The translations under genes were made by a program, and so were the position numbers. A stretch of 64,000 bases of DNA from an uncultured Thermotogae bacterium. GTDB taxonomy: Bacteria > Bipolaricaulota > Bipolaricaulia > CAYUCE01. Within the stretch, counting starts at the first letter, position 1; the number at the start of each line of letters is the position of its first letter. The notes below the pieces were generated by a model. It was not told the origin of the DNA and did not search any database. It saw only the letters and a program-made list of their open reading frames with translations. Below are positions 1 through 64,000 of the stretch, piece by piece. The stretch spans positions 358-64,357 of the forward strand of contig CAYUCE010000002.1 in NCBI GenBank assembly GCA_964443275.1, given 5' to 3'.

Positions 1-1003
1 CTGTAAAATCGTCCGTCTCCCCCGGTTGGGTCATTAAATTGCACACGTAGAACTTTAAAGCTTTTGCTTTTTCTATTAGTTGGGGGACCGAGTCAACCAA
101 GAGGTTGGATATCAAGCTGGTAAACAAGCTACCCGGGCCTAAGACAATGATATCTGCCTTGTTAATCTCTTCAACCACTTTTTGATAGGGCCTCACTTTA
201 TCTTGGGATAGATAAATCTTTTTTATCCGGCCCGGTTTTTCGGCCAGTTTAGCTTCCCCCACCACCTTGGCACCGCTTTCTAATTCGCCCACTAAATCCA
301 CGTTCTCCAAAGTGGCCGGCAGTACCTGACCCTGTATATTTAAGATGTGGCTGGTTTCCTCAATGGCGGTGTCAAAGCTTCCGGTAAGCTCCTGCATCCC
401 GGCGATAAAAAGATTGCCCAGGGAGTGATTTTTTACCCTTCCGTTTTTGAACCTATATGAGAAAATTTTGGAAATTCTCGATTCATCTTCGGCCAGCGCT
501 ATCAGGCAGTTTCTGATATCTCCCGGGGGGAGCATTTCCAGCTCTTCCCGTAAGATCCCCGAACTTCCTCCCGAATCCATGACCGTTACCACTGCGGTGA
601 TATTGGAGGTATATTTTTTCAGTCCCCGCAGGGATTGTGAAAGCCCGGTCCCGCCGCCTATAGCTACAATACGGGGGCCGCGAGATAAGCGCCTTTTGGC
701 ATACAGCACCTCTGAGGCCCGGCCTTCGTGATCAGGGGAGATACCCCGAACCAAAGAGTGGACAACCTGTTTTATCCCTACCCCAAGTCCGATAACCCCG
801 AGTAGCAAAAGTATAAAGCTAAGCAAATAAGAAATGAATTGGTTGGGGGCAAGATGGGCGTACAAAAATCTTACTATGTCCTGTCCTACCAAGACGAGAA
901 TACCCAAGACTATAAGTAGGGCGGATAAGGCAGCCAAAACACCCCAGCGCTTGATCTTCATTCCGGGATAAAGCCATTTTAGAGCTCGTTTAAACTTTTC
1001 CAT
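1..1003 (-). CDS. YvcK/CofD-like gluconeogenesis factor family protein (UPF0052) with two N-terminal TM helices. The C-terminus runs off the window edge.
   Basis: Minus-strand translation from the ATG at 1001-1003 gives MEKFKRALKWLYPGMKIKRWGVLAAL..., then IVAIGGGTGLSQSLRGLKKYT and VLGPGSLFTSLISNLLVDSVPQLIEKAKALKFYVCNLMTQPGETD. These are typical YvcK/CofD-fold motifs. The +strand ORF 447..731 lies antisense inside this gene. Confidence 0.6.
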   Translation of the reverse strand, partial: MEKFKRALKWLYPGMKIKRWGVLAALSALLIVLGILVLVGQDIVRFLYAHLAPNQFISYLLSFILLLLGVIGLGVGIKQVVHSLVRGISPDHEGRASEVLYAKRRLSRGPRIVAIGGGTGLSQSLRGLKKYTSNITAVVTVMDSGGSSGILREELEMLPPGDIRNCLIALAEDESRISKIFSYRFKNGRVKNHSLGNLFIAGMQELTGSFDTAIEETSHILNIQGQVLPATLENVDLVGELESGAKVVGEAKLAEKPGRIKKIYLSQDKVRPYQKVVEEINKADIIVLGPGSLFTSLISNLLVDSVPQLIEKAKALKFYVCNLMTQPGETDDFT

Positions 1004-1028
1004 CTAGCTTAGCACCTACCTTGGTAAG

Positions 1029-4000
1029 CTAAATTTGCTTACGCTTTATACTGATTTTCCCGTCCCCTATAAGCCCGTACAGTTTGTCTATATCTTGAGA
1101 TCTTATCTTAAAACTCTCTCCTAATTCTATTACTTCTTTTCTCCCCCCCTCCCGGAGGTGTATATAGATAGGGTGCTGACCGGAACCGCTATTTAGTACT
1201 CCTTTTAACTCTTCTAGGAATCTTTTAGTTAACTCTTCGCAATTTAAGGTGAGGTTAACCTCCAGCCGCATCCTTTTTTCAACTTCATCCAGCCCGAATA
1301 TTTCTTCAGTTATAACCTGTAATTTCCCGTTTCGCTTTTCCGTCCTGCCTTCTAAAAAAATCAATTTATCCTCTTCTAACCAGGCTCGGGATTTTTCAAA
1401 CGAATTGGGAAATACGATCACTTCAAGCTGGTGGGTCAAATCCTCCAAAGTGAGAAAGGCCATCAGCTTGTCATTGCGGGTATTTATCACCTTAACTTGA
1501 TCTACTCTGCCTCCCAGATATAACTTTTGGCCTTCCCGGTTTTGGGAGACCTCCTTTAAACTGCAGGAACCGTAAAGAGATAGGATGTCCTTGTATTCGA
1601 GGAGGGGATGGCCGGATACATAAAGGCCCAAAAGCTCCTTTTCAAATTTGAGGAGCTTGCTTTCTGAAAATTCTTCTTGTAGGTCCTCTTCTTGGGTGGT
1701 TTGGCCCATCATTTCCTCTTTATTGGAGAAAAAAGAGCGCTGTCCGCTTCTCCTTTCCTCTTTTGCCAACTGCCCCAACGCAAGCCCTTTGTCTAACTCG
1801 GCTAAAAGGGCCTTTCTGGTGGCAAACTGATCGAATGCCCCCGTCTTGATCAGGCTTATAATTACCTCTCGGTTCACCTTTTCTACGTCAACCCGACGGC
1901 AAAAATCATAAAAGTTTTCAAACTTTCCGCCCTGGGATCTTTTTTTCAAGATGGATTGCACCGCACTCCTGCCCACATGTTTAATGGCGAACAGACCAAA
2001 CCTAATTTGATCTCCATGGGGAGTGAAGTCGACATCGGATTGGTTTATGTCCGGAGGAAGAACGTCTAACCCTAGGTCTTTACATTCCTGTATATATTCT
2101 GCCACCTTGTCATTATTTCCGCTTACCGAGGTAAGAAGGGAAGCCATATAAAAGGCGGGCCAGTTGGCTTTAAGATATGCAGTCCAATAAGAAATTAGTG
2201 CGTAAGCAGTGGAGTGGGATTTGTTGAAACCGTAGCGGGCAAATTTTTCCATATTGGCAAAAAGTCCCTCTGCCTTGGCTTCATCTATTCCATTATCTAC
2301 ACACCCTTTGGTAAACTCCTTTTTCATCTTAAGTAAAAGCCGCCTGTTTTTCTTACCGATGGCTTTGCGCAAAACATCGGCTTCCTCTAGGCTAAAACCG
2401 GCTAAAACCCGGGCCATCTGCATCAATTGCTCTTGATAGATGGGAAGGCCATATGTATCCTCCAGGACCTCTTGTAGTTCCGGATGTGGGTACTGGATCT
2501 CTTTGTTCCCTTTTTTTCTGGCTATATAATCATCTGCCATCCCGCTTTCCAGCGGCCCCGGCCGGTAAAGGGCCAACAGAGCTATGATATCTTCGAAGTC
2601 AGTGGGCTGCATGCGCTTGACTAAGTTCTTCATCCCTGAGCTTTCCAGTTGAAAGACACCTTTGGTCTTGCCATCTTTTAGAAGTTGGTAGGTCTTAGGA
2701 TCGGTAAGGGATAGCTCATCTAGGTCTATTTGATCTGCGGTGACTTCTTCAATTTTCTTTACCGTTTCATCGATTACGGTTAGATTTCTAAGCCCCAAGA
2801 AGTCCATTTTAAGAAGCCCCACCGATTCCAGTTCGTCCATGGCAAATTGGGTGAGGATTTCTCCGCTGGAAAGTCTCTGTAGAGGTACGTATTGGGTGAG
2901 CTTGTCCGGGGCGATAACCACTCCCGCTGCATGGGTAGATACGTTTCTAGCCAGCCCTTCCAGCCGTTTGGATATATCTATCAGCTTCTTTATATCTTCA
3001 GATTCCTCATACATCTTCTTTAACTGTCTTACTTTGGAGAGGGCTGCTTGTATGGAGGAACCGAAGGGGATCAACTTGGCTATCTTATCTCCGGTGGAGT
3101 AAGGTTTTCCCATTACCCGGGCGACGTCCCGCACTGCGCTCTTGGCGGCCAGCCGATCAAAGGTGGCTATTTGGGATACCTTTTCCTGACCATATTTGTC
3201 CTTTACGTAATCGATAACTTGGTCTCTTCTCTTCACGCAAAAATCGATATCTATATCCGGGGGGCTGACTCGGGATTTGGATAAAAACCTCTCAAATATG
3301 AGCCCGTATTTAAGCGGGTCCACATCGGTTATACCCAAACAGTAAGATACTAAGCTGCCCACTACCGAGCCTCTGCCCGGGCCTACCGGAATGTGGTTTT
3401 TTTTGGCAAATTGAATGAAATCTCTTACGATCAAAAAGTAAGTCTCATAGCCTATTTCCTTGATAACTGAAAGTTCGTGCTTAAGCCTTTCTTTTACTTC
3501 TGTAGGTAAGTCAGCTTGGTAACGTTCTTTAGCTTTCTTAAAAGTTAAATCTCGTAAGTAAGCCCCCGGATCGTGATAATCGGAAGGAAGCGAGAAGGCG
3601 GGCAGTAAGGTGCGGTCAAATTCCAGATTTACTTCGCAGCGGTCAGCTATCTCCAACGTCCTCTGTAGAGCCTCTTTTTGATTTGGAAAGGCTTCTTCCA
3701 TCTCTTGTGGTGATTTTAAAAAGTATTCCTCACCTTCGTATATCCTTCGGGTGGGATCATCCAGAGTTTTGTTGGTCTGTATATTAAGAAGCACTTCGTG
3801 GGCCAGTTTGTCCTCCCGATCCAGATAGTGTACATCGTTGGTTACTACGGTGGGAATGGATTCTCGTTGGGAGATTTTTTCTAGTTTTTTATTTATAGTT
3901 TGTTGTGCGTCTAAACCGTGGTTTTGTAGTTCCAAAAAGAGATTATTTTGACCGAAGATATCTTGTAACTTGTGAACCGCGGCCCCCGCTTCTTCCATTC

Positions 4001-4451
4001 TTTCTTGTTCAATTAGGGAGGGTACTTCTCCACGCATGCACCCGGTTAGGGCAATTAAACCCTGGTGGTATTCGCGCAGCAGTTCGTCGTCTACCCGCGG
4101 TTTATAATAAAAACCCTCAGTAAAACCCCGGCTGGTAAGTTCGATGAGGTTGCGGTAGCCCTGATTGTTTTCGGCCAGTACCACTAAATGATAGTATTTG
4201 GCGTTGCTTTTAGCTCCTTTTTTCTCAAAGCGACTTCCGGGGGCTACATATAGCTCGGCCCCTATTATGGGTTTTATGCCCGCCTTCTTGGATTTTTGAT
4301 AAAACTCTACAGCCCCTCTTATGGCTCCGTGGTCGGTCAAGGCCAGGGCTTGCATCCCTAACTGTTTAGTTTTATTTAAGAGATCATCAATCTTGCAGGC
4401 TGCATCCAGCAGGCTATATTCCGAATGAGTATGTAGGTGAACAAAGTCCAT
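1029..4451 (-). CDS. dnaE: DNA polymerase III alpha subunit
   Basis: 1140 aa. N-terminal PHP domain (MDFVHLHTHSEYSLLDAACKIDDL) followed by polymerase core, fingers and OB-fold segments. Confidence 0.95.
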   Translation of the reverse strand: MDFVHLHTHSEYSLLDAACKIDDLLNKTKQLGMQALALTDHGAIRGAVEFYQKSKKAGIKPIIGAELYVAPGSRFEKKGAKSNAKYYHLVVLAENNQGYRNLIELTSRGFTEGFYYKPRVDDELLREYHQGLIALTGCMRGEVPSLIEQERMEEAGAAVHKLQDIFGQNNLFLELQNHGLDAQQTINKKLEKISQRESIPTVVTNDVHYLDREDKLAHEVLLNIQTNKTLDDPTRRIYEGEEYFLKSPQEMEEAFPNQKEALQRTLEIADRCEVNLEFDRTLLPAFSLPSDYHDPGAYLRDLTFKKAKERYQADLPTEVKERLKHELSVIKEIGYETYFLIVRDFIQFAKKNHIPVGPGRGSVVGSLVSYCLGITDVDPLKYGLIFERFLSKSRVSPPDIDIDFCVKRRDQVIDYVKDKYGQEKVSQIATFDRLAAKSAVRDVARVMGKPYSTGDKIAKLIPFGSSIQAALSKVRQLKKMYEESEDIKKLIDISKRLEGLARNVSTHAAGVVIAPDKLTQYVPLQRLSSGEILTQFAMDELESVGLLKMDFLGLRNLTVIDETVKKIEEVTADQIDLDELSLTDPKTYQLLKDGKTKGVFQLESSGMKNLVKRMQPTDFEDIIALLALYRPGPLESGMADDYIARKKGNKEIQYPHPELQEVLEDTYGLPIYQEQLMQMARVLAGFSLEEADVLRKAIGKKNRRLLLKMKKEFTKGCVDNGIDEAKAEGLFANMEKFARYGFNKSHSTAYALISYWTAYLKANWPAFYMASLLTSVSGNNDKVAEYIQECKDLGLDVLPPDINQSDVDFTPHGDQIRFGLFAIKHVGRSAVQSILKKRSQGGKFENFYDFCRRVDVEKVNREVIISLIKTGAFDQFATRKALLAELDKGLALGQLAKEERRSGQRSFFSNKEEMMGQTTQEEDLQEEFSESKLLKFEKELLGLYVSGHPLLEYKDILSLYGSCSLKEVSQNREGQKLYLGGRVDQVKVINTRNDKLMAFLTLEDLTHQLEVIVFPNSFEKSRAWLEEDKLIFLEGRTEKRNGKLQVITEEIFGLDEVEKRMRLEVNLTLNCEELTKRFLEELKGVLNSGSGQHPIYIHLREGGRKEVIELGESFKIRSQDIDKLYGLIGDGKISIKRKQI

Positions 4452-4460
4452 GGTTTTTTG

Positions 4461-4778
4461 TTAAGGACCTATAATTATATATTTTTCTTCTCCCGGTTTG
4501 ATTAACCCCAATTCCTTTCTGGCTAAATATTCTATGTATTCCAAATCGTCCTTTTTGCCCAAAAGCTCTCGTAGCTCCTCACTTTCGGTAAGTAATTTAG
4601 CCCGTTTGATTAATTGGTCATCTATTGCTGATTTAATGGAAGATATATGCCTGGACCTAAGATAGAAAACGGAACTGACCAATAAGATTATTAAAATAAG
4701 GACGGATACAAAGGTGATTCTGGCCGTTCTTTTCGCCCGTTCTCTTCGCCTCAGGGTACTTTTCTTTACTGCTCCCAT
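4461..4778 (-). CDS. FtsB/DivIC-like septum formation initiator (small bitopic coiled-coil protein)
   Basis: 105 aa with a basic N-terminus, one TM helix, a coiled-coil region and the C-terminal ARKELGLIKPGE motif typical of FtsB/DivIC. Confidence 0.5.
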   Translation of the reverse strand: MGAVKKSTLRRRERAKRTARITFVSVLILIILLVSSVFYLRSRHISSIKSAIDDQLIKRAKLLTESEELRELLGKKDDLEYIEYLARKELGLIKPGEEKYIIIGP

Positions 4779-4867
4779 TTGATGAGTTTTTAAAGAGGTG
4801 GTTTACCTCAAGTTGGCTTGCGGATTTTACCTATCCCAGCGGGCAAGCCCTGTGGAATAGGTTCAAT

Positions 4868-6166
4868 TTAGGCTTTCATATTATTCCACGGGGCAAGCTC
4901 TAAGTCAAATTCATTTTCTATTCGTAGAAGTTGATTGTATTTGGCTACCCTCTCCGACCGGGAAACAGAACCAGTTTTGATCTGACCGGACCCCACACCT
5001 ACCGCTAGATCGGCAATGGTAGTATCTTCGGTTTCACCCGATCGGTGTGAAATTACGTTGGTGTAGCCGGCTTTTTTTACCATGTTTATAGCCTCAAGGG
5101 TCTCGGTTAAGGTCCCGATTTGGTTGGGCTTTATCAAAACTGAGTTGGCTACCTTTTTCTCTATTCCTTTCTTGATTAGGCGGGTGTTAGTTACGAAAAT
5201 GTCATCTCCCACTAACTGGGTCTTTTCGCCTAATTCTTTAGTCATAAGCTGCCAGCCGTCCCAATCGTCTTGGTCCAACCCGTCTTCGATGGAGATTATC
5301 GGATAATCACCAATCCAGCCCTCGTACAACTGGATAAGTTCCTCGGAGTTAAATGATTTTCCTTCTCCTTTAAAATCATATTGTCCATCGTTTAGAAGCT
5401 CGGATGCCGCCACATCCAGGGCTAGCGATACGTCCTTGCCCGGAGTGTAGTCGCTTTGGCTTATACTGTCTAAAATTAGCTCTATGGCTTCTCGGTTGTT
5501 TTTAAGATCGGGGGCAAATCCTCCCTCATCACCTACGGCAGTAGATAAACCCTTGCTGGCAAGTATCCCTTTCAAAGAATGAAAGACTTCAGAGCAAATT
5601 CGGACGGCTTGTTTGAAGTTGCTTGCTCCTATGGGTACGATCATAAATTCCTGTACGTCCAAGTTGTTGTCGGCGTGAGCTCCTCCATTTAGGATATTTA
5701 CCAGTGGAATGGGAAGATTAGCTCTTTGGACTCCGGCAATATATTTAAATAAGGGTAAATTTAGGCTGGAAGCGGCGGCTTTAGCCACTGCCAGAGAGAC
5801 TCCCAGTAAGGCATTGGCCCCCAAATTGCTTTTGTTTTCGGTTGAGTCCAGTTGGATTAGCTTTTGGTCTATTTCTTCCTGCCACAGGCAGGACATACCT
5901 TCTATACCGGCGGCTATTTTTTCATTGACGTTCTTTACCGCTTTTTTTACCCCTTTGCCGTGAAATCTCTGATCTTTGTCTCGTAATTCTAGTGCTTCTA
6001 ACCTGCCGGTGGAGGCCCCGGAAGGTACGGAAGCCCGGCCCCAAAAGCCATCTTCGGTAATAACTTCCACTTCCACGGTGGGATTCCCTCTGGAATCAAG
6101 GATTTCCAGGCCTCTAACTTCAGCTATGATCAATTTTGCACTCACCTCTCCTTTTCCTTTCACCAC
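4868..6166 (-). CDS. eno: Enolase (phosphopyruvate hydratase)
   Basis: Contains [15 protein letters not shown] and SHRSGETED motifs. The true start is probably the in-frame TTG at about 6133 ([21 protein letters not shown]). A GGAGAGG Shine-Dalgarno sits about 11 nt upstream of that TTG. Confidence 0.95.
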
Positions 6167-6244
6167 TTTTGCAACAAAATTATACGGGCCTCAACTCGCT
6201 AAATCAAACCCCCAGGTAAATTTAATAGGGGACTTTTGTGGGTG

Positions 6245-6781
6245 TTAAAGGCTGGCTACATATTTTTTTCTTACCCGGTTAAAAAAATTTATGTATTCTT
6301 CAGATTTGTAATCCGGATAGGTCCAGGGGAAAGGTACGAAACTATCCCCTTCGAATTTTAAAGTTACTTCCCCGTAGATTCCGCTTTTTAAATAAATGCG
6401 GTGGGAGTAATTTTTGGTAGTGGCCAGTACCAATTTAGCAGGAGCCAGATAACCGGGATCGATGTTAACGGGCCTGGCCACCGGGGGACTTGTTTTTTCA
6501 CGAAAAGATTCCTCCAACTGATTAGTAAAAATCTTTATACTGGGCAGCCGGTCGGGATTTATTAACTCCCGGAAGGCTAAAAACTGCCTCATAAGATTTT
6601 GGCCCATAGTGGATTGGTAATAATCGGTCCAATGGAAGGAAAAGATATCGCTCATTTGATCCACTGGGCCAAATTCTTTTACCAACGAATCCTTAGCTTC
6701 CGAAAGCCAGTTTTTGCGGCCGGCTATCAAACCACTTATTAGCTTCACCGGCGGGGGTTTGCTGATTTTACCCATCTGCAA
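6245..6781 (-). CDS. Hypothetical protein, possibly DUF4416-like
   Basis: 178 aa soluble protein with no catalytic motif recognised. The family assignment is from memory only. Confidence 0.3.
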   Translation of the reverse strand: MQMGKISKPPPVKLISGLIAGRKNWLSEAKDSLVKEFGPVDQMSDIFSFHWTDYYQSTMGQNLMRQFLAFRELINPDRLPSIKIFTNQLEESFREKTSPPVARPVNIDPGYLAPAKLVLATTKNYSHRIYLKSGIYGEVTLKFEGDSFVPFPWTYPDYKSEEYINFFNRVRKKYVASL

Positions 6782-6984
6782 CTTTCCTTTTAGGGGTTAT
6801 ATTTTACATTCAAGGTTATAGTAGGTTATCCACACCGGGTCAATGCAACTAATTTGAATAATAAGACAGGGGGTTACCATAACCAATTACTGGCTGTGAA
6901 TTCACAATTTTTTAGTAATGGCGTAATGGCCGTTACTATTATCACTTTGAACCGGTTATTTAAACTATATAATATTAAGTTGCC

Positions 6985-7755
6985 ATGGCCGATAAGAACC
7001 AAAAGCTTTTGCATTCCCTATCCGAGCTGGACAAAGACAGCCAGAGGGCCAGAAAGATAGAAGAGAAGTTGGTGGAGAAAAATATTGGCCTGGTAAAGTC
7101 TATAGCCAAGGATTATCTTCATTCGGGGGAGGAATTTGATGATCTGGTGCAGGCGGGTTATATCGGCCTGCTTAACGCCATTCATAACTACGATTTTAGC
7201 AAAGGGGCTAAGTTTTCCACCTACGCCACTCATCTCATAAAGGGGGAAATACGCCACTACATCCGTGACAAGCACGGGGAAATCCGTCTGCCAGCTTGGA
7301 TTCAGGAGCTAAACTATAAGGTGAGAAAAGCAGAAGAAGACTTCTTTCACCAGGAAGGTAGGTTACCCACTCTGGCCGAGCTGGCAGATCAACTTGATAT
7401 GGAAGAGGAAGGGGTCAAAGAAATCCTTAAAGCTAGAAAGAGTATGCAATATGTCTCCATTGACCAAGAAAGAAGGAAGCAAGACCCCCGCCCTACATTG
7501 GATTTGAGTAAGATCAAAGGGAAGGAAGAGAAGGGAGATATTCCACTGGAGATAAAGGTAAAGATAGCCGAGGCCATAGAGAAGCTGTCTCAGGTACAGC
7601 AGGAGATAATTAGGGGCCTTTTTTATGAGGAGAAAACTCAAGCCGAGATGGGAGAAAGGGTAGGTTATTCCCAAAGACATATCTCCCGCCTAAAGGATAA
7701 GGCCCTGGATGAGATTAAGAAAGATCTTAATGAAAAAAAGGAAGACAAAGGCTAA
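6985..7755 (+). CDS. RNA polymerase sigma factor, sigma-70 family group 3 (SigB/SigF/FliA-like)
   Basis: Region 2 is DLVQAGYIGLLNAIHNYDF...FSTYATHLIKGEIRHYIRD. The region 4 HTH is QAEMGERVGYSQRHISRLKDKAL. Length is 256 aa. Confidence 0.8.
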   Translation: MADKNQKLLHSLSELDKDSQRARKIEEKLVEKNIGLVKSIAKDYLHSGEEFDDLVQAGYIGLLNAIHNYDFSKGAKFSTYATHLIKGEIRHYIRDKHGEIRLPAWIQELNYKVRKAEEDFFHQEGRLPTLAELADQLDMEEEGVKEILKARKSMQYVSIDQERRKQDPRPTLDLSKIKGKEEKGDIPLEIKVKIAEAIEKLSQVQQEIIRGLFYEEKTQAEMGERVGYSQRHISRLKDKALDEIKKDLNEKKEDKG

Positions 7756-7825
7756 AAAGAGCATGTCTAAAAGTCTTTTAAATATAGAATAATAGGTTTA
7801 AAGGAGCAAGATGTGTAAGTAGATT

Positions 7826-8122
7826 ATGCCTAACGGAAAAGTGCAAGACTGTATAAATCTAGCTTTGACCATAAATCAAGTAATAGATTATCTGGGGAGG
7901 GTAGTATATTGCCTGCACGAGGGGCAGAAAAACAAAGCCGTGCATAATTTGGATGCGGCGGCTTCCCAGGTTAAAAAGCTCATTGGGCAGATTGGAGCAC
8001 CAAAAGGTGAAGTGGCGGCGATTTTAGACCATAAAAGTTCTCAATCAATTTCGGAAAATCTGGAATCAGTCAATCAACTAATTACCGAGATCAAGGAGGT
8101 TTGGGGTACAGACGAGGAGTAG
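7826..8122 (+). CDS. Hypothetical protein
   Basis: 98-aa ORF directly downstream of the sigma factor gene. No recognisable motif. Confidence 0.3.
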   Translation: MPNGKVQDCINLALTINQVIDYLGRVVYCLHEGQKNKAVHNLDAAASQVKKLIGQIGAPKGEVAAILDHKSSQSISENLESVNQLITEIKEVWGTDEE

Positions 8123-8410
8123 AAAGCAAAATGTTCTGAAAAGGTGGTTCAGTAACTTCCTGACTAACCTCATAACTGCAGCGGAGTGAATAGTTGCTTA
8201 AATTTGTAGCAGATGATTTTTTGAAATCCTTGTATGTTTGGGGCAAGACTTTTTGGCCTGAGTTGTCATTTCCACTCCCGGTCTCTTCCAAGAAATCCTC
8301 CTTTCCAGAGCCTTTTTATATGTCCTTTCTATATTTTCATCGGACTCAATTTCCCGGTTTTTGTTTCCTGAAGCTGGTATTTCATTTGCATCGGAAACAA
8401 AAAAGCTAGT
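8091..8410 (-). pseudogene. Decayed fragment of an msrAB paralog (linker plus start of MsrB domain), frameshifted
   Basis: Nucleotides 8287-8322 match 10151-10187 inside msrAB at about 85 percent identity. After restoring a 1-nt deletion the fragment reads YKKGSGKEDFLEET...LRCSYEVSQEVTEPPFQN. The intact gene reads [16 protein letters not shown]...[17 protein letters not shown]. Upstream of the fragment reads ...PAS...YKK, against intact [22 protein letters not shown]. Confidence 0.55.
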
Positions 8411-8573
8411 GTGGGAGGCAAATCCTACACAGAGTAGAATTATGTTTATAGACAGGGCTTTCTCTATTTAATACACTCCTAATTTTTTAAGTTTTGATAT
8501 AAACTTCTGCATCACTTTTTATAGCGAACCTTTGTTAAAGATACTATCCTGTCGACTGATCTTCCTAAAAGAT

Positions 8574-9077
8574 TTACTCATCCCTTGGAAACCAAGGGAT
8601 AAATTTATTGGTCTTTTGGGCATATTGCTGGTATTTTTGGTTATCCTTATATCTTTTCTCAAGAAGTGGGACTCCGGAAACTTTTAGAAGTAAATAATCA
8701 ATAATAATGGGGCTGAAAACCGCCGCCCATCCATACCGAGTGGACAAAACGATAAGAAAGATTCCCCACCACAATAAGGCTTCTCCAAAATAATTTGGAT
8801 GCCGAGAATATCTCCATAATCCCTTTCTCATTATGTCCCCTTTGGACTTTTTTTCATGCTTTATAAACTGGCTTAGTTGATAGTCACCCACAACCTCAAA
8901 GAAAAAGCCCACGAGCCAAATAGCTAGCCCCATGATATCTACTATATTGAACCCCACTTTTGGATAAACGTTTACCAGAATTAAAGGGTAGGCGATAAGT
9001 AAGAGCAGAAAACCTTGCAACATAAATATATTGGTGAAGCTTTTGATCCAGGCAAGACTTCCCCATTTTTCTCTCAT
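8574..9077 (-). CDS. Membrane methyltransferase family protein (isoprenylcysteine carboxyl methyltransferase / DUF1295-like)
   Basis: Contains the RHPNYFGEALLWWG motif in a polytopic membrane protein of 167 aa. Confidence 0.55.
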   Translation of the reverse strand: MREKWGSLAWIKSFTNIFMLQGFLLLLIAYPLILVNVYPKVGFNIVDIMGLAIWLVGFFFEVVGDYQLSQFIKHEKKSKGDIMRKGLWRYSRHPNYFGEALLWWGIFLIVLSTRYGWAAVFSPIIIDYLLLKVSGVPLLEKRYKDNQKYQQYAQKTNKFIPWFPRDE

Positions 9078-9124
9078 CTTTTGATATCTGAAGTCCTCTG
9101 GCTTTTGTTTTAAGTCTTCTGACG

Positions 9125-9415
9125 GTGTCCGCTAATGCTCAGTGTGGATATGGGACTTCATGTCCTGACTGCTGTGCCTATTTAGGCACAGATAAGGATA
9201 GCTATCAAGTGGGCGAGGAAGTTACTTTAATTTTCTCTAATCCATCCAATTTCGACTTTGTGATTGAGAGGGTCTATATCCAGCGGCAGTATTCTCGCTC
9301 CTGGCTATTTTCCAAGGGAGACGTAGTTTATAGCTACGAGTTTCCTGAAACCGTTATCCCTAGCGTTGAATGGACATGGAAGTGGGATCAGAAGGATAAT
9401 TATAGCAAATCTTAA
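9125..9415 (+). CDS. Small hypothetical protein with Cys-rich N-terminus
   Basis: 96-aa ORF starting at GTG, with CGYGTSCPDCC. No homology recognised. It may be non-coding. Confidence 0.2.
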   Translation: MSANAQCGYGTSCPDCCAYLGTDKDSYQVGEEVTLIFSNPSNFDFVIERVYIQRQYSRSWLFSKGDVVYSYEFPETVIPSVEWTWKWDQKDNYSKS

Positions 9416-9651
9416 TTTAGGTTAAGCTAAACAAATCTCACCATCGGGAAATCTCTACTTCAACTGAGTTCTTGGTTATGGGAAGCTATATGGATAACCT
9501 GCTGAGGATAGGGTATATCGATACCGTTTTCATCAAATTCTTTCTTGATTGATTTCCATGGCTATTTACGTACCTATCAGGGTCAAGTTTAGATAATTTG
9601 ATCATCTTGTAAATCCACCTATAAATTTAGAGCTCTTTTATACCTCATTTA

Positions 9652-10782
9652 TTATTCTAAAAATAAATTCAAATATTCACCATATCCTTCTTCTTCAAGC
9701 TTATCTTTAGGTATAAATTTAATAGCCGCAGAGTTAATGCAGTACCTTAATCCAGTCGGTTCAGGTCCATCATTGAATACGTGGCCCAAGTGGGAGTCGG
9801 CGCATCTGCTCCTCACCTCAGTTCTGGTCATACCGTGGCTGCTATCCATATTTTCTACTATGTATTCTGTCTCCAGTGGTTTGATGAAGCTGGGCCATCC
9901 GGAACCGCTTTGGAACTTGTCCGCGGAGCTAAAAAGAGGCTCGCCTGATACTATGTCCACATATATGCCTTCCTCTTTGTTATTCCAGTATTTGTTTTGG
10001 AAAGGGGGTTCAGTCCCGTTTTCCTGGGTAACTTTATATTGTAGCGAAGTAAGCATCTTTCTAAGCTTTTCATCTGAGGGTTTTTGGTAATTTTCACAAC
10101 TTTTGGCTAAATGTCCTTCCCCCGGAGGTTTCGAATTATTCCAAGTCTCCTCCAGAAAATCCTCCCTTCCGGAGCCTTTTTTATATGACCCGTACCGGGA
10201 AGGATTTTTCTTATAGTAATCCTGATGGTATTCCTCTGCCGGGTAGAACTTCCTGAAGGCCAGTATATCAGTCACTATAGGATCATCGAATTTACCTGAT
10301 TTCTTTAACCCCGCCTTCGATTTTTCGGCAATCTCCTTCTGTATTTCATCATGATAGAAAATAGCCGTCCTATATTGCGGGCCCCGATCAGCAAACTGAC
10401 CTCCGGAGTCGGTGGGATCAATATGGCGCCAATAGATGTCAAGGAGTTCTTCATAGCTTATCTCAGTTGGGTCGAAAGTGATTTGAACTGTCTCCCGGTG
10501 GCCGGTCGTTCCAGATGATACTTGCTGGTAAGTGGGATTTTCCACCTCTCCGCCCGTGTATCCGGCTGTAACGTTCTTAACTCCTTCCAAGTTCACAAAT
10601 GGTGGTACCATGCACCAAAAGCAACCCCCAGCGAAGGTGGCTCTTTCCAACCCCTCACCTAGTTCATCTTGGTCCTCTTTATCCTGGGTACTTTGATAGC
10701 CCTTATTAAAAGCAGTTAGATTGGTGTATAGTACAAAACCCAGGCATAGTAAGATTATGGTCATCAGCACAGCCTTCTTCAT
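9652..10782 (-). CDS. msrAB: Bifunctional peptide-methionine sulfoxide reductase MsrA/MsrB with N-terminal signal peptide
   Basis: MsrA motif [11 protein letters not shown] and MsrB motif [11 protein letters not shown] are both present, behind a hydrophobic N-terminus. Confidence 0.9.
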
Positions 10783-11036
10783 TTATTTCACTTCCTATTT
10801 TTTAATAAATATTGTTAAATAATGTTTCTTACTTCTATTATTTATAGCGAATATTTTTGGCAGATGCCAGCTTATAGCTGTACAAAATTTAATTTTTGAA
10901 TATTTGAATCTCGGTTTAAGTGCTGATCAAGCCCCGAACAATTTATTGGAAGAAGATAAGTAGTTTTTACATGAAAAATGGGACTTAACCTAGAAGCAAG
11001 AGCACGTTTATAAATAGGGCCTACTGTCTTTATATT

Positions 11037-13034
11037 CTATTTAACCTTTGAGCCGATTTGCATATCGGAGTCAGTTTGCAAAAGCGAAACCTTGCCCTCC
11101 TTTCCTTCTGCGGCCAGCAGCATGCATTCTGATTTTTGGCCAAACAAAGTAGCCGGTTCCAAATTGGTTAATACTACAGCTTTTTTATTTAGCAAAACTT
11201 CTTTGGAATAGTGGTTTTTCAAACCGGCCACGCTAGATAGCTTTCTGTCCTTACCTACATCCACAGACAGCTTGTAAAGTTTATCAGAACCTTCGATATC
11301 TTCCACTTCCACCACTTTTCCTACTTTAATATCCATCTTCTGGAACTGCTCAAATGGAATCATAGCTTTCTTTTCCTCCTTTGTTTTCTTCAGTTGATCA
11401 TATTGGCTCTTAAGCTGGTCTATATCAATTTTTCCCAAAAGTGCTCTAGCCTTGCCCACCGGTCTTCCAGTCTCTATCTTTTCCATGGCCTCAAATCTAG
11501 TAGGATTGATTTTTAGTAGTTTAAATACCTTTTCAGAAAAGGAAGGCACAAACGGATAAAGCATTATGGAGATGGCTTTTACTAAATGCAGTGCGGAGAC
11601 CACTACCTGGGGTTTGTCCCCTTCCCAGGGCTTTTCCTTCTGGAAGTATTCGTTTCCAACTACCGAAAGTCCGGCAATCTCTTTAAGTGCAGGGGCCAGA
11701 TGGCCATCCTCGATAAGGTTTTCTACTGTGGCTTTGGTTTCCTTTATTTGTTTCAAAATATTCTGTTGAGTGGAAGCCTCAGGGATCATACTTTCATGAG
11801 AGCTATTGATAAATGAAACTACCCGGTTAACGAAGTTACTTATATTATCTACAAAGACCCCGTTTACGGATTTTTCCAGCTCATTCCAGGAAAAGTTGAT
11901 GTCTCTTTTCTCCGGCCGTGAGTAAAGCAGGTAAAACCTCCAATAGACCGGATCTAACAATTGGAGGGCATCATCGCAGTAAAGTCCGATCCCTTTTGAT
12001 TTGGAAAAGGCCTTCCCATCTATCCAGTTCATATACTCAATGGCTGAAATTTGATCGGGCAGATGATAACCCTGGCTGGAAGCAATTAATTGACCGGGAA
12101 AAATTAGAGCATGAAAGGGAATATTGTCTTTAGCTTGCGTATATACCTGCTTGATATCTTCCCCAAACCAGAAAGTTTTCCACTCCTCAGGGTCACCTTT
12201 GTTTTTAAAATATTCTATGGTGGCCGAAACGTAGCCCAGGGCGGCTTCCGCCCAGACATAAATTACCTTACCTTCTGCCCCTTCAAAAGGTGCCGGTATT
12301 CCCCATTTTATATCCCTGGTTATGGCCCGCGGTTTTAGCCCCTGATCTATCATAGATTGGGTAAATCTTTTGACGTTTCCCTCCCAATCTCTAGCCCCCA
12401 CATATTCTTTTAGCTTAGGTGCGAGCTTTTCCAAATCCAGATACCAATGCTTGGTATTCTTAAAAGTTATCTCTTTTCCGTTACAGAAGGCACATCGAGG
12501 ATTTATTAACTCTTCCGGCTCCAGCAGCGCCCCACAATTATCGCATTGATTACCCCGGGCCTCCCGATATCCGCATTGTGGACACTCACCTTCGATAAAC
12601 CTATCAGCGAGGAACTTCTCGCATTCGGTGCAGTAAGCCCTTTTTTCTTCCTTGGATTTAATATAACCGTTTCGGTCCATCTGTTTATGAATTTGTTGGA
12701 CAAACTCCTTATGCACCGGCGATTCGGTGGTAGTGTAATTATCTATCTGGATATTGAAAGCCTCAATTATATTCAAGATTTTTCCGTGTACTTGTGAGGC
12801 AAGCTCCTCAGGTTTAAGGCCGGCTTTTTGGGCTTCGTACTCAATTCTGGTCCCGTGGGCGTCTGTGCCGGATACATGCAACGTATTATATCCTTTCATT
12901 CTATAATAACGAGTAAAGACGCAGCCGGAGAGAAGACAGGCCAGCAAATTCCCTAGGTGAGGTACGTTATGCGCATACGGCCAGGCGCTTGCTATCAAGA
13001 TATTTTTAACTTTGTTTTCCAGAATCATTCTCAC
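11037..13034 (-). CDS. metG: Methionyl-tRNA synthetase with C-terminal tRNA-binding (EMAP-like) domain
   Basis: HIGH-like PYAHNVPHLGN, a zinc knuckle (CPQCG...CDNCG), KMSKS-like KFSKSKG, and a C-terminal DIKVGKVVEVEDIEGSDKLYKLSVDVG. Confidence 0.95.
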   Translation of the reverse strand: MRMILENKVKNILIASAWPYAHNVPHLGNLLACLLSGCVFTRYYRMKGYNTLHVSGTDAHGTRIEYEAQKAGLKPEELASQVHGKILNIIEAFNIQIDNYTTTESPVHKEFVQQIHKQMDRNGYIKSKEEKRAYCTECEKFLADRFIEGECPQCGYREARGNQCDNCGALLEPEELINPRCAFCNGKEITFKNTKHWYLDLEKLAPKLKEYVGARDWEGNVKRFTQSMIDQGLKPRAITRDIKWGIPAPFEGAEGKVIYVWAEAALGYVSATIEYFKNKGDPEEWKTFWFGEDIKQVYTQAKDNIPFHALIFPGQLIASSQGYHLPDQISAIEYMNWIDGKAFSKSKGIGLYCDDALQLLDPVYWRFYLLYSRPEKRDINFSWNELEKSVNGVFVDNISNFVNRVVSFINSSHESMIPEASTQQNILKQIKETKATVENLIEDGHLAPALKEIAGLSVVGNEYFQKEKPWEGDKPQVVVSALHLVKAISIMLYPFVPSFSEKVFKLLKINPTRFEAMEKIETGRPVGKARALLGKIDIDQLKSQYDQLKKTKEEKKAMIPFEQFQKMDIKVGKVVEVEDIEGSDKLYKLSVDVGKDRKLSSVAGLKNHYSKEVLLNKKAVVLTNLEPATLFGQKSECMLLAAEGKEGKVSLLQTDSDMQIGSKVK

Positions 13035-13208
13035 ACCTGCAAACCCTTTTTAAGGCGTAATTTCTCGTAAGTAGTCACGGGTGGGATATAAACAATTTTC
13101 TCAAATAGGTCCCATTTATTGTGCACACTATATCACAAAAATTTTAGCTTAGCAAGAATCCGTTTTGAGTTTTGCTCTCTAGCAGAATTTTATTCACGGC
13201 TCACCCCT

Positions 13209-13217
13209 TGCTATAAT
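13209..13217 (+). promoter_or_regulatory. Candidate TG-extended -10 element (TGcTATAAT) for the zinc-ribbon gene
   Basis: TGCTATAAT lies about 25 nt upstream of the probable ATG at 13246, which has an AGGTGA Shine-Dalgarno. This is a sequence match only. Confidence 0.25.
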
Positions 13218-13563
13218 GGTAAACGGCAAAAAGCCAGGTGATATAATGGGCAGGGTTATAGTCTTTTTTCTGATAATGGGAGGGTTAGGTTTTGGAATTT
13301 ATAAGTTTTTGAAAGGGGCATGGCTATACGATAAGCAGAAAAAGCAAGAATATGAAGCCCTAGATGAGATGAAAAGTCGCACCTGCCCTTACTGCGGCAA
13401 GCAAATTGATTTCGAGAGAGTAATATGCCCTTACTGTTATCAAAATTTAAAAGATAACTGCCCAAACTGTGGGGAGATAATAGATAAAGGCATCTCTTTT
13501 TGTCCTCATTGCGGGGTACAGCTTACCACCCAGAAATCTAAATCCGCCACTAATCCCGACTAA
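13216..13563 (+). CDS. Membrane-anchored double zinc-ribbon protein
   Basis: N-terminal TM helix, then CPYCGKQIDFERVICPYCYQ and CPNCGEII...CPHCG. The likely true start is the ATG at 13246. Confidence 0.5.
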   Translation: MVNGKKPGDIMGRVIVFFLIMGGLGFGIYKFLKGAWLYDKQKKQEYEALDEMKSRTCPYCGKQIDFERVICPYCYQNLKDNCPNCGEIIDKGISFCPHCGVQLTTQKSKSATNPD

Positions 13564-14440
13564 ATATCCTACCGGGAGGAATTAAGGTGATCTTAAAGCT
13601 TAAGTCCAGCTTCTTTAGTTTATTCGAATATTCTTTAAGATCATATTTATATCTTGATGAGATATGAATTCCCAGAAACTCCTTTTTAACTTCGGCCTCC
13701 TTGGCTACTTGCAGGGCTTCTTCCAAAGCGGCATGTTTGTATTCCTTTCTATCTTTTTCATCAAGAAAGGTTACATCGTGGCAGAGGACTTCCGTACCTT
13801 TTATATAATTTGGATTAATAGGAACTGAATCCCCGCCGTAGGTAAAAATCTTTTGCTCATATCCTTCGGTTATGGCTTCTCTTCCTTTTTTTTCGACTAG
13901 TTTTTTAATTTCACTTTGAGCCAAGTCACGATACTCATCTTTTAACCTTTCCCGGTTCTCTATGATATTATAGCCCAAGGACTCTTCCCCTTGAGTGTGT
14001 ACAGTAGGAAAAGCCTCAATGTATCTGTCATTTCTACCCTTAAGCAAAGTTTCTTTATTCCCCTTCACCATAGGTATCCACTCCAGATCGTACTTTAAGT
14101 GACGGTTAGTCCGAGATATATAATTCATAAGTTCGGAGATATAGTAATTGCCTTTGGGGTAATATATATAAAGCGGTTTTTCCTTTTCTCCCATTGCGTT
14201 ATTCCTAATATTGATCAAACTTAAAAGTCCTGCGATGTGATCGGCATGCCCGTGGGAAAGGAATACCCTCTTTATTGCAAAAGACTTGTTTCCCAAAATG
14301 CTGGAGGCGCTCTCTCCGGCGTCAAACAGTATCCGGTCGGGACTGTAGTACAGCCAGGTAGAATATAGAGCTTTGGAATAAGCTATTAATTTCATGTGAT
14401 CACAAAAAACGATTTTACAAATGATGCACTCATACTTCAA
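13550..14440 (-). CDS. rnz: Ribonuclease Z-like MBL-fold hydrolase
   Basis: ILFDAGE...FLSHGHADHIAGL is the HxHxDH motif. The C-terminal GGDSVP...VLCHDVTF...HISSRYK aligns with short-form RNase Z. The likely start is the internal Met (MKLIAYSK). Confidence 0.65.
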   Translation of the reverse strand: MKYECIICKIVFCDHMKLIAYSKALYSTWLYYSPDRILFDAGESASSILGNKSFAIKRVFLSHGHADHIAGLLSLINIRNNAMGEKEKPLYIYYPKGNYYISELMNYISRTNRHLKYDLEWIPMVKGNKETLLKGRNDRYIEAFPTVHTQGEESLGYNIIENRERLKDEYRDLAQSEIKKLVEKKGREAITEGYEQKIFTYGGDSVPINPNYIKGTEVLCHDVTFLDEKDRKEYKHAALEEALQVAKEAEVKKEFLGIHISSRYKYDLKEYSNKLKKLDLSFKITLIPPGRIFSRD

Positions 14441-14507
14441 CGAATAATTGATCCTACTGAAGGTTATACTATTGGATGAGCAAATAAAGGCTGCGGGGTA
14501 AGACTAA

Positions 14508-15962
14508 CTATCCATCAAACTTCCAGATAGTAGCTTTTTCCTTGTCTTTTAGAGTTATTCCCATCTCTTTTAGCTTTGTCCGGATTTCATCCGCCAGATC
14601 CCACTCTTTTTTTTCTCTAAGTTTGTTTCTCACTTCGATCAGAAGATCGATCATATCCTCTTCCAATCCAATCCTTCCCTTTTCACCCGGGGCTTCTTGA
14701 AAAAGGCCCAGAGGTTCGCCCAAATCTCTTATTCTGTCCACAGCCGCCTTCATCAAGGGAAGATCGGGCTTTTGAATATCCTGACGGAACCTATTAGCTC
14801 TTTTAACCAGTTCGAATATCACTCCCAACGCGCCGGCAGTATTAAAATCGTTGTCCATCTCCTTTTCGAACTGGTCCCTTACTTCGTTTAGATATTGGTG
14901 AAATTGCTCGCCCGCTTGAGAAAACTTACTTTCTGCAGGCTCCGGATTATCACCAGCCAGCTTTTCTAATTCTAACTCCGCTTCTTCCAGCAAGTTGTAT
15001 ACCCGACTCACCGCACTTTGGGCCTCCCTTAAGTTGCGGTGACTGAAGTTGATCGGCTTCCGGTAGTGCTTGGAAAGGTAGAAATACCTTACTGCCTCTT
15101 TTCCGTATTTTCCCACTATATCTCTTGCGTATTCAAAATTGCCCAGGGATTTGGACATCTTCTCGCCTTCAAAATTAAGCAGCGCGTTATGCAGCCAGTA
15201 TTTGACAAAAGGCTTACCAGTTTTTGCCTCCGTTTGGGCAATTTCGTTTTCGTGATGGGGAAATATTAAGTCCTCACCACCGGCGTGGATATCGATAGTT
15301 TCACCTAAAGTGGAAGTGGCCATCACTGAACACTCTATATGCCAGCCGGGTCTACCTTGCCCCCAAGGGCTGTCCCACTTGGGCTCTCCCGGCTTGGCTT
15401 TCTTCCACAGGGCAAAATCAAGCGGATCTTTTTTCTTCTCACCTACATGAATCCTCTGACCCGTTTCTAAATCCTCGATTCTTTTGCCCGATAGTTTCCC
15501 ATATTGGTCGAATTTAGCAACTGAGAAATACACATCGCCATCTGTTGGATAAGCATAACCTTTATCTACCAAATCTTGGATAAAAGATATCATCTGGTCA
15601 ATTCTTTCTGTCGCCTTAGGTTGGAAATCGGCCTGCTTTATCCCTAAGTTTTTAAGGTCCTCCCAATAGCTTTCCGTAAACCGCTCGGCTACTTCTTGTG
15701 GGGTGGTCTCTTCGGCAGCAGCTTTATTTATTATCTTATCATCGACGTCAGTTATATTTTGTACGTAGGTGACTTCATAGCCTTTGAAACTTTCCAGATA
15801 GCGCCGGAAAACGTCAAAGACTATAAAAGGTCTAGCATTTCCTATATGAAAATAATCATAAACAGTGGGGCCGCAGACGTACATCTTTACGCGGCCTTCA
15901 TCCTGCGGTTTAAACTCCTCTTTTTTCTTGGTCAGAGTGTTATAGACTTTTAATGTACTCAT
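14508..15962 (-). CDS. cysS: Cysteinyl-tRNA synthetase
   Basis: MYVCGPTVYDYFHIGNARP is the HIGH region and KMSKSLGN is the KMSKS motif. Length is 484 aa. Confidence 0.95.
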   Translation of the reverse strand: MSTLKVYNTLTKKKEEFKPQDEGRVKMYVCGPTVYDYFHIGNARPFIVFDVFRRYLESFKGYEVTYVQNITDVDDKIINKAAAEETTPQEVAERFTESYWEDLKNLGIKQADFQPKATERIDQMISFIQDLVDKGYAYPTDGDVYFSVAKFDQYGKLSGKRIEDLETGQRIHVGEKKKDPLDFALWKKAKPGEPKWDSPWGQGRPGWHIECSVMATSTLGETIDIHAGGEDLIFPHHENEIAQTEAKTGKPFVKYWLHNALLNFEGEKMSKSLGNFEYARDIVGKYGKEAVRYFYLSKHYRKPINFSHRNLREAQSAVSRVYNLLEEAELELEKLAGDNPEPAESKFSQAGEQFHQYLNEVRDQFEKEMDNDFNTAGALGVIFELVKRANRFRQDIQKPDLPLMKAAVDRIRDLGEPLGLFQEAPGEKGRIGLEEDMIDLLIEVRNKLREKKEWDLADEIRTKLKEMGITLKDKEKATIWKFDG

Positions 15963-16822
15963 TTTGCTTTATTTGATTTAATCCATACATCATGCTGGGG
16001 AAAAGGTATTTGTATTCCGCTCTCTTTAAACTTCTCTTTTATCTTAAACCGAGCTTCGCTAGCTACGTTGATGCGGTATTCGGATGAAGGGATCCAAATC
16101 CTAAGTTCAAAATCAAGTGAAGAATCACCAAACTCCTTAAAATAAACATAAGGCTCCGGTTCCTTTAATACGTCCGGCAATTCTTCTGCCACTTCCAGTA
16201 GTTTCTCTCGTACCAAATCCACATCTGTACCATAGGCCACCCCTACCGGTATCCTTAATCTCAAAGTGAGATCTTGATATGACCAGTTGATTACTTCCTT
16301 ACTTATTAAATCGGAGTTGGGAACTATGATGGTTTCATTGTCCAAAGTATTTACTATGGTTACCCTCATCTTTATATCCACCACCGTACCCACCGTCTGG
16401 CCAATCTTGACTACGTCACCTATTTTAATGGGCCTTTCTAAGAGCACAATTAACCCGGAAGCAAAATTGGAGATAATATTTTGCAGGCCAAATCCTATAC
16501 CCACCCCGAAAAGACCCGCAAACACGGTAAGAGCTGATAGGTCAAAGCCGACCATCTGCAGGCCAATGATTACACCTAAGGTGATTAAAACGTATCTAAT
16601 CAGACGAGCCAGGGCATACTGCAAGCCCTTGTCTACCTGAGTGCGGGGGAAGACTTTCCTCTTCAAAGTTCCCACTATGAATTTGGACGCCCATATGGCA
16701 ATCAGCACGGCCACCACCAGGTAGACAAAAGACATCAGGGTGACCGAGCTTTCCCCGATCTTAAAAAGGGGCATAGTTAAAATATGCCCGACGGAGTCAA
16801 AAAAGTTCATTATCACCATCAA
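15959..16822 (-). CDS. Mechanosensitive ion channel, MscS family
   Basis: Three TM helices followed by the conserved MscS beta domain (IKIGDVVKIGQTVGTVVDIKMRVTIVNTLDNETIIVPNS). Confidence 0.85.
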   Translation of the reverse strand: MMVIMNFFDSVGHILTMPLFKIGESSVTLMSFVYLVVAVLIAIWASKFIVGTLKRKVFPRTQVDKGLQYALARLIRYVLITLGVIIGLQMVGFDLSALTVFAGLFGVGIGFGLQNIISNFASGLIVLLERPIKIGDVVKIGQTVGTVVDIKMRVTIVNTLDNETIIVPNSDLISKEVINWSYQDLTLRLRIPVGVAYGTDVDLVREKLLEVAEELPDVLKEPEPYVYFKEFGDSSLDFELRIWIPSSEYRINVASEARFKIKEKFKESGIQIPFPQHDVWIKSNKAK

Positions 16823-16895
16823 CTATATCTAGCTTAACAAACGATTTAAATGGGTGTTGTTTAGTATAGCTTTCATTCCCTAGAATATCAATAAT

Positions 16896-17372
16896 ATGAG
16901 ACTTGAACCCCTTTTAGTTGTGTTTGTAGCCATCTTACCGGTAAGTGAATTGAGAGGAGCCATACCCTTAGCCATAGCTAAATTTCACATGTCTCCAATC
17001 TCGGCTTACTTTTTAGCGGTTGTAGGAAACGTAATCCCCGTGATTCCCCTACTGCTCTACCTACCTAAAATAACCGACCTTCTTAGAAAGGTGCCCATCC
17101 TGGATCGATTCTTTCAGTGGTTGTTTGCACGCACCCGACGAAGACATCACCAAAAATTCAATAAATTCGGTGCCCTAGCCTTGGTTTTGCTGGTAGCCAT
17201 CCCCTTTCCGGCCACCGGTGCTTGGACAGGCAGTCTGGCTGCTTATCTGTTCAAAGTCAAGTTTCGATACGCTTTCTTGTTAATATTTTTAGGAATTTTG
17301 ATTGCGGGAATAATCGTAACCTTAGCTCATCTGGGGACAATTAGCTTTCTTGGTTTACTTAAAGGGGGGTAA
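16896..17372 (+). CDS. Small polytopic membrane protein, possibly of the putative small multidrug export family
   Basis: 158 aa with four predicted TM helices. The N-terminal LPVSELRGAIPLA motif resembles the PF06695-type family as remembered. Confidence 0.4.
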   Translation: MRLEPLLVVFVAILPVSELRGAIPLAIAKFHMSPISAYFLAVVGNVIPVIPLLLYLPKITDLLRKVPILDRFFQWLFARTRRRHHQKFNKFGALALVLLVAIPFPATGAWTGSLAAYLFKVKFRYAFLLIFLGILIAGIIVTLAHLGTISFLGLLKGG

Positions 17373-17404
17373 TCACCATCCATCGACAAGCTGATAGTTT
17401 AATC

Positions 17405-18064
17405 ATGGGAATTGACGAAGCCGGCCGGGGACCGGTTATCGGACCCTTAATTATTGCAGCGGTAACCATAAAATCCTCCCAGCTAACTTGTTTAAAAGAT
17501 TTGAATCTAAAAGATTCCAAACTGGTCCCCAGGCCAGAAAGAGAAAAACTTTGCCGGATTATCAAAAAACATACTGAGCAGGTGCAGTTGGCTACCATTT
17601 CCCCTAAGCAAATAGATAATGATAACATCAACCGCATTGAAATTCGCACCATAGCCAGTTTTATTAACCAGCTCAACCCGGATCAAGTGTATTTTGACCT
17701 CCCGGTAAACCCTGGCGGCTCTAGCAACTTCCATCGGCAACTTCAAAGGCTGATGGATAATCAATCAATCAAGCTGATCGGTGAAAACAAGGCGGATAAC
17801 AAATACCCGCTCGTGTCAGCCGCTTCAATTTTGGCCAAAGTGGAAAGAGATAGGAAGATAAGGAAACTACACGAAAAATACGGGGATTTCGGTTGGGGAT
17901 ATCCGGCCGAAGAAAGGACCAAAAATTTCCTTATCCGATGTTATAAGATGCAAGGCGGGTTTCCGAGATGTGTAAGAAAAAGGTGGGCCACGGTAAAGAG
18001 AATAGAAGAGAGCTTCAAAAATATATCTTTTCCCTTTAATGAATCCGGCAAGGATGAGGATTAG
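17405..18064 (+). CDS. rnhB: Ribonuclease HII
   Basis: MGIDEAGRGPVIGPL active-site motif. Length is 219 aa. Confidence 0.9.
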   Translation: MGIDEAGRGPVIGPLIIAAVTIKSSQLTCLKDLNLKDSKLVPRPEREKLCRIIKKHTEQVQLATISPKQIDNDNINRIEIRTIASFINQLNPDQVYFDLPVNPGGSSNFHRQLQRLMDNQSIKLIGENKADNKYPLVSAASILAKVERDRKIRKLHEKYGDFGWGYPAEERTKNFLIRCYKMQGGFPRCVRKRWATVKRIEESFKNISFPFNESGKDED

Positions 18065-18113
18065 TCAGGGCCAACTTGAGTGACCTGCCTTCTTTATCCT
18101 AGACTATATCAGA

Positions 18114-21100
18114 ATGCTTAAAACTATAGACCGATACATCTTAAAAGAATTGACTTTCCCTTTCTTTGTAGCTGTGGGAGGATTTATCATTTTTATAACC
18201 CTTAATTTAATCTTGCAGCTATCTGATTTTATGATAGATAGAAGCATCTCCCTTCTGGTCATGGTTAAGCTGCTTTTTTATAAACTGCCCGAATTGTTGG
18301 TGCTTTCCCTTCCGGTAGCCGTTTTATTTTCGGTCTTTTTGGCACTGGGGCGTTTGGTACACGACCGGGAGATAGTGGCCATGCAATCGGCAGGTTTTTC
18401 ATGTAAGCGAATAGTGGTGCCCATACTTATAATCGGCCTTTCAGTGGGATTTTTCGATCTTTTTCTGAATGATCGAGTTGCCCCCTGGGGTAACCATCAA
18501 TATCAGATGCTAATTCGTCAAATAATCTATAGAGGAGAAGCCCCAAGCATAAGGGATAATACATTCTTCAAAGGGGCAGAGAACCGCTTCTTTTACGTAA
18601 GCCACTACGATTCCCAGAAGAAAATTATGGAAAACATCCTGATTTATGACAAGACCGAAGGATTCGAGTTAGAGGAGTTATCAGGTACCTATCCCAAGGT
18701 AATAACTGCAAAAAAGGCGGTGTGGAGAGGCACCACCTGGCACCTTCAAGATGGGGTTATTCACAAATATGATGACAACGGCGATCTGGTCTATAAAGCT
18801 CAGTTTGAAACCATGAAAATAGAGATCGGGAGGGATTTACAAAATCTGCTCACTCAGGAGCGGACCCCCCAGGGAATGAGCCTTTCGGAGTTGGGAGAGA
18901 AGATAAATACCATGCGCCAAAGCGGTTTAAATTACGACAGCTTAGTAGTAGAATATCATTCCAAGATATCAATTCCATTTACGGCTTTTATTTTTGCCTT
19001 ATTCGGGGCTCCCTTAAGCCTTATGTTCGGAAAGCGAAGCAGAGGAGTGGGGATAGTGATCGCTTTACTTCTGGTGGGAACCTTCCAAGGGATACTGCTT
19101 TGGTCACAGACCCTGGGAAGGAGGGGGATCATAAACCCCGTATTGAGCGCCTGGATCCCTAACCTGATATTTGGACTGGTGGGCATTGTATTATTTCTTA
19201 TGATGGATAAGGTCCATATAGACAACATCTGGCAAAGGATAAAAAGAACTATCACTTTAGTGGTCATTTTTCTTATATTATCTATCGGCTTTTCGAACTA
19301 CGCGTGTGCCGAGGAGAAGAGTGAATTTATCCCCCCTATAGATCTTCAAGCAGATTCTATAACCATCTCTCAAAATGAGAGGGAAGTTGAAGGGGCTGGA
19401 CACGTAAATATAACTTACGGCCAAAATCTCATCCAGGCCGACCGAATAACCATGTCCGAAGTCAAAAAAGAGGTTTGGTATATAAAGGCAGAAGGAAATG
19501 TCAGTTTTAAAAACGAAGATTTTACTACCCAAGCTGACCGAATGGAATCCATCTTGGAGTTAAAGGAAGACGGGAACTTAACTTCAAAAGAAATAACTCT
19601 ATCCGACTTTACCGCCGATCTACGCAAAAAAACCAAAACTTCAGAGTTTAAAGTTACCGGCCAGCAAGCAAAGTTTGCAATCGATGAACAAATCAGGCGG
19701 GTAGAAATTAGGGGCGGGGCAAGTTTCCAGTTAGAAAACGTCCACATATCAGCCGACCGAATCATTATCGGCAAGGATGAAAATGGTCAAAAGGAAGCAA
19801 AAAATAACCAAGTTAAAGAAGCGGATTTATGGAAATTAACGGCGGCTGGAAACGTTTTACTTAAAGAAAGGGAAAGGACTACCCGGGCCGGGCAGCTTAC
19901 TACCCACTTTAGATGGCTCAAGGACCAGGAAATAAAGATTTTGGCTTATGAGCTGGCCAATTTTGAGGGAAAATCTTCTTTTATAAATTCCAACCAACAA
20001 GAGCAAACTATACGTTACCAAGGTGAGAAAGCCCGGCTTTCCTACGATAAAAAAGGGGGACTTGAATTAATCGACGTAGGAATAGGGGATTTCACTACCT
20101 GCATAGATTGTGCTTCCTGTATCGAGAAGGAGGCATATTCTATGAAAGCCAATCGGGTACTCATTTACTCCGATTATCTGTTGGTGGCTTTTGATATAAC
20201 CACCCGAATTTTCGGTCTCCCTATTTTCTGGTACCCCATGTACCTGGCGCCCTTACAAGAGACCAGGGAAAGCCCGCTCTTTCCTGAATTTGGAAGAAGT
20301 GAAACAAGGGGATGGTTTGCCAACTGGAAGTTTCCCTTTTTCTTAACCGATGAAAGGCGAACCTACGGCTATTTGCTTGTTGACTACTTTAACCGCTTCA
20401 ACGAGCTGGGTACCGGAGTGGAGCTACATTATACGGTGGGAGAACATGCGGGTAAAATTCATGCCTACCGGCTGGCTGGAAGAAGGGGCGAATACTTGGA
20501 TTTATACGCAACTTATGGTTTGCCAATCACCGAGCACATAAATCTTAATCTGAGAGCCGATTTGAGAGCCGGTTTGTATGAGGAATTAACCAATCGCAAA
20601 CTTCAATCCTACCTGGAATTGATCGGAAGTTACGACCAATGGAGTTGGAATTTCAAACTTTCCAGAGCCCACCATACAGAAGACCCGGAAAGTGAGGAAG
20701 AAAACTATCAAATATTGGAGAGGGTACCCGAAATCATGGTAAAGAAAAACCCAACCTCCGATAACCTATTTCGCTATTCCTACGGGATCAATTGGGGAAA
20801 GTATAGGGAAAAAGACTTTACCCGCCCGGATTTTTTAACCGCCAGCCGCTTTTACGGGTGGTTAGACCTCGATCTAAAACAAATTTCTCTTGGTGAGGAC
20901 CTAATTAAGTTCAACTTACCCTCTATGATTAGATTCTCACTTTACGGAAAAGACAGGCCCCGTTACGTCTTGGGGACATTTCCCACCCTGACTTTGAACC
21001 CTTTACAGAACCTCACGGTAAGAGCAGATTACAAGTTTCAGGCATCGGTTGGGGACACCCCTTTTGAATTCGATAAGTTAACCAAAAAGAACAAGACCTT

Positions 21101-21680
21101 ACTTAACCTCGTGGCTAACGGGGATTGGCTGCGAGTTGATTTACATTCTGGTTTTGATTTTAAAGAAGAACAGTTTGACCCGGTCAAACTCTCCCTATCT
21201 ACCAAATTATTGTTTAACAATTTAATCACCGCCTTTCAGTACGACCTAAATGAGGGCCGGCTGATAGAGGTGGGAATAACCAATTCAATTAACTTAGGTA
21301 ATTTTGCCCTTCAGGCAAACACCGGATACTCATTTGCGGATCAAAAATTCGAAGATTTAGTGATTAAATCCAAGATCGGAAAAGCGTTTGATATAGGATT
21401 GATCTATGACTTAAATCGAGGTTACTTGACCAAGACTAACATGGAAATTGGGTTTAATATGGGTGAGGACTGGAGTATATCGTTAAACGGTGAGTACGAT
21501 TTTGCCCATAGAGAATGGGATAAATTTCAGTACGGTCTGGTAAGAAAGTTCTGCAACTGCTGGCAAGTAGGTATCTTTGCAGATATGGATCGTATATGGC
21601 TCACAGCCGAGATAAGCGCTTTCCCCACGGCTAAAGTTAAATATTCACCTACTGACGAAAGACTATCTTTCGGTGAGTAA
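18114..21680 (+). CDS. LptF/LptG-family permease fused in one 1188-aa ORF to an LptD/OstA-like protein (OstA-N repeats plus C-terminal barrel-like region)
   Basis: Residues 1-370 start with LKTIDRYILKEL and have six TM helices plus a periplasmic insert, the LptF/G hallmark. A seventh hydrophobic helix follows and resembles a signal peptide (KRTITLVVIFLILSIGFSNYACA). After it come OstA-like repeats (ADSITISQNEREVEGAGHVNITYG...). The C-terminal about 550 aa is Tyr/Gly-rich, with FGLPIFWYPMYLAP and a CNCWQVGIF motif resembling the LptD C-terminal Cys pair. There is no stop codon between the two parts. Confidence 0.55.
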   Translation: MLKTIDRYILKELTFPFFVAVGGFIIFITLNLILQLSDFMIDRSISLLVMVKLLFYKLPELLVLSLPVAVLFSVFLALGRLVHDREIVAMQSAGFSCKRIVVPILIIGLSVGFFDLFLNDRVAPWGNHQYQMLIRQIIYRGEAPSIRDNTFFKGAENRFFYVSHYDSQKKIMENILIYDKTEGFELEELSGTYPKVITAKKAVWRGTTWHLQDGVIHKYDDNGDLVYKAQFETMKIEIGRDLQNLLTQERTPQGMSLSELGEKINTMRQSGLNYDSLVVEYHSKISIPFTAFIFALFGAPLSLMFGKRSRGVGIVIALLLVGTFQGILLWSQTLGRRGIINPVLSAWIPNLIFGLVGIVLFLMMDKVHIDNIWQRIKRTITLVVIFLILSIGFSNYACAEEKSEFIPPIDLQADSITISQNEREVEGAGHVNITYGQNLIQADRITMSEVKKEVWYIKAEGNVSFKNEDFTTQADRMESILELKEDGNLTSKEITLSDFTADLRKKTKTSEFKVTGQQAKFAIDEQIRRVEIRGGASFQLENVHISADRIIIGKDENGQKEAKNNQVKEADLWKLTAAGNVLLKERERTTRAGQLTTHFRWLKDQEIKILAYELANFEGKSSFINSNQQEQTIRYQGEKARLSYDKKGGLELIDVGIGDFTTCIDCASCIEKEAYSMKANRVLIYSDYLLVAFDITTRIFGLPIFWYPMYLAPLQETRESPLFPEFGRSETRGWFANWKFPFFLTDERRTYGYLLVDYFNRFNELGTGVELHYTVGEHAGKIHAYRLAGRRGEYLDLYATYGLPITEHINLNLRADLRAGLYEELTNRKLQSYLELIGSYDQWSWNFKLSRAHHTEDPESEEENYQILERVPEIMVKKNPTSDNLFRYSYGINWGKYREKDFTRPDFLTASRFYGWLDLDLKQISLGEDLIKFNLPSMIRFSLYGKDRPRYVLGTFPTLTLNPLQNLTVRADYKFQASVGDTPFEFDKLTKKNKTLLNLVANGDWLRVDLHSGFDFKEEQFDPVKLSLSTKLLFNNLITAFQYDLNEGRLIEVGITNSINLGNFALQANTGYSFADQKFEDLVIKSKIGKAFDIGLIYDLNRGYLTKTNMEIGFNMGEDWSISLNGEYDFAHREWDKFQYGLVRKFCNCWQVGIFADMDRIWLTAEISAFPTAKVKYSPTDERLSFGE

Positions 21681-21754
21681 TAAATGGTTGATAAGTTTGA
21701 AGCCAAGAGATTATTGTAGTTATAATCATCAGCTCATTAAGTCAAAGACTAAAG

Positions 21755-22312
21755 GTGACCAAAACTATGAAATATCGGGAAGAATCCATGGTAGAGTGGA
21801 GTCTGGCTGACACCCTTACCCTGTCTCGATTATTAATGGGGCCGGTAATAGTGGCCTTAAGTTATTGGGGCAAAGATGCCTATATCGTAGTGGTAATTTT
21901 GAGTCTTTCAGGGGCATTTACAGATATATTGGATGGAATGGCTGCCCGGCGGTGGTTAAAGAACGGGGAAAGCTATCTTGGTCAATATGATTTGGAAATT
22001 GATACCTTGTTTATAATGAGCATACTGGCTTATCTATCTTTTTCGCACATTGTGATGCCCCAATTTGTCGGCTTTGGGTGGATAATTCTATGTGCACTGG
22101 TCCTGATCTTTTATAACAGAAGGCGCAAAGTTCTACTATTCTTTGAGATTCCAGCCATCTGCGGAGCGATTATCTGCGCTGGCTTGTACGATTTCCAAAT
22201 TTTTCAAAAGATATTGTTAGTGATTGCAGCCGGGGTTATCCTCAATTTCAAAAGAATTTGGCATCTGATTACTGAGGATTTCCCCCGTTCTTTCAGCAGA
22301 GTAAGGGAATGA
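21755..22312 (+). CDS. CDP-alcohol phosphatidyltransferase family protein
   Basis: DILDGMAARRW...G...D...D fits the D-G-x2-A-R...G...D...D motif in a multi-TM protein. The start may be the ATG at 21788. Confidence 0.5.
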   Translation: MTKTMKYREESMVEWSLADTLTLSRLLMGPVIVALSYWGKDAYIVVVILSLSGAFTDILDGMAARRWLKNGESYLGQYDLEIDTLFIMSILAYLSFSHIVMPQFVGFGWIILCALVLIFYNRRRKVLLFFEIPAICGAIICAGLYDFQIFQKILLVIAAGVILNFKRIWHLITEDFPRSFSRVRE

Positions 22313-22371
22313 ATAGAAATTTGTTTATCTACTGATAGATCAATCATAATTAATCATTAGGAGGAGATAGT

Positions 22372-22650
22372 ATGCGCAAAGTAGAAGCATTCATGAAACC
22401 TTGGCAAGTATCAAAATATTTAGGGATACCCATCGAGGAAGTATATAATATGCTTAAAGAAGGAGAACTGCCGGGCACTAAAATCGACGAAAGATGGAGG
22501 ATAAGAAGAACCAAGTTAGAGAAATGGCTGGATGAGGAAGCTTCCAAAGAGGATCTGATTAAGCTTTCCAAAAGGATAAAAGAGGTAGATGAAGAAACCA
22601 TAGAAGATTTTATTCAGAAAGTGGAAAAACCGTCAGAGCATGGAGATTAA
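22372..22650 (+). CDS. Excisionase-family helix-turn-helix DNA-binding protein
   Basis: MKPWQVSKYLGIPIEEVYNMLKEGELPG is a MerR-superfamily excisionase-type HTH. The C-terminus is acidic. Confidence 0.5.
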   Translation: MRKVEAFMKPWQVSKYLGIPIEEVYNMLKEGELPGTKIDERWRIRRTKLEKWLDEEASKEDLIKLSKRIKEVDEETIEDFIQKVEKPSEHGD

Positions 22651-22705
22651 CCGCTGTTAATTAGCTACTCATTAGTCCGGGTTTTATACTAACTTGAGGG
22701 AAGTC

Positions 22706-23944
22706 TTATTCGAACCTTAGTAGCTCTTCGGTAACAAAACCCCCGTCTGTTATGGTCCATATTTCAAAAGGAGGGTTTACATCGCCGTTTTGGTCAAAAT
22801 CAATCGGACCGGAGGCCCCCTCGTAGTTTATGGGTCCATCCCCATCCATAATATCAAATGCTTTCTTAAATTCACCGGCAAAGATGAGCTCTCCAGGAGG
22901 GTTAGATACCTTTCTTAAGCTATCTCTAATAGCTGCACCATCTAACCTGCCCGCCTTCTGAATGGCCAAAGCAATGGTGGCTATAGCATCATAAGCATTC
23001 TTTATATACTCAGCTTGAGGGCTGGTATTAAATTTGGCTTGGAAATCTTCGATAAAAATACGTTCTGATTGGCCATCTCCAGAGGCTGGGGAGGTGCCCT
23101 TAAGGCCTTCCAATAAGTCCGCTCCTACCCGTTGAATTACCTGAGTGGATTTCATAGTGTGAGAGAAAAAGAAATATCTTGCCCACTTTTTCTGGAGGGC
23201 TTCCTTTAACATTTGGGCTCCTTCTGCCGGATAAGCTATTAGGTTTATAAATTCTGGTTCCCCTTGAAGTGCTTGACCAACTTCATTTTGATAGGAATCT
23301 TTTCCTTCCTCATAGGTCACCATTACAGGAACCTTTCCCCCGTTACTTTCGAAATTTTCCTTAAAGCTTTGGGCAACTTCCTGGCCGTAGGTATCGGGGG
23401 CGTGGATTACGGAGACCCTCTCCAGGCCCCTGCCTAAACCCCGTGCCAACCTGGCTTGTGCCTTTCCTTCTAAGGCATTGGAAGCTACGGTCCGGAAAAG
23501 ATAATCTTTATCTGGAGCCATACTTATATCAATAGTGGTAGAAGCAGGCGAGATTTGCACTACCCGGTTTTTGGCGGTAATTTCTGATACCTTAAGCGTG
23601 ACCTGATCGGATACCGCTCCCACCACAGCCGGGACCTCATCTTCCAAAAGCTCTTTCATCCTGGAAACGGCTACCTGGGGATCGCTTTGCGTATCCGCGT
23701 TTACTAGCTGCACATCCTTACCCAAAAGACCACCGGAATTATTTATCTGTTCTACGGCTAATTCACAGGCACTGGAGAGGGGATCACCTAGATTTGAAAG
23801 CTCACCCGAATGGGGAAACAAGGTGCCAATTTTGATAGGGCCCTTCCTACCGCCACAGCCGGTAAGACCAATTGTAGCGCTAATAGCTACCAGCCCACCC
23901 AGCCCTTTTAGGAACTCCCTCCTGCTTATATTAAGCTCTGTCAG
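22706..23944 (-). CDS. Branched-chain amino acid (LivJ/LivK-family) ABC substrate-binding lipoprotein with Tat-type signal; orphan
   Basis: Peripla_BP_6-like body. The track ORF starts at the TTG at 23821. The upstream in-frame sequence encodes ...NISRREFLKGLGGLVAISATIGLTGCGG, a twin-arginine motif plus lipobox. No ATG, GTG or TTG precedes it before the stop, so the start may be CTG at 23944 or ATT at 23965. Confidence 0.65.
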   Translation of the reverse strand: MTELNISRREFLKGLGGLVAISATIGLTGCGGRKGPIKIGTLFPHSGELSNLGDPLSSACELAVEQINNSGGLLGKDVQLVNADTQSDPQVAVSRMKELLEDEVPAVVGAVSDQVTLKVSEITAKNRVVQISPASTTIDISMAPDKDYLFRTVASNALEGKAQARLARGLGRGLERVSVIHAPDTYGQEVAQSFKENFESNGGKVPVMVTYEEGKDSYQNEVGQALQGEPEFINLIAYPAEGAQMLKEALQKKWARYFFFSHTMKSTQVIQRVGADLLEGLKGTSPASGDGQSERIFIEDFQAKFNTSPQAEYIKNAYDAIATIALAIQKAGRLDGAAIRDSLRKVSNPPGELIFAGEFKKAFDIMDGDGPINYEGASGPIDFDQNGDVNPPFEIWTITDGGFVTEELLRFE

Positions 23945-24133
23945 CCAACCTGTTTGGGATCTAATTCGCTCTCACCACCTCTTTTATGTAAGTGATTTTT
24001 ATGATAAGCAGCGATGAACGTTATCTGCATTACCTTGATCACCTCGGGAGGTGATATTTAGGTACTAGGGGTGGACAGCTAGCCAGCAACTTTATACAAT
24101 TTAAAAAATCCCACTAGGATAGGTGATTTACCA

Positions 24134-24328
24134 ATGGCGGTAAGAGATATAGTCGAAGGTATGACTTCATCTGACGTTCTAGTCAGTATTTGGTTTGATG
24201 AGGAGACAAATGAGGTATTCATCCAGTATGGATATGTGGATTTATCCTTGCCTAAGGAGGATTTTACCGATCTTTTGGATTTTATGGTGGAGGCTGAAGA
24301 GAAGTTGACTGAATCCGAAGTTGACTAA
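24134..24328 (+). CDS. Small acidic hypothetical protein
   Basis: 64-aa ORF with no recognised motif. Confidence 0.2.
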   Translation: MAVRDIVEGMTSSDVLVSIWFDEETNEVFIQYGYVDLSLPKEDFTDLLDFMVEAEEKLTESEVD

Positions 24329-24368
24329 TGATCGAGAAAGTATATAAATTTTCGAGCCCTAAATAATC

Positions 24369-26018
24369 TCAAGCTTTTACCTTAGTTTCCTGTTGATTAG
24401 AGATCGATTGATAAAGTAGATAGATACCGCTGACCACAGCCACGGTGTAAAGTAGGTAAAAGAACGGACCAAATTCTACTTCTAGATAAGAAAGCGGGGA
24501 ATTTCCGAAAAATCCGGCCACCTGAGTCAAAAACCTAAGCAAGCTTTCCTGCAGGGCTGCCACAACCCCGGCCGCTTCAGTTATGGGTAAAACCGCCATA
24601 ATTAAAAACCCCACTCCTAACCATAGGTTCATTATGACCAAGGGAATAATTAAAAGATTTGCCAGGATGGCTAAAAGATAGATCCGGTGAAAATGAAAGG
24701 CTATAAAGGGGATTACGCCTATTTGAGCGGCCAGTGACACTATAAGCAAAGTTAAGCCAAAATTTCTTGTCCATTCAATCGATTTTAAGATCATCCCCAT
24801 AATTCCGTTAGCCTGGTTGTTGGTAAGGTCCGGAAGATGCCTCATAAGCCGTCCGATTAAAGGCAAAGATACCAATATAAGGGCGGTGGCTGAGAAACTG
24901 AGTTGAAAACCTATATCAAAAAGGCTCTGCGGTTCTATTAGTAAAATCACTAAGCAGGCAGCAGCTAGGCCATTGATCGGATCGGTCCATTTTTTGACGA
25001 TCCACCTCCTGTCCGCGCTCAATACCCCTAAAGCTAGAAAGGCAAAAAGTAAAGATGCCCTAAGTAGGCTTATCCTAAATCCCACCATAATTAAGTAAAA
25101 TACCACTAAGGGCAAAATGATAAGATAGGTGCGGGTTGCCGACAGCCGTAAATTTCTCACCAGGTAAGGATGTCTGAAGACTGGAATATCCTTATTTATA
25201 AACCAAGTAATTGAGGCTTCTATTTTCCATAATGTCCACCATAGGATGCCGATTAGAATGCCTAGATGAAGACCGGATACTGCCAATACGTGCATAATTC
25301 CGGCATTTTTAAAGGTGGATTCTATGTTCTCTCCCAGATAGGCCCTTTCTCCAAAAACAAGAGCTTTCAAAAGATGGCTTTCAGGAACAGAAATATATCT
25401 GTCCATAGTTTCAAATAAATGTTCTCTTGCTTGGTAGCCAAATTGCAGTATAGGATTTCCCTTATTTTGATCAATCTTTCGAATTTGGCTTGATCCCCAT
25501 ATACTGACTACTCCCCAAATATGGCGTCGGAGAAGGTACCGACGATAATTGAAATCAGCAAACTCCCAGGGGATATCGAAGTCACCTCCTAACCAAAGTC
25601 TGTCCCCGTAGTTTACTTTAATCCGCGGCGGATGCCCCCGGTGATAGTAAAAGACTTTTAAACGTCCTACTTCACCTTTCGGTTTAATTACAAAAGTGCT
25701 CCGGTCCTGCTTGTGGGTAGGATAATTGACAACCCGCCCCTTTAGGCTCTTTATATCTTCGATTTGGGCATACAACCTGCGGTGGGGTAACCTTGTATTG
25801 CTATATAGATATGCTCCCAAAAGGGCTAAAGCCAGGAAGATTAGGATTTTTCCTGGTCGACTATGTTCATAAGCTATCAAAAAACCGACTGCCCCAATAA
25901 ATAGGGTACCGGTGAAAATTAATAAGATGTATGAAGGAAGCCCCCCGCCTATATAGCGTCCGATGAGTATGCCCAGGATAAGCAGTAAGCAGACTACCAC
26001 TAAGGGGCGTCTTCTCAT
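24369..26018 (-). CDS. comEC: ComEC/Rec2-family competence membrane protein (DUF4131 plus competence domain, no C-terminal MBL domain)
   Basis: HVLAVSGLHLGILIGIL motif in a polytopic membrane region. At 549 aa it is shorter than full-length ComEC. Confidence 0.65.
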   Translation of the reverse strand: MRRRPLVVVCLLLILGILIGRYIGGGLPSYILLIFTGTLFIGAVGFLIAYEHSRPGKILIFLALALLGAYLYSNTRLPHRRLYAQIEDIKSLKGRVVNYPTHKQDRSTFVIKPKGEVGRLKVFYYHRGHPPRIKVNYGDRLWLGGDFDIPWEFADFNYRRYLLRRHIWGVVSIWGSSQIRKIDQNKGNPILQFGYQAREHLFETMDRYISVPESHLLKALVFGERAYLGENIESTFKNAGIMHVLAVSGLHLGILIGILWWTLWKIEASITWFINKDIPVFRHPYLVRNLRLSATRTYLIILPLVVFYLIMVGFRISLLRASLLFAFLALGVLSADRRWIVKKWTDPINGLAAACLVILLIEPQSLFDIGFQLSFSATALILVSLPLIGRLMRHLPDLTNNQANGIMGMILKSIEWTRNFGLTLLIVSLAAQIGVIPFIAFHFHRIYLLAILANLLIIPLVIMNLWLGVGFLIMAVLPITEAAGVVAALQESLLRFLTQVAGFFGNSPLSYLEVEFGPFFYLLYTVAVVSGIYLLYQSISNQQETKVKA

Positions 26019-26030
26019 ACCCTCCTTTGA

Positions 26031-28505
26031 TTAAGCCACCAAATTTACCAATTTATCCGGGACCACAATTACTTTTTTTACCTCTTTATCGCTCAACCGA
26101 TTCTCAATTGGCTCTTGTTTTAAAGCTAGTTGTTTAAGTTTCTCTTGGTTAGAGGATATGGCTTGTGAAACCTTCATCCGGGCTCTGACTACTCCATTTA
26201 CTTGAATGACAATCTCCCTTTCCTCCTTTTGCAGGGCTTTCTCATCATAGGTAGGCCAATTTTCTTCCAACACCCCGCCGCTATAACCCACTATATTCCA
26301 AAGTTCTTCACATACAAAAGGCGCAAAGGGAGAAACAAGCAGGATCAAATCGGGGAGGATTCTACCCAAGAGTTGGGTGTTTATCTGTTCACCCTGCAAA
26401 TAACCGGTGATAGCGTTAACCAGCTCCATTAAGGAACTTACCGCCGTATTGAAGCTAAAAGTTTTAATATCCTCGGTGACCTCTTTGACAGTCAAGTGGT
26501 ATTTATACCAAACTTTCTGATCCCGGCTGGATAAACCGCTTTCAGTTATTTCACCAGTTTTTTTGTCCCTTAAGATATCCGCATGTTCGTTTATCAACCC
26601 CCAGACTTTATTTAAAAACCTAAAAGCACCTCTAACATCTTTGTCGCTCCATTCTATATCCTTATCCGGAGGCCCCATAAATAGGGTATAAAGGCGGAGG
26701 GTGTCATTTCCGTACTTTTGACTAATTTCGCTGGGAGCCACCACGTTTCCTTTCGATGAGGACATAGCCCGACCGTTAAGATAGACCATCCCTTGAGTAA
26801 AGAGCCTTTTAAACGGTTCCTCAAAATCAAGATAACCCATATCATAAAATGCCTTGGTGATAAAACGGGAATAAAGCAAATGGAGGATAGCATGCTCAAC
26901 CCCTCCCACGTATTGGTCCACCGGCAGCCACTTGTTTACCAGATCGGTATCCCAGGCCCTTTTTTTATCATTAGAGGAAATGTATCTCAAATAATACCAG
27001 CTAGAGTCCACGAAAGTATCCATGGTATCCGTCTCCCTTTCCGCTTCTTTCCCACAGCGGGGACACTTCGTCTTTTTAAACTCTTTGATCTCGGCCAGCC
27101 CCTTTTTACCAATAAATTCCACGTCGGGGAGCTTTACCGGTAAATCCTCTTCGGGAACCGGAACCACCCCACAAGTAGGACAATAGATTATAGGGATGGG
27201 AGTTCCCCAATACCGCTGCCTGGATATGAGCCAGTCTCTAAGCTTATAGTTTATGGTTTTCCCACCTAGCCCTTTCCCCTTTAGATATTCACCTATTCTT
27301 TGTCTAGCTTTTTTTGAATCCAGCCCGTTGAACCCTCCAGAATTGATTAGCTTTCCCTCACCGGCGTAGGCTTCGGTCAGCTCGCTCTGGGTGTCGCCGT
27401 CTTTTTGTATGACTTGAATGATGGGAAGCTCGTATTTTTTTGCAAACTCAAAGTCCCTTTGATCGTGGGCGGGAACAGCCATTATAGCCCCAGTACCATA
27501 TTCCATCAATACGTAATTGGCTATCCAAATGGGAACTTTTTCACCGTTTACCGGATTTATAGCATACCTTTCGGTAAAAACCCCCTTCTTTTCCACATCT
27601 AGGGCCTGCCTCTTTATTTCGGATTCTGTTTCCATCTCTTTGACCGCATTTTGAATGGCCTTTTTTTTCTCCCCATCCTCAATAGATTCTAAAATCTCAT
27701 CCACCAGCCGATGTTCGGGGGCCAGCACTAAAAAAGTGGCCCCGTAAAGGGTATCCGGACGGGTTGTAAATGTCTCAATCCAGTCGTTTGAATCCACTAG
27801 CTTAAATTTAGCCCTTACTCCGTGGCTTTTCCCAATCCAATTACGCTGCATTTTCTTAACTCGCTCCGGCCACTCCTTTAACCGATCGAGATCATCCAGG
27901 AGCCTTTCCGCGTAGTTGGTTATGCGGAAGTACCATTGATCCATCTTCTTCTTAGTTACTTTACGGTCACATCTTTCACATTTCCCATCTATAACTTGTT
28001 CATTGGCCAAGACCGTTTCGCAGTCCGGACACCAATTGACTGATGCTTTGGCCCGGTAAGCTAGATCATTTTCATATAGCTTTAAAAATATCCATTGTGT
28101 CCACTTGTAATAATCCGGTTCGCTGGTGGTGACCTCCTGGTCCCAATCAAATTGTATGCCCATCTGATGAAATTGCTTCTTATATGTATTTATTGCCCGG
28201 TAGGTCCACTCTTTGGGATGGGAATTGTGTTTAATAGCAGCGTTTTCTGCCGGAAGGCCAAAGGAATCCCAGCCCATAGGATTTAACACATTAAATCCGC
28301 GCATTTTGTAAAATCGGGTAAGTGTATCGCCGATAATGTAGTTTCTTCCGTGGCCCACGTGCATCTTTCCCGAAGGATAGGGGTACATATTCAGGTAGTA
28401 ATACTTATCCTCTGTGCAATGGATATCTGCCTTGAAGTACCCTTTTTGGGACCAAAAATCCCGCCATTTATCTTCTATTTTCTGAAAGTCGTATTCTTCG
28501 GGCAT
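26031..28505 (-). CDS. leuS: Leucyl-tRNA synthetase
   Basis: 824 aa. N-terminal [16 protein letters not shown] is the HIGH motif, an editing domain follows, and the C-terminal region has KMSKS. Confidence 0.95.
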
Positions 28506-28509
28506 AATT

Positions 28510-29958
28510 TTACCTCAAAACATGCTCTTCCGCCTGGTCAAGCACGTATTCAACTTTCCTCTTGGTGTCCATCTCCGAATAGAGTCTGAGAACCGGTTCG
28601 GTCCCTGAAGCTCTAAACAACAGCCATCCATCTTCAAACCTTAGTTTCACCCCGTCCAGATCCTCCACTTTAACTACTTTCCTCCCCGCGAATTCTTGAG
28701 GAGGACAATCCTTTATGCGAGCTACCACCTGTTTTCTTTTCTCAAGGTGGAGGTCTCGCCGCCCGTAATAGTGATAGCCAATCTCTCTCATCATATCTTT
28801 TATGATCGCCCCTATAGGTTTTTTGTGGGTAGCAGCTATCTCTAAAAGCAACAAGGACATCAGTACCCCATCCCTTTCCGGTATGTAGTTTTTAATACCT
28901 ATCCCTCCGCTTTCTTCTCCTCCTATAAGTACATCTTCCTTGAGGAATAATTCGCAGATATATTTAAAGCCCACCGGAACTTCCTTTAGGGGCAAACTAT
29001 TTCTATCGGCTAGTTTTGTAGCCATATCAGTAAGGGGGAAGGATTTTACTACTTCTCCTTTCCAACCCCGCTCTTCTACCAGGTGCCGCAAGATCAAAGA
29101 ATAAAAACGGTGAGAATCTATATAGTCCCCGTTAGCCGTTATTCCTCCTACCCGATCTCCGTCTCCATCGGTGGCTACACCGATTAAGATATCCTTTTTG
29201 CTTAGCTTCTTCTTCCAGGAGGCAAGTACCGCTTTGGAGGGAATTAGGTTTTCACTCAAAGGTTCAGGCGATTTCCCCCCAAAATAGGGGTTCTCCCTAT
29301 CCCTAATTTGGATGAAAGGTATATTAAGCTCACTAAGCACTTTGGCTACGCAGTCTTTAGCTGCACCGTACATAGGATCAACTACCACCTTAAGGGGGGC
29401 TTTTGAGATAGCTTGTAGATCCACCAATTCTTTTACCTTTTCCAAATGGGGTGTCTTTAAGTCCACCGTTTCAAGCGGGGTGTTTTTAGGATCTGGATTT
29501 CTATAATCCTCGTCCAGATAGCTTTCAATAGATTCGGTTACTTCCGGGGGGGCGGAACTGGCAAACTCCGGCTTGAACTTTATCCCGTTGTAGCGGGGAG
29601 GGTTGTGGCTGGCAGTAATCACAACCCCTCCAGCTTGTTTTAATTTCTTCACCCCATAAGATAAAGCCGGGCTGGTAACTACACTGTCAGCCACTTTCAC
29701 CGGAATTTGATTGGCACGAATGACTCTGGCAAAATGATGGGCAAAATCCCTGGACATAAAACGGGTGTCATAGCCTATAATTATACCCCGGCTGGCCGGC
29801 CTGTAAGGAACTTTCCACTCTGTATAGATAGAAAGCTCCTTTCTCTTTTCGGATTTTAAATAGCACGCTATAGCCTGGGCTACCCTACCTACATTGCGGT
29901 AGGTAAAGTCGTCCGCAATTACCCCTCGCCAGCCGTCGGTTCCAAAATGAATATCCAT
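28510..29958 (-). CDS. Phosphoglucomutase/phosphomannomutase (alpha-D-phosphohexomutase family)
   Basis: Active-site [14 protein letters not shown], metal-binding [10 protein letters not shown], and sugar-binding GGEESGG. Confidence 0.85.
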
Positions 29959-30036
29959 GTTTTTTCATCCCTCCGATGGTGATTATAAATGGGTCTTTAT
30001 ATCTTTGCGATTAAAATATGGGCTAATTATTTTTTA

Positions 30037-30234
30037 TTAGTTAAAGATGACCTTTTTGACGTTCTTAGGGAACTTGATCTGACCACTCTCAATAATCTCT
30101 CTAATGAGATCCTTAGGTAAGGAGGTTTCCACCCATATGGAGTTTAAATCTACGCTTCCGTCTTTAACCGGTATCTCAAGTAGCGTCTCCTCGATAGCTT
30201 TTTTATAGCTTTCTCTAATTTCTTCTAATTCCAT
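30037..30234 (-). CDS. Small hypothetical protein
   Basis: 65-aa ORF immediately downstream of the DUF4139-like gene. No motif recognised. Confidence 0.2.
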   Translation of the reverse strand: MELEEIRESYKKAIEETLLEIPVKDGSVDLNSIWVETSLPKDLIREIIESGQIKFPKNVKKVIFN

Positions 30235-30245
30235 CTTTTCTGCGT

Positions 30246-31604
30246 TTATAGTTTATATCTAACCGTATACCTAATAGTTGACTCCTCATCTGGCTCCACT
30301 TCCACCGTAAAACCTATTCTTTGGGCATCCAATTTCTCAAAGGTGGGATAGGAATGTAAAATCTCCCAGCTTCCCCTTAAATTCTCAATCACTTTGACCG
30401 TGACCTCTTCCTCCTTATGGCTTCTTAGAGTTATCTGATAGGATTCGATGTAAGTTTCCTCATCAACCTTCTGATAGTCAGTTCTCTTTCTTTCACCTAC
30501 AATATCAAAGGCGGCGCCTAAAGTAAGGTTGACCTTTTCATCGGTAGGAGTATGTGATATCCGATCCTCACCAATGAACCTGAGTCCGTCTTCATCCTGT
30601 TGATAAAACTTGACCGTGCCCGCCGGTAAGGGCTTTCCCAGTCCGTTGGATTCAGAGTTGGTAAAGTTTAGGGAAACTTGTACCCCATCTTCAACTTGTC
30701 CTTGATAGGTATATACCTTTTCTACTTTAACTCCGGAGGCGGTGATGAAGGATAGCTGTCTTTGTTCACCATCTTTTAAGCTTACCTTTCGATTCAAGGA
30801 ATATCGATGATATTCAAAAAGTCTTTGTGATTCAAATCCAGCTTCTGCTTCCGGAGCCATAGCTTTAAGGAACGCCGTCCCCCGATTACTTTCCGCTCGA
30901 TGCAGCTCGCCAGCAACCAGTTCTAGGAGTGCGTTTTGGAAAGTCTTCCCGCCTTGGTTGGCTACAGAAATCCAACTGGTAAGATCAGACCTTTGAGGGC
31001 CGGTGAGAACAATTGAGTAATAAGCATTCCAATCAAGCCCTTCAGTCAAATAATTGATCCTGATCTTATATGCTCCCTCTTTTTCCCCATCTGCGATCTT
31101 CCACAATAGATACGGCTCAGGGGCAAAATCTTCCGGGAGGCCGGGAAAACTTAACTCCACCGGGTCTTTGATTAACTCCACCTTTCCCGATTGATCTTTC
31201 AAAATTATTCCTCCAGAGGTGCCAAGAAGGATCCCCTTATAAGTTTTGTATCCCATGCTCCCCTGAGCAATAACTTCAATCTGTTTACCCACAAAACTTG
31301 CCAAGAGATTCTCCTGGGTGACCGGCTTGAAGTGATAGCTTTGTTCGAGTACGGAAAGTTGACCTGGGCCCTCCAAAGTTTTTATCTGTAGAGAGGTAGG
31401 CATAATCCGGCGAGGGATATCTTCTATTTTCACCTCTTGAGTACCTTTTTCAACTTCCAAGAGCCGCACCTCCGATACGGAGGCCAAATTCTGTTGATAG
31501 ATAGCTAAAATTGTTTGGTCCGCTTCCTCCTGATTGAGCCCCTGTAAAGAGGTAAATCCCAATAATACAGCTATCAAAACAACCAGCGTAAATACCTTCT
31601 TCAT
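30246..31604 (-). CDS. Secreted DUF4139-like protein (MuiA-like family)
   Basis: Signal peptide, then TEGLDWNAYYSIVL, which resembles the conserved DUF4139 core as remembered. Length is 452 aa. Confidence 0.4.
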   Translation of the reverse strand: MKKVFTLVVLIAVLLGFTSLQGLNQEEADQTILAIYQQNLASVSEVRLLEVEKGTQEVKIEDIPRRIMPTSLQIKTLEGPGQLSVLEQSYHFKPVTQENLLASFVGKQIEVIAQGSMGYKTYKGILLGTSGGIILKDQSGKVELIKDPVELSFPGLPEDFAPEPYLLWKIADGEKEGAYKIRINYLTEGLDWNAYYSIVLTGPQRSDLTSWISVANQGGKTFQNALLELVAGELHRAESNRGTAFLKAMAPEAEAGFESQRLFEYHRYSLNRKVSLKDGEQRQLSFITASGVKVEKVYTYQGQVEDGVQVSLNFTNSESNGLGKPLPAGTVKFYQQDEDGLRFIGEDRISHTPTDEKVNLTLGAAFDIVGERKRTDYQKVDEETYIESYQITLRSHKEEEVTVKVIENLRGSWEILHSYPTFEKLDAQRIGFTVEVEPDEESTIRYTVRYKL

Positions 31605-31675
31605 TTCACTTCCCCTCCTTATAAAAAGTTGAGTGGTTTAGTGGTTGAGTCGTTAACTTTTTAACTCCCCGCTAC

Positions 31676-32173
31676 TTAACTACTTTTCACGTCCTGGCCC
31701 ATCTTATTCAACTGCGACCTGGCTAGGCCAATCAAATCCAAATCTTGGGTGCCTTCTGCCCGGTTCCATGAATAGATAGTGACCATATTATTTACCCTAA
31801 ATACCAGCTCTCTGGGCTTTCCTTGCCGAGCGGGTTTAATGTAGGCTTGGTCGGCTAAGTCTTCGTCAGGAAGTGCGTTTTCCCCTGCTTCCTCCAATTT
31901 CTGATTGTAGAACGAACTTGCCTCTTTTACATCATCGAACTTAAGTATGGACTGAGCCAAAGTTGAATTATCAGTTTTTTCAAATATAGCGGTAATTCCT
32001 ATCAATGGCTCTTCCGGGGAGCCTTCCGCTACCAGCTCCCATCCTGGGCCCAGTTCTTGAGGTTTAAATAAATAAGCGGCAAGTTCACTTTTTGGGTTAT
32101 CTTCTGCCACTACTAATACTACCATACAAATAAACATAAACAGCGCTACTAACAACAGTACCCAACGTCTCAC
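31676..32173 (-). CDS. Secreted or membrane-anchored hypothetical protein
   Basis: 165 aa with an N-terminal hydrophobic helix. Confidence 0.3.
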   Translation of the reverse strand: MRRWVLLLVALFMFICMVVLVVAEDNPKSELAAYLFKPQELGPGWELVAEGSPEEPLIGITAIFEKTDNSTLAQSILKFDDVKEASSFYNQKLEEAGENALPDEDLADQAYIKPARQGKPRELVFRVNNMVTIYSWNRAEGTQDLDLIGLARSQLNKMGQDVKSS

Positions 32174-32315
32174 TTAAATCACCCCTTGTAACATAACTTG
32201 ACCTGCTAAATTAAGATAATCCAAGACGGGCTTTTTTTCAACTCCTCCCATCGGCTTCCAAGTTAGCCTCTAACCGATTGATGTCCGCATCCTCTTTCGA
32301 TAAAATCAAGTTGCA

Positions 32316-34190
32316 ATGGGTGAAAGATCCGATCTTAAAAATCTTAAAAGTAACCTCGGAGTTTTGCCAAACCAACCGGGAGTCTACTTATTTCGGGACA
32401 AAAGCGGCCGGGTAATATATGTAGGAAAGGCTGCATCGCTTAAGAAGAGGGTCAGTTCCTACTTCAGAAATGGATCACCTGCCGATCCCAAGACGAATTC
32501 TGTGGTAAGCGAGGCTGCCGATTTTGATTACATAGTAGCCAACTCAGAACAAGAAGCCCTAATCTTAGAATGTAACTTGATAAAGGAGTACAAGCCAAGA
32601 TATAACTCCAGACTCAAAGATGACAAGAAGTTCCCCTACTTAAAGCTTACCACCGCAGAATTGTTTCCTCGCTTACTTATAGACCGTCAGGTGGCAAATG
32701 ACGGTAGTAAATATTTTGGTCCCTATACCGATGTTCAAATGATCAGAAATAATTTAAACTTATTGCGGCGCCTGTTTCCGGTAAGGACCTGTAGTGATCG
32801 GATAACCTCCGAGGGTAGTACCAGGCGGGACCGTCCTTGCCTTGATTATTGGATTGATCAGTGCAGCGCCCCTTGCGTCAAAAAAATAGATGTACAAGGA
32901 TACCAAAAAATAATAAAAGACCTGATAAGCTTTCTTTCTGGAGGGAAAAGAAAGGTCCTTTCTCAGCTTAAAAAAAAGATGAAAGAGCATTCCGAAAAAT
33001 TGGAATTTGAGCGGGCGGCAAGGGTAAAGAACCAGATACGGGCTTTCGAGAAACTAACCAGCTCCCAGGTTATAACTACCTCCACCTTAGATAACCGTGA
33101 CTGTATAGGGATGGCCGTAAACCATGACCTTTGTTGTTTGGCTGTTCTTTTTATCCGAGAAGGTAGGGTAAAGGGTAAAGAGACTTTGTTTATGGAGGTA
33201 CCCCCGAAATCTAGGCCGGAAGAGATCCTGTCCTCCTTTGTCAAGCAATTTTATATGGATGCCTCCTTTATACCCAAAGAAATTCTTCTTCCTAATAATT
33301 TGGATGATAAAAAAACTACCGGCAACTGGCTTTCAGGAAAAAAAGGGAATAAGGTGTATTTGAAGGTTCCTCAAAGAGGAGATAAACGAAAAATAGTCAA
33401 AATGGCAAACCGTAATGCCCAATTGACCCTGGGAGAAGAGGAGATTAAGCATAAATCCGACCGTAAAAGGAATCAAATATTAAAGGAGCTGCAGGATGCT
33501 TTAGGTTTAAGAAAAATACCGAACCGAATGGAGGCATATGATATATCCCAGGTAGGGGGAACCAAAGCGGTAGGGTCCATGGTGGTATTTGAAGGTGGAC
33601 TTCCCAAAAAATCTGACTACCGCCGATTTAAAATAGAAACTGTACAGGGGGTCGACGACTACGGAATGATGGAAGAGGTGCTTATGAGAAGATTTAAACA
33701 CGGCCTGCGGGAGCAAAAAGCAACCCCTCAAAGTTTTTCTGAATGGGCACACTGGCCTGACTTGATACTTATAGACGGGGGAAAGGGCCAGCTTAAGGTC
33801 GCTCAAAACGTTCTTACTAAACTTGATTTAACTGAGGTAGAAGCGATGGGGTTGGCCAAGGAAAATGAAGAGATTTTCTTACCCCGGCGGAAGTCACCGC
33901 TAAACCTGCCTTCGGATTCCAAAGTCCTTCACCTTTTGCAACATATCCGAGATGAAGCACACCGCTTTGCACTTAGTTATCATCGCACGCTTAGAAAAAG
34001 GAGCATGAGTAAATCCGCTTTGGATTCAATCCGCGGAGTGGGGCCGGCCAGAAAAAAAGCTATTTTGAACCATTTTGGTTCCCTGGCTAATCTTAAAAAT
34101 GCCTCGCTGGCCGAAATCTCCTCTGTACCCGGCCTTCCGGAAAAAGTTGCTCAAAGAATTTATCGAAATTTCTCCCAAAATGTAAGCTAA
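32316..34190 (+). CDS. uvrC: Excinuclease ABC subunit C
   Basis: GIY-YIG (GVYLFRDKSGRVIYVGKA), a UvrB/C-interacting domain, and C-terminal RNase H-like and HhH domains. Length is 624 aa. Confidence 0.95.
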   Translation: MGERSDLKNLKSNLGVLPNQPGVYLFRDKSGRVIYVGKAASLKKRVSSYFRNGSPADPKTNSVVSEAADFDYIVANSEQEALILECNLIKEYKPRYNSRLKDDKKFPYLKLTTAELFPRLLIDRQVANDGSKYFGPYTDVQMIRNNLNLLRRLFPVRTCSDRITSEGSTRRDRPCLDYWIDQCSAPCVKKIDVQGYQKIIKDLISFLSGGKRKVLSQLKKKMKEHSEKLEFERAARVKNQIRAFEKLTSSQVITTSTLDNRDCIGMAVNHDLCCLAVLFIREGRVKGKETLFMEVPPKSRPEEILSSFVKQFYMDASFIPKEILLPNNLDDKKTTGNWLSGKKGNKVYLKVPQRGDKRKIVKMANRNAQLTLGEEEIKHKSDRKRNQILKELQDALGLRKIPNRMEAYDISQVGGTKAVGSMVVFEGGLPKKSDYRRFKIETVQGVDDYGMMEEVLMRRFKHGLREQKATPQSFSEWAHWPDLILIDGGKGQLKVAQNVLTKLDLTEVEAMGLAKENEEIFLPRRKSPLNLPSDSKVLHLLQHIRDEAHRFALSYHRTLRKRSMSKSALDSIRGVGPARKKAILNHFGSLANLKNASLAEISSVPGLPEKVAQRIYRNFSQNVS

Positions 34191-34225
34191 GACTTGGTCC
34201 TAAAACCTTCAATTCCTCTTTTCTG

Positions 34226-34546
34226 AAGTTTTGATATAAGCAAGAAACTAGATTGTAGGTCGCAAGTGAACAGAAACTTTCGTGATATGTAGGGCATTTC
34301 CTTCGGGAATCCCGAATCGGTGTGACGGGGCTCCCTCGCTTACGCTCGGTCACACATATGCGCGCACCTCTCTCGGAATTCCCTCGGATGCCCAATGGAT
34401 AGGGAGGAGAGGATAAATTTTTCTTGGAGCTTAAGAATCTGTTTGACGAGCGTTAGCGAGGAGTTATGCAGCGAGGAAGAAAATTTTATCCTCTCCCCTA
34501 AGCGAGCAGTATAGCAAAATAGCTGGAAAGCTTATATCAAAATTTT
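34226..34546. other. Highly structured intergenic element with nested and interleaved inverted repeats (candidate structured RNA or MITE-like repeat)
   Basis: Outer inverted repeat ttttgatataagc (34229-34241) pairs with gcttatatcaaaa (34530-34542). A 20-bp inverted repeat has arms at 34406-34425 and 34477-34496. Hairpin gtgtgac (34320-34326) pairs with gtcacac (34349-34355). The hairpin loop segment 34330-34350 is complementary to 34445-34463. There are also short palindromes gggaatccc and ggaattcc. Confidence 0.4.
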
Positions 34547-34632
34547 AGTCCCCTTTTAAGTAACTTGACAGCCCGATAACTATCCGCTATTATTTTATAT
34601 AATGAAATCTTAATTTTATTAAAGGAAATAGC

Positions 34633-35391
34633 ATGGAGAAGACTCGGAAATCACGAACTGTCCTAAAAGCACTTGAAGTCTTAGAAGAGTTATCCAAGCT
34701 CGAGGAAGGGTTAACAAATGCGGAGCTTTCTCGCCGCCTTGGTCTTCATCCCAGCACCAGTTACCGGCTTCTAAATACTCTGGTCAGCAAAAATTATTTG
34801 AGTAAGGAAAATGGCCTTTACCGGCTGGGACATAAGATCCTGCAGCTTAAGTACTTGGCCCGCCGGGAGGAGAATTTGCGCCAGCGGGCACGTCCCTGGT
34901 TAATCAAGCTGGAGAGTGAAACCGGTTTTACCACAAACTTGGCCATCCTTGATATGCTTAATGCTGTACCGATTGAAATTGTAAGCGGTTCAAAGAATTT
35001 AGTAGTAAACAAAAACCTAGGCAAGCCAGTCCCACTTCATGCCACTGCAGTGGGTAAATGTCTGCTTGCATATCTACCCAAATCTGAGAGAAAAAAGCTC
35101 CTGGCTCAACTGAAACTTCAAAAGTTGACTCCGAAAACTATAACTAAGAAGGAGAAGCTACTTGAAGAGCTTAAAACCATCAAAAGACGCGGGTTTGCGG
35201 TAGATGATGAAGAGTTTGTAACCGGAATAAGATGCGTTGGAGCCCCCATATTTTCAAAGAAGGAAGCCCTAGCTGCCATAAGCGTCTCCAGCTTGTCTTC
35301 TCAGCTAGATGACGACCAGATAGGCAAAGTAGCAAAACAGGTCATTAGGACAGCGAAGGAAATCTCCTATCAGGCGGAAAATATTTCCTGA
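34633..35391 (+). CDS. IclR-family transcriptional regulator
   Basis: N-terminal wHTH (LTNAELSRRLGLHPSTSYRLLNTL) and a C-terminal IclR effector domain. A TTGACA-17-TATTAT promoter-like sequence lies at about 34563-34591. Confidence 0.85.
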   Translation: MEKTRKSRTVLKALEVLEELSKLEEGLTNAELSRRLGLHPSTSYRLLNTLVSKNYLSKENGLYRLGHKILQLKYLARREENLRQRARPWLIKLESETGFTTNLAILDMLNAVPIEIVSGSKNLVVNKNLGKPVPLHATAVGKCLLAYLPKSERKKLLAQLKLQKLTPKTITKKEKLLEELKTIKRRGFAVDDEEFVTGIRCVGAPIFSKKEALAAISVSSLSSQLDDDQIGKVAKQVIRTAKEISYQAENIS

Positions 35392-35405
35392 GGAGGCTAT
35401 TACAA

Positions 35406-36722
35406 GTGACTAACTTTATTAACTTAAAAAACGAACTTCCCGGAAAGAAGTCACAAGAAATCGCCCAAAAGAGAAAGATGTATGTGACTCAAGCCGTGGG
35501 CAAACAATCGCTTTGCCCCGGTTATATTGCCAGTGGTGATGGCGCTTTAGTTACTGACGTAGACGGAAATACCTTTATCGATTTTACCGGGGGTTGGGGA
35601 TGTTTAATTGTGGGTCATACTCCAACCAGAGTAGTGAAAGCAATTAAAGAACAAGCTGAGAAATATCTTCACACGGACTTTTCAGCAGTTCCGTACGAAC
35701 CCTACGTCGAGCTTGCCGAGCGATTGGTTAAGCTGGCCCCCGGCGATTGGCCCAAAAAGGCGGCCTTTTTTAATAGTGGAGCAGAAGCGGTGGAAAATGC
35801 GGTAAAGATATCACGTGCTTACACCGGAAGGAAAGCAGTGATAGTATTCGAAAATGCCTTTCACGGCCGGACACTTCTAACTATGACCATGACCCACAAA
35901 GCCAAACCCTATAAGTACAAGTTTGGCCCATTTGCCTCCGATATCTACCGGCTACCCTATCCCAACTCCTATCGTTCTGATGGAAAATCAAAAGACTGGG
36001 AGCGGGAACTTACTTCTCTGGTCAATCCTGAAGAGGTGGCTTGCTTAGTAATAGAGCCCATACAAGGTGAAGGGGGGTTTTTAGTTCCTCCGGATGGATT
36101 CTTAAAACAATTACGGGATCTGTGTGACAAGTACGGTATCTTGTTTGTAGCAGATGAGATTCAAACCGGTATGGGCAGGACGGGGAAGATGTTTGCTATC
36201 CAACATTGGGACATCGAACCGGACATTATTACAGTAGCCAAATCGCTGGCTGCCGGGCTTCCTCTATCCGGGGTAATCGCCAAAAAAGAAGTCATCGATT
36301 CTCTTATCGAGGGAGCCATCGGAGGTACATATTGTGGAAATCCACTTGCCTGCCGGGCAGCCATCGAGGTCTTAAACCTTATCCAGGAAGAAAATCTCCT
36401 TTCACGAGCCGAAAAAATCGGCAAACAAATAAAGGAAAGATTTACTTCGATGAAGGAAAAGTACGAAATCATAGGCCATATACGGGGTATAGGAGCCATG
36501 GTGGGAATGGAATTTGTTAAAGATAGAGATACTAAGGAGCCTGCTTCAGAGGCTACTTCCCAGATCGTTAAAGATTGTGTTTCACATGGACTGCTTGTTC
36601 CCAGCTGCGGAATTTACAATAACGTAATCAGGTTGCTAGTGCCTTTGGTAATTACCGACTCCCAGCTAAGCGAGGGCCGTGACGTATTGGAAGATGCAGT
36701 CGCTAGAGTTGCAGGAATCTAA
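35406..36722 (+). CDS. Class-III PLP-dependent aminotransferase (GabT/ornithine/putrescine aminotransferase-like), copy A
   Basis: 438 aa. The Lys-PLP region is DEIQTGMGRTGKMFA. The central about 1.1 kb is near-identical to copy B at 48598..49917. Confidence 0.85.
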   Translation: MTNFINLKNELPGKKSQEIAQKRKMYVTQAVGKQSLCPGYIASGDGALVTDVDGNTFIDFTGGWGCLIVGHTPTRVVKAIKEQAEKYLHTDFSAVPYEPYVELAERLVKLAPGDWPKKAAFFNSGAEAVENAVKISRAYTGRKAVIVFENAFHGRTLLTMTMTHKAKPYKYKFGPFASDIYRLPYPNSYRSDGKSKDWERELTSLVNPEEVACLVIEPIQGEGGFLVPPDGFLKQLRDLCDKYGILFVADEIQTGMGRTGKMFAIQHWDIEPDIITVAKSLAAGLPLSGVIAKKEVIDSLIEGAIGGTYCGNPLACRAAIEVLNLIQEENLLSRAEKIGKQIKERFTSMKEKYEIIGHIRGIGAMVGMEFVKDRDTKEPASEATSQIVKDCVSHGLLVPSCGIYNNVIRLLVPLVITDSQLSEGRDVLEDAVARVAGI

Positions 36723-36966
36723 GATTTTTAGAATAGGTTGGTAAGTTAAATACGGAGCAACGCAACCTAGTTCCATTATCTTTCCCATTTACATGATCTG
36801 TTCAACCTAGATGAACGACGATCAGGAAGTTAAGATATCGTACTTATTTTGGTAGCTATCTGTAAACCAATCGCTATCATTGAGATATACGGCTTAACTT
36901 AGGATAGTAAACTTTATGAGTTCCTCCTGGAAGACTAGAATGTGAGATCTGAAAGTGATTAATATC

Positions 36967-37878
36967 CTATTTTCTTCCGGAATCTAAATAACTATCGCCA
37001 TAAAAGATCTGGTGATCTTCCCAGAGCTGCTCCAGCTTCTCCAGATATTGTGTAGAGTCCTCCTTTAGCTTAAGGCTCAATGCTGTCCCGATGGCCCCGA
37101 TAAGACTGATAGGGGCAGTGAATGAATCAATGTACGAGAGAATACGACATTTCCCCAGTAACAAATGATCGGCATGTTCAGCCAGAGGAGAGAATTCACT
37201 ATCGGTGATGACCACTGTTGTTATGTCTTCTCGTTTAGCGGCCTGCAAACATTCCACAATCTCTCGGGAGTATCTGGGGAAGTTTAACCCGATAACCAAG
37301 CTGTTCTCCGACAAGCGGGCCAGTTCGCTATAGAAGACCATTGGGGTTGAGGTTATTGCTTTTACCCCATCTCGGACCCAGCGAAGAACTGTCTCCAAGT
37401 ATTCAGCTAAAGGGGAGAAGATCGTAAAAGCAACAATAACAATCTTATCGGCAGCCAGGATCTTTTCGATGACTTCTCCCACTTCTTCAAGGTCCAGGTT
37501 TTGCAAAGTATCTTCAAGGTTGTGAAGGTCAAGCAACAGGGTCTTCACTACCGGATTGGCCTTGTCTTTCACGTGGGGATGGTATTTCTTTAACCGGTTA
37601 ACGGTGGTGAGCTTGCGTTGTACCAGATCCTGAATCTTCTCCTGCAGTTCAGGATATCCTTCAAAACCACAATCCTTGGCAAATCGCACTACAGTGGATT
37701 CACTGACCTCTGTTATCTCTGCCAATTCAGCCGCAGTCATAAAGGCAACCTGGAGAAGATTGTCCAGTATAAACTTAGCGATTCTCCTCTTCTTACCCGA
37801 TAGCTCTCCCCTTTTTTCTCTTATGAGCGAATCTATATCTTTCAACTTTCCACCTTCCCTATTTAGTTGCAAGTTCAA
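36967..37878 (-). CDS. RpiR/MurR-family transcriptional regulator (HTH_6 plus SIS domain)
   Basis: ITEVSESTVVRFAKDCGFEGYPELQ is the HTH, followed by a SIS phosphosugar-binding fold. It is divergent from the ABC substrate-binding protein gene. Confidence 0.85.
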   Translation of the reverse strand: MNLQLNREGGKLKDIDSLIREKRGELSGKKRRIAKFILDNLLQVAFMTAAELAEITEVSESTVVRFAKDCGFEGYPELQEKIQDLVQRKLTTVNRLKKYHPHVKDKANPVVKTLLLDLHNLEDTLQNLDLEEVGEVIEKILAADKIVIVAFTIFSPLAEYLETVLRWVRDGVKAITSTPMVFYSELARLSENSLVIGLNFPRYSREIVECLQAAKREDITTVVITDSEFSPLAEHADHLLLGKCRILSYIDSFTAPISLIGAIGTALSLKLKEDSTQYLEKLEQLWEDHQIFYGDSYLDSGRK

Positions 37879-37942
37879 TTAAGATTAGCACGTTGTTACA
37901 TGGCTTTCAAGGTTCTACCAACCTATCCACCAATCGCCTTTA

Positions 37943-37958
37943 TGCAAGGAATCTTGCA
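37943..37958. promoter_or_regulatory. Perfect 6-4-6 palindrome TGCAAGgaatCTTGCA (candidate operator)
   Basis: Located 13 nt upstream of the -35 of the consensus promoter, in the RpiR/substrate-binding protein divergent region. Confidence 0.3.
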
Positions 37959-37970
37959 CTCTCCCTAAAC

Positions 37971-37999
37971 TTGACAGAAAAGTTGAATTATGTTATAAT
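37971..37999 (+). promoter_or_regulatory. Consensus sigma-70-type promoter TTGACA-17 nt-TATAAT driving the substrate-binding protein/permease operon
   Basis: Exact TTGACA at 37971-37976, a 17-nt spacer, and exact TATAAT at 37994-37999. It lies about 175 nt upstream of the ATG at 38176. Confidence 0.45.
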
Positions 38000-38175
38000 A
38001 ATTAAAACTATTTTCCAAGAAATTTAAGTCAAGTAAGGATATAGACCCAAGGGAAGTGTAACTTGGCTGATTTTGTAGACGGAGGTGATATATAGTAGAG
38101 ACCTTACTCAACTTATGAGATGTATCAAGACAGAGGAACTAGAATTACAAAAGAAATATAAGGAGGTAGACAGAA

Positions 38176-39750
38176 ATGGCAAAACGTCTAATCACATTTT
38201 TTGTGCTAATTAGTTTACTTGCATTCGCAAATTCTGTTGGTACGCCTCAGTCAGAAAAATATGGCGGAACGGTTCACTTCGGAATTTCCACAACACTTCC
38301 GTCGTTGAACCCCCTTAAAGGAGTAGCACCCTCAACTCGAGGTGGGACTCGGACTATTCTCACAGTTTATCGAGGCTTACTTGGATTTAATTCTGACAGT
38401 GAGTTAGTCCCTGAATTGGCAGAAAGTTACGAAACCTCAGATAATAAAACTTGGGGTTTTCGTCTGCGTGAAAACGCGAAATTTCATAATGGTGAACCGG
38501 TAATAGCCGAAGATGTTAAATTTACATTTGACTGGATTCGTGACCCTGATAATGGTGCTTTTGGCTATCAGTACTTAAAGAGAATTAAAAACACCACAAT
38601 AGTTGATAAGCATACCATAGAAATTGAACTTAAATCTCCAGATGCAACTTTTGCTTCACTGCTAACTCAAGCTTGCGCGGTTATTGTTTCAAAAGACTGG
38701 TGGCAAGATCCCGAAACTAATCCAGACATTGAAATGATGGGTGCAGGACCTTTTAAGTTTGAAGATTTAGTCGAAGGAGTAAAAGTTGTGACCAAGCGAT
38801 TTGACGATTTCTACAAAGAGGGGTTCCCGTACCTAGATAAGATGGTTGTTCACTTCTATCCCGATGAAGAAAGTAGAATTAATGCCTTGCTGGCTGGTGA
38901 TTTGGATATTATAGGTTATCCGCCTTGGAGATACATGAAGAAGATAGATGCTGACCCAAATTATGAATTGGAACTTGCCTCAGGCGTTTTAATGACCGTA
39001 GCTTTCAATCTAACGGTGGAACCTTGGACTAACATAAAAGTTCGAGAGGCCATCAGTTACGCTCTAAAACGCGATGACTACGTAGAAGGTGTTTTCTATG
39101 GCTATGCGGAGCCAATACGGGGCCCTTTGACACCTCCTGACATGAAACAGTGGTATCATGAGGGGCTAGCTGAGTTCTTTGAATACAATCCAGAAAAGGC
39201 AAAGAGACTACTTGCTGAGGCAGGTTATCCTGATGGCTTTAAGACAACAATCTTCTCAAACTATACATATGGGATGTACAAAAGAACCGCAGAAATTCTG
39301 CAAAGACAATTAAAAGAAGTGGGAATTGAAGGGGAACTTGAGCTAGTCGATTGGCCCGAGCAGGTAGAGAGATCCTGGAGCGGTAACTTTACAGGTCTAA
39401 AAGTAATAGGTACACTTTTCTTTTATCCAGATCCTGACTCTTATGTGACCACAATAGGTATTTCTGCAAAGCCTACGTTCGCATCATATGGTATAGAATC
39501 TGGAGATGTCAAAGTTCCGCTAATGAAACAAGCCCTAGAGGAAGCTCGAACTGCCGTAACAACAAAAAAAAGAGACGAATGGTATCGTGCATTCGAAGGA
39601 CTTTTCCTTGCTAAGTTTCTACAGATACCTCTCGTTGGTAGATATGATGGGACTGCTCTGAGTAAACGAGTTCAAAATTACGATCCTCCTTGTGGACAAC
39701 TCACCGGCTTTAGTGCTTTTGCACATGATTATATCTGGCTGGAACATTAA
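38176..39750 (+). CDS. ABC transporter substrate-binding protein, family 5 (peptide/nickel/opine type)
   Basis: Signal peptide, then an SBP_bac_5-like body. Length is 524 aa. Confidence 0.85.
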   Translation: MAKRLITFFVLISLLAFANSVGTPQSEKYGGTVHFGISTTLPSLNPLKGVAPSTRGGTRTILTVYRGLLGFNSDSELVPELAESYETSDNKTWGFRLRENAKFHNGEPVIAEDVKFTFDWIRDPDNGAFGYQYLKRIKNTTIVDKHTIEIELKSPDATFASLLTQACAVIVSKDWWQDPETNPDIEMMGAGPFKFEDLVEGVKVVTKRFDDFYKEGFPYLDKMVVHFYPDEESRINALLAGDLDIIGYPPWRYMKKIDADPNYELELASGVLMTVAFNLTVEPWTNIKVREAISYALKRDDYVEGVFYGYAEPIRGPLTPPDMKQWYHEGLAEFFEYNPEKAKRLLAEAGYPDGFKTTIFSNYTYGMYKRTAEILQRQLKEVGIEGELELVDWPEQVERSWSGNFTGLKVIGTLFFYPDPDSYVTTIGISAKPTFASYGIESGDVKVPLMKQALEEARTAVTTKKRDEWYRAFEGLFLAKFLQIPLVGRYDGTALSKRVQNYDPPCGQLTGFSAFAHDYIWLEH

Positions 39751-39837
39751 CAGGATTTCAAAAGGAAATATGCTTTAACACATGTGTAAACTTTGTACTT
39801 GATATTTTCGGAGCGGAAACTAGAAATAAATACACAT

Positions 39838-39870
39838 ATTCACAGGAGCTTTTCAAAAGCTCCTGTGAAT
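39838..39870. promoter_or_regulatory. Perfect 33-bp palindrome ATTCACAGGAGCTTTT-c-AAAAGCTCCTGTGAAT (intercistronic hairpin or operator)
   Basis: Two 16-nt perfectly complementary arms lie about 90 nt after the substrate-binding protein stop, inside a 430-nt gap before the permease gene. There is no downstream T-run. Confidence 0.35.
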
Positions 39871-40181
39871 ATGTCCTATCGCAAAATTCTTACTAGTGTG
39901 CGAGGCAGACTACTTCCACATTTACACATCGGACCAAAGGTTATTGTAAATACCATCTATACTATGCGGTATTTGACAAGATTACGTTGCCCATTGTTTC
40001 TGTATTCTTTTCTTAAAAGAAATAGATTTAAGAAATGCCAACCTCTGGTATTTTCACCTTTGGAAGGTCCGCTTTCCCAAGAGAAGTTAGCTTTTAAGCC
40101 ACGACTTGTAAGTAAAAAGGAAACCTGCAAAATTCGCTTAAAAATATAGCATTTACATTCGCAAAATGAGGCTGTGAAGCA

Positions 40182-41147
40182 ATGTCGATATATGCATTCA
40201 TAGTTAGACGTTTATTTGTAAGCTTCGGTACAATACTTATCATTACTGTTGTGGTATTTTCCTTTTTACACCTACTTCCTGGTGATCCCGCTCAGATGAT
40301 CCTCGGTGGTGGTACAGAAGGAGGCACTATAAATGAAGAGCAACTACAACGTATCAGACAGGAATTAAATTTAGATAAACCACTGCATATTCAATATTTT
40401 CTCTTTCTAAAAAACGCTCTCCAAGGTAATTTGGGGAAATCCTATTACAACGATCAGCCTGTTTCCAATGTGTTATTAATACGCTTCCAGAGATCATTCG
40501 AATTGGTCATATTGAGTTTTCTACTCGCGGTACCAGTTGGTATATCTCTTGGCGTATTAGCAGGCATACATAGTGGAAGATACCTTAGCACGATTATTGT
40601 TCTACTCTCTGTTTTAGGCATATCTCTTCCTGTTTACGTACTGGGTCCGCTTTTTATAAAAATATTTTCCTTGCAATTAAGTTGGCTGCCAACATCAGGA
40701 TATGTTCTCATAAGTGAGAGTACTGTGAAGCATATACAATCTCTTGTACTTCCGGTAACCACACTGTCTTTGGGCCTAATAGCAATGATTAGTAGAATAC
40801 AGCGATCAAGTCTTTTAGAAGTTCTCCACTCCGAATATATAACCACCGCAAGATCAAAAGGGCTTAATGAAGGGATAGTAATGACCAAACATGCGCTTCG
40901 GAATGCTGTAATCCCCGTTATCTCAATAGGTAGTGTACAATTAGCCCGTTTAGTAGGAGGGACTGTGGTTTTAGAAACCGTTTTTACCTACCCCGGATTA
41001 GGATTGCTACTGAAGGAATCTATTATGAGACGTGATCTACCTGTTATCCTAGGTATTGCACTTCTGGTTGGAATTACTTTTAGCATCATTAACTTACTCG
41101 TTGACTTGGCTTATTGTTTCTTGGATCCCAGGATTAGGTATGATTAA
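40182..41147 (+). CDS. ABC transporter permease (DppB/OppB-like), set 1
   Basis: 321 aa with six TM helices and the EAA-like loop region of the BPD_transp_1 family. Confidence 0.85.
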   Translation: MSIYAFIVRRLFVSFGTILIITVVVFSFLHLLPGDPAQMILGGGTEGGTINEEQLQRIRQELNLDKPLHIQYFLFLKNALQGNLGKSYYNDQPVSNVLLIRFQRSFELVILSFLLAVPVGISLGVLAGIHSGRYLSTIIVLLSVLGISLPVYVLGPLFIKIFSLQLSWLPTSGYVLISESTVKHIQSLVLPVTTLSLGLIAMISRIQRSSLLEVLHSEYITTARSKGLNEGIVMTKHALRNAVIPVISIGSVQLARLVGGTVVLETVFTYPGLGLLLKESIMRRDLPVILGIALLVGITFSIINLLVDLAYCFLDPRIRYD

Positions 41148-41997
41148 TCTTAAACAGGAATTATGCAATAAAATGAAACTTTTACGTGATTTCCGTGTTA
41201 CTATAAGCTCGATAATTATCCTCGCCTTGCTACTGTTATCTCTCTTGGCACCAGTTCTTCCAGTAAGAGATCCCTTTGAGATGAATTTCTCGAATATGTT
41301 AGAGGGACGAAGCAGCAGTTTTTTACTAGGTACAGACGAATACGGTCGTGATTTGTTAAGCAGGATACTATACGGCACAAGAGTAACCCTTTCAGTAGCT
41401 TTTGCAGCTACCACTATTGCGGCAATTCTTGGTTGCTTACTTGGTATATGTTCAGCATATTTTAGAGGATGGTCAGAAACATTCCTTATGCGAATTACAG
41501 AAGTTCTGGTATCATTTCCTCCCGTTTTACTGGCAATGATAGTGGTTGGACTTTGGGGACCGGGGATGAGAAATTTAATTCTAAGTATAGGAGTAATTCA
41601 TTCTCCTATGTTTGCCCGACTGAGCTACGGAGTAACCAAATCAGAGCGAGAGAGAGAGTACGTTAAAGCCAGCAAATCATTGGGAGCATCAAATACTTGG
41701 ATAATTGCTAAAGTGTTGTTACCCAACATCGCAGCACCTATCATTGTGCAATTTGCAGTCAACTTTGCTTGGGCAGCTCTTCTTGCTGGAGGCCTGAGTT
41801 TCCTTGGATTAGGGATCATTCCTCCCCGGCCTTCGCTTGGAAATATTCTTGCAGGTGCTCGCAGTTATATGGCCTTGAACTGGTCATATTTTCTCTGGCC
41901 TGCTGTTGTACTTGGCACTCTAATAACGGCTGTGAATATTTTAAGTGAAGGGTTGCGCGAAGCGCTGGATCCAAAGCAGCGGGGGTCAATTGTCTGA
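41140..41997 (+). CDS. ABC transporter permease (DppC/OppC-like), set 1
   Basis: Track ORF is 41056..41997. The likely start is the ATG at 41140, which overlaps the upstream stop. It has an OppC-type N-terminal domain and TM helices. Confidence 0.8.
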   Translation: MINLKQELCNKMKLLRDFRVTISSIIILALLLLSLLAPVLPVRDPFEMNFSNMLEGRSSSFLLGTDEYGRDLLSRILYGTRVTLSVAFAATTIAAILGCLLGICSAYFRGWSETFLMRITEVLVSFPPVLLAMIVVGLWGPGMRNLILSIGVIHSPMFARLSYGVTKSEREREYVKASKSLGASNTWIIAKVLLPNIAAPIIVQFAVNFAWAALLAGGLSFLGLGIIPPRPSLGNILAGARSYMALNWSYFLWPAVVLGTLITAVNILSEGLREALDPKQRGSIV

Positions 41998-42090
41998 TAA
42001 ATGCATAAAGGTAGATGCGTGGTATTTATAGATGTAGTGGGGAAAGCAGGCGAAGATTAGATATGAACGTAAAGATAAAAGGAGGTAGAC

Positions 42091-42771
42091 ATGCAAAATC
42101 TCAAGGAAAAACGAGGAGATCAAACCTACGAGACATATCAATCGATTTCAGTAGATTACATAAAAGGTGGATATCTTGATGGCACAATCGGCTTTGGAGC
42201 AAAGCCAGCAATTATTGTTATTGATTATCAAAAGGCGTTTACTACTTTTGAAGCGACTCTAGGCACAAGTGACTTAATCCAACAAGGAGTTGAAAATACA
42301 GCCATTCTTCTAAAAGAAGCTAGGAAAAAAGGAGTGCAGATTTTCTTTACCAATGTTGCCTGGAGAGAAGATAGGAAAGATTTTGGGATGTGGAAGGGTA
42401 AAATGACACAATGTCTAAAAGAGGCTACTTTGGGTACTTGGGGCGTAGAAGTAGATGACAGACTAAAAATGGAAGACGGCGATATTTTCTTCTACAAAAA
42501 GTGGCCCTCAGCTTTCCATGGCACGCCTCTCAGCACTTATTTAACCACAAAGGGAATTGATACTTTAATCGTAACTGGCTGCACCACCTCCGGATGTGTT
42601 AGGGGAACAATCTATGATTCTTTCTCTAGTGGTTTTAGAACCATCGTTCCTTATGGCTGCGTAGGTGACATAATTCAATCTGCACATGAGCAAAATCTTG
42701 CAGATATCCATAAGAGATATGCCGATGTTCTCCCATTAGAAAAGGTTATTACCTATATACGTGAGCTTTAG
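42091..42771 (+). CDS. Isochorismatase-family cysteine hydrolase (N-carbamoylsarcosine amidase / RutB-like)
   Basis: Catalytic-triad context IIVIDYQKAF ... LIVTGCTTSGCVRGTIYD. Length is 226 aa. Confidence 0.75.
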   Translation: MQNLKEKRGDQTYETYQSISVDYIKGGYLDGTIGFGAKPAIIVIDYQKAFTTFEATLGTSDLIQQGVENTAILLKEARKKGVQIFFTNVAWREDRKDFGMWKGKMTQCLKEATLGTWGVEVDDRLKMEDGDIFFYKKWPSAFHGTPLSTYLTTKGIDTLIVTGCTTSGCVRGTIYDSFSSGFRTIVPYGCVGDIIQSAHEQNLADIHKRYADVLPLEKVITYIREL

Positions 42772-42957
42772 TAATTTCTAGCAATTTCTCTGTAAAGATG
42801 TTTAAATCATGTCTTTGAATCCATGATTATAGTAAGAATATATAGAAGTTGAGAAGTGAGACAATAAGTTTTCGTAAAGGAAAGTCATGTATGATTATAC
42901 TTTTGCAGAATTTTTGCTTCCAACTGAGAATTTTAAGATCTAGCGAAAGGAATATTT

Positions 42958-44421
42958 ATGTATGGAGAAAGAAACTTCTTATCCTCTGAGCGGCCCTATC
43001 TCCGTGTTCTCTCAGAAAAACAGTTAGAGAATCTCCATTTTGCTTCTCTGCGCGTGCTGGAGAGAACGGGGATGATTTTTAACTCTTCTCAAGCTGTTGA
43101 CCTGCTTCTTTCGGCCGGTGGCCGAAGAGTTGAAGGAAATAGAATTTCGATTCCTTCTCATTTAATTGATAAATCTCTCAAGAGCGCGCCTAAGCAAATA
43201 AGGATTAGTGATCGAGAGGGTGATTCCATGATGCTCCTATCGGGCCACAATGTCTATTACGGTACTGGGTCCGATCTTCCTAGTGTCATTGATCCATATT
43301 CCGGTGAGAAGCGTGCCTCATTAGCAAAAGATGTGGGTAACTTCGCCAGGGTCTGTGACTATTTACCAAACATTGATTTTGTGATGTCTATGGCACTGGC
43401 TTCCGATCACCCTGTGGAAGTAGCCGATTTATATCATTTTTTACAGATGGTTAGCAATACGACGCTGCCCATACTCTTTACTGCTTCTAATCGTGAAAGT
43501 TTAGAATACATTTACCAAATGTGTCTGGCCATAAGGGGTAGCGAACAAGCATTGACAAAAGAGCCCTTTATAATTCACTATGCCGAACCTAGCAGTCCAC
43601 TACAGCATAGTAAAGATGCTGTTGACAAACTTCTTTTCTGCGCGAAGCACGGAATTCCGGTCACTTATCCATCCGGAACTTCTCTCGGAGTTACCGCCCC
43701 AGTCACTATCGCCGGTGCTATGGTTATGGCAAACGCAGAGTTTCTTGGTGGACTCGTTTTAAGTCAACTAACACAGGAAGGGGCTCCCATCATTTACGGT
43801 GGTGGGAATTCAGCGATGGATATGCGCACCATGGCGTATCTCTATGCAGCCCCCGAAAATTGGCTTAATGGAATGATAGTCCGGGAACTATCCTCCTACT
43901 ATAGGTTACCATGTTTTGGGGAAGGTGGCTGCGGTGATGCTAAGACCTTCGACCAACAAGCAAGTAGTGAGGCCACAAGCACATTGTTAGTTACTAGTCT
44001 GATTGGTACAAACCTTATACATGATGTGGGATACATCGAGTCAGGCAAGACAGGTTCCTATGGAATGCTTTTGCTATCTGATGACGTTATTGGACAAATT
44101 AAACGTTTTCTCCGTGGGGTCGAGGTATCGAATGAAACCCTAGCAGTAGAAGTATTAGACAGAGTTGGACCAGGAGGTAATTTTCTCACCGATCAACATA
44201 CTCTAAACCATTTTAAGGATTCAATTTATAATCCAAATTATTTTGATCGCCAAACCTTTAGTCAGTGGGTAAAACAAGGCAAAAAAGCACTTGGTCAAGT
44301 ATTGAACGAGAAAGCTAGATGGATTTTGGAAAATCATGAACCTAAACCTTTACCAGAAGGAGTTAAGCAGAAGATAAATACCATCATTCAAAAAGCCGAG
44401 GAACAAAGGGAAAGAACGTAA
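42958..44421 (+). CDS. MttB-superfamily (trimethylamine/quaternary-amine:corrinoid methyltransferase-like) protein, non-pyrrolysine
   Basis: The N-terminus LSEKQLENLHFASLRVLERTGMIF matches the family start. The core GIPVTYPSGTSLGVTAPVTIAGAMVMANAEFLGGLVLSQLT...YGGGNS...DAK...VSNETLAVEVLDRVGPGGNFL aligns along MttB/MtgB. A Cys/Gly sits at the position of the UAG/Pyl residue of true MttB. No corrinoid protein or RamA-like activase is in the window. Confidence 0.7.
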   Translation: MYGERNFLSSERPYLRVLSEKQLENLHFASLRVLERTGMIFNSSQAVDLLLSAGGRRVEGNRISIPSHLIDKSLKSAPKQIRISDREGDSMMLLSGHNVYYGTGSDLPSVIDPYSGEKRASLAKDVGNFARVCDYLPNIDFVMSMALASDHPVEVADLYHFLQMVSNTTLPILFTASNRESLEYIYQMCLAIRGSEQALTKEPFIIHYAEPSSPLQHSKDAVDKLLFCAKHGIPVTYPSGTSLGVTAPVTIAGAMVMANAEFLGGLVLSQLTQEGAPIIYGGGNSAMDMRTMAYLYAAPENWLNGMIVRELSSYYRLPCFGEGGCGDAKTFDQQASSEATSTLLVTSLIGTNLIHDVGYIESGKTGSYGMLLLSDDVIGQIKRFLRGVEVSNETLAVEVLDRVGPGGNFLTDQHTLNHFKDSIYNPNYFDRQTFSQWVKQGKKALGQVLNEKARWILENHEPKPLPEGVKQKINTIIQKAEEQRERT

Positions 44422-44467
44422 TAACATTCTTGTATGATTTTGTGAACAACTAAAAGGAGGATATAAA

Positions 44468-45451
44468 TTGGAAAATGCTTTTGATTTTGTGAAACTTCAT
44501 GCAGGTTGGGATGAGTGTATATTGATTTTTGGGGAGCAATTGCCCAAAGGTGAAGAGCTTAACATTAGCTTATCTCTATTAAAGAAACCAAGCATTGGTG
44601 GAACGGAGGTTGGAATCCTCTATCCTCCTAACGATTCAGGGGATATCAGGGTTAAGATAGTTGATGCTACCAGCAATAGCTATATACGAATGTGTGGAGG
44701 ACTCACACAATCTTTAGGAAAAGCCATTGTTGAAACCAATATCGGTGAAAAGCTAGGGATAACGATACCTGATGGAACGCAAGAAGTCCTATTAGAAACA
44801 GATGCCGGGCTTATTCCCATTGAAATCGAGGTTCAAAATCACATCACCCGGAAGGTAGTCACTAAAATGGATTCTTACCTTACTGATTGTTATGAACGTG
44901 GAGTTGAGTTGGAAAAACTAGATGGAATGTCCGTGGTAGATGTCGGTATTAATGAGGAAGAAAAGGAGTTTTTGGTTATCGATATTGAAGAGCTATCGAG
45001 ACGGTTCTCTAAAGTTAATTTTTTTAAGAGGGAAGAGGCTGCTCTGAATATCTTAGAAGAGGTTTACCGCAAGTTTCTCAGTTCACGCGAAATGTCTTTG
45101 AAATATTTATATGGTGCCCTATATCAGCTTAAAGAGTCAGGGGCAGAAAAGAGGATTCAAACTGTATTCCGCTTCTTTCCATGGGATTATTCACCAGGGG
45201 ATAATTTGGAGTTCGCTTGCGGTACTGGGACAATAGCCATTGGTATCGCCATGTATGAGCGCGGACAGATAGATTTTTCTGATGGAACTGAAAACTTATT
45301 TTTAACCGTTGGTGGAAAACACCTTCCCTCAGGAACAAGAGCGAAAACTCACTTACAACTGGAGGGTACGAAGCAGGGGATAACAAGTGCCCGATTTAGC
45401 CATGACCGTATTGAAATAGTAGCCAGTGGCAAGATCTACATTACTGCATGA
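44468..45451 (+). CDS. DapF-fold PLP-independent amino-acid racemase/epimerase family protein
   Basis: N-terminal FDFVKLHAGWDECILIF matches DapF FSKMHGLGNDFMVV. Two catalytic-Cys motifs are present: RMCGGLTQS and EFACGTGTIAIGIA. The second matches the SPCGTGTSA motif of proline racemase. Confidence 0.5.
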   Translation: MENAFDFVKLHAGWDECILIFGEQLPKGEELNISLSLLKKPSIGGTEVGILYPPNDSGDIRVKIVDATSNSYIRMCGGLTQSLGKAIVETNIGEKLGITIPDGTQEVLLETDAGLIPIEIEVQNHITRKVVTKMDSYLTDCYERGVELEKLDGMSVVDVGINEEEKEFLVIDIEELSRRFSKVNFFKREEAALNILEEVYRKFLSSREMSLKYLYGALYQLKESGAEKRIQTVFRFFPWDYSPGDNLEFACGTGTIAIGIAMYERGQIDFSDGTENLFLTVGGKHLPSGTRAKTHLQLEGTKQGITSARFSHDRIEIVASGKIYITA

Positions 45452-45577
45452 TTTTTCCCTCTAGACGCTGCTAAGACTGAGTTAGTAGCATGGCTATTAA
45501 CAAATCCGAAATAAATATTAGTAGAAAGAAACGATGCTCAGTAACTGCTAGAGCGATAGCAAAGTGTAGGTGATCAA

Positions 45578-46504
45578 ATGGGGATCACCCAATATTTCAT
45601 AAGACGTTTACTGTTAATCATTCCAGTAATACTGGTGGTTTCAGTAGTTAATTTCTCGATGCTCCATTTGGCCCCAGGTGATCCTGTACGGGTAATGGTT
45701 AACCCTCGAATGGGTGAGGAGGCCATTCAACAAAAACGCAAAGAGTTGGGATTGGACAAACCACTCTTTATTCAATATTTGAACTTTATGAAGAGGATAA
45801 TTACAGGCAACCTGGGACGCTCAATCTACACCAGGGAGCGTATCGAAGCTATGATACTGCGGCGTCTATCAAACACATTAATCTTGGGAATCACTGCTCT
45901 CACTCTGGCTTTTCTTATTGCAATACCTTTTGGTACTTTGGCTGCGAAATACCGTGGAAGGTTACTAGATTACGCTTCTATGTTTGCAGCCCTTGTTGGC
46001 CTTTCTATGCCCCAATTTTGGCTGGGGCTAGTACTAATGCTGGTGTTTGCAATAAAACTTGGGTGGTTCCCAGTGGCTGGTTACGGAGACTTAAGACATC
46101 TTGTGCTTCCCGCTATCACCCTTGCTGCATATTTTACAGGTCTTATGACCCGATTGAACCGTTCTAGCTTGCTGGAAGTGATGGGAAAAGACTACATGTT
46201 TACCGCCCGAGCCAAGGGACTTTCTGAGGTAACTGTGCTTTTCAAACACGGACTGCGTAACTCTTTGACTACCGTAATTTCCTTCTTGGGATTACAGGTT
46301 GGCTGGCTAGTAGGGGGAGCGGTAATGGTGGAATTCGTTTTTAATAGGCCGGGGTTGGGAAGATTGATCGTACAATCCCTTTATCGGCGGGATTATCCGG
46401 TAATACAGATTCTTTTACTTATTCTGGTTACCTCAGTTATATTGGGAAATTTACTAGCCGATCTATGCTATGCAACGGTCAACCCAAAAATTAGATATAA
46501 ATAG
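45578..46504 (+). CDS. ABC transporter permease (DppB/OppB-like), set 2
   Basis: 308 aa paralog of the set 1 permease, with six TM helices. Confidence 0.85.
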   Translation: MGITQYFIRRLLLIIPVILVVSVVNFSMLHLAPGDPVRVMVNPRMGEEAIQQKRKELGLDKPLFIQYLNFMKRIITGNLGRSIYTRERIEAMILRRLSNTLILGITALTLAFLIAIPFGTLAAKYRGRLLDYASMFAALVGLSMPQFWLGLVLMLVFAIKLGWFPVAGYGDLRHLVLPAITLAAYFTGLMTRLNRSSLLEVMGKDYMFTARAKGLSEVTVLFKHGLRNSLTTVISFLGLQVGWLVGGAVMVEFVFNRPGLGRLIVQSLYRRDYPVIQILLLILVTSVILGNLLADLCYATVNPKIRYK

Positions 46505-46515
46505 GGTCAGTTGCC

Positions 46516-47334
46516 ATGCGAGTACTTAAACATAAGCAGATAATTTTTGGAGGCGGGGTAATACTGGTCTTTTGCACGATAGCGATACTCGCTCCTTATA
46601 TTATCCCTTATCACTATTGGGAGCAGGATTTAATGGAGTCCCTACACGAGCCTAGTGGAGAGCACTTCTTTGGTACGGATAATTTCGGGCGTGATGTCTT
46701 TAGCCGAGTTGTTTATGGAACACGAATATCACTTATTTCCGCGCTGGGAGCTGCAGGAGTTGCTTCTATAGTGGGATTAACTCTGGGGTTGTTGGCCGGT
46801 TATTTAGGAGGAGCGGTGGATCGAGTTGTCCAAACGGCAATTGACGTATCCTGGTCGTTCCCCACAGTACTATTGGCTATTTTGATTGCATCAGTAGCAA
46901 GCCCGGGATTGAGCTCCACTATTATCGCCATTGCAGCCGTGTATTGGGCACAATATGCGCGGGTAATCCGGGGAGAGGTTTTATCAGTAAGGGAGGAAGA
47001 GTACGTACACGCCGCCAAGAGTATCGGCTGTACGGAGGTCAGGGTAATGGCTCGCCATGTGTTTCCCAACGTGGTCCCCCCGATGATAGTGATGATAAGT
47101 ATCACCATGGGATACGCTATATTACTAGAAGCAATGCTAAGTTTTTTAGGTGTCGGAGTTCAACCTCCCACTCCTAGTTGGGGAATCGTTCTCTCCGAAG
47201 GGCGTGATTTTCTGACCAGAGCCCCCTGGATAACCCTCTTTCCAGGCATGATCATTTCCCTAGCCGTTCTAGCTTTCAATTTCCTTGGTGATGGACTGAG
47301 GGATTACCTCGATCCATATATGAAGCGGATATGA
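46516..47334 (+). CDS. ABC transporter permease (DppC/OppC-like), set 2
   Basis: 272 aa with an OppC-type TM arrangement. Confidence 0.85.
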   Translation: MRVLKHKQIIFGGGVILVFCTIAILAPYIIPYHYWEQDLMESLHEPSGEHFFGTDNFGRDVFSRVVYGTRISLISALGAAGVASIVGLTLGLLAGYLGGAVDRVVQTAIDVSWSFPTVLLAILIASVASPGLSSTIIAIAAVYWAQYARVIRGEVLSVREEEYVHAAKSIGCTEVRVMARHVFPNVVPPMIVMISITMGYAILLEAMLSFLGVGVQPPTPSWGIVLSEGRDFLTRAPWITLFPGMIISLAVLAFNFLGDGLRDYLDPYMKRI

Positions 47335-47571
47335 GAGATAGCACTTGAAAACGTAGATAACTTGGTTAGGAAACGGGGGCTTAGAGTTTTATAACCCAGT
47401 AAGTGATATAGGCGATATCATTTGGGATCGATCTTTCACGAGTATAGCTTCTTAATTAAGTCTATTTTATTTCTGGCAGTTGAACAGTTGTTTAAAGATG
47501 AGGATATGAAAAAACCGTGGGATTTCTTGAAAGATAAATCAAATTAGGTTCTAAAAAGGAGTAAATATAGA

Positions 47572-48504
47572 ATGAAAAACAGAATGAAAGGTAGAGATTT
47601 TTTAACTTTAATGGATTACACTAAAGAGGAGATAACCTGGATTTTAGAGTGCGCAGATGAATTAAAACGTTCTTGGGCTAAGGGTGAACCTCATGAATAT
47701 CTTAGGGGAAAAACTGTTGCCGCTCTGTTTGAGAAGCAGTCCACCAGAACCCGTACCTCCTTTCAAGCTGGAATGGCTCATTTAGGAGGTCAAAGCTTCT
47801 ATATGAGACCTGATGAGCTTCAGCTAGGACGTGGGGAGCCCATTAAGGACACAGCTAGAGTAATTGATCGCTACTGTGATGCCCTGTTTATTAGAACTTA
47901 TGGACAGGAGATAGCGGAGGAGTTTGCAGAGTACATGAAAAATCCGGTTATCAACGCCTTGACCAATTTAACTCATCCTTGCCAGGGGCTTGCGGATCTT
48001 TTAACTATTAAGGAAAAAAAGGGAGGATTTAAAGATCTAAAGTTAGCTTACACGGGCGCTGTCTCTAACGTATGTCATAGCCTCATGATAGGAGGAACCA
48101 TTATGGGGATAGATGTTTACGTGGCTAGACCAGAAGGTTATGATCCTGACCCCCGCCCGTTAAAATTTGCTGAAGAGAAGGCCAAAGGCTCGGGGAAAAA
48201 TCTTATTGTTACAGATGATCTAAACGAAGCAGTAAACAACGCGGATATAGTTTATGCCGATGCTTGGCATGCTATGGGAACTAAGGATAAGGAGCAAAAA
48301 GAAGAGAATTTTTTGCCTTTTCAGATAAATGAAGAAGTGTTAGCCCTGGCAAAAGATGACTTTATCTTTATGCATTGCCTGCCTGCATATAGAGGGAAAG
48401 AGGTAACTGAGATGGTAATCGAAGGTCCGCATTCAGTGGTTTGGGATCAAGCGGAAAATAGGATGCACACGGAGAAGGCGATATTAGCGTTGCTTGTTCA
48501 ATAA
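47572..48504 (+). CDS. Carbamoyltransferase of the OTC/ATC family (ornithine or putrescine carbamoyltransferase, catabolic context)
   Basis: STRTR motif (FEKQSTRTRTSFQAG) for carbamoyl-phosphate binding, plus HPCQ and HCLP motifs. Length is 310 aa. Confidence 0.85.
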   Translation: MKNRMKGRDFLTLMDYTKEEITWILECADELKRSWAKGEPHEYLRGKTVAALFEKQSTRTRTSFQAGMAHLGGQSFYMRPDELQLGRGEPIKDTARVIDRYCDALFIRTYGQEIAEEFAEYMKNPVINALTNLTHPCQGLADLLTIKEKKGGFKDLKLAYTGAVSNVCHSLMIGGTIMGIDVYVARPEGYDPDPRPLKFAEEKAKGSGKNLIVTDDLNEAVNNADIVYADAWHAMGTKDKEQKEENFLPFQINEEVLALAKDDFIFMHCLPAYRGKEVTEMVIEGPHSVVWDQAENRMHTEKAILALLVQ

Positions 48505-48597
48505 CCGGAGGGTAAGTTATTTATTTACAGTTATATTAATCGTAATTGGTTATGGAATTGGGAACTACCAATGAAGAAGATCGAAAGGAGGATTTAG

Positions 48598-49917
48598 ATG
48601 TCTACTCGACCTAGTTTTATCTCTTTTAGCACCTGTTCCCCTGGCCCAAAGTCAAAGGAAATTGCCAAGAAGAGAGAGAGGTTTGTAACTAATGCATTGG
48701 GCAGGCAATCTCTTTGTCCCGGTTATATTGCCAGTGGTGATGGCGCTTTGGTCACCGACATAGACGGAAATACCTTTATCGATTTTACCGGGGGTTGGGG
48801 ATGTTTAATCGTCGGTCATACTCCAACCAGAGTAGTGAAAGCAATTAAAGAACAAGCTGAGAAATATCTTCACACGGACTTTTCAGCAGTTCCGTACGAA
48901 CCCTACGTCGAGCTTGCCGAGCGATTGGTTAAGCTGGCCCCCGGCGATTGGCCCAAAAAGGCGGCCTTTTTTAATAGTGGAGCAGAAGCGGTGGAAAATG
49001 CGGTAAAGATATCACGTGCTTACACCGGAAGGAAAGCAGTGATAGTATTCGAAAATGCCTTTCACGGCCGGACACTTCTAACTATGACCATGACCCACAA
49101 AGCCAAACCCTATAAGTACAAGTTTGGCCCATTTGCCTCCGATATCTACCGGCTACCCTATCCCAACTCCTATCGTTCTGATGGAAAATCAAAAGACTGG
49201 GAGCGGGAACTTACTTCTCTGGTCAATCCTGAAGAGGTGGCTTGCTTAGTAATAGAGCCCATACAAGGTGAAGGGGGGTTTTTAGTTCCTCCGGATGGAT
49301 TCTTAAAACAATTACGGGATCTGTGTGACAAGTACGGTATCTTGTTTGTAGCAGATGAGATTCAAACCGGTATGGGCAGGACGGGGAAGATGTTTGCTAT
49401 CCAACATTGGGACATCGAACCGGACATTATTACAGTAGCCAAATCGCTGGCTGCCGGGCTTCCTCTATCCGGGGTAATCGCCAAAAAAGAAGTCATCGAT
49501 TCTCTTATCGAGGGAGCCATCGGAGGTACATATTGTGGAAATCCACTTGCCTGCCGGGCAGCCATCGAGGTCTTAAACCTTATCCAGGAAGAAAATCTCC
49601 TTTCACGAGCCGAAAAAATCGGCAAACAAATAAAGGAAAGATTTACTTCGATGAAGGAAAAGTACGAAATCATAGGCCATATACGGGGTATAGGAGCCAT
49701 GGTGGGAATGGAATTTGTTAAAGATAGAGATACTAAGGAGCCTGCTTCAGAGGCTACTTCCCAGATCGTTAAAGATTGTGTTTCACATGGACTGCTTGTT
49801 CCCAGCTGCGGAATTTACAATAACGTAATCAGATTACTGGTGCCTTTGGTAATTACCGACTCCCAGCTAAGCGAGGGCTTGGACGTGTTAGAGGAGGCGA
49901 TCTCCAGTATTGCTTAA
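48598..49917 (+). CDS. Class-III PLP-dependent aminotransferase, copy B
   Basis: 439 aa. Identical to copy A between QSLCPGYIASGDG and VITDSQLSEG. The termini are divergent. Confidence 0.85.
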   Translation: MSTRPSFISFSTCSPGPKSKEIAKKRERFVTNALGRQSLCPGYIASGDGALVTDIDGNTFIDFTGGWGCLIVGHTPTRVVKAIKEQAEKYLHTDFSAVPYEPYVELAERLVKLAPGDWPKKAAFFNSGAEAVENAVKISRAYTGRKAVIVFENAFHGRTLLTMTMTHKAKPYKYKFGPFASDIYRLPYPNSYRSDGKSKDWERELTSLVNPEEVACLVIEPIQGEGGFLVPPDGFLKQLRDLCDKYGILFVADEIQTGMGRTGKMFAIQHWDIEPDIITVAKSLAAGLPLSGVIAKKEVIDSLIEGAIGGTYCGNPLACRAAIEVLNLIQEENLLSRAEKIGKQIKERFTSMKEKYEIIGHIRGIGAMVGMEFVKDRDTKEPASEATSQIVKDCVSHGLLVPSCGIYNNVIRLLVPLVITDSQLSEGLDVLEEAISSIA

Positions 49918-50037
49918 CTCAGCACCAAACGTAGAAGTCTCCGGTTGGGCACAGAGGCCCAACCATATGACCCTATAGGTACGACCAAACGTAGGGAATG
50001 GCCTCTGTGCCATTCCGAAACCGCGCTAGTAACTACT

Positions 50038-50997
50038 ATGGCAAATAAAAATAAGGCTCAAGATAGGATAGTGATAGCTGTAGGAGGAAATGCCATCCTT
50101 AAGCCCGATCAACCGTGGTCGGCTAAAAGGCAACTGGACAATATAAAGACTACCTGCAAGCAACTGGGAGAGATAATCATAAAGGATGGATACCAACCAG
50201 TCCTCACCTACGGAAACGGCCCCCAGGTAGGCAACATCCTTCTTCAAAACGAAATTGCCAAACAGAAAGTTTCGCCGATGCCTCTGGATATTTGCGGAGC
50301 CCAGAGCCAGGGGCTTTTGGGTTATCTGCTAAGTAAGGAACTAAGAGGTGTTTTGGAAGAAAACGGCTTGCGAGATTTTCAAGTGATCTCGGTGATAACC
50401 CAAACTTTGGTAAGCTCAGATGATCCCGCCTTCACCAATCCCACCAAACCTATTGGTCCTTTCTACTCCCGAAAGGAAGCTGAAAAGCTAAAAAAAGAGA
50501 GAGGTTATCAAATTACCCAAGATGCTAACCGCGGTTGGCGTCGGGTGGTCCCCTCCCCCGATCCCATAACAATTGTGGAAAGTCCGGTGATAAAGCATCT
50601 GGTGGATAAAAAAGTCATAGTCATTGCTTCCGGTGGAGGAGGTGTACCGGTTACCAAAGAAGATGGGCAACTTATAGGTAAAGAAGCAGTTATAGATAAA
50701 GACCTGGCTGCCTGTAAGTTAGCTTGTGACATCAAAGCCAGAACCCTGCTTATTTTAACCGATGTCCAGCAGGTGATGCTCGATTACGGCACCAGCAAGG
50801 CGAGGGGAATCGAGCGGATGAACCTAGAGGAAGCAAGAAAATATCTGGATGAGGGCCACTTCGCCGCAGGCAGCATGAAACCCAAAGTAAAAGCCTGTAT
50901 TAAATTCGTTGAAAATGGCGGTCAAAAAGCGATAATTACTTCTTTGGATAAAGCCATACAAGGACTTTCCGGAAAAGCTGGTACCACTATTTATTAA
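50038..50997 (+). CDS. arcC: Carbamate kinase
   Basis: Likely start is MANKNKAQDRIVIAVGGNAIL at 50038; the track ORF begins at 49945. Carbamate-kinase/amino-acid-kinase fold, 319 aa. Confidence 0.8.
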   Translation: MANKNKAQDRIVIAVGGNAILKPDQPWSAKRQLDNIKTTCKQLGEIIIKDGYQPVLTYGNGPQVGNILLQNEIAKQKVSPMPLDICGAQSQGLLGYLLSKELRGVLEENGLRDFQVISVITQTLVSSDDPAFTNPTKPIGPFYSRKEAEKLKKERGYQITQDANRGWRRVVPSPDPITIVESPVIKHLVDKKVIVIASGGGGVPVTKEDGQLIGKEAVIDKDLAACKLACDIKARTLLILTDVQQVMLDYGTSKARGIERMNLEEARKYLDEGHFAAGSMKPKVKACIKFVENGGQKAIITSLDKAIQGLSGKAGTTIY

Positions 50998-51017
50998 ATT
51001 TAAGTTTTCATAATTTT

Positions 51018-51728
51018 CTAACCGGCAGTGGGAATTTTAAAACTATCCTCTGAAATTTTCCCATCCTCCAGATATATGACCCGTTTTACCCTTTCTAAAA
51101 GTCGGGTATCATGGGTAGCAAATAGAAAGGTCACCTGTTGGTTTTCATTTAATTTTCGCATCAAATCGATCAAATTAAGGCTGGCCTCAGTATCCAGATT
51201 GGCAGTTGGTTCATCGGCCAATACTAAAGATGGGCCAGCGGCTACCGCTCTAGCTACAGCCACCCGTTGCTGTTGACCCCCGGAGAGCTGATTGGGACGG
51301 CGATCTGCTAATTGGTCCACATCCAGGGCTTCGAGAACGGACATGGCCCTATCTTTGCGCTTGGATTTTGCCTGCCCTTGAAGTTCCATGACAAACTCGG
51401 CATTCTCCAAGGCGGTGAGTACTGGAAGCAGATTATATGCCTGAAATACAAAACCCAACTCGTACAAGCGAAATTCCGCCAGTTGACCTTTAGACAGTTG
51501 GTTTAGCTCTTTTCCGTTTACCCAGATCTTTCCCCCCGTAGGCTGAAGCAAACCGCCAACAATATGAAGCAGGGTGGATTTACCCGATCCGGACGGTCCG
51601 GCCACGCTCGCATACTCCCCTTTTTCTATCCTTAGATCAATCCCCCGTAAGGCCGGAGTCTCTACCGAATCCACCTTGTAGGTCATCTCTAACTTCTCAC
51701 AACGTACAATTTTTTTTCGATCTTCCAT
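51018..51728 (-). CDS. ABC transporter ATP-binding protein (LolD/MacB-type)
   Basis: Walker A GPSGSGKST, signature LSGGQQQRVA and Walker B LVLADEPT. Length is 236 aa. Confidence 0.9.
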   Translation of the reverse strand: MEDRKKIVRCEKLEMTYKVDSVETPALRGIDLRIEKGEYASVAGPSGSGKSTLLHIVGGLLQPTGGKIWVNGKELNQLSKGQLAEFRLYELGFVFQAYNLLPVLTALENAEFVMELQGQAKSKRKDRAMSVLEALDVDQLADRRPNQLSGGQQQRVAVARAVAAGPSLVLADEPTANLDTEASLNLIDLMRKLNENQQVTFLFATHDTRLLERVKRVIYLEDGKISEDSFKIPTAG

Positions 51729-51928
51729 ATTAACTCCTTATTTATCAGTTAATGGTCTATTTCTAAACTTCACATTTAATTTTAAGTTAGACTTTGTAGA
51801 GGAAGGCTTCAGCCTTCCATGTTAATTGATTTCGATACAAAAAAACATCATGGAACTCTAAAACTTTGCGCTACCCACAAACAACCGGAATATATTCTCT
51901 CCAATTGCAATTTTTTTTGTAGCGGAAA

Positions 51929-52006
51929 CTCTACTATGCTGCTTCGCAGCTCTCTGCTTCGCAAGCTTCGCAGAAGCGTAGAAGAGGTCGTAGAAGCGAA
52001 GAAGAG
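51929..52006. repeat. Left copy of an inverted repeat of about 79 bp (cttcgc/gcgaag-rich) flanking the Lol-like cassette
   Basis: ctctactatgctgcttcgcagctctctgcttcgcaagcttcgcagaagcgtagaagaggtcgtagaagcgaagaagag equals the reverse complement of 56138-56216, apart from one indel and a few mismatches. Confidence 0.6.
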
Positions 52007-52048
52007 CCTTTAGGTTTTCATCTTATCTGGGATATCCTCCATATTTGT

Positions 52049-53302
52049 TTACTCATACCGCATGGCCTCCACCGGATCTAGCCCGGCCGCCTGCCTGGCT
52101 GGCCACCAGGCGGCCACCAAAGCAATAAACATCATGGTCACCGCCGAAATCACCATGTCAAAGGTAGTTATTCGTAAGTACATAACGGATTGAAAGCCTA
52201 CTGCTGACAGCTCTTCTTGATATTCTTGATATACTGGTAGTGCCAGTCCTTGACTTCCCCACAGTACCAGTCCAACCCCAATTCCAGTGCCCACTGCAGC
52301 CCCAATTATAGTTAGGAGTAAAGCTTCTGTGCTGATCATACCCATGATACGGCGCTTGGACGCTCCCAAAGCGCTAACTACCCCCAATTCACGGATTCTC
52401 TCCAACACCGATAAGTATAAGGTATTTAACACTACTAAGCCGGCTAGAAGATAGAAAATAGCAGCAAAAACAGCATACAGTGGTCTTAAAATTCGTAAAA
52501 TCCCTGCTCTCTGGGGGGCCAATTCCTTCCAAGTCTCCACCAGGAATTCTTCCCCCAGTTTACTTTGCAGCCGGTTTGCTACCTGGTCGATCTTAGCGCT
52601 GTCCCAGGGACCGGTTACCCCTTTCACCATGGCCACCGCAGTAGTGGCAGCAGTGGAGGATTTTATAAGCTGCCGGGCATCTTTTAAGGTTATCTGTAGT
52701 AGCGATCGGTTAAGCTCCGAAGAAGGGGCATCCAACTCCCCTACAATTTTAGGCACTAAGACACTTGATCCTATCTGGGGATGGGAAACTAAAAGTATAA
52801 TTGATTGTCCCGACTCTACTTTTAGATTTTCAAGCAGTAACTTTCCGGCCACCGCTTTGTTACTATCATCAGCTTTTAGATACCGTCCCTCTTTTACCCA
52901 ATTATCGACGGGGCTAATCTTTGTGGATTCTTCCGGTTCCACCCCTTGAATCATTATGGGTTTTGATCTATCTTGGTTAGCTGCCAGAGCTGGAAGCTCA
53001 AGCTTTAGAGTAAACCATTCAATATCCGGATCTCTAGATAGGGCATTGGTAATGGGCCCGGTATCCCACATTATGGGATAAGCTTCACCTGTGGTCTTGG
53101 ATCGATAATCGGCAGGGTGAATTTGAATATGTCCAGTTTCTAGTTTCACTGTATTATCAAACAGGCTTCTTTCAAACGCTCCGGAAAAACCCCACATTAA
53201 ATCTAGTATAAGCACCGGAATGAGAACCGCCATCAGGGTAAGAATACTCCTGCGTTTGTTTCTCAAAAGATTTCTAAAAGCTAGTCTCAAGAGGAGCCGC
53301 AA
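52049..53302 (-). CDS. ABC transporter permease, FtsX/MacB/LolE-like
   Basis: 417 aa with an N-terminal TM helix, a large periplasmic domain and a C-terminal FtsX four-helix bundle. Confidence 0.8.
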   Translation of the reverse strand: MRLLLRLAFRNLLRNKRRSILTLMAVLIPVLILDLMWGFSGAFERSLFDNTVKLETGHIQIHPADYRSKTTGEAYPIMWDTGPITNALSRDPDIEWFTLKLELPALAANQDRSKPIMIQGVEPEESTKISPVDNWVKEGRYLKADDSNKAVAGKLLLENLKVESGQSIILLVSHPQIGSSVLVPKIVGELDAPSSELNRSLLQITLKDARQLIKSSTAATTAVAMVKGVTGPWDSAKIDQVANRLQSKLGEEFLVETWKELAPQRAGILRILRPLYAVFAAIFYLLAGLVVLNTLYLSVLERIRELGVVSALGASKRRIMGMISTEALLLTIIGAAVGTGIGVGLVLWGSQGLALPVYQEYQEELSAVGFQSVMYLRITTFDMVISAVTMMFIALVAAWWPARQAAGLDPVEAMRYE

Positions 53303-54132
53303 AACTCATCTCCTTTCACTAAACAGTCCAGGGTAAACCTTTCCGGCGGTATATCGATTCCAAAATCATAGCTTTCTATCTCTTCTATCGTATAGCGGCC
53401 TTCCCGCTTAAGGTCGGTAACTTCCGTTTTTAAAGGGATAACTCTTTTTTCATCTACCCGAGTGAAATCAGAAAATTCCGCCTCCCGGATTAAGGAGTCC
53501 CTTTGATCGAAGTAGTGGATAGTCAAAACAGAACAATCAGATCCTCTGATATCGATCTCCAATTTTCCAAATACCACTGGGGCTTTTGGCTTAGGGGTTA
53601 ACTTAAGTCGGGAGATTTTAATTTCTTCGTTCTCATCTCCCTTTTTTGTTTTAGTACCCAACAATTGAACATCGTAATTTTCGTTCAGGGTACCCCTGTA
53701 GACATCTTCCAAATACAAATCCGAACCTAAAAATTCCGAGGTCATGGTGGTTTGAGGTAGCGAAATAGCTTGTCCGGCGGCTGGTTTAAAATACCAAAGC
53801 TTTTCATCTTTCAATAAGTATCCGGACCCCGCTTCATCTTCCGGAGCCAGAATCCGGATAAAAGCGGGGTCTCCTCCTTCCTCGCTCCATACTTCTAGCC
53901 TATAGTTTTGCGTATAATCAGGTCGATAAATCTGAATGGAAACAACGCTGTAAAACGCAGTTTCTACCCAGTTTGCCCGGGCACAATCCAGAAGTTCCAT
54001 GGCTTTATTATCTGATGAAGATTGGGAGTAACTTATTCCAGTCAACGAAACTGCCAAAATACATATAAAAACAAACGTCTTAAACTTTAAATCGTAATTT
54101 CTAAACATGATGCATAGCCTCCGTTGGTTCAA
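53287..54132 (-). CDS. LolA-like outer-membrane lipoprotein-sorting family protein (periplasmic)
   Basis: Signal peptide, then a beta-rich body resembling the LolA-like family found between FtsX permeases. Length is 281 aa. Confidence 0.45.
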   Translation of the reverse strand: MNQRRLCIMFRNYDLKFKTFVFICILAVSLTGISYSQSSSDNKAMELLDCARANWVETAFYSVVSIQIYRPDYTQNYRLEVWSEEGGDPAFIRILAPEDEAGSGYLLKDEKLWYFKPAAGQAISLPQTTMTSEFLGSDLYLEDVYRGTLNENYDVQLLGTKTKKGDENEEIKISRLKLTPKPKAPVVFGKLEIDIRGSDCSVLTIHYFDQRDSLIREAEFSDFTRVDEKRVIPLKTEVTDLKREGRYTIEEIESYDFGIDIPPERFTLDCLVKGDEFCGSS

Positions 54133-55315
54133 TTTTTGCGGTTCTTCTAGCCGGGTACCAAGCGGCCATAATTCCAGCTAATATCACCACTGAAAGGCTG
54201 TATAGCCAATACCAGCCTGAGGCTTCTGGATATACCACGGTGGGAATGCCAAAACCTGCGGTAAGTTCGGAAAAAGCCCCAAAATCTAGTCCTACCTGAG
54301 AAAGCCAGTAATTAAAAACATATCCCACCCCTCCCCCCAAAGCGAACCCAAAGCCGGAGGATATTATAGATTCAGCAATCACCATCCGGGCTAGTTTCTT
54401 AGGCTTCATCCCCAAAGCAATCATTACTCCAAATTCCCTGGTCCTTTCTAAAACTGTAAACATGACCGTATTGGCTACTCCAAATCCTGCTAAGATAGCT
54501 AATAACAACATTATGGGGATCATTTCGATACGCTCGACAACCATCATCTCTCTTAGCAAAGGGTTTAAATCCATAAAGGAGGAGATTATCAATTTATCGT
54601 TTAATCTTTCTTTTAGCTCAGTTGCAACCCGGTTAGGGACTGAGCCATCTTTAACTGAGATTATTACTTCAGTGGCTCCGTTTATTCCGCTCAGTTTTTG
54701 GGCATCCTCCAGCGAAATATAAATCACGCTCTGATTTAATTCAGCTAAGCTAGTATGGTATAATCCCACTACATTAAAAGCCAGGGATTTCGGGCCCTCT
54801 TTTCCCTGCAGGTCGATCACCACTCGTTCACCAACTCGTGCATCCAGATCCTGGGCTATTTTCTGACTAAGGAGGATCTCACCAATTGACTTTATAAACT
54901 CTCCCTTCACCACCGCCTGGTCAATAATAGTAACCTCTAATTCCTGGATAGGATCAACCCCCCTTAGTTGCATACCCGAAGTCCCGTAAGCAGTGCTTAA
55001 AAGTCCCTCTAACTCCATTCTAGGAGCCCATCCTTCAATGGCACCAAATTCTTTCAAATTATCCTCTATAGTTTTTATTTGATCGCTGGATAAGGCATTA
55101 TCCAAGCTGGGGTCCTCTAGATAACCTGATTTATGAATTTGCAAATCACCGGTATTAATATTTTTCTGGGAATTAACAGTAGTGGTCAGAAAGCCTTCCA
55201 CCAACCCCCAAAGAACCACAATAGCCCAGGTTCCCACAGCTACGATAGCTATCATTAGCAGAGTACGCTTTTTATTCCTCCATAAATTTCGCCAAGCCAA
55301 ACGAAGTGTAGTCAT
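54101..55315 (-). CDS. ABC transporter permease, FtsX/MacB/LolC-like
   Basis: 404 aa with the same architecture as 52049..53302. Confidence 0.8.
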   Translation of the reverse strand: MTTLRLAWRNLWRNKKRTLLMIAIVAVGTWAIVVLWGLVEGFLTTTVNSQKNINTGDLQIHKSGYLEDPSLDNALSSDQIKTIEDNLKEFGAIEGWAPRMELEGLLSTAYGTSGMQLRGVDPIQELEVTIIDQAVVKGEFIKSIGEILLSQKIAQDLDARVGERVVIDLQGKEGPKSLAFNVVGLYHTSLAELNQSVIYISLEDAQKLSGINGATEVIISVKDGSVPNRVATELKERLNDKLIISSFMDLNPLLREMMVVERIEMIPIMLLLAILAGFGVANTVMFTVLERTREFGVMIALGMKPKKLARMVIAESIISSGFGFALGGGVGYVFNYWLSQVGLDFGAFSELTAGFGIPTVVYPEASGWYWLYSLSVVILAGIMAAWYPARRTAKIEPTEAMHHV

Positions 55316-55365
55316 TTGTTATTCCATCCTTTCATGCTCCCGTTATTCACGGACTTCTCTTTCTA

Positions 55366-55983
55366 TCATTGTTTTATTCCGTTTTTTATTACGTATAGCA
55401 TTTCATCTACCATTCGCATGAATTCCTTTTCTCTTGGTGCTTCCTTATCTTTAAAAAGATAATTTATGATAGACAAATTAAATGAAATAAGCATCTGGGT
55501 TACTACATCTTTATCTATCTCGGGATTTAAATTACCACTATCGATACCTCTTTGCAATAATTCCTTCAAAAATTCTTCGCTTCTCGGTAAGGCATCATCG
55601 AATATTTCACCTTTTAGATCAACATCACCTGCATTTAAAATTCTTTGTCCTATGAGAGCAAGCTGGGGATTTTTTCGAGCAAACTCAATTGCAGCTAAAT
55701 AAAGATCTCTTAAAGTTTGGAAAAAATCAAAACCGGCCCTTTCCCGTATTACCTCGCTCATAACTTGAAGTTTCTTCTTCCCGGCTATATTCAAGATATG
55801 CTTAAATAGATCCTTTTTATCCTGAAAATACTGATAAAAACTTCCCTTGGGAATATCGGCCTTTTGGACAATTCTGTTTACAGTTGCCTGGTGGAAAGGA
55901 TGATTCACAAACTCATCTATAGCCGCATCCAGTATTCTCTGTCGTTTCTCTTCTGCTAGGTTAAAAAACGTATCCGTAGGCAT
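55366..55983 (-). CDS. TetR/AcrR-family transcriptional regulator
   Basis: N-terminal HTH RILDAAIDEFVNHPFHQATVNRIVQKADIPKGSFYQYF. The likely start is the ATG at 55983 (MPTDTFF); the track uses a GTG at 55995. Confidence 0.85.
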   Translation of the reverse strand: MPTDTFFNLAEEKRQRILDAAIDEFVNHPFHQATVNRIVQKADIPKGSFYQYFQDKKDLFKHILNIAGKKKLQVMSEVIRERAGFDFFQTLRDLYLAAIEFARKNPQLALIGQRILNAGDVDLKGEIFDDALPRSEEFLKELLQRGIDSGNLNPEIDKDVVTQMLISFNLSIINYLFKDKEAPREKEFMRMVDEMLYVIKNGIKQ

Positions 55984-55992
55984 TTTGCATAT

Positions 55993-56030
55993 CACATGAC
56001 TAAGTAGTCATGTGACCATTGAGTCACATT
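55993..56030. promoter_or_regulatory. Two overlapping operator-like palindromes upstream of tetR
   Basis: CACATGACTA-ag-TAGTCATGTG (55993-56014) and ATGTGAC-cattga-GTCACAT (56010-56029) lie immediately upstream of the tetR start. Confidence 0.4.
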
Positions 56031-56137
56031 ATATACCAAAGTCGGGGGGTTGTCAAGGCTCGCTTGATTTGAATTCTACCTCAATTCTGATGTAGCCTGT
56101 TTTCGTATTTGAATTTCTCGTACTTCGCTTCTTCGAA

Positions 56138-56216
56138 CTCTTCTCCGCTTCTACGACCTCTTCTACGCTTCTGCGAAGCTTGCGAAGCAGAGAGCTACTG
56201 AAGTAGCATAGTAGAG
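56138..56216. repeat. Right copy of the inverted repeat of about 79 bp
   Basis: Reverse complement of 51929-52006 at about 94 percent identity. It is intergenic between tetR and the 56277 gene. Confidence 0.6.
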
Positions 56217-56276
56217 GCTACGTAGTAGCGTAGAAGAGTATGCTTTGATTAAGACTAAGTAGAGGAGGAATATTAT

Positions 56277-58943
56277 ATGAAAAGAAACTTATTTATTATC
56301 GGTTTTCTCGGCTTGCTTATTTTTATTTCCCTTTCTATAAACGTGTTTGGATGGTCGGATTGGAAGACTATTAAGACCGAACATTTCACCATTTTATATA
56401 AATCCGAATATGAGAACCAGGCCTGGGAAGTCCTAAAAACTATGGAACATTACCGGCCCCAAGTGGAAAAGCTTACCGGTAATAAAGCCAAACACCTACC
56501 CATGGTGATCGAAGATGTGGGAACTTTGACCAACGGTATGGCTAATCCAATTTTCTACAACATTCATCTTTTTACCTATCCTCCCTCCGGCTCTTTGGCT
56601 TTTACCCAAAACTGGTGGTCGCTGGTGGGGGTTCACGAATACACTCACCTGCTACATTTAACTAAAGCCAGCGGAATTCCAAACCTTTTGTCCTCCCTTT
56701 TTGGCAATATCTATGCCCCTAATTTATGGTCTCCGGGATGGGCGGTTGAGGGCATAACCGTTTACAGCGAGTCACAAATTTCTCCCTATCAGGGAAGGCT
56801 AAACGATGGGTACTTTGATGCCTATATGGGGGCAAGAGTGGCTGCTAATCGCTTCCCCTCCCTTCTAACCGCCACCTACGGGCCGCTGGAGTTTCCCTCT
56901 GGTTCAATCTACCTTTACGGCGGGAAATTCTTTAACTATTTAGCTAGGACTTATGGAGAAGATAAATTCGCCCAATTTTTTGAAAATTACGGTTCCTCGA
57001 CCCTCTCCCTTTACTCATCGCTTCTTCCCTTCATAGGCATTGATCAATCAGCCAAAAAAGTCTACGGGAAAGCATTCCCTCAGTTGTGGAGGGAGTGGGG
57101 AAAATACGAATCTGATAGGTTCAAAGACTTTCGCCTTGAAGGTGAGCGAATAACTGATCACGGCTGGTACGTAGAGAATCCAGCAATTTACGGAAACAAA
57201 ATATATTATCAAAGACAATATCCGGTAAAAACCGGCCCGTTTAATCAATTTGATTTCAGCAAAATTGTGGCTAAAGACCTAACCAGCGGCGAAGAGCGGA
57301 CTGTGGTTTCTACCACTTCCTTTTTTACCACCCCAATGCGGTTTCAGGAAGATAAGCTTTATTACGGAATTGGTGAAATCAAACCCGGTTATGCCAATGC
57401 TACTTTAAACACCTTTGGTTATTACAGCCTAATTTATCAAAAAGACTTATCGACCGGGGAAGAGGAAGTGCTCTTTGAGGACGAACTGCGTGCATTTGAG
57501 GTAACGGGGGACGGGAATATCCTCTATTCGAAAGATTTAAGAGATTCTTTTGGCTCCCAGCTTTACTTATATCATCCGGACATTCAAGGTAAAGAGCTGC
57601 TTTTTAAAACCGACTATTTAATTAATGAGATAGTGGCAGATGGCGATAAAGTAATCGTCTCTGCCCGCAAGGATTGGGAGAATTTTAGCCTCTATAGGTT
57701 GGATCTAAATACGGGTGACTTTACGGCCCTGGTTAAGACTCCCTATGTAGAAAGTAATCTTTCCATGGGGGTGGACAAACTGTTTTACACCGCAAATTAT
57801 GAAGGCAAATATTCCCTGTATTGCTATGATTTTGCTGAAAGTAGGATTTATAGGCTTACCGAAGATGGATTTGCTGGCTCGCCCACCTATGATAAGGCTC
57901 ACGGGACCATCTATTTTATAGGACTTAACACGGATGGCCAGGACGTTTACGCAAAATCGGCGGAATTTATGGAATTTGACCTTCCTGACTTTGAGCCGTC
58001 CGCCCCTCCACAACTTGAACTTGCCAAAAGCGAAGTTAAGGAAGGCGGATACGGTGATAACCTGGCTACTTTGACCCCTAAAATCCGGTTTCCCATAGCC
58101 TCCTATGACGAAAACCCTTCGGCCGGGCTTCTTTTAGTGGGAGGGGATGCGGTGGGAGATTTTTTATATACAGGTATTCTTGGTTACGATTTTGAGGATA
58201 AGCAGCCTAAATTTTTTCTCAACCTAATAAACAATTTCTTTGCCCCCCTCAGCTCTAATATCAGCTTCGGTAATACTGAGGGGACGTTTTTAGCTAATGA
58301 GTGGTCTTTTAACTTGGATGTAAGCTATCCACTTAACAGAAGCCTAGTGACTGGAATGTCCGAACTTAGGTTAGGGACGACCCTTGATTTATCGGAAAAT
58401 TTCACAAGAAAAGTACTGACCCCATATATTTACCTGGGTTATCAATTTCTGGCTACCCGGGGATGGATAAATATCTCCACGCCCTTGGAACGAAAGTCCG
58501 TGGGAAGCAGTATGGACAGGACCGGCCTGTATGCCGAGCTTAGACTACGCCATTTCCTCCCTCCAGAAAAAGAAGTGTTCATAAACCTCAAGGATATTTA
58601 CGATCCGGATAGTCCCAATCCCGTATTTCCAAAAATTAGAGGCTACAGGGAAGCTTTGGACACCAGGTTTGGAGCTACTCTTTCTTTTGATTATTCCAGC
58701 CCCTTACTCCGTATAAGAGATGGTCTGTGGAATCCCAGCATATACTTTGAAGACTTATGTGGAAACTTTTTTATAGACGGTGCGTTTTCATTCCAAGGTC
58801 AGTGGCAGTTGTCAACCGGAATTGAGTTTCATATAGAAACTAGGATCTTAAACGCCATGTCCTCACTTCCTATAGATTTGGGAATTAGGCTAGTATTTAA
58901 TAAGGACGGCGGTTTTGGAATTGAACCTACTTTATATATTTAG
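56277..58943 (+). CDS. Large secreted protein with HExxH zinc-peptidase-like motif and beta-propeller (TolB/WD40-like) repeats
   Basis: Signal peptide, then WSLVGVHEYTHLLHL (HEYTH), repeated DG..(I/L)Y-type propeller blades, and a Tyr/Gly-rich C-terminus. Length is 888 aa. Confidence 0.4.
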   Translation: MKRNLFIIGFLGLLIFISLSINVFGWSDWKTIKTEHFTILYKSEYENQAWEVLKTMEHYRPQVEKLTGNKAKHLPMVIEDVGTLTNGMANPIFYNIHLFTYPPSGSLAFTQNWWSLVGVHEYTHLLHLTKASGIPNLLSSLFGNIYAPNLWSPGWAVEGITVYSESQISPYQGRLNDGYFDAYMGARVAANRFPSLLTATYGPLEFPSGSIYLYGGKFFNYLARTYGEDKFAQFFENYGSSTLSLYSSLLPFIGIDQSAKKVYGKAFPQLWREWGKYESDRFKDFRLEGERITDHGWYVENPAIYGNKIYYQRQYPVKTGPFNQFDFSKIVAKDLTSGEERTVVSTTSFFTTPMRFQEDKLYYGIGEIKPGYANATLNTFGYYSLIYQKDLSTGEEEVLFEDELRAFEVTGDGNILYSKDLRDSFGSQLYLYHPDIQGKELLFKTDYLINEIVADGDKVIVSARKDWENFSLYRLDLNTGDFTALVKTPYVESNLSMGVDKLFYTANYEGKYSLYCYDFAESRIYRLTEDGFAGSPTYDKAHGTIYFIGLNTDGQDVYAKSAEFMEFDLPDFEPSAPPQLELAKSEVKEGGYGDNLATLTPKIRFPIASYDENPSAGLLLVGGDAVGDFLYTGILGYDFEDKQPKFFLNLINNFFAPLSSNISFGNTEGTFLANEWSFNLDVSYPLNRSLVTGMSELRLGTTLDLSENFTRKVLTPYIYLGYQFLATRGWINISTPLERKSVGSSMDRTGLYAELRLRHFLPPEKEVFINLKDIYDPDSPNPVFPKIRGYREALDTRFGATLSFDYSSPLLRIRDGLWNPSIYFEDLCGNFFIDGAFSFQGQWQLSTGIEFHIETRILNAMSSLPIDLGIRLVFNKDGGFGIEPTLYI

Positions 58944-58956
58944 GTTTGGGGGGATT

Positions 58957-59361
58957 ATGGTTGTCCCAAGACGAAAGAGGTTAAATAGAAAACAAAGGTT
59001 ACAAGCTGCAAAGAAATGGATACCAACTTATAACGGTAAGAATTTAGTAAGAGGGTATAGAAAATGGTTTGGAGTGGATTTTATATGTGCGATGACCGAA
59101 TTAGAAATGTTGGGTTATGAGATTGATCCAAAATATAAAGGACAGATTTTAAAGCAGGAAGAAGCCAGAAGAAAAGCTGCTATAGAAAGAAATCAGCGTA
59201 AAGAAGAGAGATTTAATGACAAAGTACCTTGGCAAGATGAGAATTTTTATTTTATAGCGGGATATACATCTGGTGGAGTTCCATATGGTATTACATGGGA
59301 GGAGTATGAAAAAGAGTATAAGGAGACTGATGAAGGATTTTATGTTGAAGAAGATGAATGA
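58957..59361 (+). CDS. Hypothetical protein (basic N-terminus, acidic C-terminus)
   Basis: Track ORF is 58915..59361. The likely start is MVVPRRKRLN. The region is AT-rich with atypical codon usage. Confidence 0.3.
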   Translation: MVVPRRKRLNRKQRLQAAKKWIPTYNGKNLVRGYRKWFGVDFICAMTELEMLGYEIDPKYKGQILKQEEARRKAAIERNQRKEERFNDKVPWQDENFYFIAGYTSGGVPYGITWEEYEKEYKETDEGFYVEEDE

Positions 59362-59511
59362 TATAGATTTTTTGATGGCGATATTCCGTTTTAAGTCCAA
59401 CTTCAGATAGCAAGGTGTTTTCGTGATCACCAAAAAATTGAAAACGGTACAGTACATCTATTAAGCTTCTTATGATTTGAAATCTCATAGATTTAGAATG
59501 GAGGAAAGCTT

Positions 59512-60177
59512 GTGAAGACCTATATCTTCCATGTCTCCCTTCCCGGTACCGGAAGGGTGTGGAGAAAGATCCAGATCCGAGCCGACCAAACCTTGGAGGA
59601 TCTACACTTTGCCATCCAGAAAGCCTATCATTGGGATGCCGATCACCTATACTCCTTTTTTATGAGCGGAAAAGTCTGGGACAAAAAGACCGAATACTGC
59701 CTACCAGAAGGTTACAGTCCATGGGGCAAGCCCATAGATGATATAGGAAGAGCGGAAGATAAAAGTGAAAAAGTGGAAAAACCAGATTCCCACCCACAAA
59801 GGCAGGTCGAGGGACTGGAAGCTAAAAGGAGAGAATGGATGGATAAATTTATGGGAATTGACCGAATCCAAGAGATCCAGGGAGTATCTGAAAAAATTGA
59901 AGAAAAAATTAGGGAGGAAATGGGATCGTTTCTAGGAAGAAAGCTTACCTCAACATGGCGCCGCCCCGTAGAGCCCGGTGATGTGCGCAAAACGAAGATA
60001 GAAGACCTAAAGCTTGAGAAAGGCGATGAGTTTATGTATCTTTTCGATTACGGTGATGACCATCGGTTCAAGGTAAGGGTTCACGGCATCCAAGAAGGTA
60101 GTGAAACCACAGATTATCCTACCGTGGTACAGTCAGTAGGAAAGGCCCCCAAGCAATATCCAGGTTGGGATGGATAA
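59512..60177 (+). CDS. Plasmid pRiA4b ORF-3-like family protein
   Basis: YIFHVSLPGTGRVWRKIQIRADQTLEDLHFAIQKAYHWDADHLYSFF, then a C-terminal YLFDYGDDHRFKVRVHGI. This matches the remembered PF07929 architecture. Confidence 0.5.
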   Translation: MKTYIFHVSLPGTGRVWRKIQIRADQTLEDLHFAIQKAYHWDADHLYSFFMSGKVWDKKTEYCLPEGYSPWGKPIDDIGRAEDKSEKVEKPDSHPQRQVEGLEAKRREWMDKFMGIDRIQEIQGVSEKIEEKIREEMGSFLGRKLTSTWRRPVEPGDVRKTKIEDLKLEKGDEFMYLFDYGDDHRFKVRVHGIQEGSETTDYPTVVQSVGKAPKQYPGWDG

Positions 60178-60243
60178 CCGGCTGCTCCTATAATCGTTGG
60201 AGACCGATCCCAGGTTAGCTAAAATGAATGTCTTATCCCTCGT

Positions 60244-60573
60244 TTACCGGATTTTCCGATGAGTGGGTGGCTCTCCGCCTTTTAGCGGTTGCACATAAGT
60301 TTGATAAAGCTCGCTTTCTGGATTTAGAAGCTCATCAAGCTGGTCCCGGTGGGCAATCCGTTCGTATTTTTTCTCTTCTTTTAGCATCTTAAATATGACT
60401 TGGCTTAGGACCGCGGTCAGCGCATGGATGGCCGCGTGAGGATGCAATTGATGCTTGGATTGTAAGTCCTTAAAGGTTTCTCTTACTTCCTTAACCTCTT
60501 CGATCTGTCCCAGGACCGCTGCATGCATTGCCAGGTGTAACCTGGGATTCCATTCATTTCCCTCTTCATCCAC
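60244..60573 (-). CDS. Hypothetical protein
   Basis: 109 aa, helical and His-rich (HLAMHAAV...HPHAAIHALTAV). No confident family assignment. Confidence 0.3.
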   Translation of the reverse strand: MDEEGNEWNPRLHLAMHAAVLGQIEEVKEVRETFKDLQSKHQLHPHAAIHALTAVLSQVIFKMLKEEKKYERIAHRDQLDELLNPESELYQTYVQPLKGGEPPTHRKIR

Positions 60574-61023
60574 TGCCTTGCTTGTCTCCTGATATTGGTC
60601 AGGATGCTCCCCGCAAGCTCGCTGAAAGTTCTTCTCCCCTTGGATAATTATCCGCCTCCTTTTTTAAAAACTAGCTAAACGAATTCTATGCTCCCCCTAG
60701 ATGACCTATCCTCTCCGACTTATTAAAACACCGCCGTTGCCACCCATATTAGAAAGAAGGTAGATTTAAAGTGTATACGGAAGTTTTCGGTTACAAAAGT
60801 AGCATGGCAACAGAGGTCCATATAACACCTGAACAAAGTAAATCTAATAGATTTTCATAAAAGCCTCTCCTGGGGGTATGAGGACTTGTTGCAGGAAGGA
60901 AAGAGAAAATTTGTAAGGAAATTATCGCCGTATTATGAGATAATCTTGTTCTGTTAGACCTTGGGTAATGGGTAAAAGTTACTTATGTGTTAACTGGTAA
61001 TTTAAAGCTATATAACCATTGGC

Positions 61024-62013
61024 TCATCTGCTGATCCTCACTCTCCCCCCTCCCTGGGCCAGGCTCTCCACCTCTTCCAATGTGGCCCAGTTTATGTCTC
61101 CCGGGTTAGTCTGTTTTATGGCCGAGGTGGCATTTCCGTATTTTACGCCTTTTTGGACGTCACCGGTTAGGTAGCCGTATAAGAAACCGGCAGTGAAAGA
61201 ATCTCCTCCCCCTACCCTATCCACAAGCTCCAGTTCATAGGTCATGTCATCATAGATGGTACCATCCGCATAAGCTATAGCCGTCCAGTTGTTTCGCCAC
61301 ATGGATATGTTCTCTCGTAAAGTAATAGCCACCGCTTCAAAGCCAAATTTGGCCGCCAACTTGTGGGCAACCTCTTCGTAATCTTCTCCCACTATGTCAA
61401 AGACCCTCTCTGTATCCTCTTCCGTAGTCACCAGTATATCAGTATAATCCATCAGACGGGTCATGCATTCTTTAGCTTCTTGTTGGCTCCACAGCTTGGA
61501 ACGATAGTTTAAATCTATACTCACCTTTACTCCCGCACTTTGGGCTGCCTTCAAGGCTTCCTCGGTTACTTCCTCTGTCGACTTACTTAAAGCCGGGGTT
61601 ATACCGCTGGTGTGAAACAGCCGGGTGTCTTTAAAGACCTTTTCCCAATCTACCATGCCCGGTTTTATCTTGCTTATAGCTGAATCTTTCCTATCATAAA
61701 TTACTGCGCTGGGCCTGGGGTTGGCTCCATGTTCTAAAAAATACGTCCCTACCCGATCACCATCCGTCCAAACGATATGCGAGGTATCCACCCCGTGTTC
61801 TCTTACCTTATTTTCCACCATCCGACCTAGGGGGTTGGAAGTAAGTCGAGTAACAAATGCAGTAGTAAGACCTAAACGACGGATAGCAATAGCCACACTC
61901 GATTCACTACCACCTACATTCACATTCATAGTCTCTGTCTGCTCCAGCCTTTTATAATCAGGCGCGGATAACCTGATCATAGTCTCCCCAAAGGTTACTA
62001 TATCATAGCTCAT
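61024..62013 (-). CDS. kdgK: 2-dehydro-3-deoxygluconokinase (PfkB-family sugar kinase)
   Basis: N-terminal DIVTFGETMIRL and the C-terminal GGGDSFTAGFLYG anion-hole motif. It is adjacent to eda. Confidence 0.85.
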   Translation of the reverse strand: MSYDIVTFGETMIRLSAPDYKRLEQTETMNVNVGGSESSVAIAIRRLGLTTAFVTRLTSNPLGRMVENKVREHGVDTSHIVWTDGDRVGTYFLEHGANPRPSAVIYDRKDSAISKIKPGMVDWEKVFKDTRLFHTSGITPALSKSTEEVTEEALKAAQSAGVKVSIDLNYRSKLWSQQEAKECMTRLMDYTDILVTTEEDTERVFDIVGEDYEEVAHKLAAKFGFEAVAITLRENISMWRNNWTAIAYADGTIYDDMTYELELVDRVGGGDSFTAGFLYGYLTGDVQKGVKYGNATSAIKQTNPGDINWATLEEVESLAQGGGRVRISR

Positions 62014-62032
62014 CTTTTCATACCTCCTATTG

Positions 62033-62683
62033 TTACTTTCTGCCTGTCTTTACTGCCTGGATTAATTCTTCAGCATTCTCAGTTAAGACACCAAAATTTC
62101 CTTCCGCTATTGCTTTCTTATCTATCAATGCCGATCCTACGCAAACTACGTCTGCCCCCTTTCTGATAAACTCAGTAGCGTTCTCCTGACTCACTCCCCC
62201 AGTGGGCATAAGCTTAACCTGTGGCAGTGGCGCCTTAACGTCAGATAAAAACTTAGGGCTTAACCTGGCGGCCGGAAATACTTTCACTATGTCCGCCCCC
62301 GCCTGCCAGGCGGTCATTATCTCCGTAGGTGTAAAAGCTCCCGGGGCCACTACCTTACCGTAACGCTTGCACATCTTGATCATCTCTAAGTCAGTGGTTG
62401 GGGATACCAAATATTCCGCCCCTGCCAATATAGCTGACCGAGCAGTCTCCGCATCCAGTACCGTCCCGGCACCGATCAGAACATCTTCTACGTTTCCTGC
62501 CACTTCTTTTATAACCTCTAAGGCATTAGGAGTAGTCATAGCCACTTCAATACACTTAACGCCACCTTCCTGAACGGCCTCGGCCACCTTGAGAAGTTTC
62601 TCTGAACTCTTTGTCCTTATTACCCCCACTACTCCGGTTTCCATCATTAATTCAAAATTATCTTCATTTCCAGATAAATTCAT
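62033..62683 (-). CDS. eda: 2-dehydro-3-deoxyphosphogluconate / 4-hydroxy-2-oxoglutarate aldolase
   Basis: 216 aa TIM-barrel aldolase with VKVFPA and KLMPTGGV motifs. Confidence 0.85.
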   Translation of the reverse strand: MNLSGNEDNFELMMETGVVGVIRTKSSEKLLKVAEAVQEGGVKCIEVAMTTPNALEVIKEVAGNVEDVLIGAGTVLDAETARSAILAGAEYLVSPTTDLEMIKMCKRYGKVVAPGAFTPTEIMTAWQAGADIVKVFPAARLSPKFLSDVKAPLPQVKLMPTGGVSQENATEFIRKGADVVCVGSALIDKKAIAEGNFGVLTENAEELIQAVKTGRK

Positions 62684-62755
62684 GCTTTACCTCCCTTATA
62701 AAATAGTCAATTTCCAAACGGGTATCTTTTTTATCTCCCAGCATCAATTCGTATC

Positions 62756-63667
62756 TCAGGCACCTTCGTTAACTTCACTGAGGAGCTTTTGCAGTTTTTC
62801 TTGAATCAATTGACGTTTATGCCCAGTAGGTACTGGAAGAGGTTTGGTAACAATTGGTTTACATAGACCAAGAGAACTTAGAGCCACTTTTAGGCTCCCC
62901 ACTATTGAGCTTATATTGAAATAGACCTCGGTAAAATCGCAAATTGACCTCTGTAATCGATTTACTTTCTTATACTCTTTGTTGAGAAATTTTCTATATA
63001 GCTCAACATGTAGCTTGGGAACCACGTTAGCAGATCCTGGCATTGTCCCATCAGCTCCCATGAATAAACTGGCTGCTAGCAATGATTCCCAACCTTGGAA
63101 AATCCTGAATTTTTTCCCTCTATAACTTAAAAGCTGTTGGAAGTAAGAAAAATCACCTGAGCTGTCTTTTATTCCTAATACCTTTTCGCTGGAAGAGATT
63201 TTCTCGATAGTCCCTCCCGTAACTTTACTACCAGTGGTCTGAGGAATATTATAGATTATGAGTGGAAGGTTCGTTTTTTCAAGGATCTCCTGGTAATGAT
63301 AAGTAATGCTTTTCTCATTTAAGGGAAAGTAGTATGGGGGAGGGACCACTGCTACATCAACCCCTTTTTTCTCTGCAGTATTTACCATATTAATTGCTTT
63401 TTCAGTGCTTATTGCATCAATACCTGATAAGATTGGAGTAGATTCATCTACCGCTTTAACGGCAATCTCCATTAATTTAATCCTTTCTCCTTCTTCTAAA
63501 GTTGGACATTCACCTACTGATCCTAAGATAAATACAGCACTTACCCTTTCTCCAATAACGTGCTGAATAAGCTTTTGGGTACTCCTTACATCTATGCTCC
63601 TCTCCTTAGTTAAGGGAGTTACCAAAGGGGGTATTACCCCCTTTAATTTATCGGTTTTTTGAAGCAT
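62756..63667 (-). CDS. DapA/NAL-family class-I aldolase (dihydrodipicolinate synthase-like lyase)
   Basis: VIPPLVTPLTKERSIDV...FILGSVGECPTL is the DapA-family N-terminus. It sits in a KDG-cluster context. Length is 303 aa. Confidence 0.7.
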   Translation of the reverse strand: MLQKTDKLKGVIPPLVTPLTKERSIDVRSTQKLIQHVIGERVSAVFILGSVGECPTLEEGERIKLMEIAVKAVDESTPILSGIDAISTEKAINMVNTAEKKGVDVAVVPPPYYFPLNEKSITYHYQEILEKTNLPLIIYNIPQTTGSKVTGGTIEKISSSEKVLGIKDSSGDFSYFQQLLSYRGKKFRIFQGWESLLAASLFMGADGTMPGSANVVPKLHVELYRKFLNKEYKKVNRLQRSICDFTEVYFNISSIVGSLKVALSSLGLCKPIVTKPLPVPTGHKRQLIQEKLQKLLSEVNEGA

Positions 63668-63685
63668 TCTGATTTACTCCTTACC

Positions 63686-64000
63686 TTATAATAAAGTACC
63701 TACTTTCATGTTGCGCAAACTCTGACCTACTTTTATTTTGCACCCCTTTTCCCTCAGCGCTTCCTCAATACCAAATAGAACTGGTATTACTGAGTTGTAA
63801 TTTGCCCCAGGCCCCATATGTCCAACTCTAAAGATCTGCCCACTTAACTCCCCTGGGCTGCCAGAGATTTTTATTTTGTGATGCTTATTTAAAAACTCAA
63901 GCAGCTCATTAACAGAGATTCTCGAATCCGCTCGTACAGAAGTAAGAGTGGGAGAATAATAACCCTCTTTAGGGAAGAGTTTGAAACCGAGATTTTTTAT
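63686..64000 (-). CDS. Class-V aminotransferase (serine-pyruvate/alanine-glyoxylate type), C-terminal part only; N-terminus outside window
   Basis: Minus-strand translation gives ...GSPGELSGQIFRVGHMGPGANYNSVIPVLFGIEEALRE..., with a stop at 63686-63688. Confidence 0.5.
   Translation of the reverse strand: MKNLGFKLFPKEGYYSPTLTSVRADSRISVNELLEFLNKHHKIKISGSPGELSGQIFRVGHMGPGANYNSVIPVLFGIEEALREKGCKIKVGQSLRNMKVGTLL

Follow-up and report, generated by a model that had tools for sequence, protein, structure and literature searches.

Homologues of MttB which lack pyrrolysine number in the thousands; substrates are established for a handful of them, all of which are acidic quaternary amines bound via a conserved arginine. 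Every characterised member of the superfamily methylates a corrinoid (PMC8604678, PMC13080624). The arginine, Arg312 in the numbering of MtgB, is common to all functionally known non-pyrrolysine members and forms a salt bridge to the acidic group (PMC13080624). Cation-pi binding of the quaternary nitrogen is provided by Tyr97 and Phe356 of MtgB. In E. limosum, the clusters of MtpB, MtcB and MtyB lie apart from MtqC and from MtqA/RamQ (PMC8604678); together with MthB these enzymes are non-pyrrolysine MT1s which share the distantly encoded MtqC, MtqA and RamQ, with many paralogues per genome. For Ruegeria pomeroyi it is implied that several PF06253 genes are not co-located with the single MtgC (PMC12478193). 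The clade “closer to MttB” of Williams et al. 2022 (Ca. Electryoneota), which we compare by its description only, possesses split MetH modules (homocysteine methyltransferase), and no epimerase is described for it.

The stretch of DNA analysed here (“the window”) comprises 64,000 of the 64,518 bases of a contig from a metagenome assembly. LeuRS shows only 54-57% identity to sequences from Bipolaricaulota/Acetothermia and KSB1, a value too low to assign a taxon. It encodes a further member of the superfamily:

42958-44421, + strand: MttB-superfamily MT1 (PF06253), non-pyrrolysine, “S-F-C-H-G” clade
43930-43932, + strand: TGC codon of Cys325 at the pyrrolysine position of M. barkeri MttB (7xcl alignment, codon read directly)

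Identity and substrate pocket of the MttB-family protein

The gene is one intact open reading frame of 487 amino acids whose product is covered by the MTTB profile PF06253 from residue 8 to 482 (E 4.9e-90, 302.4 bits in the Pfam scan at a gathering score of 25; aligned part of the profile 24-497 of 500). Its best match in the PDB is the solved pyrrolysine-containing MttB 7xcl (E 4.9e-65, query 15-482), while the MtgB structures 2qne and 9yce align end to end (E ~1e-63; 2qne with E 1.3e-63, query 10-480). By sequence alignment, the whole TIM-barrel chain is homologous to solved MttB and MtgB, the identity amounting to 31% and 27%, respectively. The original prediction, which had assigned the protein to the MttB superfamily on the grounds of such a full-length alignment, is thereby confirmed. 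Likewise, the Cys/Gly pair it had reported is present: Cys325 (in “FGEGGCGDAK”) is placed by the 7xcl alignment opposite Pyl334 of M. barkeri MttB (in “YVAGSXSDAK”) and is followed by Gly326, with no in-frame TAG throughout 42958-44421. By this pyrrolysine criterion the protein is, as had been claimed, not a trimethylamine methyltransferase, and with 425.6 bits it falls short of the cut-off of 525 of TIGR02369, the NCBIfam model of true pyrrolysine-dependent MttB. Pyrrolysine read-through or a split gene is ruled out by the continuous reading frame, the lack of any in-frame TAG and the coverage of the whole profile. Of the 120 closest homologues, 96 carry Cys at the pyrrolysine position and the others Val, Thr, Phe or Ala.

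The pocket of the window protein is lined by Ser105, Phe320, Cys325, His355 and Gly363. A check against the MtgB pocket gives a divided result. His348 of MtgB is retained as His355, which is invariant in all 120 homologues, whereas of the four residues that bind betaine three are exchanged (Tyr97 to Ser105, Arg312 to Phe320, Phe356 to Gly363), the arginine position being Phe or Trp in 120 of 120. Hence, an MtgB-like function in glycine betaine demethylation is ruled out by the pocket residues, and the exchange of Arg312 for Phe and of the aromatic pair for Ser and Gly would permit a chemistry unlike that of the known members. Like MtgB (D. hafniense DSY3156), the protein is a non-pyrrolysine member of the superfamily, possesses the His equivalent and would be expected to methylate a Co(I) corrinoid protein; unlike MtgB, it is paired with an epimerase and adjoins neither a corrinoid protein nor an MT2. 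With M. barkeri MttB (7xcl/7xcn) it has in common the Gly at the Phe356 position, but differs from it by Cys325 in place of Pyl334, by the lack of a UAG codon and by the lack of mttC or a methylamine permease nearby. The E. limosum enzymes keep Arg312, act on acidic quaternary amines and have no reported epimerase partner, in contrast to the window protein with its Phe320 and its epimerase. Judged from its sequence, the protein belongs to a large and widespread “S-F-C-H-G” clade which is devoid of a characterised representative and has neither the arginine nor the aromatic pair.

A conserved two-Cys partner protein

Directly downstream of the MttB-family gene, after a gap of 46 nucleotides and preceded by a good ribosome-binding site (AAAGGAGG), the following gene is found:

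44468-45451, + strand: partner protein of 327 amino acids, cofactor-independent two-Cys racemase/epimerase fold, related to proline racemase/DapF

The partner scores 25.3 bits against the Pfam model Pro_racemase (PF05544), thus just below the cut-off of 27, and no NCBIfam model matched it. Its AlphaFold2 model (pLDDT 94.4, pTM 0.93) retrieves with Foldseek the structures 4k7g, 6r76, 1w61 and 4lb0 (E 1e-16, probability 1.0, TM ~0.65), the matched folds being those of 3-hydroxyproline dehydratase, proline racemase, 4-hydroxyproline epimerase and DapF as well as PhzF and HisR. Cys76 (in “MCGG”) and Cys251 (in “ACGTGT”) are invariant in 61 relatives and align with the proline racemase motifs. Model, structural matches and motif alignment agree in a two-domain pseudo-symmetric fold which contributes one catalytic Cys of the dyad per domain. 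While this architecture is common to proline racemase, 4-hydroxyproline epimerase, 3-hydroxyproline dehydratase and DapF, the identity to these enzymes is 13-17% and “MCGG” stands in place of “MCGH”. Unlike them, the partner forms a discrete, small family without a characterised member, which is rare (157 matches among 1.84 billion (1.84e9) representatives).

In eight of the 13 members of the window subclade the MttB gene is followed by a directly adjoining partner gene. In a ninth member, locus L087, the gene directly upstream of MttB instead encodes a canonical DAP epimerase (PF01678, E 1.7e-65). The conserved MttB-epimerase pair is a new finding and hints at a methylated amino-acid-type substrate. 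A search of the literature for MttB together with proline racemase returned nothing relevant. The pair also places this rare and so far unstudied offshoot of the proline-racemase/DapF fold in a functional context for the first time. An obligatory association of the partner with MttB is ruled out, as most of the 79 partner loci are without MttB; there, the upstream neighbour is saccharopine-dehydrogenase-like, Amidohydro_3 or DDAH/ADI-like. The family also occurs in a Synergistales MAG (L070) which is reported to be without corrinoid methyltransferases (PMC9768040).

Corrinoid-system genes in the window and beside relatives

In the Pfam scan of the window, which covered non-overlapped open reading frames of at least 110 amino acids and left out about ten short ones nested within larger genes, no B12-binding corrinoid protein, no MT2 of pterin-binding or URO-D type and no RamA-like activase was detected. 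Neither a six-frame HMM search of the 64 kb with corrinoid-protein and MT2 profiles nor a regular expression for a hidden corrinoid gene (DxHxxG...SxL...GG) gave a match in the window. The absence of corrinoid and activase genes nearby, as originally predicted, is therefore upheld for the whole 64 kb, and since the window spans nearly the entire contig, the case of such genes lying just outside it is excluded.

The situation differs among the relatives. Among the 80 metagenome loci of the clade, at least 33 include a corrinoid-protein gene. Of the 17 loci with flanks of 5 kb or more on either side, 10 have such a gene within 5 kb; for members with the same S-F-C-H-G pocket, such flanks and no partner gene the count is nine of ten. 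Partner-paired orthologues, too, are found in complete systems. Both in L008 (Bipolaricaulota) and in L089 the order is corrinoid protein (PF02310 and PF02607), MtmB-like protein, MttB, partner and Pterin_bind MT2, the MttB-partner pair being 54% (L008) and 43-44% (L089) identical to that of the window. In L007, MttB and partner precede a homologue of the L008 pterin-binding protein (same cluster and HMM match); in L032, the pair is succeeded by a corrinoid protein, confirmed with Pfam, and by the same pterin-type cluster; and L087 shows the order DapF, MttB, a second MttB, corrinoid protein and MT2. Orthologues in full corrinoid systems with the same or an analogous epimerase are 53-55% identical to the window MttB.

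No corrinoid or MT2 gene, however, is present in the available DNA of the five partner-paired loci which are closest to or grouped with the window, namely the window itself (19 kb on each side), L001 (GCA_964424795.1), L003, L086 and L088, three of the five having short flanks. For this sub-branch we infer corrinoid dependence from homology and not from direct context, as these five loci carry no such gene. The original prediction had concluded that the methyl acceptor is left open by the missing neighbours. This is not supported, as MtpB, MtcB and MtyB are dispersed too, relatives usually adjoin corrinoid genes and only 64.5 kb are visible; the case for an orphan with an unidentified acceptor is weak. 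By analogy, the dispersed arrangement of E. limosum is the genomic model most likely to hold for the window MttB, and together with R. pomeroyi it provides the precedent for a corrinoid protein encoded in trans.

Genomic neighbourhood

The MttB-partner pair is embedded in the following genes:

35406-36722, + strand: GABA-type class-III aminotransferase, copy a (PF00202; TIGR00700 523.7 bits against 506.65)
36967-37878, - strand: RpiR/SIS-family regulator (HTH_6 and SIS), divergent
38176-39750, + strand: Opp/Dpp-type (family 5) substrate-binding protein (PF00496, E 3e-88)
40182-41997, + strand: first ABC permease pair (40182-41147 and 41056-41997; BPD_transp_1)
42091-42771, + strand: isochorismatase-family amidohydrolase, N-carbamoylsarcosine amidohydrolase-like (PF00857)
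45578-47334, + strand: second ABC permease pair, OppB/OppC-like (45578-46504 and 46516-47334; BPD_transp_1, OppC_N)
47572-48504, + strand: ornithine carbamoyltransferase (TIGR00658, 393 bits against 281)
48598-49917, + strand: GABA-type class-III aminotransferase, copy b (TIGR00700, 524.1 bits)
49945-50997, + strand: carbamate kinase (TIGR00746, 403 bits against 358)

The epimerase partner, the amidase-like gene, the transporter and the aminotransferases had not been taken into account in the original prediction. The amidohydrolase matches N-carbamoylsarcosine amidohydrolases best (26st, E 3.6e-40 over the full length; 1nba, E 2.2e-32), retains the nucleophile-Cys motif GCTTSGCVRGT and is assigned to no NCBIfam equivalog. 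With N-carbamoylsarcosine amidohydrolase of the creatinine/N-methylhydantoin pathway, whose product is an N-methyl amino acid, it thus has the full-length match and the nucleophile Cys in common; unlike that pathway, the window is without creatinine deaminase and N-methylhydantoinase. A small-amide hydrolase precedes MttB not only here but also in L102, where a CSHase-like homologue lies directly upstream of another clade member, in L003 (ArgE/DapE-like M20) and in L001 (acetamidase-like).

The substrate-binding protein remains below all NCBIfam equivalog cut-offs, and a 12/12 sigma-70 consensus is located ahead of its gene at 37971-37999. Opp/Dpp components recur near clade members, the second permease pair being 71-74% identical to the permeases of L003, while ABC ATPase genes are absent from the window cluster. 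The transporter differs in type from the OpuD betaine/choline/carnitine-family transporter in the glycine betaine cluster of strain DCMF (PMC9768040). Homologues of the divergent regulator flank the orthologous MttB in L087 (48% identity) and L008 (43%). Copies a and b of the aminotransferase are 95% identical, and in L001 and L003 orthologues of copy b (65-67% identity) precede the MttB-partner pair. The association of ornithine carbamoyltransferase and carbamate kinase with MttB is loose; genes resembling the former are found in the vicinity of partner-family genes at L010, L014 and L076, and both genes are absent from the other MttB-partner loci. The open reading frame 41056-41997 overlaps 40182-41147, and its true start is probably located after 41147. 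A further one at 39793-40149 (118 amino acids), just after the gene of the substrate-binding protein, is doubtful as a gene since it belongs to no family and contains a perfect 19-bp hairpin.

Proposed pathway

We consider it probable, at roughly 60%, that the window protein acts as an MT1 in a catabolic operon, depends on a corrinoid and takes a substrate of the N-methylated amino-acid type, and that the genes of corrinoid protein, MT2 and activase lie at other places in the genome. The Opp/Dpp-type ABC system would import an N-methylated amino-acid-type compound, from which the N-carbamoylsarcosine-amidase-like hydrolase would cleave a carbamoyl or other small acyl residue, leaving the N-methyl amine free. 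At this point MttB would demethylate the compound and transfer the methyl group to the Co(I) form of the corrinoid protein, which, like the methyl-corrinoid:tetrahydrofolate methyltransferase (MT2) and the reductive activase, would be supplied from a distant locus. The putatively co-transcribed two-Cys epimerase may interconvert D and L stereoisomers of the substrate or of its product, and the freed amino group would be taken off by the GABA-type aminotransferase. We infer the order of these steps and the class of the substrate from the gene context. In agreement with the original prediction, we assign no particular substrate, since sarcosine, 4-methylaminobutyrate, N-methylproline or proline betaine, and methylated ornithine or lysine each suit only some of the neighbours. 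Searches of the literature returned nothing relevant for N-methylproline with corrinoid and no corrinoid-dependent sarcosine demethylase. Against the proposed pathway it may be held that the type of amidase varies between loci and that a racemase would be without a role if the substrate were achiral, as is sarcosine.

The MttB of the window subclade is linked to an epimerase of amino acids, a hydrolase of small amides, an importer of the peptide type and an omega-aminotransferase. From this context, a new class of substrates for demethylation with cobalamin in anoxic environments can be put to the test, namely N-methyl amino acids or related amines, possibly drawn from creatinine-like, hydantoin-like or modified-amino-acid pools. 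The current model of how the MttB family works is not overturned.

Alternative explanations

It is unlikely that the pair of the window sub-branch operates without a dedicated corrinoid protein, be it by means of free cobalamin, by direct transfer to tetrahydrofolate or a thiol, or in a non-methyltransferase role in amino-acid catabolism. Such a mode of action would agree with none of the five loci, as against nine of the ten unpaired relatives of the same motif, having a corrinoid gene, with the missing Arg312, Tyr97 and Phe356, and with the in vitro methylation of free cob(I)alamin by some family members (PMC8604678). Yet, it is opposed by the close orthologues which, accompanied by the same or an analogous epimerase, reside in full corrinoid systems, by the short flanks of three of the five loci, and by the extra MttB paralogues which adjoin the pair in L001 and L003, a pattern of organisms sharing one corrinoid protein. 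To our knowledge, no MttB-family enzyme acts independently of a corrinoid. Less probable still is that MttB and partner at these five loci constitute a self-contained N-demethylation/epimerisation unit without a dedicated corrinoid protein; if true, the MttB fold would here act on amidase-released N-methyl amino acids in a way that needs no corrinoid protein or is mechanistically new in some other respect.

We regard it as similarly improbable that the methyl group is passed via a split MetH-like corrinoid protein and a homocysteine S-methyltransferase to homocysteine, yielding methionine, instead of being handed to tetrahydrofolate as a source of energy or carbon. An uncharacterised clade nearer to MttB than to MtgB does cluster with homocysteine methyltransferase, corrinoid protein and activation domain (PMC9324843), and in marine bacteria MtgBCDE couples betaine demethylation to methionine synthesis (PMC12478193). 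However, the MT2 beside partner-paired orthologues (L007, L008, L089, L032) is pterin-binding, MT2s of the URO-D/MtaA type occur near other clade members, and the window context with transporter, amidase, aminotransferases and carbamate kinase is catabolic.

A methyltransferase for trimethylamine or simple methylamines with Cys in place of pyrrolysine, as the slightly higher identity to pyrrolysine-containing MttB, the top match 7xcl and the 425 bits with TIGR02369 might suggest, is very improbable in view of the missed cut-off of that model, of neighbours (Opp/Dpp-type importer, amidase, amino-acid epimerase, aminotransferase) which include no methylamine permease, and of the Val which replaces Cys325 in the partner-paired orthologues of L007, L008 and L089, all accompanied by corrinoid-system genes, so that Cys325 is no conserved catalytic surrogate for pyrrolysine.

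Equally remote is an artefact in which a mis-join across the 1.02-kb exact repeat within the two aminotransferase genes (a block of ~1,020 bp at about 35.6-36.65 kb and 48.8-49.85 kb, 100% identical, in direct orientation, 13.2 kb apart and bracketing the cluster) has given the pair false neighbours in this metagenome assembly: even then MttB would have no corrinoid gene in the ~5 kb upstream and ~4 kb downstream of it, the diverged ends differ between the copies as expected of genuine paralogues which undergo gene conversion, other organisms likewise have the conserved pair, and its core recurs on an independent Logan contig from SRR7048218 (L006). At the position of the amidase, this latter contig has a gene fragment of no identified family.

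MttB-superfamily membership and substrate pocket

The gene under study, the codon at its pyrrolysine (Pyl) position and the gene right behind it are located as follows.

42958-44421, + strand: MttB-superfamily ORF, 487 aa
43930-43932, + strand: TGC codon of Cys325, followed by that of Gly326
44468-45451, + strand: partner, a 327-aa two-Cys protein of the proline-racemase/DapF fold, 46 nt behind the MttB gene and with a strong ribosome-binding site

The original prediction, according to which 42958-44421 encodes a non-Pyl MttB-superfamily protein with Cys and then Gly at the Pyl position, proved correct, its position being exact. PF06253 (MTTB) covers nearly the full length of the protein (Pfam, E 4.9e-90), so that the HMM-based placement in the MttB superfamily stands, and end-to-end alignments are obtained both with the solved M. 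barkeri MttB (7xcl, E 4.9e-65) and with D. hafniense MtgB (2qne/9yce, E ~1e-63). Identity amounts to 31% with Pyl-MttB and to 27% with MtgB. These alignments, together with a MAFFT alignment including 120 homologues, identify Cys325 as the counterpart of M. barkeri Pyl334. That the protein is not a Pyl-MttB is borne out by the lack of any in-frame TAG among the codons of 42958-44421 and by a score of 425.6 bits against the NCBIfam equivalog for true MttB, whose cut-off is 525. The window MttB belongs to the MttB superfamily and probably works as its members do, but it is a member neither of the Pyl-MttB equivalog nor of the R312-bearing quaternary-amine group.

In MtgB, glycine betaine is bound by Y97, F356, R312 and H348, and R312 is kept in every MttB-superfamily member of known function (PMC13080624). 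Of these positions, only that of H348 is retained in the window MttB. Among its 120 closest homologues (45-100% identity) Y97 is replaced by Ser or Thr, R312 by Phe or Trp and F356 by Gly, while His is present at the H348 position in 120/120; the Pyl position is occupied by Cys in 96 of the 120 and by Val, Thr, Phe or Ala in the rest. This pocket signature is unlike that of both reference enzymes, Pyl-MttB and MtgB. Since R312 and further residues are exchanged, the window MttB lies outside every characterised non-Pyl group. A clade "more closely related to MttB", uncharacterised and with an unknown methyl donor, had been pointed out earlier by Williams et al. (PMC9324843).

Corrinoid protein, MT2 and activase

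A Pfam scan of every non-overlapped ORF 110 aa or longer, combined with a six-frame search using HMMs of corrinoid proteins and pterin-binding MT2s (methyl-corrinoid:tetrahydrofolate methyltransferases) from related loci, each built from just 3-4 sequences, revealed no B12-binding protein, no pterin-binding or URO-D-type MT2 and no RamA-like activase in the 64-kb window. The claim that no corrinoid protein or activase is encoded nearby therefore holds for the whole window, and such genes just beyond it are ruled out, as its 64,000 bases make up nearly all of the 64,518-base contig. The premise that a corrinoid partner normally lies adjacent is, however, contradicted. In E. limosum, whose genome encodes 42 non-Pyl MttB homologues (PMC12155760), the substrate-specific methyltransferases MtpB, MtcB and MtyB, the shared corrinoid protein MtqC, and MtqA/RamQ are found in separate clusters (PMC8604678). 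R. pomeroyi possesses a number of PF06253 genes but just one mtgC, and the text on it implies that, in contrast to other marine bacteria, its genes are not co-located (PMC12478193). Because adjacency is not the norm, the missing neighbours mean little, orphan status of a non-Pyl MttB being ordinary.

The clade itself is corrinoid-associated. At least 33 of its 80 metagenome loci contain a corrinoid-protein gene, although many lie on short contigs. Both flanks extend for 5 kb or more in 17 loci, and 10 of these have such a gene within 5 kb. Of the ten loci with such flanks which harbour the exact pocket residues S-F-C-H-G (S105/F320/C325/H355/G363 in the window MttB) and are not paired with the partner, nine have a corrinoid gene within 5 kb. 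Pterin-binding or URO-D/MtaA-type MT2s are likewise found near clade members. The following related loci show these gene orders, that of L008 recurring in L089.

L008: SBP, permeases, molybdopterin oxidoreductase, corrinoid protein (PF02607 and PF02310), non-Pyl MtmB-family protein, MttB, partner, Pterin_bind
L007: MttB, partner, homologue of the L008 pterin-binding protein (same cluster and HMM match)
L032: TctCBA, MttB, partner, unknown gene, CoA-transferase subunits, Pfam-confirmed corrinoid protein, L008 pterin-type cluster
L087: DapF, MttB, MttB2, corrinoid protein, MT2

These complete systems around orthologues constitute the strongest argument that the window MttB is probably an ordinary MT1 (substrate:corrinoid methyltransferase) with partners encoded in trans. 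A caveat is that, in the available DNA, the five loci window, L001, L003, L086 and L088 are all devoid of corrinoid genes.

The MtmB-family ORF (PF05369, E 3.4e-91; L008 6825-8210, L089 ~1857), located between corrinoid protein and MttB orthologue, is uninterrupted and hence non-pyrrolysine; its presence suggests two MT1 families demethylating stepwise (cf. PMC13044021). L001 and L003, the closest orthologous loci, each have a further, divergent MttB paralogue right past the partner gene (L001 12850-14382, - strand; L003 12713-13767), which shares 31-40% identity with the window MttB; the window has none. Urocanase genes (four loci) and HyuA-type hydantoinase/oxoprolinase genes with an adjoining unannotated ORF cluster (five loci) are repeatedly found within 5 kb of other clade members, as at L152 15596-17713 and L146 8334-11654, and hint at further substrate classes.

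The partner, a probable epimerase

The partner scores 25.3 bits against Pro_racemase, below the Pfam cut-off of 27. It has both proline-racemase Cys motifs, C76 'MCGG' and C251 'ACGTGT', which do not vary across 61 relatives. Its AlphaFold model is confident (pLDDT 94.4, pTM 0.93); structural matches are 3-hydroxyproline dehydratase, proline racemase, 4-hydroxyproline epimerase, DapF, PhzF, HisR and O-ureidoserine racemase (probability 1.0, TM ~0.65, 13-17% identity). The partner family forms a small, discrete group: among 1.84 billion representatives, 157 match at E <= 1e-3, of which 72 do so at E <= 1e-30, and none of the sources searched assigns a functional name to any member.

The MttB-partner pair is also present in a Spirochaetota MAG (L001/L009, 69%/61% identity), in L003-L005 (77%/66%), in L086 and L088, in a Bathyarchaeia MAG (L007) and in the Bipolaricaulota loci L008 and L089. 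In a simple neighbour-joining distance tree of 118 MttB copies, computed without support values, eight pair-bearing MttBs fall within one 13-member subclade. In a ninth member, L087, the partner is replaced by a canonical DAP epimerase (PF01678, E 1.7e-65), whose gene immediately precedes MttB; recruitment of a two-Cys epimerase of this fold has therefore occurred at least twice. The DAP epimerase gene (8821-9720) extends into the beginning of the orthologous MttB gene, and upstream lie an Orn/DAP/Arg decarboxylase and an RpiR regulator, the latter sharing 48% identity with the window regulator.

The partner is not restricted to MttB: most of its 79 genome loci have other upstream neighbours, namely a saccharopine-dehydrogenase-like, Amidohydro_3 or DDAH/ADI-like gene, often accompanied by Opp/Dpp or Tct transporters. 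One partner-bearing genome, L070 (DFE_SYN), is reported to be devoid of corrinoid methyltransferases (PMC9768040). The partner is best seen as a racemase or epimerase of amino acids or their derivatives serving several catabolic routes. Across L007-L085 its commonest neighbour is the saccharopine-dehydrogenase-like gene, which occurs in 17 loci and in 8 of them directly upstream; Amidohydro_3 and DDAH/ADI-like genes also occur, as do OTC-like ones (L010, L014, L076), and in L081 two DapF-like genes directly follow.

Gene cluster and putative pathway

A 12/12 sigma-70 consensus (37971-37999) precedes twelve + strand ORFs which run with short gaps to 50997, corresponding to eleven likely genes and one doubtful 118-aa ORF.

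Just upstream, divergent, - strand: RpiR/SIS regulator
Cluster, + strand: family-5 SBP, two permease pairs, isochorismatase-family hydrolase, MttB, partner
Cluster, + strand, also: ornithine carbamoyltransferase, GABA-type aminotransferase, carbamate kinase

The hydrolase, which retains the nucleophile-Cys motif, has its best full-length matches among N-carbamoylsarcosine amidohydrolases (26st, E 3.6e-40; 1nba, E 2.2e-32), and a homologue lies directly ahead of another clade member in L102. The position of the hydrolase is taken by an ArgE/DapE-like M20 enzyme in L003 and by an acetamidase-like enzyme in L001; in both loci the aminotransferase is 65-67% identical. HyuA-type hydantoinases, GntR regulators and Opp/Dpp components recur around the clade. 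Taken together, this context suggests a five-step catabolic route in which the substrate would be imported, a small carbamoyl or acyl group taken off to yield an N-methyl amine, and the latter demethylated in a corrinoid-dependent manner, epimerised and finally transaminated. Proline-type or dibasic amino acids would be compatible with the epimerase, with the aminotransferase and with neighbours in other loci (Ldh_2, saccharopine-dehydrogenase-like, DapF, DAP/Orn decarboxylase), albeit through indirect links. Sarcosine suits the amidase, but it is at odds with the epimerase. In the literature searched, no description exists of the pocket signature shared across the clade, of the recurrent link with a two-Cys epimerase or of the setting beside a small-amide hydrolase.

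The transporter set (38176-47334) is unusual, consisting of one SBP and of two permease pairs, of which one lies on either side of the enzymes; no Opp/Dpp ATPase gene was found in it, and none is shown in L003. Directly after the SBP gene, a perfect hairpin with a 19-bp stem (39834-39874), which resembles a terminator or stabiliser within the operon, lies inside the 118-aa ORF (39793-40149); the latter matches no family and is possibly not a true gene.

Assembly and further observations

Two GABA-type aminotransferases (35406-36722 and 48598-49917; 95% protein identity) bracket the entire cluster in direct orientation, 13.2 kb apart. Their genes share a 100% identical DNA core of ~1,020 bp with diverged ends, which points to gene conversion, recent duplication or an assembly weak point; the exact 1.02-kb repeat is possibly the latter. 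An independent contig confirms the MttB-partner core; in the place of the amidase it has a fragment of a gene.

The LeuRS of the window is 54-57% identical to those of Bipolaricaulota/Acetothermia and KSB1. An 888-aa ORF and an overlapping 148-aa ORF behind it (56277-59361) have no Pfam match. A single 1,188-aa ORF (18114-21680) unites, in an unusual fusion, an LptF/LptG permease domain with an LptA/LptD-N-like domain, which, together with LolA-like/FtsX genes at 51-55 kb, indicates a diderm envelope.

Follow-up and report, generated by a model that had tools for sequence, protein, structure and literature searches.

The gene under study, here called RAC, lies in a window of 64 kb, the whole stretch of DNA that was analyzed. 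The features of the locus are the following:

34633-35391, IclR regulator, found with aminotransferase copy a
35406..36722, + strand, class-III (GabT-like) aminotransferase, copy a
36967..37878, - strand, RpiR/MurR-family regulator (HTH_6 + SIS), divergent from the operon
37971..37999, + strand, perfect sigma-70 consensus promoter-like site (TTGACA-17-TATAAT, extended TG)
38176..39750, + strand, family-5 (Dpp/Opp/opine-type) ABC substrate-binding protein, first gene of the operon (PF00496, 297 bits)
39834..39874, no strand assigned, 19-bp perfect hairpin just 3' of the substrate-binding protein gene
40182..41147, + strand, ABC permease of the DppB/OppB type, first pair (similar to the second-pair permease; PF00528/PF19300)
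41056..41997, + strand, ABC permease of the DppC/OppC type, first pair
42091..42771, + strand, isochorismatase-family amidase, most like N-carbamoylsarcosine amidohydrolase (PF00857, 111 bits)
42958..44421, + strand, MttB-superfamily protein without pyrrolysine (PF06253, 302 bits over residues 8-482, full-length)
44468..45451, + strand, RAC, putative Cys-Cys racemase/epimerase of the DapF/ProR fold superfamily (homology, Cys pair)
45578..46504, + strand, ABC permease of the DppB/OppB type, second pair, directly 3' of RAC (PF00528, 140 bits; PF19300)
46516..47334, + strand, ABC permease of the DppC/OppC type, second pair (PF00528, 119 bits; PF12911)
47572..48504, + strand, ornithine carbamoyltransferase (OTC; TIGR00658, 393, cutoff 281)
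48598..49917, + strand, class-III (GabT-like) aminotransferase, copy b (TIGR00700, 524, cutoff 506.65; PDB matches PuuE/GabT, E=1e-123)
49945..50997, + strand, carbamate kinase (TIGR00746, 403, cutoff 358)

RAC is thus flanked by the MttB-like gene and by transporter permeases, as the first-pass annotation had noted, at distances of 46 nt and 126 nt, respectively. The promoter-like site is located upstream of the gene for the substrate-binding protein, divergent from the RpiR gene; it is a consensus match only, and the total of such sites does not exceed the shuffled expectation. The hairpin that follows the first gene is probably an intra-operon attenuator or mRNA stabilizer, and a 118-aa ORF that overlaps it (39793-40149) matches no Pfam family and is probably spurious. 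The true start of the first DppC/OppC-type permease is probably an internal ATG near 41140-41173. Several of these genes recur with RAC in relatives, including the family-5 substrate-binding protein, the RpiR regulator (41-42% identical, with the MttB-RAC pair in loci L004, L010 and L076) and the permease directly 3' of RAC, which is 73% identical to that of the L062 cluster. The two aminotransferase copies are 94.7% identical to each other and represent a duplication; in the closest relatives the clusters begin with an orthologue of copy a (AT3, 63-66% identical). The clusters of relatives lack OTC and carbamate kinase, which possibly form a separate downstream unit that leads from citrulline/carbamoyl-phosphate to ATP. 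Ornithine-, lysine- and GABA-type products would suit the GabT-like aminotransferase and the OTC/carbamate kinase pair equally well.

The RAC ORF encodes 327 amino acids from a TTG start, with a strong Shine-Dalgarno sequence (aaaggagg) 7 nt 5' of it, to a TGA stop, and its homologues begin at the same residue. A search returned 77 homologues with E values down to 2e-140, so the ORF is a real gene and not a chance reading frame. Both catalytic Cys motifs that the first-pass annotation had reported are present: R-M-C76-G-G-L-T-Q (Cys codon 44693-44695) and F-A-C251-G-T-G-T (Cys codon 45218-45220). Neither Cys is lost upon alignment; both are invariant across 48 sequences, and the pair is conserved in about 100 dereplicated loci with the exception of L056, a masked or truncated locus, and L136, which carries a CATGT variant. 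The DapF-like N-terminal strand is likewise found, as DFVKLHAGWDE, which resembles the 'HGLGND' strand of DapF.

The protein displays the DapF-like fold, in which two similar alpha/beta domains enclose an active site at their interface and each domain supplies one catalytic residue, at the N-terminal end of a helix. C76 and C251 align with the catalytic Cys pair of the solved proline racemase 7pb3, and the alignment to the histidine racemase HisR covers the second Cys only (HisR C209). The two-base Cys/Cys pair of the DapF, ProR, HypE and HisR type is therefore found at homologous positions in RAC; the residue-level alignment to DapF is reliable only at the two Cys motifs and the N-terminal strand. 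A different activity of the same fold, either a dehydratase resembling trans-3-hydroxy-L-proline dehydratase or an isomerase resembling PhzF, PrpF or LigU, appears improbable in the light of this pair. The 3-hydroxyproline dehydratase 6r76 has Thr (T-G-T-G) at the position of the second Cys, whereas both Cys residues are invariant in the RAC family. PhzF, PrpF and LigU employ Glu or Lys bases, that of LigU being K66 according to its description.

Scores against curated models place RAC outside the named families. The protein obtains 15.6 bits with PF01678 (cutoff 34.7), 13.2 bits with the DapF model TIGR00652 (cutoff 114.65), 25.3 bits with PF05544 (gathering score 27) and 24.6 bits with the ProR model NF010576 (cutoff 556). 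All four are below cutoff, in agreement with the earlier view that RAC has diverged from both canonical DapF and proline racemase, and no confident match to a true DapF emerges. The motifs M-C-G-H and D-R-S-P-C-G-T-G of ProR are missing and are replaced by M-C-G-G-L-T-Q and L-E-F-A-C-G-T-G; a precomputed PF05544 match exists for about half of the homologues and is lacking in the remainder. Judged by its sequence, RAC is neither DapF nor an orthodox proline racemase but a member of a small, unnamed and uncharacterized family, which lies somewhat closer to the branch of proline racemases than to DapF but belongs to neither. The family comprises approximately 74 representatives at E<1e-30 among the 1.84 billion searched, in every case from anaerobic MAGs or metagenomes. 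The closest match among species representatives is 61% identical and comes from a Spirochaetota MAG, and a single exact copy was found, on a 5.4-kb Logan contig from SRR7048218.

These boundaries bear directly on the possibility that RAC is a housekeeping diaminopimelate epimerase or a Stickland-type proline racemase (PrdF). The MCGG and ACGTG motifs and the N-terminal strand are DapF-like, Pro_racemase is the best Pfam match, and one family member is automatically annotated as 'diaminopimelate epimerase' in IMG. We nevertheless reject both assignments on the curated model scores, as TIGR00652, NF010576 and PF05544 all remain below their cutoffs. No prd or D-proline reductase genes are found near RAC, which is located inside a catabolic/transport operon, and a housekeeping role does not suit a family that is tiny and confined to scattered anaerobes. 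We consider this identity extremely improbable.

The partner gene encodes a full-length member of the MttB superfamily that scores below the cutoff of TIGR02369 (425.6, cutoff 525). Its ORF is uninterrupted and has no in-frame UAG, so it is not a pyrrolysine-dependent MttB; in the alignment to MttB (7xcl) and MtgB (2qne), Cys325 occupies the pyrrolysine (Pyl) position within GEGGCGDAK. The glycine betaine ligands of MtgB are Y97, R312, H348 and F356 (PMC13080624). According to the 2qne alignment, with a numbering offset derived by hand, the MttB-like protein keeps only the His of these four residues, the others being changed to Ser (Y97), Phe (R312) and Gly (F356). All characterized members without pyrrolysine are known to act on quaternary amines, and none is known to act on secondary N-methyl amines (PMC13080624). 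Searches of the 64-kb window by tblastn with seeds from relatives and by Pfam scans detected no corrinoid protein, no Pterin_bind/MT2 gene, no activase and no second MttB gene. The Rfam search is empty across the whole window and thus offers no riboswitch, for B12 or otherwise, in support of a corrinoid-dependent reaction. As the corrinoid protein, the Pterin_bind/MT2 gene and the activase are absent within the 64 kb, we assume that the MttB-like protein transfers methyl groups. The protein is a probable corrinoid-dependent N-demethylase partner of RAC.

A comparison of loci reveals that the association of the two genes is conserved. MttB-family genes peak at the positions directly flanking RAC family members. 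In the target subclade (at least 40% identity to RAC) an MttB gene is found at offset -1 in 7 of 18 loci and at +1 in 7 of 16, and within three genes on either side in 12 of the 17 loci with enough context. The distant clade has MttB at the ±1 positions in 7/76 and 6/78 loci, and beyond ±4 on the same contigs the count falls to 0-3 per offset; its members occur in varied contexts, many of them with no MttB nearby. In several RAC loci genes for a corrinoid protein and for a Pterin_bind methyltransferase are found as well. The divergence of RAC parallels that of its adjacent MttB (Spearman rho 0.61, p=0.004, n=20), and nearly all MttBs linked to the subclade have Cys at the Pyl position. The link between RAC and MttB recurs across phyla and is not a local accident. 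Our literature search for MttB in combination with a racemase, an epimerase or a proline racemase gave no relevant result, and no characterized MttB member with an adjacent racemase was found there.

Tight adjacency, with the two genes overlapping in some relatives (by 20 nt in L004), and co-divergence could also be expected if RAC were a catalytically irrelevant accessory partner of the MttB-like protein, such as a structural subunit or a factor for substrate delivery. In about 100 sequences, however, the Cys pair is invariant together with the motifs that bind the carboxylate and the amine, which indicates selection on catalysis, and many members of the RAC family lack the MttB neighbour altogether. 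An accessory role is accordingly very unlikely.

The presumed site of the substrate alpha-amine is remodelled. Asn18 and Glu206 of HisR and Asn11/13 of DapF touch the substrate alpha-amine (PMC11602996, PMC12039745); RAC residue 15 aligns with HisR Asn18, and E248 with HisR Glu206. The family consensus at positions 14-15 is G-N and that of the target subclade [W/F]-D. The substrate-amine Asn of DapF and HisR is thereby replaced by Asp, beside a new Trp. From this alignment D15 and E248 are predicted to be the alpha-amine ligands of RAC, and the subclade-specific change is in keeping with an amine that is methylated, bulkier and more cationic.

Further neighbours provide hints to the substrate. 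A flavoenzyme of the N-methyl-L-Trp-oxidase/MSOX type is located directly 5' of RAC in L065-type loci (322 bits, cutoff 257), a saccharopine-DH-like gene occupies position -1 in 16 of 76 distant-clade loci, and OCD/mu-crystallin and Ldh_2 genes are also among the neighbours in relatives. The amidase of the window has CSHases as its best PDB matches (26st, E=3.6e-40; 1nba, E=2.2e-32), and no NCBIfam equivalog reaches its cutoff. In close relatives the slot 5' of the MttB-RAC pair holds M20 (ArgE/DapE-like) or FmdA/AmdA amidases. That three amidase families with no relationship to each other fill this slot argues for the prior cleavage of a small amide or ureido bond. These recurrent neighbours of RAC all act on N-substituted amino acids. 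Taken together they suggest as substrate an amino acid that is N-alkylated, with an N-methyl group or a cyclic secondary amine, which overlaps the ring compound suggested earlier.

The same neighbourhood can be read in another way, namely that RAC racemizes an ordinary, unmethylated downstream amino acid (ornithine, lysine, 2,4-diaminobutyrate, proline or pipecolate) for D- or L-specific enzymes (the aminotransferase, the OTC side or D-amino-acid routes), and that the MttB link reflects a shared pathway and not a shared substrate. OTC, the GabT-like aminotransferase and carbamate kinase adjoin RAC in the window, and the neighbours in relatives belong to lysine, ornithine and proline metabolism (saccharopine-DH-like, OCD, Ldh_2, an ArgE/DapE-type deacylase, a LysW-like fusion, a D-aminoacyl-tRNA deacylase and, by eye, a sequence resembling class-IV aminotransferases). 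DapF, PddB and HisR are, moreover, known racemases of the DapF fold for diamino or basic amino acids. This reading leaves unexplained the MttB peak exactly at the adjacent position, the co-divergence with a dedicated Cys-type MttB clade and the subclade-specific changes of Asn to Asp and Gly to Trp at the alpha-amine site; in addition, OTC and carbamate kinase do not accompany RAC in relatives. We regard it as a serious but unlikely candidate. If it were correct, RAC would still represent a new racemase family, of more modest interest.

The explanation that we favour, with slightly better than even confidence, is that RAC is a PLP-independent two-base (Cys76/Cys251) racemase/epimerase that is paired with the MttB-like demethylase and acts on an N-methylated amino acid, either a secondary amine or a betaine, or on the product of its demethylation. 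Fold, catalytic residues and context together support the first-pass proposal of a DapF-fold racemase/epimerase that would invert the pathway substrate. As anticipated from the fold family, one thiolate would take the C-alpha proton and the other thiol would re-protonate from the opposite face, with the alpha-carboxylate resting on the N-terminal ends of two helices, one behind each Cys (C-G-G, C-G-T), and the alpha-amine held by residue 15 and Glu248. In the corresponding pathway, whose order of steps we infer, the Dpp/Opp-type ABC system would import an amide- or carbamoyl-linked N-methylated amino acid, and the N-carbamoylsarcosine-amidohydrolase-like amidase would release the N-methyl amino acid from this N-carbamoyl or amide precursor. 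RAC would then interconvert the D and L forms of the N-methyl amino acid, or of its demethylated product, allowing the stereospecific MttB-like demethylase and the GabT-like aminotransferase to use all of the substrate. The MttB-like enzyme is assumed to hand the methyl group to a corrinoid protein whose gene lies elsewhere.

None of the specific substrates that we considered suits all of the genes. Creatinine and N-carbamoylsarcosine would yield sarcosine, which is achiral and would leave a racemase without a task; the real substrate is thus one other than N-carbamoylsarcosine. Dipeptides of the anserine/carnosine type suit M20 and GabT, but neither the isochorismatase nor the FmdA amidases, derivatives of N-epsilon-trimethyllysine or ornithine do not fit all genes, and proline or hydroxyproline betaine needs no amidase.

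Non-pyrrolysine MttB homologues number in the thousands in anaerobes and, to our knowledge, only few of their substrates are known: glycine betaine, proline betaine, carnitine, gamma-butyrobetaine and choline-related compounds. The consistent position of RAC next to one MttB clade, with which it co-diverges, implies that the substrate of this clade is a chiral alpha-amino-acid derivative. Such a constraint narrows the search for MttB substrates greatly and is directly testable. The data suggest that the anaerobic degradation of N-methylated amino acids includes an unrecognized stereo-inversion step. If this is true, cofactor-independent racemases gain a new substrate class, of biocatalytic interest for D- and N-methyl-amino acids, and the turnover of methylated amines in anoxic sediments gains a stereochemical step relevant to methane and acetate precursors.

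A comparison with known systems reveals differences from each of them. RAC is 13-17% identical to the family of proline racemase, 4-hydroxyproline 2-epimerase and 3-hydroxyproline dehydratase (PF05544; 7pb3, 1w61, 4lb0, 4k7g, 6r76, 6j7c). It has M-C-G-G-L-T-Q in place of M-C-G-H and E-x-x-C in place of D-R-S-P-C, it contains a DapF/HisR-like N-terminal 'H-x-G-x-[ND]-E' strand that falls outside the ProR alignment, and its genomic partner is MttB and not prd or hyp genes. With respect to DapF, HisR (the histidine racemase of F. nucleatum), CntK and PddB (2,4-diaminobutyrate racemase), RAC is approximately 40-50 residues longer, the alpha-amine Asn is replaced in its subclade by Asp preceded by Trp, and its operon is catabolic instead of biosynthetic. 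In H. influenzae DapF, the second end of DAP is bound by Asn64, Asn157, Asn190 and Arg209.

The partner gene resembles the non-pyrrolysine MttB superfamily (MtgB, MtpB, MtcB, MtyB) in its full-length PF06253 match and the lack of an in-frame UAG, but differs in the Cys at the Pyl position and the loss of three of the four glycine betaine ligands of MtgB. As in this superfamily, the MttB-RAC pairs of relatives adjoin corrinoid proteins and Pterin_bind methyltransferases. HpbD, a proline betaine racemase and 4-hydroxyproline betaine 2-epimerase, lies beside N-demethylases and transporters and renders both stereoisomers usable (PMC3950512). By analogy, we propose HpbD as a functional counterpart of RAC in a catabolic cluster for N-methylated amino acids. 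Fold and mechanism are unrelated, as HpbD belongs to the Mg-dependent enolase superfamily and RAC would use a Cys-Cys two-base pair; the Hpb pathway is, furthermore, aerobic with Rieske and flavin demethylases, whereas RAC is paired with an MttB of the anaerobic corrinoid type. It is tentatively conceivable, at clearly less than even confidence, that RAC and the Cys-type MttB clade constitute the anaerobic corrinoid-dependent counterpart of the Hpb pathway, that RAC is the first racemase/epimerase of the DapF fold to be specialized for N-methylated amino acids or amino-acid betaines, and that this clade demethylates chiral N-methyl amino acids, possibly secondary amines. MttB chemistry would then extend beyond quaternary amines, and RAC would serve as a genomic marker by which a set of MttB paralogues could be de-orphaned in sediment anaerobes, among them Bathyarchaeia, Bipolaricaulota and Spirochaetota.

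The gene under study, RAC, lies directly downstream of an MttB-like gene (42958-44421, + strand):

44468-45451, + strand, RAC, a 327-aa open reading frame with a TTG start

A strong Shine-Dalgarno sequence (aaaggagg) is found 7 nt upstream of the TTG codon. The first-pass annotation had placed RAC between the MttB-like gene and transporter permeases, an arrangement confirmed by gaps of 46 nt to the former and 126 nt to the two Dpp/Opp-type permease genes that follow. The two cysteine motifs it reported (R-M-C76-G-G-L-T-Q and F-A-C251-G-T-G-T) and the DapF-like N-terminal strand (DFVKLHAGWDE) are present, and the claimed divergence from canonical DapF and proline racemase (ProR) holds, the protein scoring below the cutoff in all curated models tried: 25.3 bits with PF05544 Pro_racemase (gathering score 27), 15.6 with PF01678 DAP_epimerase (cutoff 34.7), 24.6 with the NCBIfam ProR equivalog (cutoff 556) and 13.2 with TIGR00652 DapF (cutoff 114.65). 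A search of PDB sequences gave only weak matches to ProR-like proteins (E about 5e-4), which became stronger with a family profile (about 1e-6); HisR, CntK and DapF ranked lower. AlphaFold, run on a 48-sequence alignment, gave a confident model (pLDDT 93.4, pTM 0.92).

A word-index search retrieved 77 homologues, nearly all unnamed and metagenomic; one family member had been annotated automatically as 'diaminopimelate epimerase'. When 1.84 billion cluster representatives were searched with a profile, only 74 reached E<1e-30, past which the scores fall steeply to about 55 bits, among ProR- or DapF-sized proteins. Because the curated models failed, homologues are few and the score drop is sharp, RAC represents a small, well-bounded and uncharacterised family within a known superfamily. 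Its members occur in metagenome-assembled genomes (MAGs) of Bathyarchaeia, Bipolaricaulota/Acetothermia, Spirochaetota, Thermotogae, Synergistaceae, Syntrophomonadaceae, Deltaproteobacteria and Chloroflexota, and in sediment, peat and wetland metagenomes; the closest of the MAG members, from Spirochaetota, is 61% identical. Elsewhere, the window carries housekeeping genes of a diderm bacterium (DnaE, enolase, tRNA synthetases, UvrC, LptFG).

Residues C76, G77, G78, T80, Q81, C251, G252 and G254 are invariant in the 48-sequence alignment, and E16, E110, T111, E248 and H312 nearly so. The careful alignment proposed earlier to look for loss of a catalytic cysteine thus found neither lost, and both motifs are kept across about 100 dereplicated loci. 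C76 and C251 align to the catalytic cysteines of proline racemase in the solved structure 7pb3, and in the model a helix begins right after each of them, the same arrangement as in DapF and ProR. A Cys/Cys pair is the signature of racemases and epimerases of this fold, whereas the 3-hydroxyproline dehydratase 6r76 has a threonine at the position of C251; the chemistry is, therefore, most likely a two-base stereoinversion at the alpha-carbon, as judged from the sequence.

Within the family, the presumed amine site varies. In the alignment of the family profile to HisR, RAC position 15 lies opposite Asn18 and E248 opposite Glu206, the alpha-amine ligands proposed for HisR (PMC11602996); in DapF the equivalent asparagine (Asn13 in Anabaena, Asn11 in H. 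influenzae) forms a hydrogen bond with the alpha-amine at the reacting centre (PMC12039745). H-M-G-G-N-E is found at the N-terminal strand in most family members. In the subclade of RAC (homologues with at least 40% identity) this is replaced by H-A-G-[W/F]-D-E, together with an 'FRFxP' insertion. The Asn-to-Asp change beside a new aromatic residue would suit a bulkier, more cationic N-methylated amine.

We further surveyed the genome context of RAC at 145 loci, or 102 after dereplication (19 in its subclade, 83 in a distant clade). Within the subclade an MttB-family gene occupies position -1 in 7 of 18 loci and +1 in 7 of 16, and lies at most three genes away in 12 of the 17 loci with enough context; the others are mostly on short contigs, and one of them (L074) has a transposase-like ORF beside RAC. 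The peak at ±1 recurs in the distant clade (7/76 and 6/78), where MttB is rare past ±4 on the same contigs (0-3 per offset) and many members lack an MttB gene nearby. In subclade loci L010, L064/L072, L067, L070 and L073, RAC is accompanied by both a corrinoid protein and a Pterin_bind methyltransferase. The MttBs linked to subclade RACs form two related paralogue groups (motifs FGEGGC[GA]DAK and FGTAGCSDAK), nearly all with cysteine at the pyrrolysine-aligned position, and they diverge in step with RAC (Spearman rho 0.61, p=0.004, n=20). In the window's MttB-like protein this residue is Cys325, where MtgB has leucine; of the four glycine-betaine ligands of MtgB (PMC13080624), only the histidine is kept. 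In the literature searched, no paper was found that connects MttB genes with racemases or epimerases of this type or that describes the conserved MttB-RAC partnership. Reading RAC as a putative DapF-fold racemase/epimerase in an MttB context is supported.

Two loci show unusual forms of the gene. On a 3.68-Mb contig (L007), a shorter family member of 285 aa lies around 8001-8858 among genes for pyrrolysine synthesis and tRNA charging (a possible PylB of the radical-SAM type, PylC-like and PylD-like proteins, and a class-II tRNA synthetase, possibly PylS), with a split dimethylamine methyltransferase gene and MttB genes. At L068 (2989-3960 and upstream), RAC comes as two neighbouring fragments with 66% and 54% identity to the protein of the window, which could reflect a frameshift or a tandem duplication.

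The recurrent neighbours other than MttB have a chemical theme in common, namely N-substituted amino acids. The isochorismatase-family amidase of the window (42091-42771, + strand) is nearest to N-carbamoylsarcosine amidohydrolase (PDB 26st, E=3.6e-40; 1nba, E=2.2e-32). Immediately before MttB-RAC, where the window has this amidase, the closest relatives carry an ArgE/DapE-type M20 deacylase (L062, L063) or an FmdA/AmdA amidase (L002), a non-orthologous replacement implying that cleavage of a small amide or ureido bond has to come first. These relatives share a Dpp/Opp-type substrate-binding protein with permeases and a GabT-like class-III aminotransferase; that of the window scores above the cutoff of TIGR00700 and reaches E=1e-123 against PuuE/GabT structures. 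L065-type loci carry, directly upstream of RAC, an FAD enzyme of the monomeric sarcosine-oxidase family that passes the cutoff as N-methyl-L-tryptophan oxidase and, downstream, an OCD/mu-crystallin protein and a D-aminoacyl-tRNA deacylase; L004-type loci carry an Ldh_2 family dehydrogenase and a 2-hydroxyacid dehydrogenase. The commonest partner in the distant clade is a saccharopine-dehydrogenase-like protein (-1 in 16/76), without an NCBIfam match at E<=1e-5, often near an Asp/Glu-racemase-like protein, with a class-IV-aminotransferase-looking sequence also found. This set looks like a second, uncharacterised D-/N-alkyl-amino-acid pathway. Amidohydro_3 occurs in the distant clade as well. 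The saccharopine-dehydrogenase-like gene stands at -1 in L037, L039, L047, L052, L054, L057, L058 and other Synergistaceae/Thermovirgaceae loci, and also in Bipolaricaulota and unbinned ones. In five loci, including L031 and L042 (Syntrophomonadaceae/Bacillota), the gene directly upstream encodes a small LysW-like zinc ribbon fused to a ferredoxin-thioredoxin-reductase catalytic chain.

Consensus scans, the sole basis of the promoter, hairpin and terminator calls, gave two features around the substrate-binding protein gene (38176-39750, + strand):

37971-37999, perfect sigma-70 consensus (TTGACA-17-TATAAT with TG), upstream of the substrate-binding protein gene and divergent from an RpiR regulator
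39834-39874, 19-bp perfect inverted repeat/hairpin, right after the substrate-binding protein gene

The hairpin is overlapped by a 118-aa ORF (39793-40149) that matches no Pfam family and is probably not a gene. The scan found no terminator-like sites between the amidase, MttB-like, RAC and permease genes, and the window has no Rfam elements. After a 237-nt gap follow ornithine carbamoyltransferase (OTC; 47572-48504, + strand), a second aminotransferase copy and carbamate kinase, which may form a separate citrulline/carbamoyl-phosphate module, since they are missing from the relatives' clusters. The two class-III GabT-like aminotransferases (35406-36722 and 48598-49917; 94.7% protein identity) are direct repeats about 1.3 kb long and some 12 kb from one another, bracketing the segment from RpiR through MttB-RAC to OTC, which points to a recent duplication or to a cassette prone to recombination. 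The transport genes (38176-47334) comprise one substrate-binding protein and two pairs of permeases (identity from pair to pair about 40% and 35%), with no ABC ATPase gene there or in the L062 and L063 clusters; the sole nearby one (51018-51728, minus strand) appears part of adjoining FtsX/MacB-LolA-like genes. Further on, an 888-aa ORF (56277-58943) has no Pfam match at E<=0.001 and is followed by a PRiA4_ORF3-like protein (59512-60177).

In the working we propose, the Dpp/Opp-type ABC system would bring in an amide- or carbamoyl-linked N-methylated amino acid, which the amidase would hydrolyse. RAC would convert between D and L enantiomers, whether of the N-methyl amino acid, of its betaine or of the product left after demethylation; the MttB-like enzyme would demethylate stereospecifically, passing the methyl group to a corrinoid protein encoded elsewhere, and the GabT-like aminotransferase would deaminate the product. 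N-carbamoylsarcosine as the amidase substrate would be a weak point, the product sarcosine being achiral. Further weak points are the window's lack of corrinoid and MT2 genes, the many distant RACs without MttB and the use, to our knowledge, of quaternary amines by characterised non-pyrrolysine MttBs. That RAC is an ordinary ornithine, lysine or proline racemase is a serious rival. For the logic of a RAC-MttB scheme, the aerobic Hpb pathway serves as precedent: HpbD, a proline-betaine racemase/hydroxyproline-betaine epimerase of the enolase superfamily, is encoded beside N-demethylases and permits growth on both enantiomers (PMC3950512).

Follow-up and report, generated by a model that had tools for sequence, protein, structure and literature searches.

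Two FtsX permeases, an ABC ATPase, and a periplasmic protein with a LolA-type fold, encoded behind a TetR-family gene, raise the question of whether this locus specifies a lipoprotein-sorting (Lol) pathway, an efflux pump of the MacB type, or a transporter of a kind of its own. The window, by which we mean the whole 64-kb stretch of DNA that was analyzed, carries on its minus strand five genes in the order tetR, permease A, LolA-superfamily protein (here called the carrier, after its putative role), permease B, and ABC ATPase, whose Pfam domains from 5' to 3' are TetR_N, MacB_PCD plus FtsX, LolA_like (PF17131), FtsX, and ABC_tran (Table 1). All five members of the set that the first-pass annotation had listed as tetR, lolC-like, lolA-like, lolE-like, and lolD-like were recovered. 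The genes of permease A and the carrier overlap by 8 nt, and those of the carrier and permease B by 16 nt; this translational coupling suggests coordinated synthesis of the carrier and the permeases.

Table 1. Features of the locus, ordered along the direction of transcription, with the inverted repeat and the spacer last.
Feature	Position	Strand	Size, evidence, or location
sigma-70 consensus promoter, TTGACA-17 nt-TATAAT	56028..56056	-	upstream of tetR
Putative TetR operator	55992..56029	.	two overlapping perfect palindromes, directly after the -10 box
TetR-family repressor	55366..55983	-	205 aa from ATG 55983; Pfam
Permease A, type VII ABC (MacB/LolC/E-like) subunit	54101..55315	-	404 aa; Pfam MacB_PCD+FtsX
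Periplasmic LolA-superfamily protein, PF17131 / TP_0789-like / LolA3 type	53287..54108	-	273 aa; Pfam, AF2, Foldseek
Permease B, paralogous type VII ABC subunit	52049..53302	-	417 aa; Pfam FtsX
ABC ATPase, LolD/MacB-NBD/MJ0796-like	51018..51728	-	236 aa; Pfam ABC_tran 117 bits
Permease B-ATPase spacer	51729..52048	.	320 nt; repeat copy 1 and hairpin 51801-51818
Inverted repeat copy 1	about 51928-52009	.	inside the permease B-ATPase spacer
Inverted repeat copy 2	56135..56217	.	between the tetR promoter and a divergent 888-aa gene

The TetR protein, its putative operator, and related loci

In Pfam, the product of the first gene exceeded the cut-offs of TetR_N (49.9 bits against 24) and TetR_C_5-like (30.1 against 27). 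Its reading frame appears in the ORF list from GTG 55995, with an in-frame ATG at 55983. Of the solved structures, 3nrg, an uncharacterised TetR, scored highest (110 bits) and Bacillus-type FadR reached ~44 bits, and the top NCBIfam match was FadR at 63 bits, far under the cut-off of 200. The tetR promoter is the only 12/12 match to the sigma-70 consensus within 50900-56400. The palindromes that follow it are ATGTGAC-N6-GTCACAT (7-bp arms, 6-nt spacer, 56010-56029) and TCACATGACTA-CT-TAGTCATGTGA (11-bp arms, 2-nt spacer, 55992-56015); for a perfect palindrome with 11-bp arms in the 281-nt spacer that holds it, we estimate a chance expectation of about 1e-4. An N-terminal HTH and palindromes starting at the -10 box of the gene's own promoter, both features of the TetR family, are present, and, judging from the sequence, we infer that the TetR protein binds the palindromes at 55992-56029. 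The earlier claim that these genes have a TetR regulator of their own with operator palindromes held up well against the TetR_N match and the position of the palindromes after a consensus promoter.

The cassette of permease A, carrier, permease B, and ATPase, with overlapping genes, was found at about 40 loci, nearly all in MAGs of Bipolaricaulota/Acetothermia and Fraserbacteria, and permease A orthologues were likewise found at about 40 loci. According to phmmer, 21 related loci have a TetR-like ORF immediately before the cassette (four of them Pfam-confirmed). Eighteen of these 21 loci could be aligned and have a common promoter/operator layout, in which the promoter of the window aligns with the TTGACA/TATACT promoters of the TetR genes and a TGTGAC/GTCACA half-site occupies the same place after the -10 box. 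The recurrence of TetR upstream and the shared layout indicate that repressor control is a conserved trait. Against this, the likeness of the window TetR to those of the related loci is confined to the DNA-binding domain, and some ten of the nearest relatives of the locus are without TetR. More distant relatives have the same four parts in a different order plus an extra gene, whose product carries a signal peptide and a C-terminal ...RVYF or ...RIYF and is possibly an outer-membrane barrel. Single-permease variants also occur (L035, L037), as observed for LolDF, the one-permease variant of Lol.

A comparable arrangement, with TetR heading an operon for an inner-membrane exporter and an annotated lipoprotein-sorting protein, is found in the PG1175-PG1181 operon of P. 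gingivalis and in operons of P. intermedia. These operons (TetR, MMPL exporter, and "outer membrane lipoprotein-sorting protein," with or without a porin) are induced 13- to >200-fold by low iron/heme, and NO stress is a further inducer in P. gingivalis, where the TetR is reportedly autoregulatory (PMC10434189, PMC13096392, PMC11018363). The PG1175-PG1181-type exporter is, however, an MMPL/RND proton-driven one, encoded alongside a porin-like gene and separate genes for ABC ATPases, whereas a heterodimeric FtsX ABC transporter appears to be encoded here; the operons belong to the phylum Bacteroidota, unlike the window, and PG1179 may be a PF17131 protein, or even the crystallised LolA3 itself. 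These inducible analogues, together with the TetR-like ORF in 21 loci and the layout in 18, strengthen the first-pass suggestion of a conditional accessory exporter under a repressor.

The transporter and its periplasmic partner

In type VII ABC transporters, an N-terminal TM helix and an extracytoplasmic domain are combined with a C-terminal 3-TM FtsX domain and with an ATPase of the LolD/MacB/FtsE type. At this locus, FtsX was found in both permeases (69 bits in A and 67 bits in B), MacB_PCD in permease A (56 bits), and an ATPase of that type beside them. The architecture is also that of LolCDE, in which a separate ATPase gene accompanies two 4-TM permeases whose TM1 and TM2 are separated by a periplasmic Sabre/Porter domain; permease A combines its four TM helices with a periplasmic domain of large size, and its predicted model was unusable (pLDDT 42.5). 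The permeases share 27% identity, and permease B forms a distinct, ancient paralogue clade in the NJ tree.

The best-scoring curated models for the permeases and the ATPase were LolC/E and LolD, and LolF, LolE, and LolD are among the nearest solved structures. Against the PDB, permease A scored 73 bits with LolF, 62 with LolE, and 38 with MacB, and permease B scored 51 with LolE, 47 with LolF, and 44 with MacB. Both permeases aligned across almost the full length of the NCBIfam lolCE model (TIGR02212), at 106 (A) and 94 (B) bits against a cut-off of 362, and the LolC- and LolE-specific models (PRK10814/PRK11146) gave 25-78 bits (cut-offs 439-540). The NCBIfam MacB model gave 36-48 bits (cut-off 966), matching the C-terminal FtsX part only. 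Whether the permeases go with MacB or with LolC/E, a point on which the first reading depended, received a divided answer: the family HMMs favored E. coli LolE over MacB, the alignment with which was fragmented, while a crude NJ tree made E. coli MacB the nearest E. coli sequence and the sister of the permeases, which form a clade of their own. The ATPase, in which the Walker A, signature, Walker B, and H-loop motifs are all intact, scored 230 bits with the NCBIfam LolD model (TIGR02211; cut-off 308). Its nearest solved relatives were MJ0796 (190 bits), LolD (185), and YtrE (175), with MacB and BceA also among them, and its identity was 40% to E. coli LolD and 36-37% to MacB-NBD, FtsE, and YbbA.

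The carrier ORF (54132..53287) spans 281 aa; ATG 54108 is the likely start and gives 273 aa, identical to a database protein (P0001). The protein carries an SPI-type signal peptide and lacks a lipobox, and four of its cysteines are invariant in an alignment of 25 homologues, all of which fits a secreted protein. It matched Pfam LolA_like PF17131 at 111 bits (cut-off 30). In Foldseek, its AF2 model (pLDDT 87.7) matched 3buu, 3bk5, 9tp6, and 4z48 with TMt 0.82-0.85 and E about 1e-17, and phmmer found 3buu (E 3e-8) and 9tp6 (E 2e-7) from the sequence. The Foldseek probability was 1.00 against LolA, LolB, RseB/MucB, and EPDR1 chains, and as modeled the carrier has the LolA/LolB-superfamily fold, an open, incomplete beta-barrel with helices closing a hydrophobic groove. 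Against canonical LolA/LolB, TM was about 0.35-0.6, with an rmsd of 5.6-8 A for LolA structures. The carrier did not match LolA proper (PF03548), PF17131 being its only family match, and there were zero NCBIfam matches. The 281-aa protein is therefore LolA-like in its predicted fold, as had been proposed, and not a member of the LolA family; that the carrier is LolA proper was ruled out by the PF17131-only match and the weak fold match to true LolA/LolB.

Solved or named members of PF17131 (the TP_0789-like or LolA3 type) include P. gingivalis PGN0947 (9tp6), F. johnsoniae Fjoh_0605, N. europaea NE2245 (3buu), and T. pallidum TP0789. Proteins of this type share the Pfam family of the carrier and supply its best structural matches; they are also secreted, and their beta-sheet is larger than that of LolA. 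The named members are, however, only ~22% identical to the carrier, and the four invariant Cys and the linkage to FtsX permeases are traits of the carrier's branch. TP0789 adjoins the RND-type TP0790 and is a predicted lipoprotein, whereas the carrier is FtsX-linked and has no lipobox. The only functional data on the PF17131 type are negative ones, which count against a carrier role: deletion of lolA3 in F. johnsoniae had no phenotype (PMC11885536), and P. gingivalis LolA3 binds LolB only weakly and has neither the hallmark Arg of LolA nor the hallmark Leu of LolB (PMC13103446).

The operon as a whole was also considered as LolCDE plus LolA, of which the first-pass annotation had found it reminiscent. 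This was ruled out by the lolCE and LolD scores, far below their cut-offs, and by the PF17131 partner, with neither a match to LolA proper nor a close fold match. What survives of that likeness is the Lol-like architecture, in which a pair of 4-TM FtsX permeases is joined by a LolD-like ATPase and a periplasmic protein of LolA fold.

Proposed mechanism and alternatives

The five-gene operon most likely encodes a repressor-controlled, Lol-like pump that belongs to a separate conserved family outside the housekeeping Lol pathway. We favor, with a probability of about 0.55, an inducible, Lol-like but non-Lol type VII ABC extractor that delivers a hydrophobic substrate to a carrier in the periplasm; the export direction, the hand-over to the carrier, the repression by TetR, and the hydrophobic nature of the substrate are what we infer. 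Permeases A and B would form a heterodimeric type VII (MacB/LolCDE-fold) ABC transporter with two copies of the ATPase as its motor, and ATP-driven motion of the periplasmic domains would pull a substrate that is hydrophobic or acylated out of the cytoplasmic membrane at its outer face and hand it to the secreted PF17131 LolA-fold protein. The hydrophobic groove of this protein would hold the substrate as it moves into, or all the way across, the periplasm of a cell whose diderm envelope has no LPS. TetR bound to the palindromes at the -10 box would keep the operon off until a ligand frees it. Possible substrates are a lipid, a fatty-acyl compound, a lipopeptide or lipoprotein, and a porphyrin-like molecule. 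Crystal structures of PF17131 ("LolA3") proteins exist, and the window adds the case of one that is coupled, in a conserved operon, to a LolCDE-like transporter under a ligand-type repressor. It gives the PF17131 carrier a defined partner, a putative operator, and a regulator whose ligand should hint at the substrate.

MacB-type efflux of a toxic amphiphile (an antibiotic, antimicrobial peptide, detergent-like compound, or free fatty acid), with the LolA-like protein as an accessory such as a trap or sensor, is in our judgment unlikely. An upstream TetR is the classic layout of efflux operons, the TetR protein has weak AcrR/EnvR/QacR-like and FadR-like similarity, and regulators of the drug-sensing kind stand beside related cassettes (MarR at one locus, PadR at another). 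The type VII ABC fold is shared with MacAB-TolC, as is the MacB_PCD periplasmic domain of permease A, and the NJ tree points the same way. MacAB-TolC, however, has an NBD fused to the permease, a MacA-type adaptor, and a TolC-type duct, none of which was found here: the ATPase is separate, and HlyD and OEP domains (membrane-fusion adaptor and TolC-type duct) were absent from the operon, the rest of the 64-kb window, and 7 annotated related loci. MacB is a homodimer, whereas the permease pair here would be a heterodimer. The MacB score far below its cut-off and the preference of the HMMs for LolE also speak against this explanation, and the strict conservation and translational coupling of the LolA-fold partner argue for hand-over. 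If it held, the operon would be an ordinary, though unusual-looking, resistance pump.

Less likely again is that the operon is the housekeeping Lol pathway of its lineage, which would free outer-membrane lipoproteins from the cytoplasmic membrane, bring them to a LolA-like chaperone, and make up for the reported lack of canonical Lol in diderm Terrabacteria. LolCDE plus LolA of E. coli and other Gracilicutes likewise combines a paralogous 4-TM permease pair, a LolD-like ATPase, and a soluble LolA-fold partner. The "Hook" and "Pad" of LolC dock LolA, as seen in the structure of LolA with the LolC periplasmic domain. The top curated families and the HMM preference for LolE are in keeping with such a pathway, and no further lolCDE-like gene was found elsewhere within the 64-kb window. 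The cassette is kept in Bipolaricaulota and Fraserbacteria, diderms with Omp-alpha/Omp-beta from a clade in which Lol is "practically absent" (bioRxiv 10.1101/2021.05.31.446380). The LeuRS encoded in the window groups it with Bipolaricaulota. Against this stand the scores far under the equivalog cut-offs and a partner from PF17131 instead of PF03548, the family of the Lol partner LolA, with its weak fold match to true LolA/LolB. In E. coli, lolA is unlinked to lolCDE and is constitutive housekeeping, whereas here the carrier gene overlaps both permease genes and TetR and a putative operator head the operon; a conserved repressor of the small-molecule type with a putative operator at the promoter is atypical for essential housekeeping. 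The host is a diderm Terrabacterium without LPS, with no LolB-like acceptor known. PF17131-type proteins elsewhere go with MMPL/RND exporters and are stress-inducible, and LolA3, whose deletion had no phenotype, is not paired with LolB (PMC13103446, PMC11885536). It has, moreover, been argued that in Terrabacteria the Bam and Lpt machineries in their ancestral form have no outer-membrane lipoprotein components (bioRxiv 10.1101/2021.05.31.446380).

We give only an outside chance to the idea that the cassette is an independent Lol-like route in diderm Terrabacteria, by which acylated proteins or membrane lipids reach the LPS-less outer membrane. If true, ABC plus LolA-fold trafficking would extend beyond Gracilicutes, and a role would be found for the orphan "LolA3" class. 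This would bear on how lipids, and lipoproteins if there are any, reach the outer membrane of diderm Terrabacteria.

The displaced ATPase gene and the inverted repeat

The ATPase gene lies 320 nt from permease B in the window, as against an overlap or <70 nt in the related loci, and the minus strand of this spacer showed neither a sigma-70-like promoter nor a terminator-like site. The repeat-bearing spacer could weaken co-expression of the ATPase. That the local copy is rearranged or decaying, with the 82-nt inverted repeats marking a recombination or insertion that uncoupled the ATPase and left the operon no longer a working unit, would agree with this distance, with the spacer's want of a promoter-like site for the ATPase, and with repeats that bound exactly the segment from the promoter to permease B, but it is very improbable given five intact, full-length ORFs in the same direction, every ATPase motif in place, a spacer free of a terminator-like site, and a good AAGGAG ribosome-binding site kept at the ATPase gene. 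The 82-nt inverted repeat is in itself a local oddity, accompanied by the 320-nt displacement of the ATPase: it consists of a 59-nt core (98% complementary) and a 17-nt extension, and its only two copies in the window flank promoter-tetR-permease A-carrier-permease B.

Layout of the operon and fold of its carrier

The first-pass annotation had described a Lol-like lipoprotein-sorting system under a TetR repressor, and its five-gene set (tetR, permease A, carrier, permease B, and ATPase, the last four forming what we call the cassette) is present as described in the ORF listing of the window, with tetR at the coordinate claimed. The 273-aa carrier sequence is identical to a database protein (P0001). 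In the sequence, the end of permease A and the carrier ATG share 8 nt, and the end of the carrier and the start of permease B share 16 nt, an arrangement that indicates translational coupling of permease A, carrier, and permease B.

Features of the operon and its surroundings in the window
Feature	Position	Strand	Remarks
Operon (five co-directional ORFs)	51018-55995	-	
tetR	in-frame ATG 55983	-	Pfam TetR_N and TetR_C_5-like
Permease A		-	404 aa; Pfam MacB_PCD and FtsX
Carrier	likely start ATG 54108	-	273 aa from this start (ORF 281 aa); Pfam LolA_like PF17131, 111 bits
Permease B		-	417 aa; Pfam FtsX
ABC ATPase	320 nt beyond permease B	-	236 aa; Pfam ABC_tran
tetR promoter	56056-56028		TTGACA-17-TATAAT
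Palindrome 1, putative operator	directly after -10 box		ATGTGAC-N6-GTCACAT
Palindrome 2, putative operator	overlaps palindrome 1		TCACATGACTA-CT-TAGTCATGTGA
82-nt repeat	~51928-52009 and 56135-56217		inverted copies, ~97% identity
888-aa gene	56277-58943	+	divergent from tetR
1188-aa gene	18114-21680	+	LptF/LptG permease domain
Class-III aminotransferase genes	35406-36722 and 48598-49917		300-nt shared stretch, 35448-35747 / 48649-48948
MttB-family methyltransferase gene	42958-44421	+	
PRiA4_ORF3-like gene	59512-60177	+	just past the 888-aa gene

The carrier matched no NCBIfam model, nor did it match LolA proper. Its AlphaFold2 model (alignment of 25 homologues) reached a mean pLDDT of 87.7, and Foldseek against the PDB returned 3buu (NE2245), 3bk5, 9tp6 (P. 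gingivalis LolA3), and 4z48 (DUF1329) at target TM-scores of 0.82-0.85, with canonical LolA, LolB, RseB/MucB, and EPDR1 at much lower TM-scores; the LolA-like assignment thus stands at the level of the fold. In the carrier alignment the signal peptide is of the SPI type, a lipobox is absent, and four cysteines are invariant, which fits a secreted, possibly disulfide-bonded carrier. The PF17131 type is named LolA3 in Bacteroidota, and F. johnsoniae deleted for it showed no phenotype (PMC11885536); LolA3 of P. gingivalis bound LolB only weakly and misses the hallmark residues of LolA and LolB (PMC13103446). In T. pallidum, TP0789 adjoins the RND-type TP0790, judging from the locus numbering (PMC8407342). 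Our literature search yielded nothing relevant on the LolA-like/FtsX pairing or under PF17131.

Placement of the transporter and its probable function

The best NCBIfam models were LolC/E for permeases A and B (106 and 94 bits, respectively; equivalog cut-off, 362) and LolD for the ATPase (230 bits; cut-off, 308), all far below the cut-offs, and the MacB, DevC, ADOP, and FtsX models scored lower than these. Compared with solved structures, permease A scored 73 bits to LolF, 62 to LolE, and 38 to MacB, and permease B scored 51 to LolE, 47 to LolF, and 44 to MacB; those closest to the ATPase were MJ0796, LolD, YtrE, and MacB. The "LolD motif" was rejected as a marker because in that stretch the window ATPase is no nearer to LolD than to MacB or YbbA, so that the motif does not discriminate. 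Lol-like in outline, as first annotated, the system is not a member of LolCDE/LolA, given these permease and ATPase scores and a carrier that is not LolA proper.

In an NJ tree with references from E. coli only, permeases A and B formed two ancient paralogue clades, which made up one group together with permeases from the distant variants, and E. coli MacB was the nearest outgroup to this group. HMMs of the two clades, compared with the same E. coli-only references, scored best to LolE (92 and 85 bits, in a single continuous alignment), against 75 and 58 bits to MacB, in fragments, and 62 and 68 bits to LolC. Because tree and HMM scores disagree, we claim neither a LolC/E nor a MacB affinity, and the only conclusion we draw is that, within the type VII ABC superfamily, the permeases are a clade of their own. 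The model of permease A, built from a two-sequence alignment, had a pLDDT of 42.5 and was too low to use.

The system is a conserved, probably repressor-controlled, and so far uncharacterised variant from a Terrabacterial lineage of diderms, in which a PF17131 carrier is paired with a type VII ABC transporter. Its best-supported reading, at a probability of roughly 0.55, is that of an inducible, Lol-like extractor. ATP-driven movement of the periplasmic domains of a heterodimeric type VII ABC transporter would lift a hydrophobic or acylated substrate from the cytoplasmic membrane and pass it to the co-expressed LolA-fold carrier, while the TetR repressor would hold the operon off until its ligand appears. 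A MacB-like resistance pump, to which the LolA-like protein would be only an accessory, is an unlikely alternative: the outgroup position of MacB in the tree speaks for it, and the fragmentary, lower-scoring MacB alignments speak against it. Somewhat less probable still is a true housekeeping Lol analogue serving outer-membrane lipoproteins. Bipolaricaulota and Fraserbacteria are reported to be diderm, with a Thermotoga-like Omp-alpha/Omp-beta tether, and Lol is reported to be practically absent in Terrabacteria (bioRxiv 10.1101/2021.05.31.446380); no second lolCDE-like gene was found elsewhere in the 64-kb window, and the operon has its own putative operators.

Predicted repressor control and spread of the cassette

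A carrier-alignment scan of species-representative genomes gave 36 loci, nearly all in MAGs named Candidatus Bipolaricaulota, Acetothermia, or Fraserbacteria, or in auto-named "uncultured Thermotogae" bins, and exact-protein look-ups added seven further loci. The order permease A, carrier, permease B, ATPase was seen by tblastn in essentially every locus of sufficient length; two loci (L035 and L037) have a single permease. More distant relatives (~27% identity) have the order carrier, permease, permease, ATPase, followed by an additional gene for 426-431 aa (4841-6136 in locus L041 and 5790-7070 in locus L042). The two products share 57% identity and have a signal peptide and the C-termini ...RVYF and ...RIYF; no Pfam domain was found in them, and they are possibly outer-membrane barrels. 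Among 1.84 billion cluster representatives, 2397 relatives were recovered by a profile search at E <= 1e-3, but only 39 at E <= 1e-30: the wider family is moderately large and the branch of the window is small. The window LeuRS has its best named matches in Bipolaricaulota/Acetothermia at 54-60% identity, so that the window comes from a diverged member of that phylum or from one of its relatives. A Bipolaricaulota isolate has recently been reported (bioRxiv 10.1101/2025.11.21.689855). Outside the five genes, conserved neighbourhood amounted to housekeeping synteny only (PHP-domain protein, NusB, EF-P), plus a weak, sub-threshold Asp23 match.

Within the region, the tetR promoter alone matches the sigma-70 consensus perfectly. 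The operator palindromes noticed by the first-pass annotation are real: two overlapping, perfect palindromes lie directly past the -10 box, where a repressor would block initiation, and we infer that TetR binds them. In 21 loci, all belonging to the more distant sub-branch, phmmer detected a TetR-like ORF directly preceding permease A in the same orientation, and Pfam confirmed each of the four tested. No TetR-like ORF lies upstream of the cassette in the closest sub-branch (L001-L011), one locus of which has a MarR gene in its place; a divergent PadR gene occurs at one distant locus. Likeness between the TetR of the window and those of related loci is confined to the DNA-binding domain.

The window and 18 alignable upstream regions share one layout: TTGACA, 17 nt, TATACT or TATAAT, immediately (C)TGTGAC, and further on (A/G)TTCACA(A/G)GGA. 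In loci L012-L040, the 90 nt upstream of the TetR genes are strongly conserved (TTGACA-17-TATACT, CTGTGAC, and ~20 nt on ATTCACAAGGA), and this control region is common to 18 MAGs although their other sequence is highly diverged. Since the TGTGAC/GTCACA half-site occupies the same position in the window and in related loci, repressor control is suggested to be ancestral to the cassette. Weak FadR/AcrR/QacR-like similarity of the window TetR gives only a hint that its ligand may be fatty-acyl or amphiphilic.

In P. gingivalis and P. intermedia, operons of a TetR, an MMPL exporter, and a protein annotated as sorting outer-membrane lipoproteins are 13- to >200-fold up under iron or heme limitation, and that of P. 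gingivalis also responds to NO stress and has a TetR reported to autoregulate (PMC10434189, PMC13096392, PMC11018363). The P. gingivalis operon also includes a porin-like gene, and its PG1179 may be a PF17131 protein or the crystallised LolA3.

The 82-nt repeat and neighbouring genes

No other long repeat in the window is of the quality of the 82-nt inverted repeat, whose copies bracket exactly the promoter, tetR, permease A, carrier, and permease B (4.1 kb), leaving the ATPase gene outside. One copy lies within the unusually long spacer between permease B and ATPase, genes which overlap or are <70 nt apart at related loci (vs 320 nt here), and both copies point the same way relative to their respective downstream genes (ATPase and the 888-aa gene). 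No Rfam family, unusual folding (z = 0.33), further copy in the window, or exact match in the metagenome collection was found for it. It may be a substrate for inversion, a regulatory element that has been duplicated, or a mobile repeat of small size. That the operon is locally disrupted, as this spacer might suggest, is improbable: the Walker A, signature, Walker B, and H-loop motifs of the ATPase are all intact, and an AAGGAG ribosome-binding site precedes its gene.

The 888-aa protein has a signal peptide, a strand-rich C-terminus, an HEYTH (HExxH) motif accompanied by a weak match to Peptidase_MA_2 (E = 0.022), and a faint TolB-propeller match; it has no Pfam domain above threshold and no PDB relative. 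Considered as a part of the system, its gene is treated as a neighbour only, because no related locus carries a homologue, it resembles in no way the barrel-like gene of the distant relatives, and these domain and PDB searches found nothing.

Elsewhere in the window, the 1188-aa protein has an LptF/LptG permease domain that is complete (314 bits), then a weak LptA/LptD_N-like domain and ~630 residues with no Pfam match. By its domains it is a predicted fusion of an Lpt-type permease and bridge, although the lineage is reported to be without LPS: a closed Acetothermia genome has no LPS genes (PMC6092417). The 92% nucleotide identity of the stretch shared by the two aminotransferase genes suggests recent duplication or gene conversion. 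The MttB-family gene lies within a peptide/opine-type ABC transporter cluster.

Follow-up and report, generated by a model that had tools for sequence, protein, structure and literature searches.

A short hairpin-forming repeat as the probable source of the inverted repeats around four genes of an FtsX/LolA-like ABC transporter operon

In the 64-kb stretch of DNA analysed here (64,000 nucleotides, hereafter the window), the two inverted repeats on either side of a block of four genes are probably one complete and one partial copy of a hairpin-forming repeat of ~105 nt, rather than the marks of a mobile or invertible cassette. This element, which can be described as an imperfect palindrome made up of inverted arrays of a 20-22-nt unit, is most likely a non-autonomous selfish or neutral repeat of the MITE, REP/BIME or ERIC kind, the left copy of which, partial and recent, would have landed in the translation-start region of the ATPase gene, within an operon that was ancestral and tightly coupled. 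Because both repeats would be copies of one and the same element, the four genes would be bracketed by a mere accident of the copy positions.

The sequences at 51929-52006 and 56138-56216 are reverse complements at 94.9% identity over 79 columns (MAFFT, blastn), in agreement with the preliminary description, which gave inverted repeats of ~79 bp at about 94%. They differ at four columns and share an identical run of 51 nt, while a repeat search delimited inverted arms of 59 nt with 98% complementarity (51948-52006 and 56138-56196). This pair is the sole long inverted repeat in the window, where a 34-mer taken from the repeat core occurs exactly twice, against zero expected from 100 shuffles, and where no third copy was found by blastn-short. 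The gene calls made earlier, namely tetR, two FtsX-type permeases and a LolA-like gene with an ATPase gene just outside the left repeat, proved correct by Pfam (Table 1). As for the statement that the repeats precisely bracket this block, they do enclose the four genes but only loosely. On the left, 42 nt separate the copy from the stop codon of the permease gene; on the right, the copy is 143 nt upstream of where tetR starts, and the promoter of the tetR operon falls within that distance.

Table 1. Coordinates of the repeat copies, insertion footprint, operon genes and neighbouring signals in the window.
Feature	Position	Strand	Basis
ABC ATPase, cognate last operon gene, outside repeats	51018-51728	-	Pfam ABC_tran
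Remaining 166 nt of expanded spacer	51729-51894	-	ends in AAGGAG ribosome-binding site of present ATPase gene
Pseudo-start block 2, AAAAAAAATTGCAATTGGAGAGAA	51895-51918	-	19/24 match to ATPase codons 5-12 (51694-51717)
115-nt insert splitting the duplicated ATPase start	51919-52033	-	spliced-match analysis, break between 52034 and 51918
Left copy, partial element	51919-52006	.	alignment to right copy
Pseudo-start block 1, AATATGGAGGAT	52034-52045	-	11/12 match to real ATPase start context 51720-51731
FtsX permease (FtsX2)	52049-53302	-	Pfam
LolA_like	53287-54132	-	Pfam
FtsX/MacB_PCD permease	54101-55315	-	Pfam
tetR	55366-55995	-	Pfam
Operator-like palindrome ATGTGAC-N6-GTCACAT adjoining -10 box	56010-56029	.	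read from sequence
Perfect sigma-70-type promoter TTGACA-17-TATAAT, tetR operon	56028-56056	-	12/12 consensus matches
Extra partial 20-nt unit, directly outside palindrome	56121-56137	.	part of period-20 array 56126-56177
Right copy, complete modular imperfect palindrome, 103-105 nt	56137-56241	.	hairpin folding
888-aa secreted protein with HExxH motif	56277-58943	+	translation

The right copy extends beyond the repeat as first described, to 56241, and is itself a palindrome of 103-105 nt. Its termini, ACTCTTCT...AGAAGAGT, form 8 perfect base pairs followed by an imperfect palindrome, and the whole folds into one long hairpin, at -46.9/-49.5 kcal/mol as RNA (z -2.3/-2.9) and at -25.1/-28.8 kcal/mol as DNA (z -4.4/-5.6), with none of 200 shuffles as good for the latter. 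The arm-to-arm identity is 73%, so that the palindrome is not an assembly artefact. Internally, TRF resolved a period of 20 nt in 2.6 copies at 56126-56177 and a period of 22 nt in 2.2 copies at 56191-56238, the unit of 20-22 nt reading about CTCTTCTACGCTNCTNCGNAGC and containing a 5-bp mini-hairpin in each case. All such units in the window fall within the two copies, no isolated unit being found elsewhere in the 64 kb even at 5 mismatches, and the same holds for the five GCTNC-N3-4-GN'AGC mini-hairpins of the window, of which 0.24 were expected. A register-shifted repeat match at the right copy mirrors the same 20-nt periodicity.

In composition, the element stands apart from its surroundings, with a GC content of 49.5-52.6% (49.5% in the right copy) against 31-40% in the flanking intergenic DNA. 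Open reading frames across it are short and without any match. Between the copies, one compensatory change from G:C to A:T leaves a side hairpin intact in each, a possible sign that the structure is under selection. The hairpins might also affect the mRNA wherever they are transcribed. Neither the RYYYAAC nor the GTTRRRY core motif of an integron attC site was present in or near either copy, and no Rfam match pointed to such a site.

Relative to the right copy, which has extra units at both ends, the left copy (78-88 nt) is one-armed, i.e., without the outermost unit of one arm and with a single terminus instead of two. Its homology sets in right at the end of the palindrome, CTCTTCT (52006), and covers a core of 78 nt down to 51929, beyond which a 5-nt indel is followed by GCTAC (51919-51923), also matching. 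Its array has a period of 20 nt in 2.0 copies at 51968-52006 (TRF), its flanks are unrelated, and when taken alone its folding does not surpass that of shuffles (z -0.5/-0.07 as DNA, 0.1-0.3 as RNA).

The operon composed of FtsX, LolA-like, FtsX and ATPase genes is found in the same order in nine relatives, where the gaps between FtsX2 and the ATPase gene are -11, -8, 13, 13, 16, 28, 36, 39, and 56 nt, against 320 nt here. The ATPase is 61-75% identical to the ATPases of these relatives and ranks as the permeases do; the gene outside the left repeat is the ortholog, namely the cognate and conserved last gene of the operon, and gene order in the relatives thereby contradicts the notion of a cassette delimited by the repeats. 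The repeat element is absent from the locus of every relative examined, the nearest usable ones being 59-63% identical in the operon proteins (for a relative at 71%, no contig spans the junction), and this absence from relatives with the same genes likewise speaks against a cassette. The assembled orientation of the 4.1-kb segment equals the ancestral gene order common to the nine relatives.

The expanded spacer opens with a duplicate of the first 38 nt of the ATPase gene, 6 nt after the permease stop. In this duplicate, the ATG of block 1 stands where the relatives start their ATPase, and block 2 is separated from it by a 115-nt insert consisting of 27 nt of unrelated sequence plus the left copy. 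The split match scores 24, compared with a mean of 10.5 for shuffles (sd 2.3, max 18; 0/300 as high) and a mean of 8.3 for real tiles of the window (sd 2.5, max 18; 0/394). The split duplicate and the insert carrying the left copy are an insertion footprint. The permease and the ATPase genes are now separated by the 38-nt gene-start duplicate and about 170 nt of further DNA, and the ATPase would be translated from its own strong ribosome-binding site and no longer by coupling. The remaining 166 nt of the spacer resemble neither the ATPase gene nor any other part of the window nor the relatives; they contain a hairpin at 51801-51818 and, like the 27 nt beside the left copy, are left unexplained by the reading as copies of a repeat element. 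No intrinsic terminator was called at either copy; along the minus strand, UUUCCGCUACAAAAAAAA comes after the left copy.

Searches for mobile machinery returned no recombinase, transposase, invertase or integrase domain in the 49 ORFs of the window that were scanned (Pfam), and neither a RAYT (Y1_Tnp) domain nor an IS with matching ends in the window. The flanks of the right copy, ...CTTCTTCGA and ATGCTTTG, show no direct repeat, i.e., no target-site duplication; likewise, no duplication flanks the whole composite, the outer flanks of which are unrelated. Similarity to any known element was absent from Rfam and from plasmids and phages (BLAST), and no real copy turned up when GTDB representative genomes, metagenomes from JGI and contigs of viruses were scanned for exact patterns. 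Such absence from sequence collections is expected if the genome is unsampled, and gives no positive support either.

In favour of a hairpin-forming repeat with a complete and a partial copy, there are the GC-rich, foreign composition, the exact terminus at 52006, the absence from relatives and, as to age, an identity between the copies (94.9%) that is much higher than that between the arms (73%). Against a mobile family, there is the fact that the known copies number two, separated by 4.2 kb, and that the window contains no other, and against a MITE-like nature, that the full copy has no target-site duplication and that the element is not AT-rich. Among the origins put forward in the preliminary description, a MITE or foldback-type remnant is the one favoured, with respect to the foldback structure of the right copy, the left insert in a former gene start and the higher GC content, though not with respect to target-site duplication. 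The element would have been copied through the action of a transposase whose gene lies elsewhere, or else through a template switch during replication or repair, with the nearby full copy as the template.

Prokaryotic MITEs form hairpins and can have copy numbers as low as 1-22, with partial copies lacking one end, positions both upstream of genes and inside operons, and target-site duplications that decay with age (PMC10969869). The element resembles the Correia elements of Neisseria, the ERIC/IRU of enterobacteria, the QMITE of Coxiella, and MITEAba12 in being shorter than 500 bp, non-coding and intergenic and, as far as the full copy goes, in its inverted ends and stable hairpin, the 8 perfect base pairs at those ends comparing with the terminal inverted repeats of about 4-30 bp expected of a MITE; it differs from them in showing two copies but no target-site duplication and no parent IS or transposase in the window, and from typical MITEs in being GC-richer, not AT-richer, than its AT-rich intergenic surroundings. 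With the RAYT-mobilised REP, BIME, and REPIN, the likeness is one of architecture only, i.e., short palindromic units inverted into a long hairpin, since REPs are accompanied by a RAYT gene and number in the tens to hundreds, and the 64-kb window shows neither. REP and BIME elements are intergenic and occur within operons, including the ABC-transporter operons malEFG and hisJQMP. A similarly modular build, with internal tandem units that vary in number between copies, is seen in the BOX elements of pneumococci and in BrickBuilt, a MITE of Porphyromonas that carries minisatellites (PMC4596501); both families have many copies, and their sequences and hosts are unrelated. The closest precedent to the cassette idea is given by the pairs of MITEs flanking integrons or resistance genes in Acinetobacter, where two near-identical elements enclose a segment without recombinase (PMC10969869); in contrast to those composites, the enclosed genes here belong to an ancestral operon that ends, with its last gene, beyond the pair, nine relatives with this gene order lack the repeats, no duplication flanks the composite, and one element is truncated.

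Should the reading as copies of an element hold, it would add a further family to the small palindromic repeats of intergenic DNA, from an uncultivated and poorly sampled lineage close to Candidatus Bipolaricaulota. The locus would also offer a worked example of an insertion that broke the translational coupling of permease and ATPase in a conserved MacB/LolA-like ABC transporter operon and left a legible scar, namely a duplicated gene start and a new ribosome-binding site. For genome scans, it is a caution that a palindromic element can mimic a "terminal inverted repeat" around anything that lies between two copies. Greater importance would come only with proof of inversion or of protein binding.

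A one-off local inverted duplication is an unlikely, if serious, alternative, in which the right palindrome would be the sole original, without any mobile family, and a stalled replication fork or a repair event would once have switched template to this hairpin-prone copy 4.1 kb away, pasting a partial inverted copy plus filler into the region of the ATPase start. It accommodates the two known copies, close together and inverted, the truncation of the left copy on one side, the unrelated 27 nt as filler, the locally duplicated 38-nt target, the lack of a target-site duplication and of a transposase domain, and the absence of a copy from every collection searched. Yet the homology edge at the natural palindrome terminus is more in keeping with an element that has defined ends than with a random template-switch breakpoint, the origin and the modular, GC-rich nature of the right copy would remain unexplained, and the closeness of the copies carries no significance, since two points placed at random in 64 kb fall within 4.2 kb of each other with P about 0.13.

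It is improbable that the units are regulatory arrays, bound by a protein that would co-regulate the ATPase and HExxH genes, possibly via a 4-kb DNA loop. The period of 20-22 nt equals about two helical turns, each copy precedes a gene that faces outward and has the same orientation relative to it, and the one compensatory change preserves a mini-hairpin; nonetheless, near-identity over 79 nt denotes recent copying and not convergent operators, the copies are unequally far from the start codons (36 vs 200 nt), the shared orientation is a 1-in-2 chance, the left copy is inserted in a former gene start with an insert that relatives lack, and there is no conservation in relatives. Moreover, TetR has a better operator candidate, unrelated in sequence, at its own promoter: the ATGTGAC-N6-GTCACAT palindrome, a unique exact match in the window, is a probable TetR binding site. 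The repeat was also considered as a TetR-family operator and rejected, being 81 nt upstream of the -35 box and unrelated in sequence to this palindrome.

Invertons are phase-variable invertible segments, such as fimS, hin, and the Bacteroides promoters. The locus is comparable in that inverted repeats flank a promoter-containing segment, and the preliminary description had accordingly suggested an invertible or excisable segment acted on in trans. A programmed or recombination-driven inversion of the 4.1 kb, by which the permeases would be cut off from the ATPase and read-through would enter the 888-aa gene instead, is however very improbable. It could physically happen on occasion, with 51 nt of perfect and 59 nt of 98% inverted identity, lengths above the minimum for RecA-dependent recombination in E. 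coli, and the segment carries its own promoter. Against it, no such recombinase domain is encoded in the scanned ORFs, whereas known invertons use short repeats adjoining their recombinase; the repeats here far exceed that length, the left one being a truncated derivative, the assembly shows the segment in its ancestral orientation, the segment comprises whole genes with their own promoter, so that a flip would not switch them, and permeases without ATPase amount to a loss of function, not to a switch. Slightly more improbable still is the variant in which a trans-acting recombinase or architectural protein recognises the unit arrays, reversible inversion toggling read-through between the ATPase gene, for a functional transporter, and the HExxH gene; if true, an uncultivated lineage would here switch a block of genes with no recombinase resident in it.

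The chance is close to negligible that both copies are transcribed into a single operon mRNA and base-pair there, with 4.1 kb as the loop, as also proposed initially in the form of a long-range RNA pairing element: 51-59 nt of complementarity would make a very stable duplex on one RNA, but the 12/12 promoter and the operator lie between the right copy and tetR, so that the transcript should start near 56020, downstream of the right copy and excluding 56137-56241, the 36 nt between that copy and the divergent start codon leave no room for a minus-strand promoter further upstream that would lie outside coding DNA, and the right copy would fold on itself anyway. The divergent gene, for the product of which neither Pfam nor PDB gave a match, has the right copy in its 5' region, in the divergent intergenic DNA, together with an AGGAGG ribosome-binding site read from the sequence.

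Two copies of one repeat, reported in the preliminary description as an inverted pair, are borne out by alignment: 51929-52006 and the reverse complement of 56138-56216 are 94.9% identical over 79 columns, with four differing columns and a longest identical run of 51 nt, and a repeat search of the window delimits inverted arms of 59 nt that are 98% complementary (51948-52006 and 56138-56196). A 34-mer taken from the core occurs exactly twice in the window, where 0 occurrences are expected, and neither a third copy nor any other long inverted repeat was found within the 64 kb. The right copy extends past 56216 to about 56241 and constitutes an imperfect palindrome of 103-105 nt (terminal sequence of the 105-nt element, ACTCTTCT...), which is predicted to form a single long hairpin, both as RNA (-46.9/-49.5 kcal/mol, z -2.3/-2.9) and as DNA (z -4.4/-5.6, with 0 of 200 shuffles equally good). 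Only 73% identity is shared by its two arms, which marks it as an evolved sequence and not an artefact of assembly or amplification. Each arm consists of a short array of a 20-22-nt unit (see table), and every unit encloses a 5-bp mini-hairpin, GCTNC-N3-4-GN'AGC; all five occurrences of this motif in the window lie inside the two copies (0.24 expected), and no isolated unit was found elsewhere in the window with up to five mismatches allowed. The left copy is partial: it comprises one unit, the tip and another two units, without the last unit at the outer end of one arm, and its predicted folding by itself does not surpass that of shuffles. Of the four positions at which the copies differ, three fall within one side mini-hairpin and keep its pairing (a G:C to A:T change and a change in a loop base). 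The GC content of the element is 49.5-52.6%, against 31-40% in intergenic DNA. Since the element is palindromic, any two copies mimic inverted terminal repeats of whatever DNA lies between them.

Coordinates of the features discussed (positions in the window)
Feature	Coordinates	Strand	Remark
tetR	55366-55995	minus	
FtsX/MacB_PCD permease	54101-55315	minus	
LolA_like protein	53287-54132	minus	
Second FtsX permease	52049-53302	minus	
ABC ATPase	51018-51728	minus	beyond left repeat
Unit array, right copy	56126-56177		period 20 x 2.6 (TRF)
Unit array, right copy	56191-56238		period 22 x 2.2 (TRF)
Unit array, left copy	51968-52006		period 20 x 2.0 (TRF)
Sigma-70 promoter	56056-56028	minus	between right copy and tetR
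Palindrome ATGTGAC-N6-GTCACAT	56010-56029		abuts promoter
Spacer hairpin GGAAGGC-TTCA-GCCTTCC	51801-51818		perfect 7-bp stem
888-aa secreted protein	56277-58943	plus	
PRiA4_ORF3 (PF07929) protein	59512-60177	plus	3.3 kb right of complete copy
Class-III aminotransferase paralogues	35406-36722 and 48598-49917		13 kb apart
Direct repeat, 300 nt	35448-35747 and 48649-48948		inside the two paralogues
LptF/LptG-LptD_N fusion ORF, 1188 aa	18114-21680	plus	

The gene content first described for the enclosed segment, namely tetR, two FtsX permeases and a LolA_like gene with the ATPase gene left outside, is correct; its reading as a cassette delimited by the repeats is not. In nine independent relatives, FtsX, LolA-like, FtsX and ABC ATPase genes follow each other in identical order on a single strand, and the second permease gene is separated from the ATPase gene by -11, -8, 13, 13, 16, 28, 36, 39 and 56 nt, compared with 320 nt in the window. 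The window ATPase is 61-75% identical to those of the relatives, with a ranking that parallels that of the permeases, and on these sequence relations is the cognate orthologue. In the synteny comparison suggested in the preliminary description, neither the element nor a comparable palindrome was found in the relatives' loci, equivalent intergenic positions included. Taken together, conserved order, short gaps and an orthologous ATPase in loci devoid of the element indicate that the operon is ancestral and spans the left repeat. The upstream regulator varies among relatives (TetR, MarR or none), as do the neighbouring genes. The nearest homologues are at most 71% identical, the named ones belonging to Candidatus Bipolaricaulota or Fraserbacteria, and no protein at least 90% identical was present in the protein collection searched. 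In L010, the locus of the closest long-contig relative (GCA_012974725.1), the ATPase gene is directly followed by 1.6 kb without called genes (9996-11593), in which inverted repeats were not found.

The enlarged permease-ATPase spacer carries an insertion footprint. On the transcribed strand, 6 nt past the permease stop, it begins with AATATGGAGGAT, which matches the true ATPase start context, AATATGGAAGAT, at 11 of 12 positions, and AAAAAAAATTGCAATTGGAGAGAA, which follows the left repeat immediately, agrees with ATPase codons 5-12 at 19 of 24 positions. The distance between these blocks is 2 nt in the real gene and 115 nt in the spacer (52033-51919), where 27 nt of unrelated sequence and the repeat copy lie between them. 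For the split match the score is 24, compared with a mean of 10.5 (sd 2.3, maximum 18) in 300 dinucleotide shuffles and of 8.3 (sd 2.5, maximum 18) in 394 real tiles of the window. A match of this strength at the very position where relatives start their ATPase gene indicates that a former ATPase start was duplicated and, afterwards or simultaneously, interrupted by the repeat. The partial copy would be a recent insertion that widened the junction of permease and ATPase genes in an old operon. Homology between the copies begins exactly at the palindrome terminus on one side. Today's ATPase gene is equipped with a separate ribosome-binding site, AAGGAG, so that translational coupling to the permease has presumably been lost. 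The idea that the whole spacer arose by tandem duplication of the ATPase 5' region and then decayed was rejected, the score beyond the first 38 nt (3.0) equalling the shuffle mean (3.03), and a weak Walker-A-like blastx match in the spacer was judged noise. For a further 166 nt of the spacer (51729-51894), no similar sequence was found in the ATPase gene, elsewhere in the window or at the loci of the relatives; this part contains a perfect hairpin (see table).

We consider it reasonably probable that the element represents a new type of small non-coding repeat, palindromic and modular in build, of the MITE, REP-BIME or ERIC kind (defining features in PMC10969869), represented by one complete copy and one partial, recently inserted copy. 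We class it as working like such repeats; formal MITE membership is not established because it has no target-site duplication, around either the complete copy or the pair, no parent element in the window and no AT-richness, and within the window is confined to the two copies. Of the initial proposals, the MITE or foldback-type remnant is the best supported. Rfam holds no family matching the repeat. Scans with a 23-mer of 185,579 representative genomes (two matches, both within coding regions of actinobacterial MAGs of high GC content and attributed to chance), with a 29-mer of JGI metagenomes and with a 22-mer of viral contigs gave no real copy, and blastn against plasmids and phages no match, in collections containing neither the source genome nor any close relative. 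A degenerate-pattern metagenome scan without matches is a weak negative, the pattern fitting one arm only in the window; a six-frame pseudo-protein of the element had no match at E<=10 among 5.8 billion proteins, an uninformative search because even the 64-aa ORF that covers the left copy in the window itself was never called. The main rival, which we regard as unlikely, is that the right palindrome was duplicated just once, locally and in inverted orientation, by templated copying. That the 20-22-nt units are binding-site arrays seems rather improbable. As no U-tract follows either copy, the repeat was rejected as a terminator; an attC site is not supported.

An invertible or excisable segment of 4.1 kb, also suggested at first, appears very improbable. 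With 51 identical bases, occasional inversion of the RecA type is physically possible, but there is no sign that inversion is used: the 49 ORFs spanning the window are, by Pfam, ordinary chromosomal housekeeping genes (e.g., DnaE, enolase, three tRNA synthetases, UvrC and LptF/G) and include no transposase, integrase, invertase or RAYT domain. A PRiA4_ORF3 protein is encoded to the right of the complete copy; this domain is a frequent companion of mobile DNA.

Long-range RNA pairing of the two copies, the last of the initial proposals, is scarcely credible, since a sigma-70 promoter with 12/12 consensus (TTGACA-17-TATAAT) separates the right copy from tetR; the operon mRNA should begin near 56020, leaving out the right copy and with it the basis for such a stem. 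The adjoining 7-6-7 palindrome (ATGTGACCATTGAGTCACAT), unique in the window, is sized and placed like an operator of the TetR family and is probably an autoregulatory one; the repeat itself was dropped as TetR operator in favour of this better candidate. On its other side, the right copy ends 36 nt from the start codon, preceded by a strong ribosome-binding site, of an 888-aa secreted protein with a zinc-protease-type motif (HEYTH, i.e., HExxH), and hence lies within the promoter or 5' UTR of that gene. The protein has no match in Pfam or PDB, with a faint resemblance to TolB propellers only, and was discarded as a conserved operon partner, since it shows no homology with the protease-like gene that lies divergently in L006, another relative's locus.

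Elsewhere in the window, two class-III aminotransferase paralogues share a direct repeat of 92% identity, which suggests recent duplication or gene conversion between them. A further ORF joins an LptF/LptG permease domain to an LptD_N/LptA-like domain, an unusual fusion, which implies that this uncultivated lineage has a pathway for outer-membrane LPS transport.
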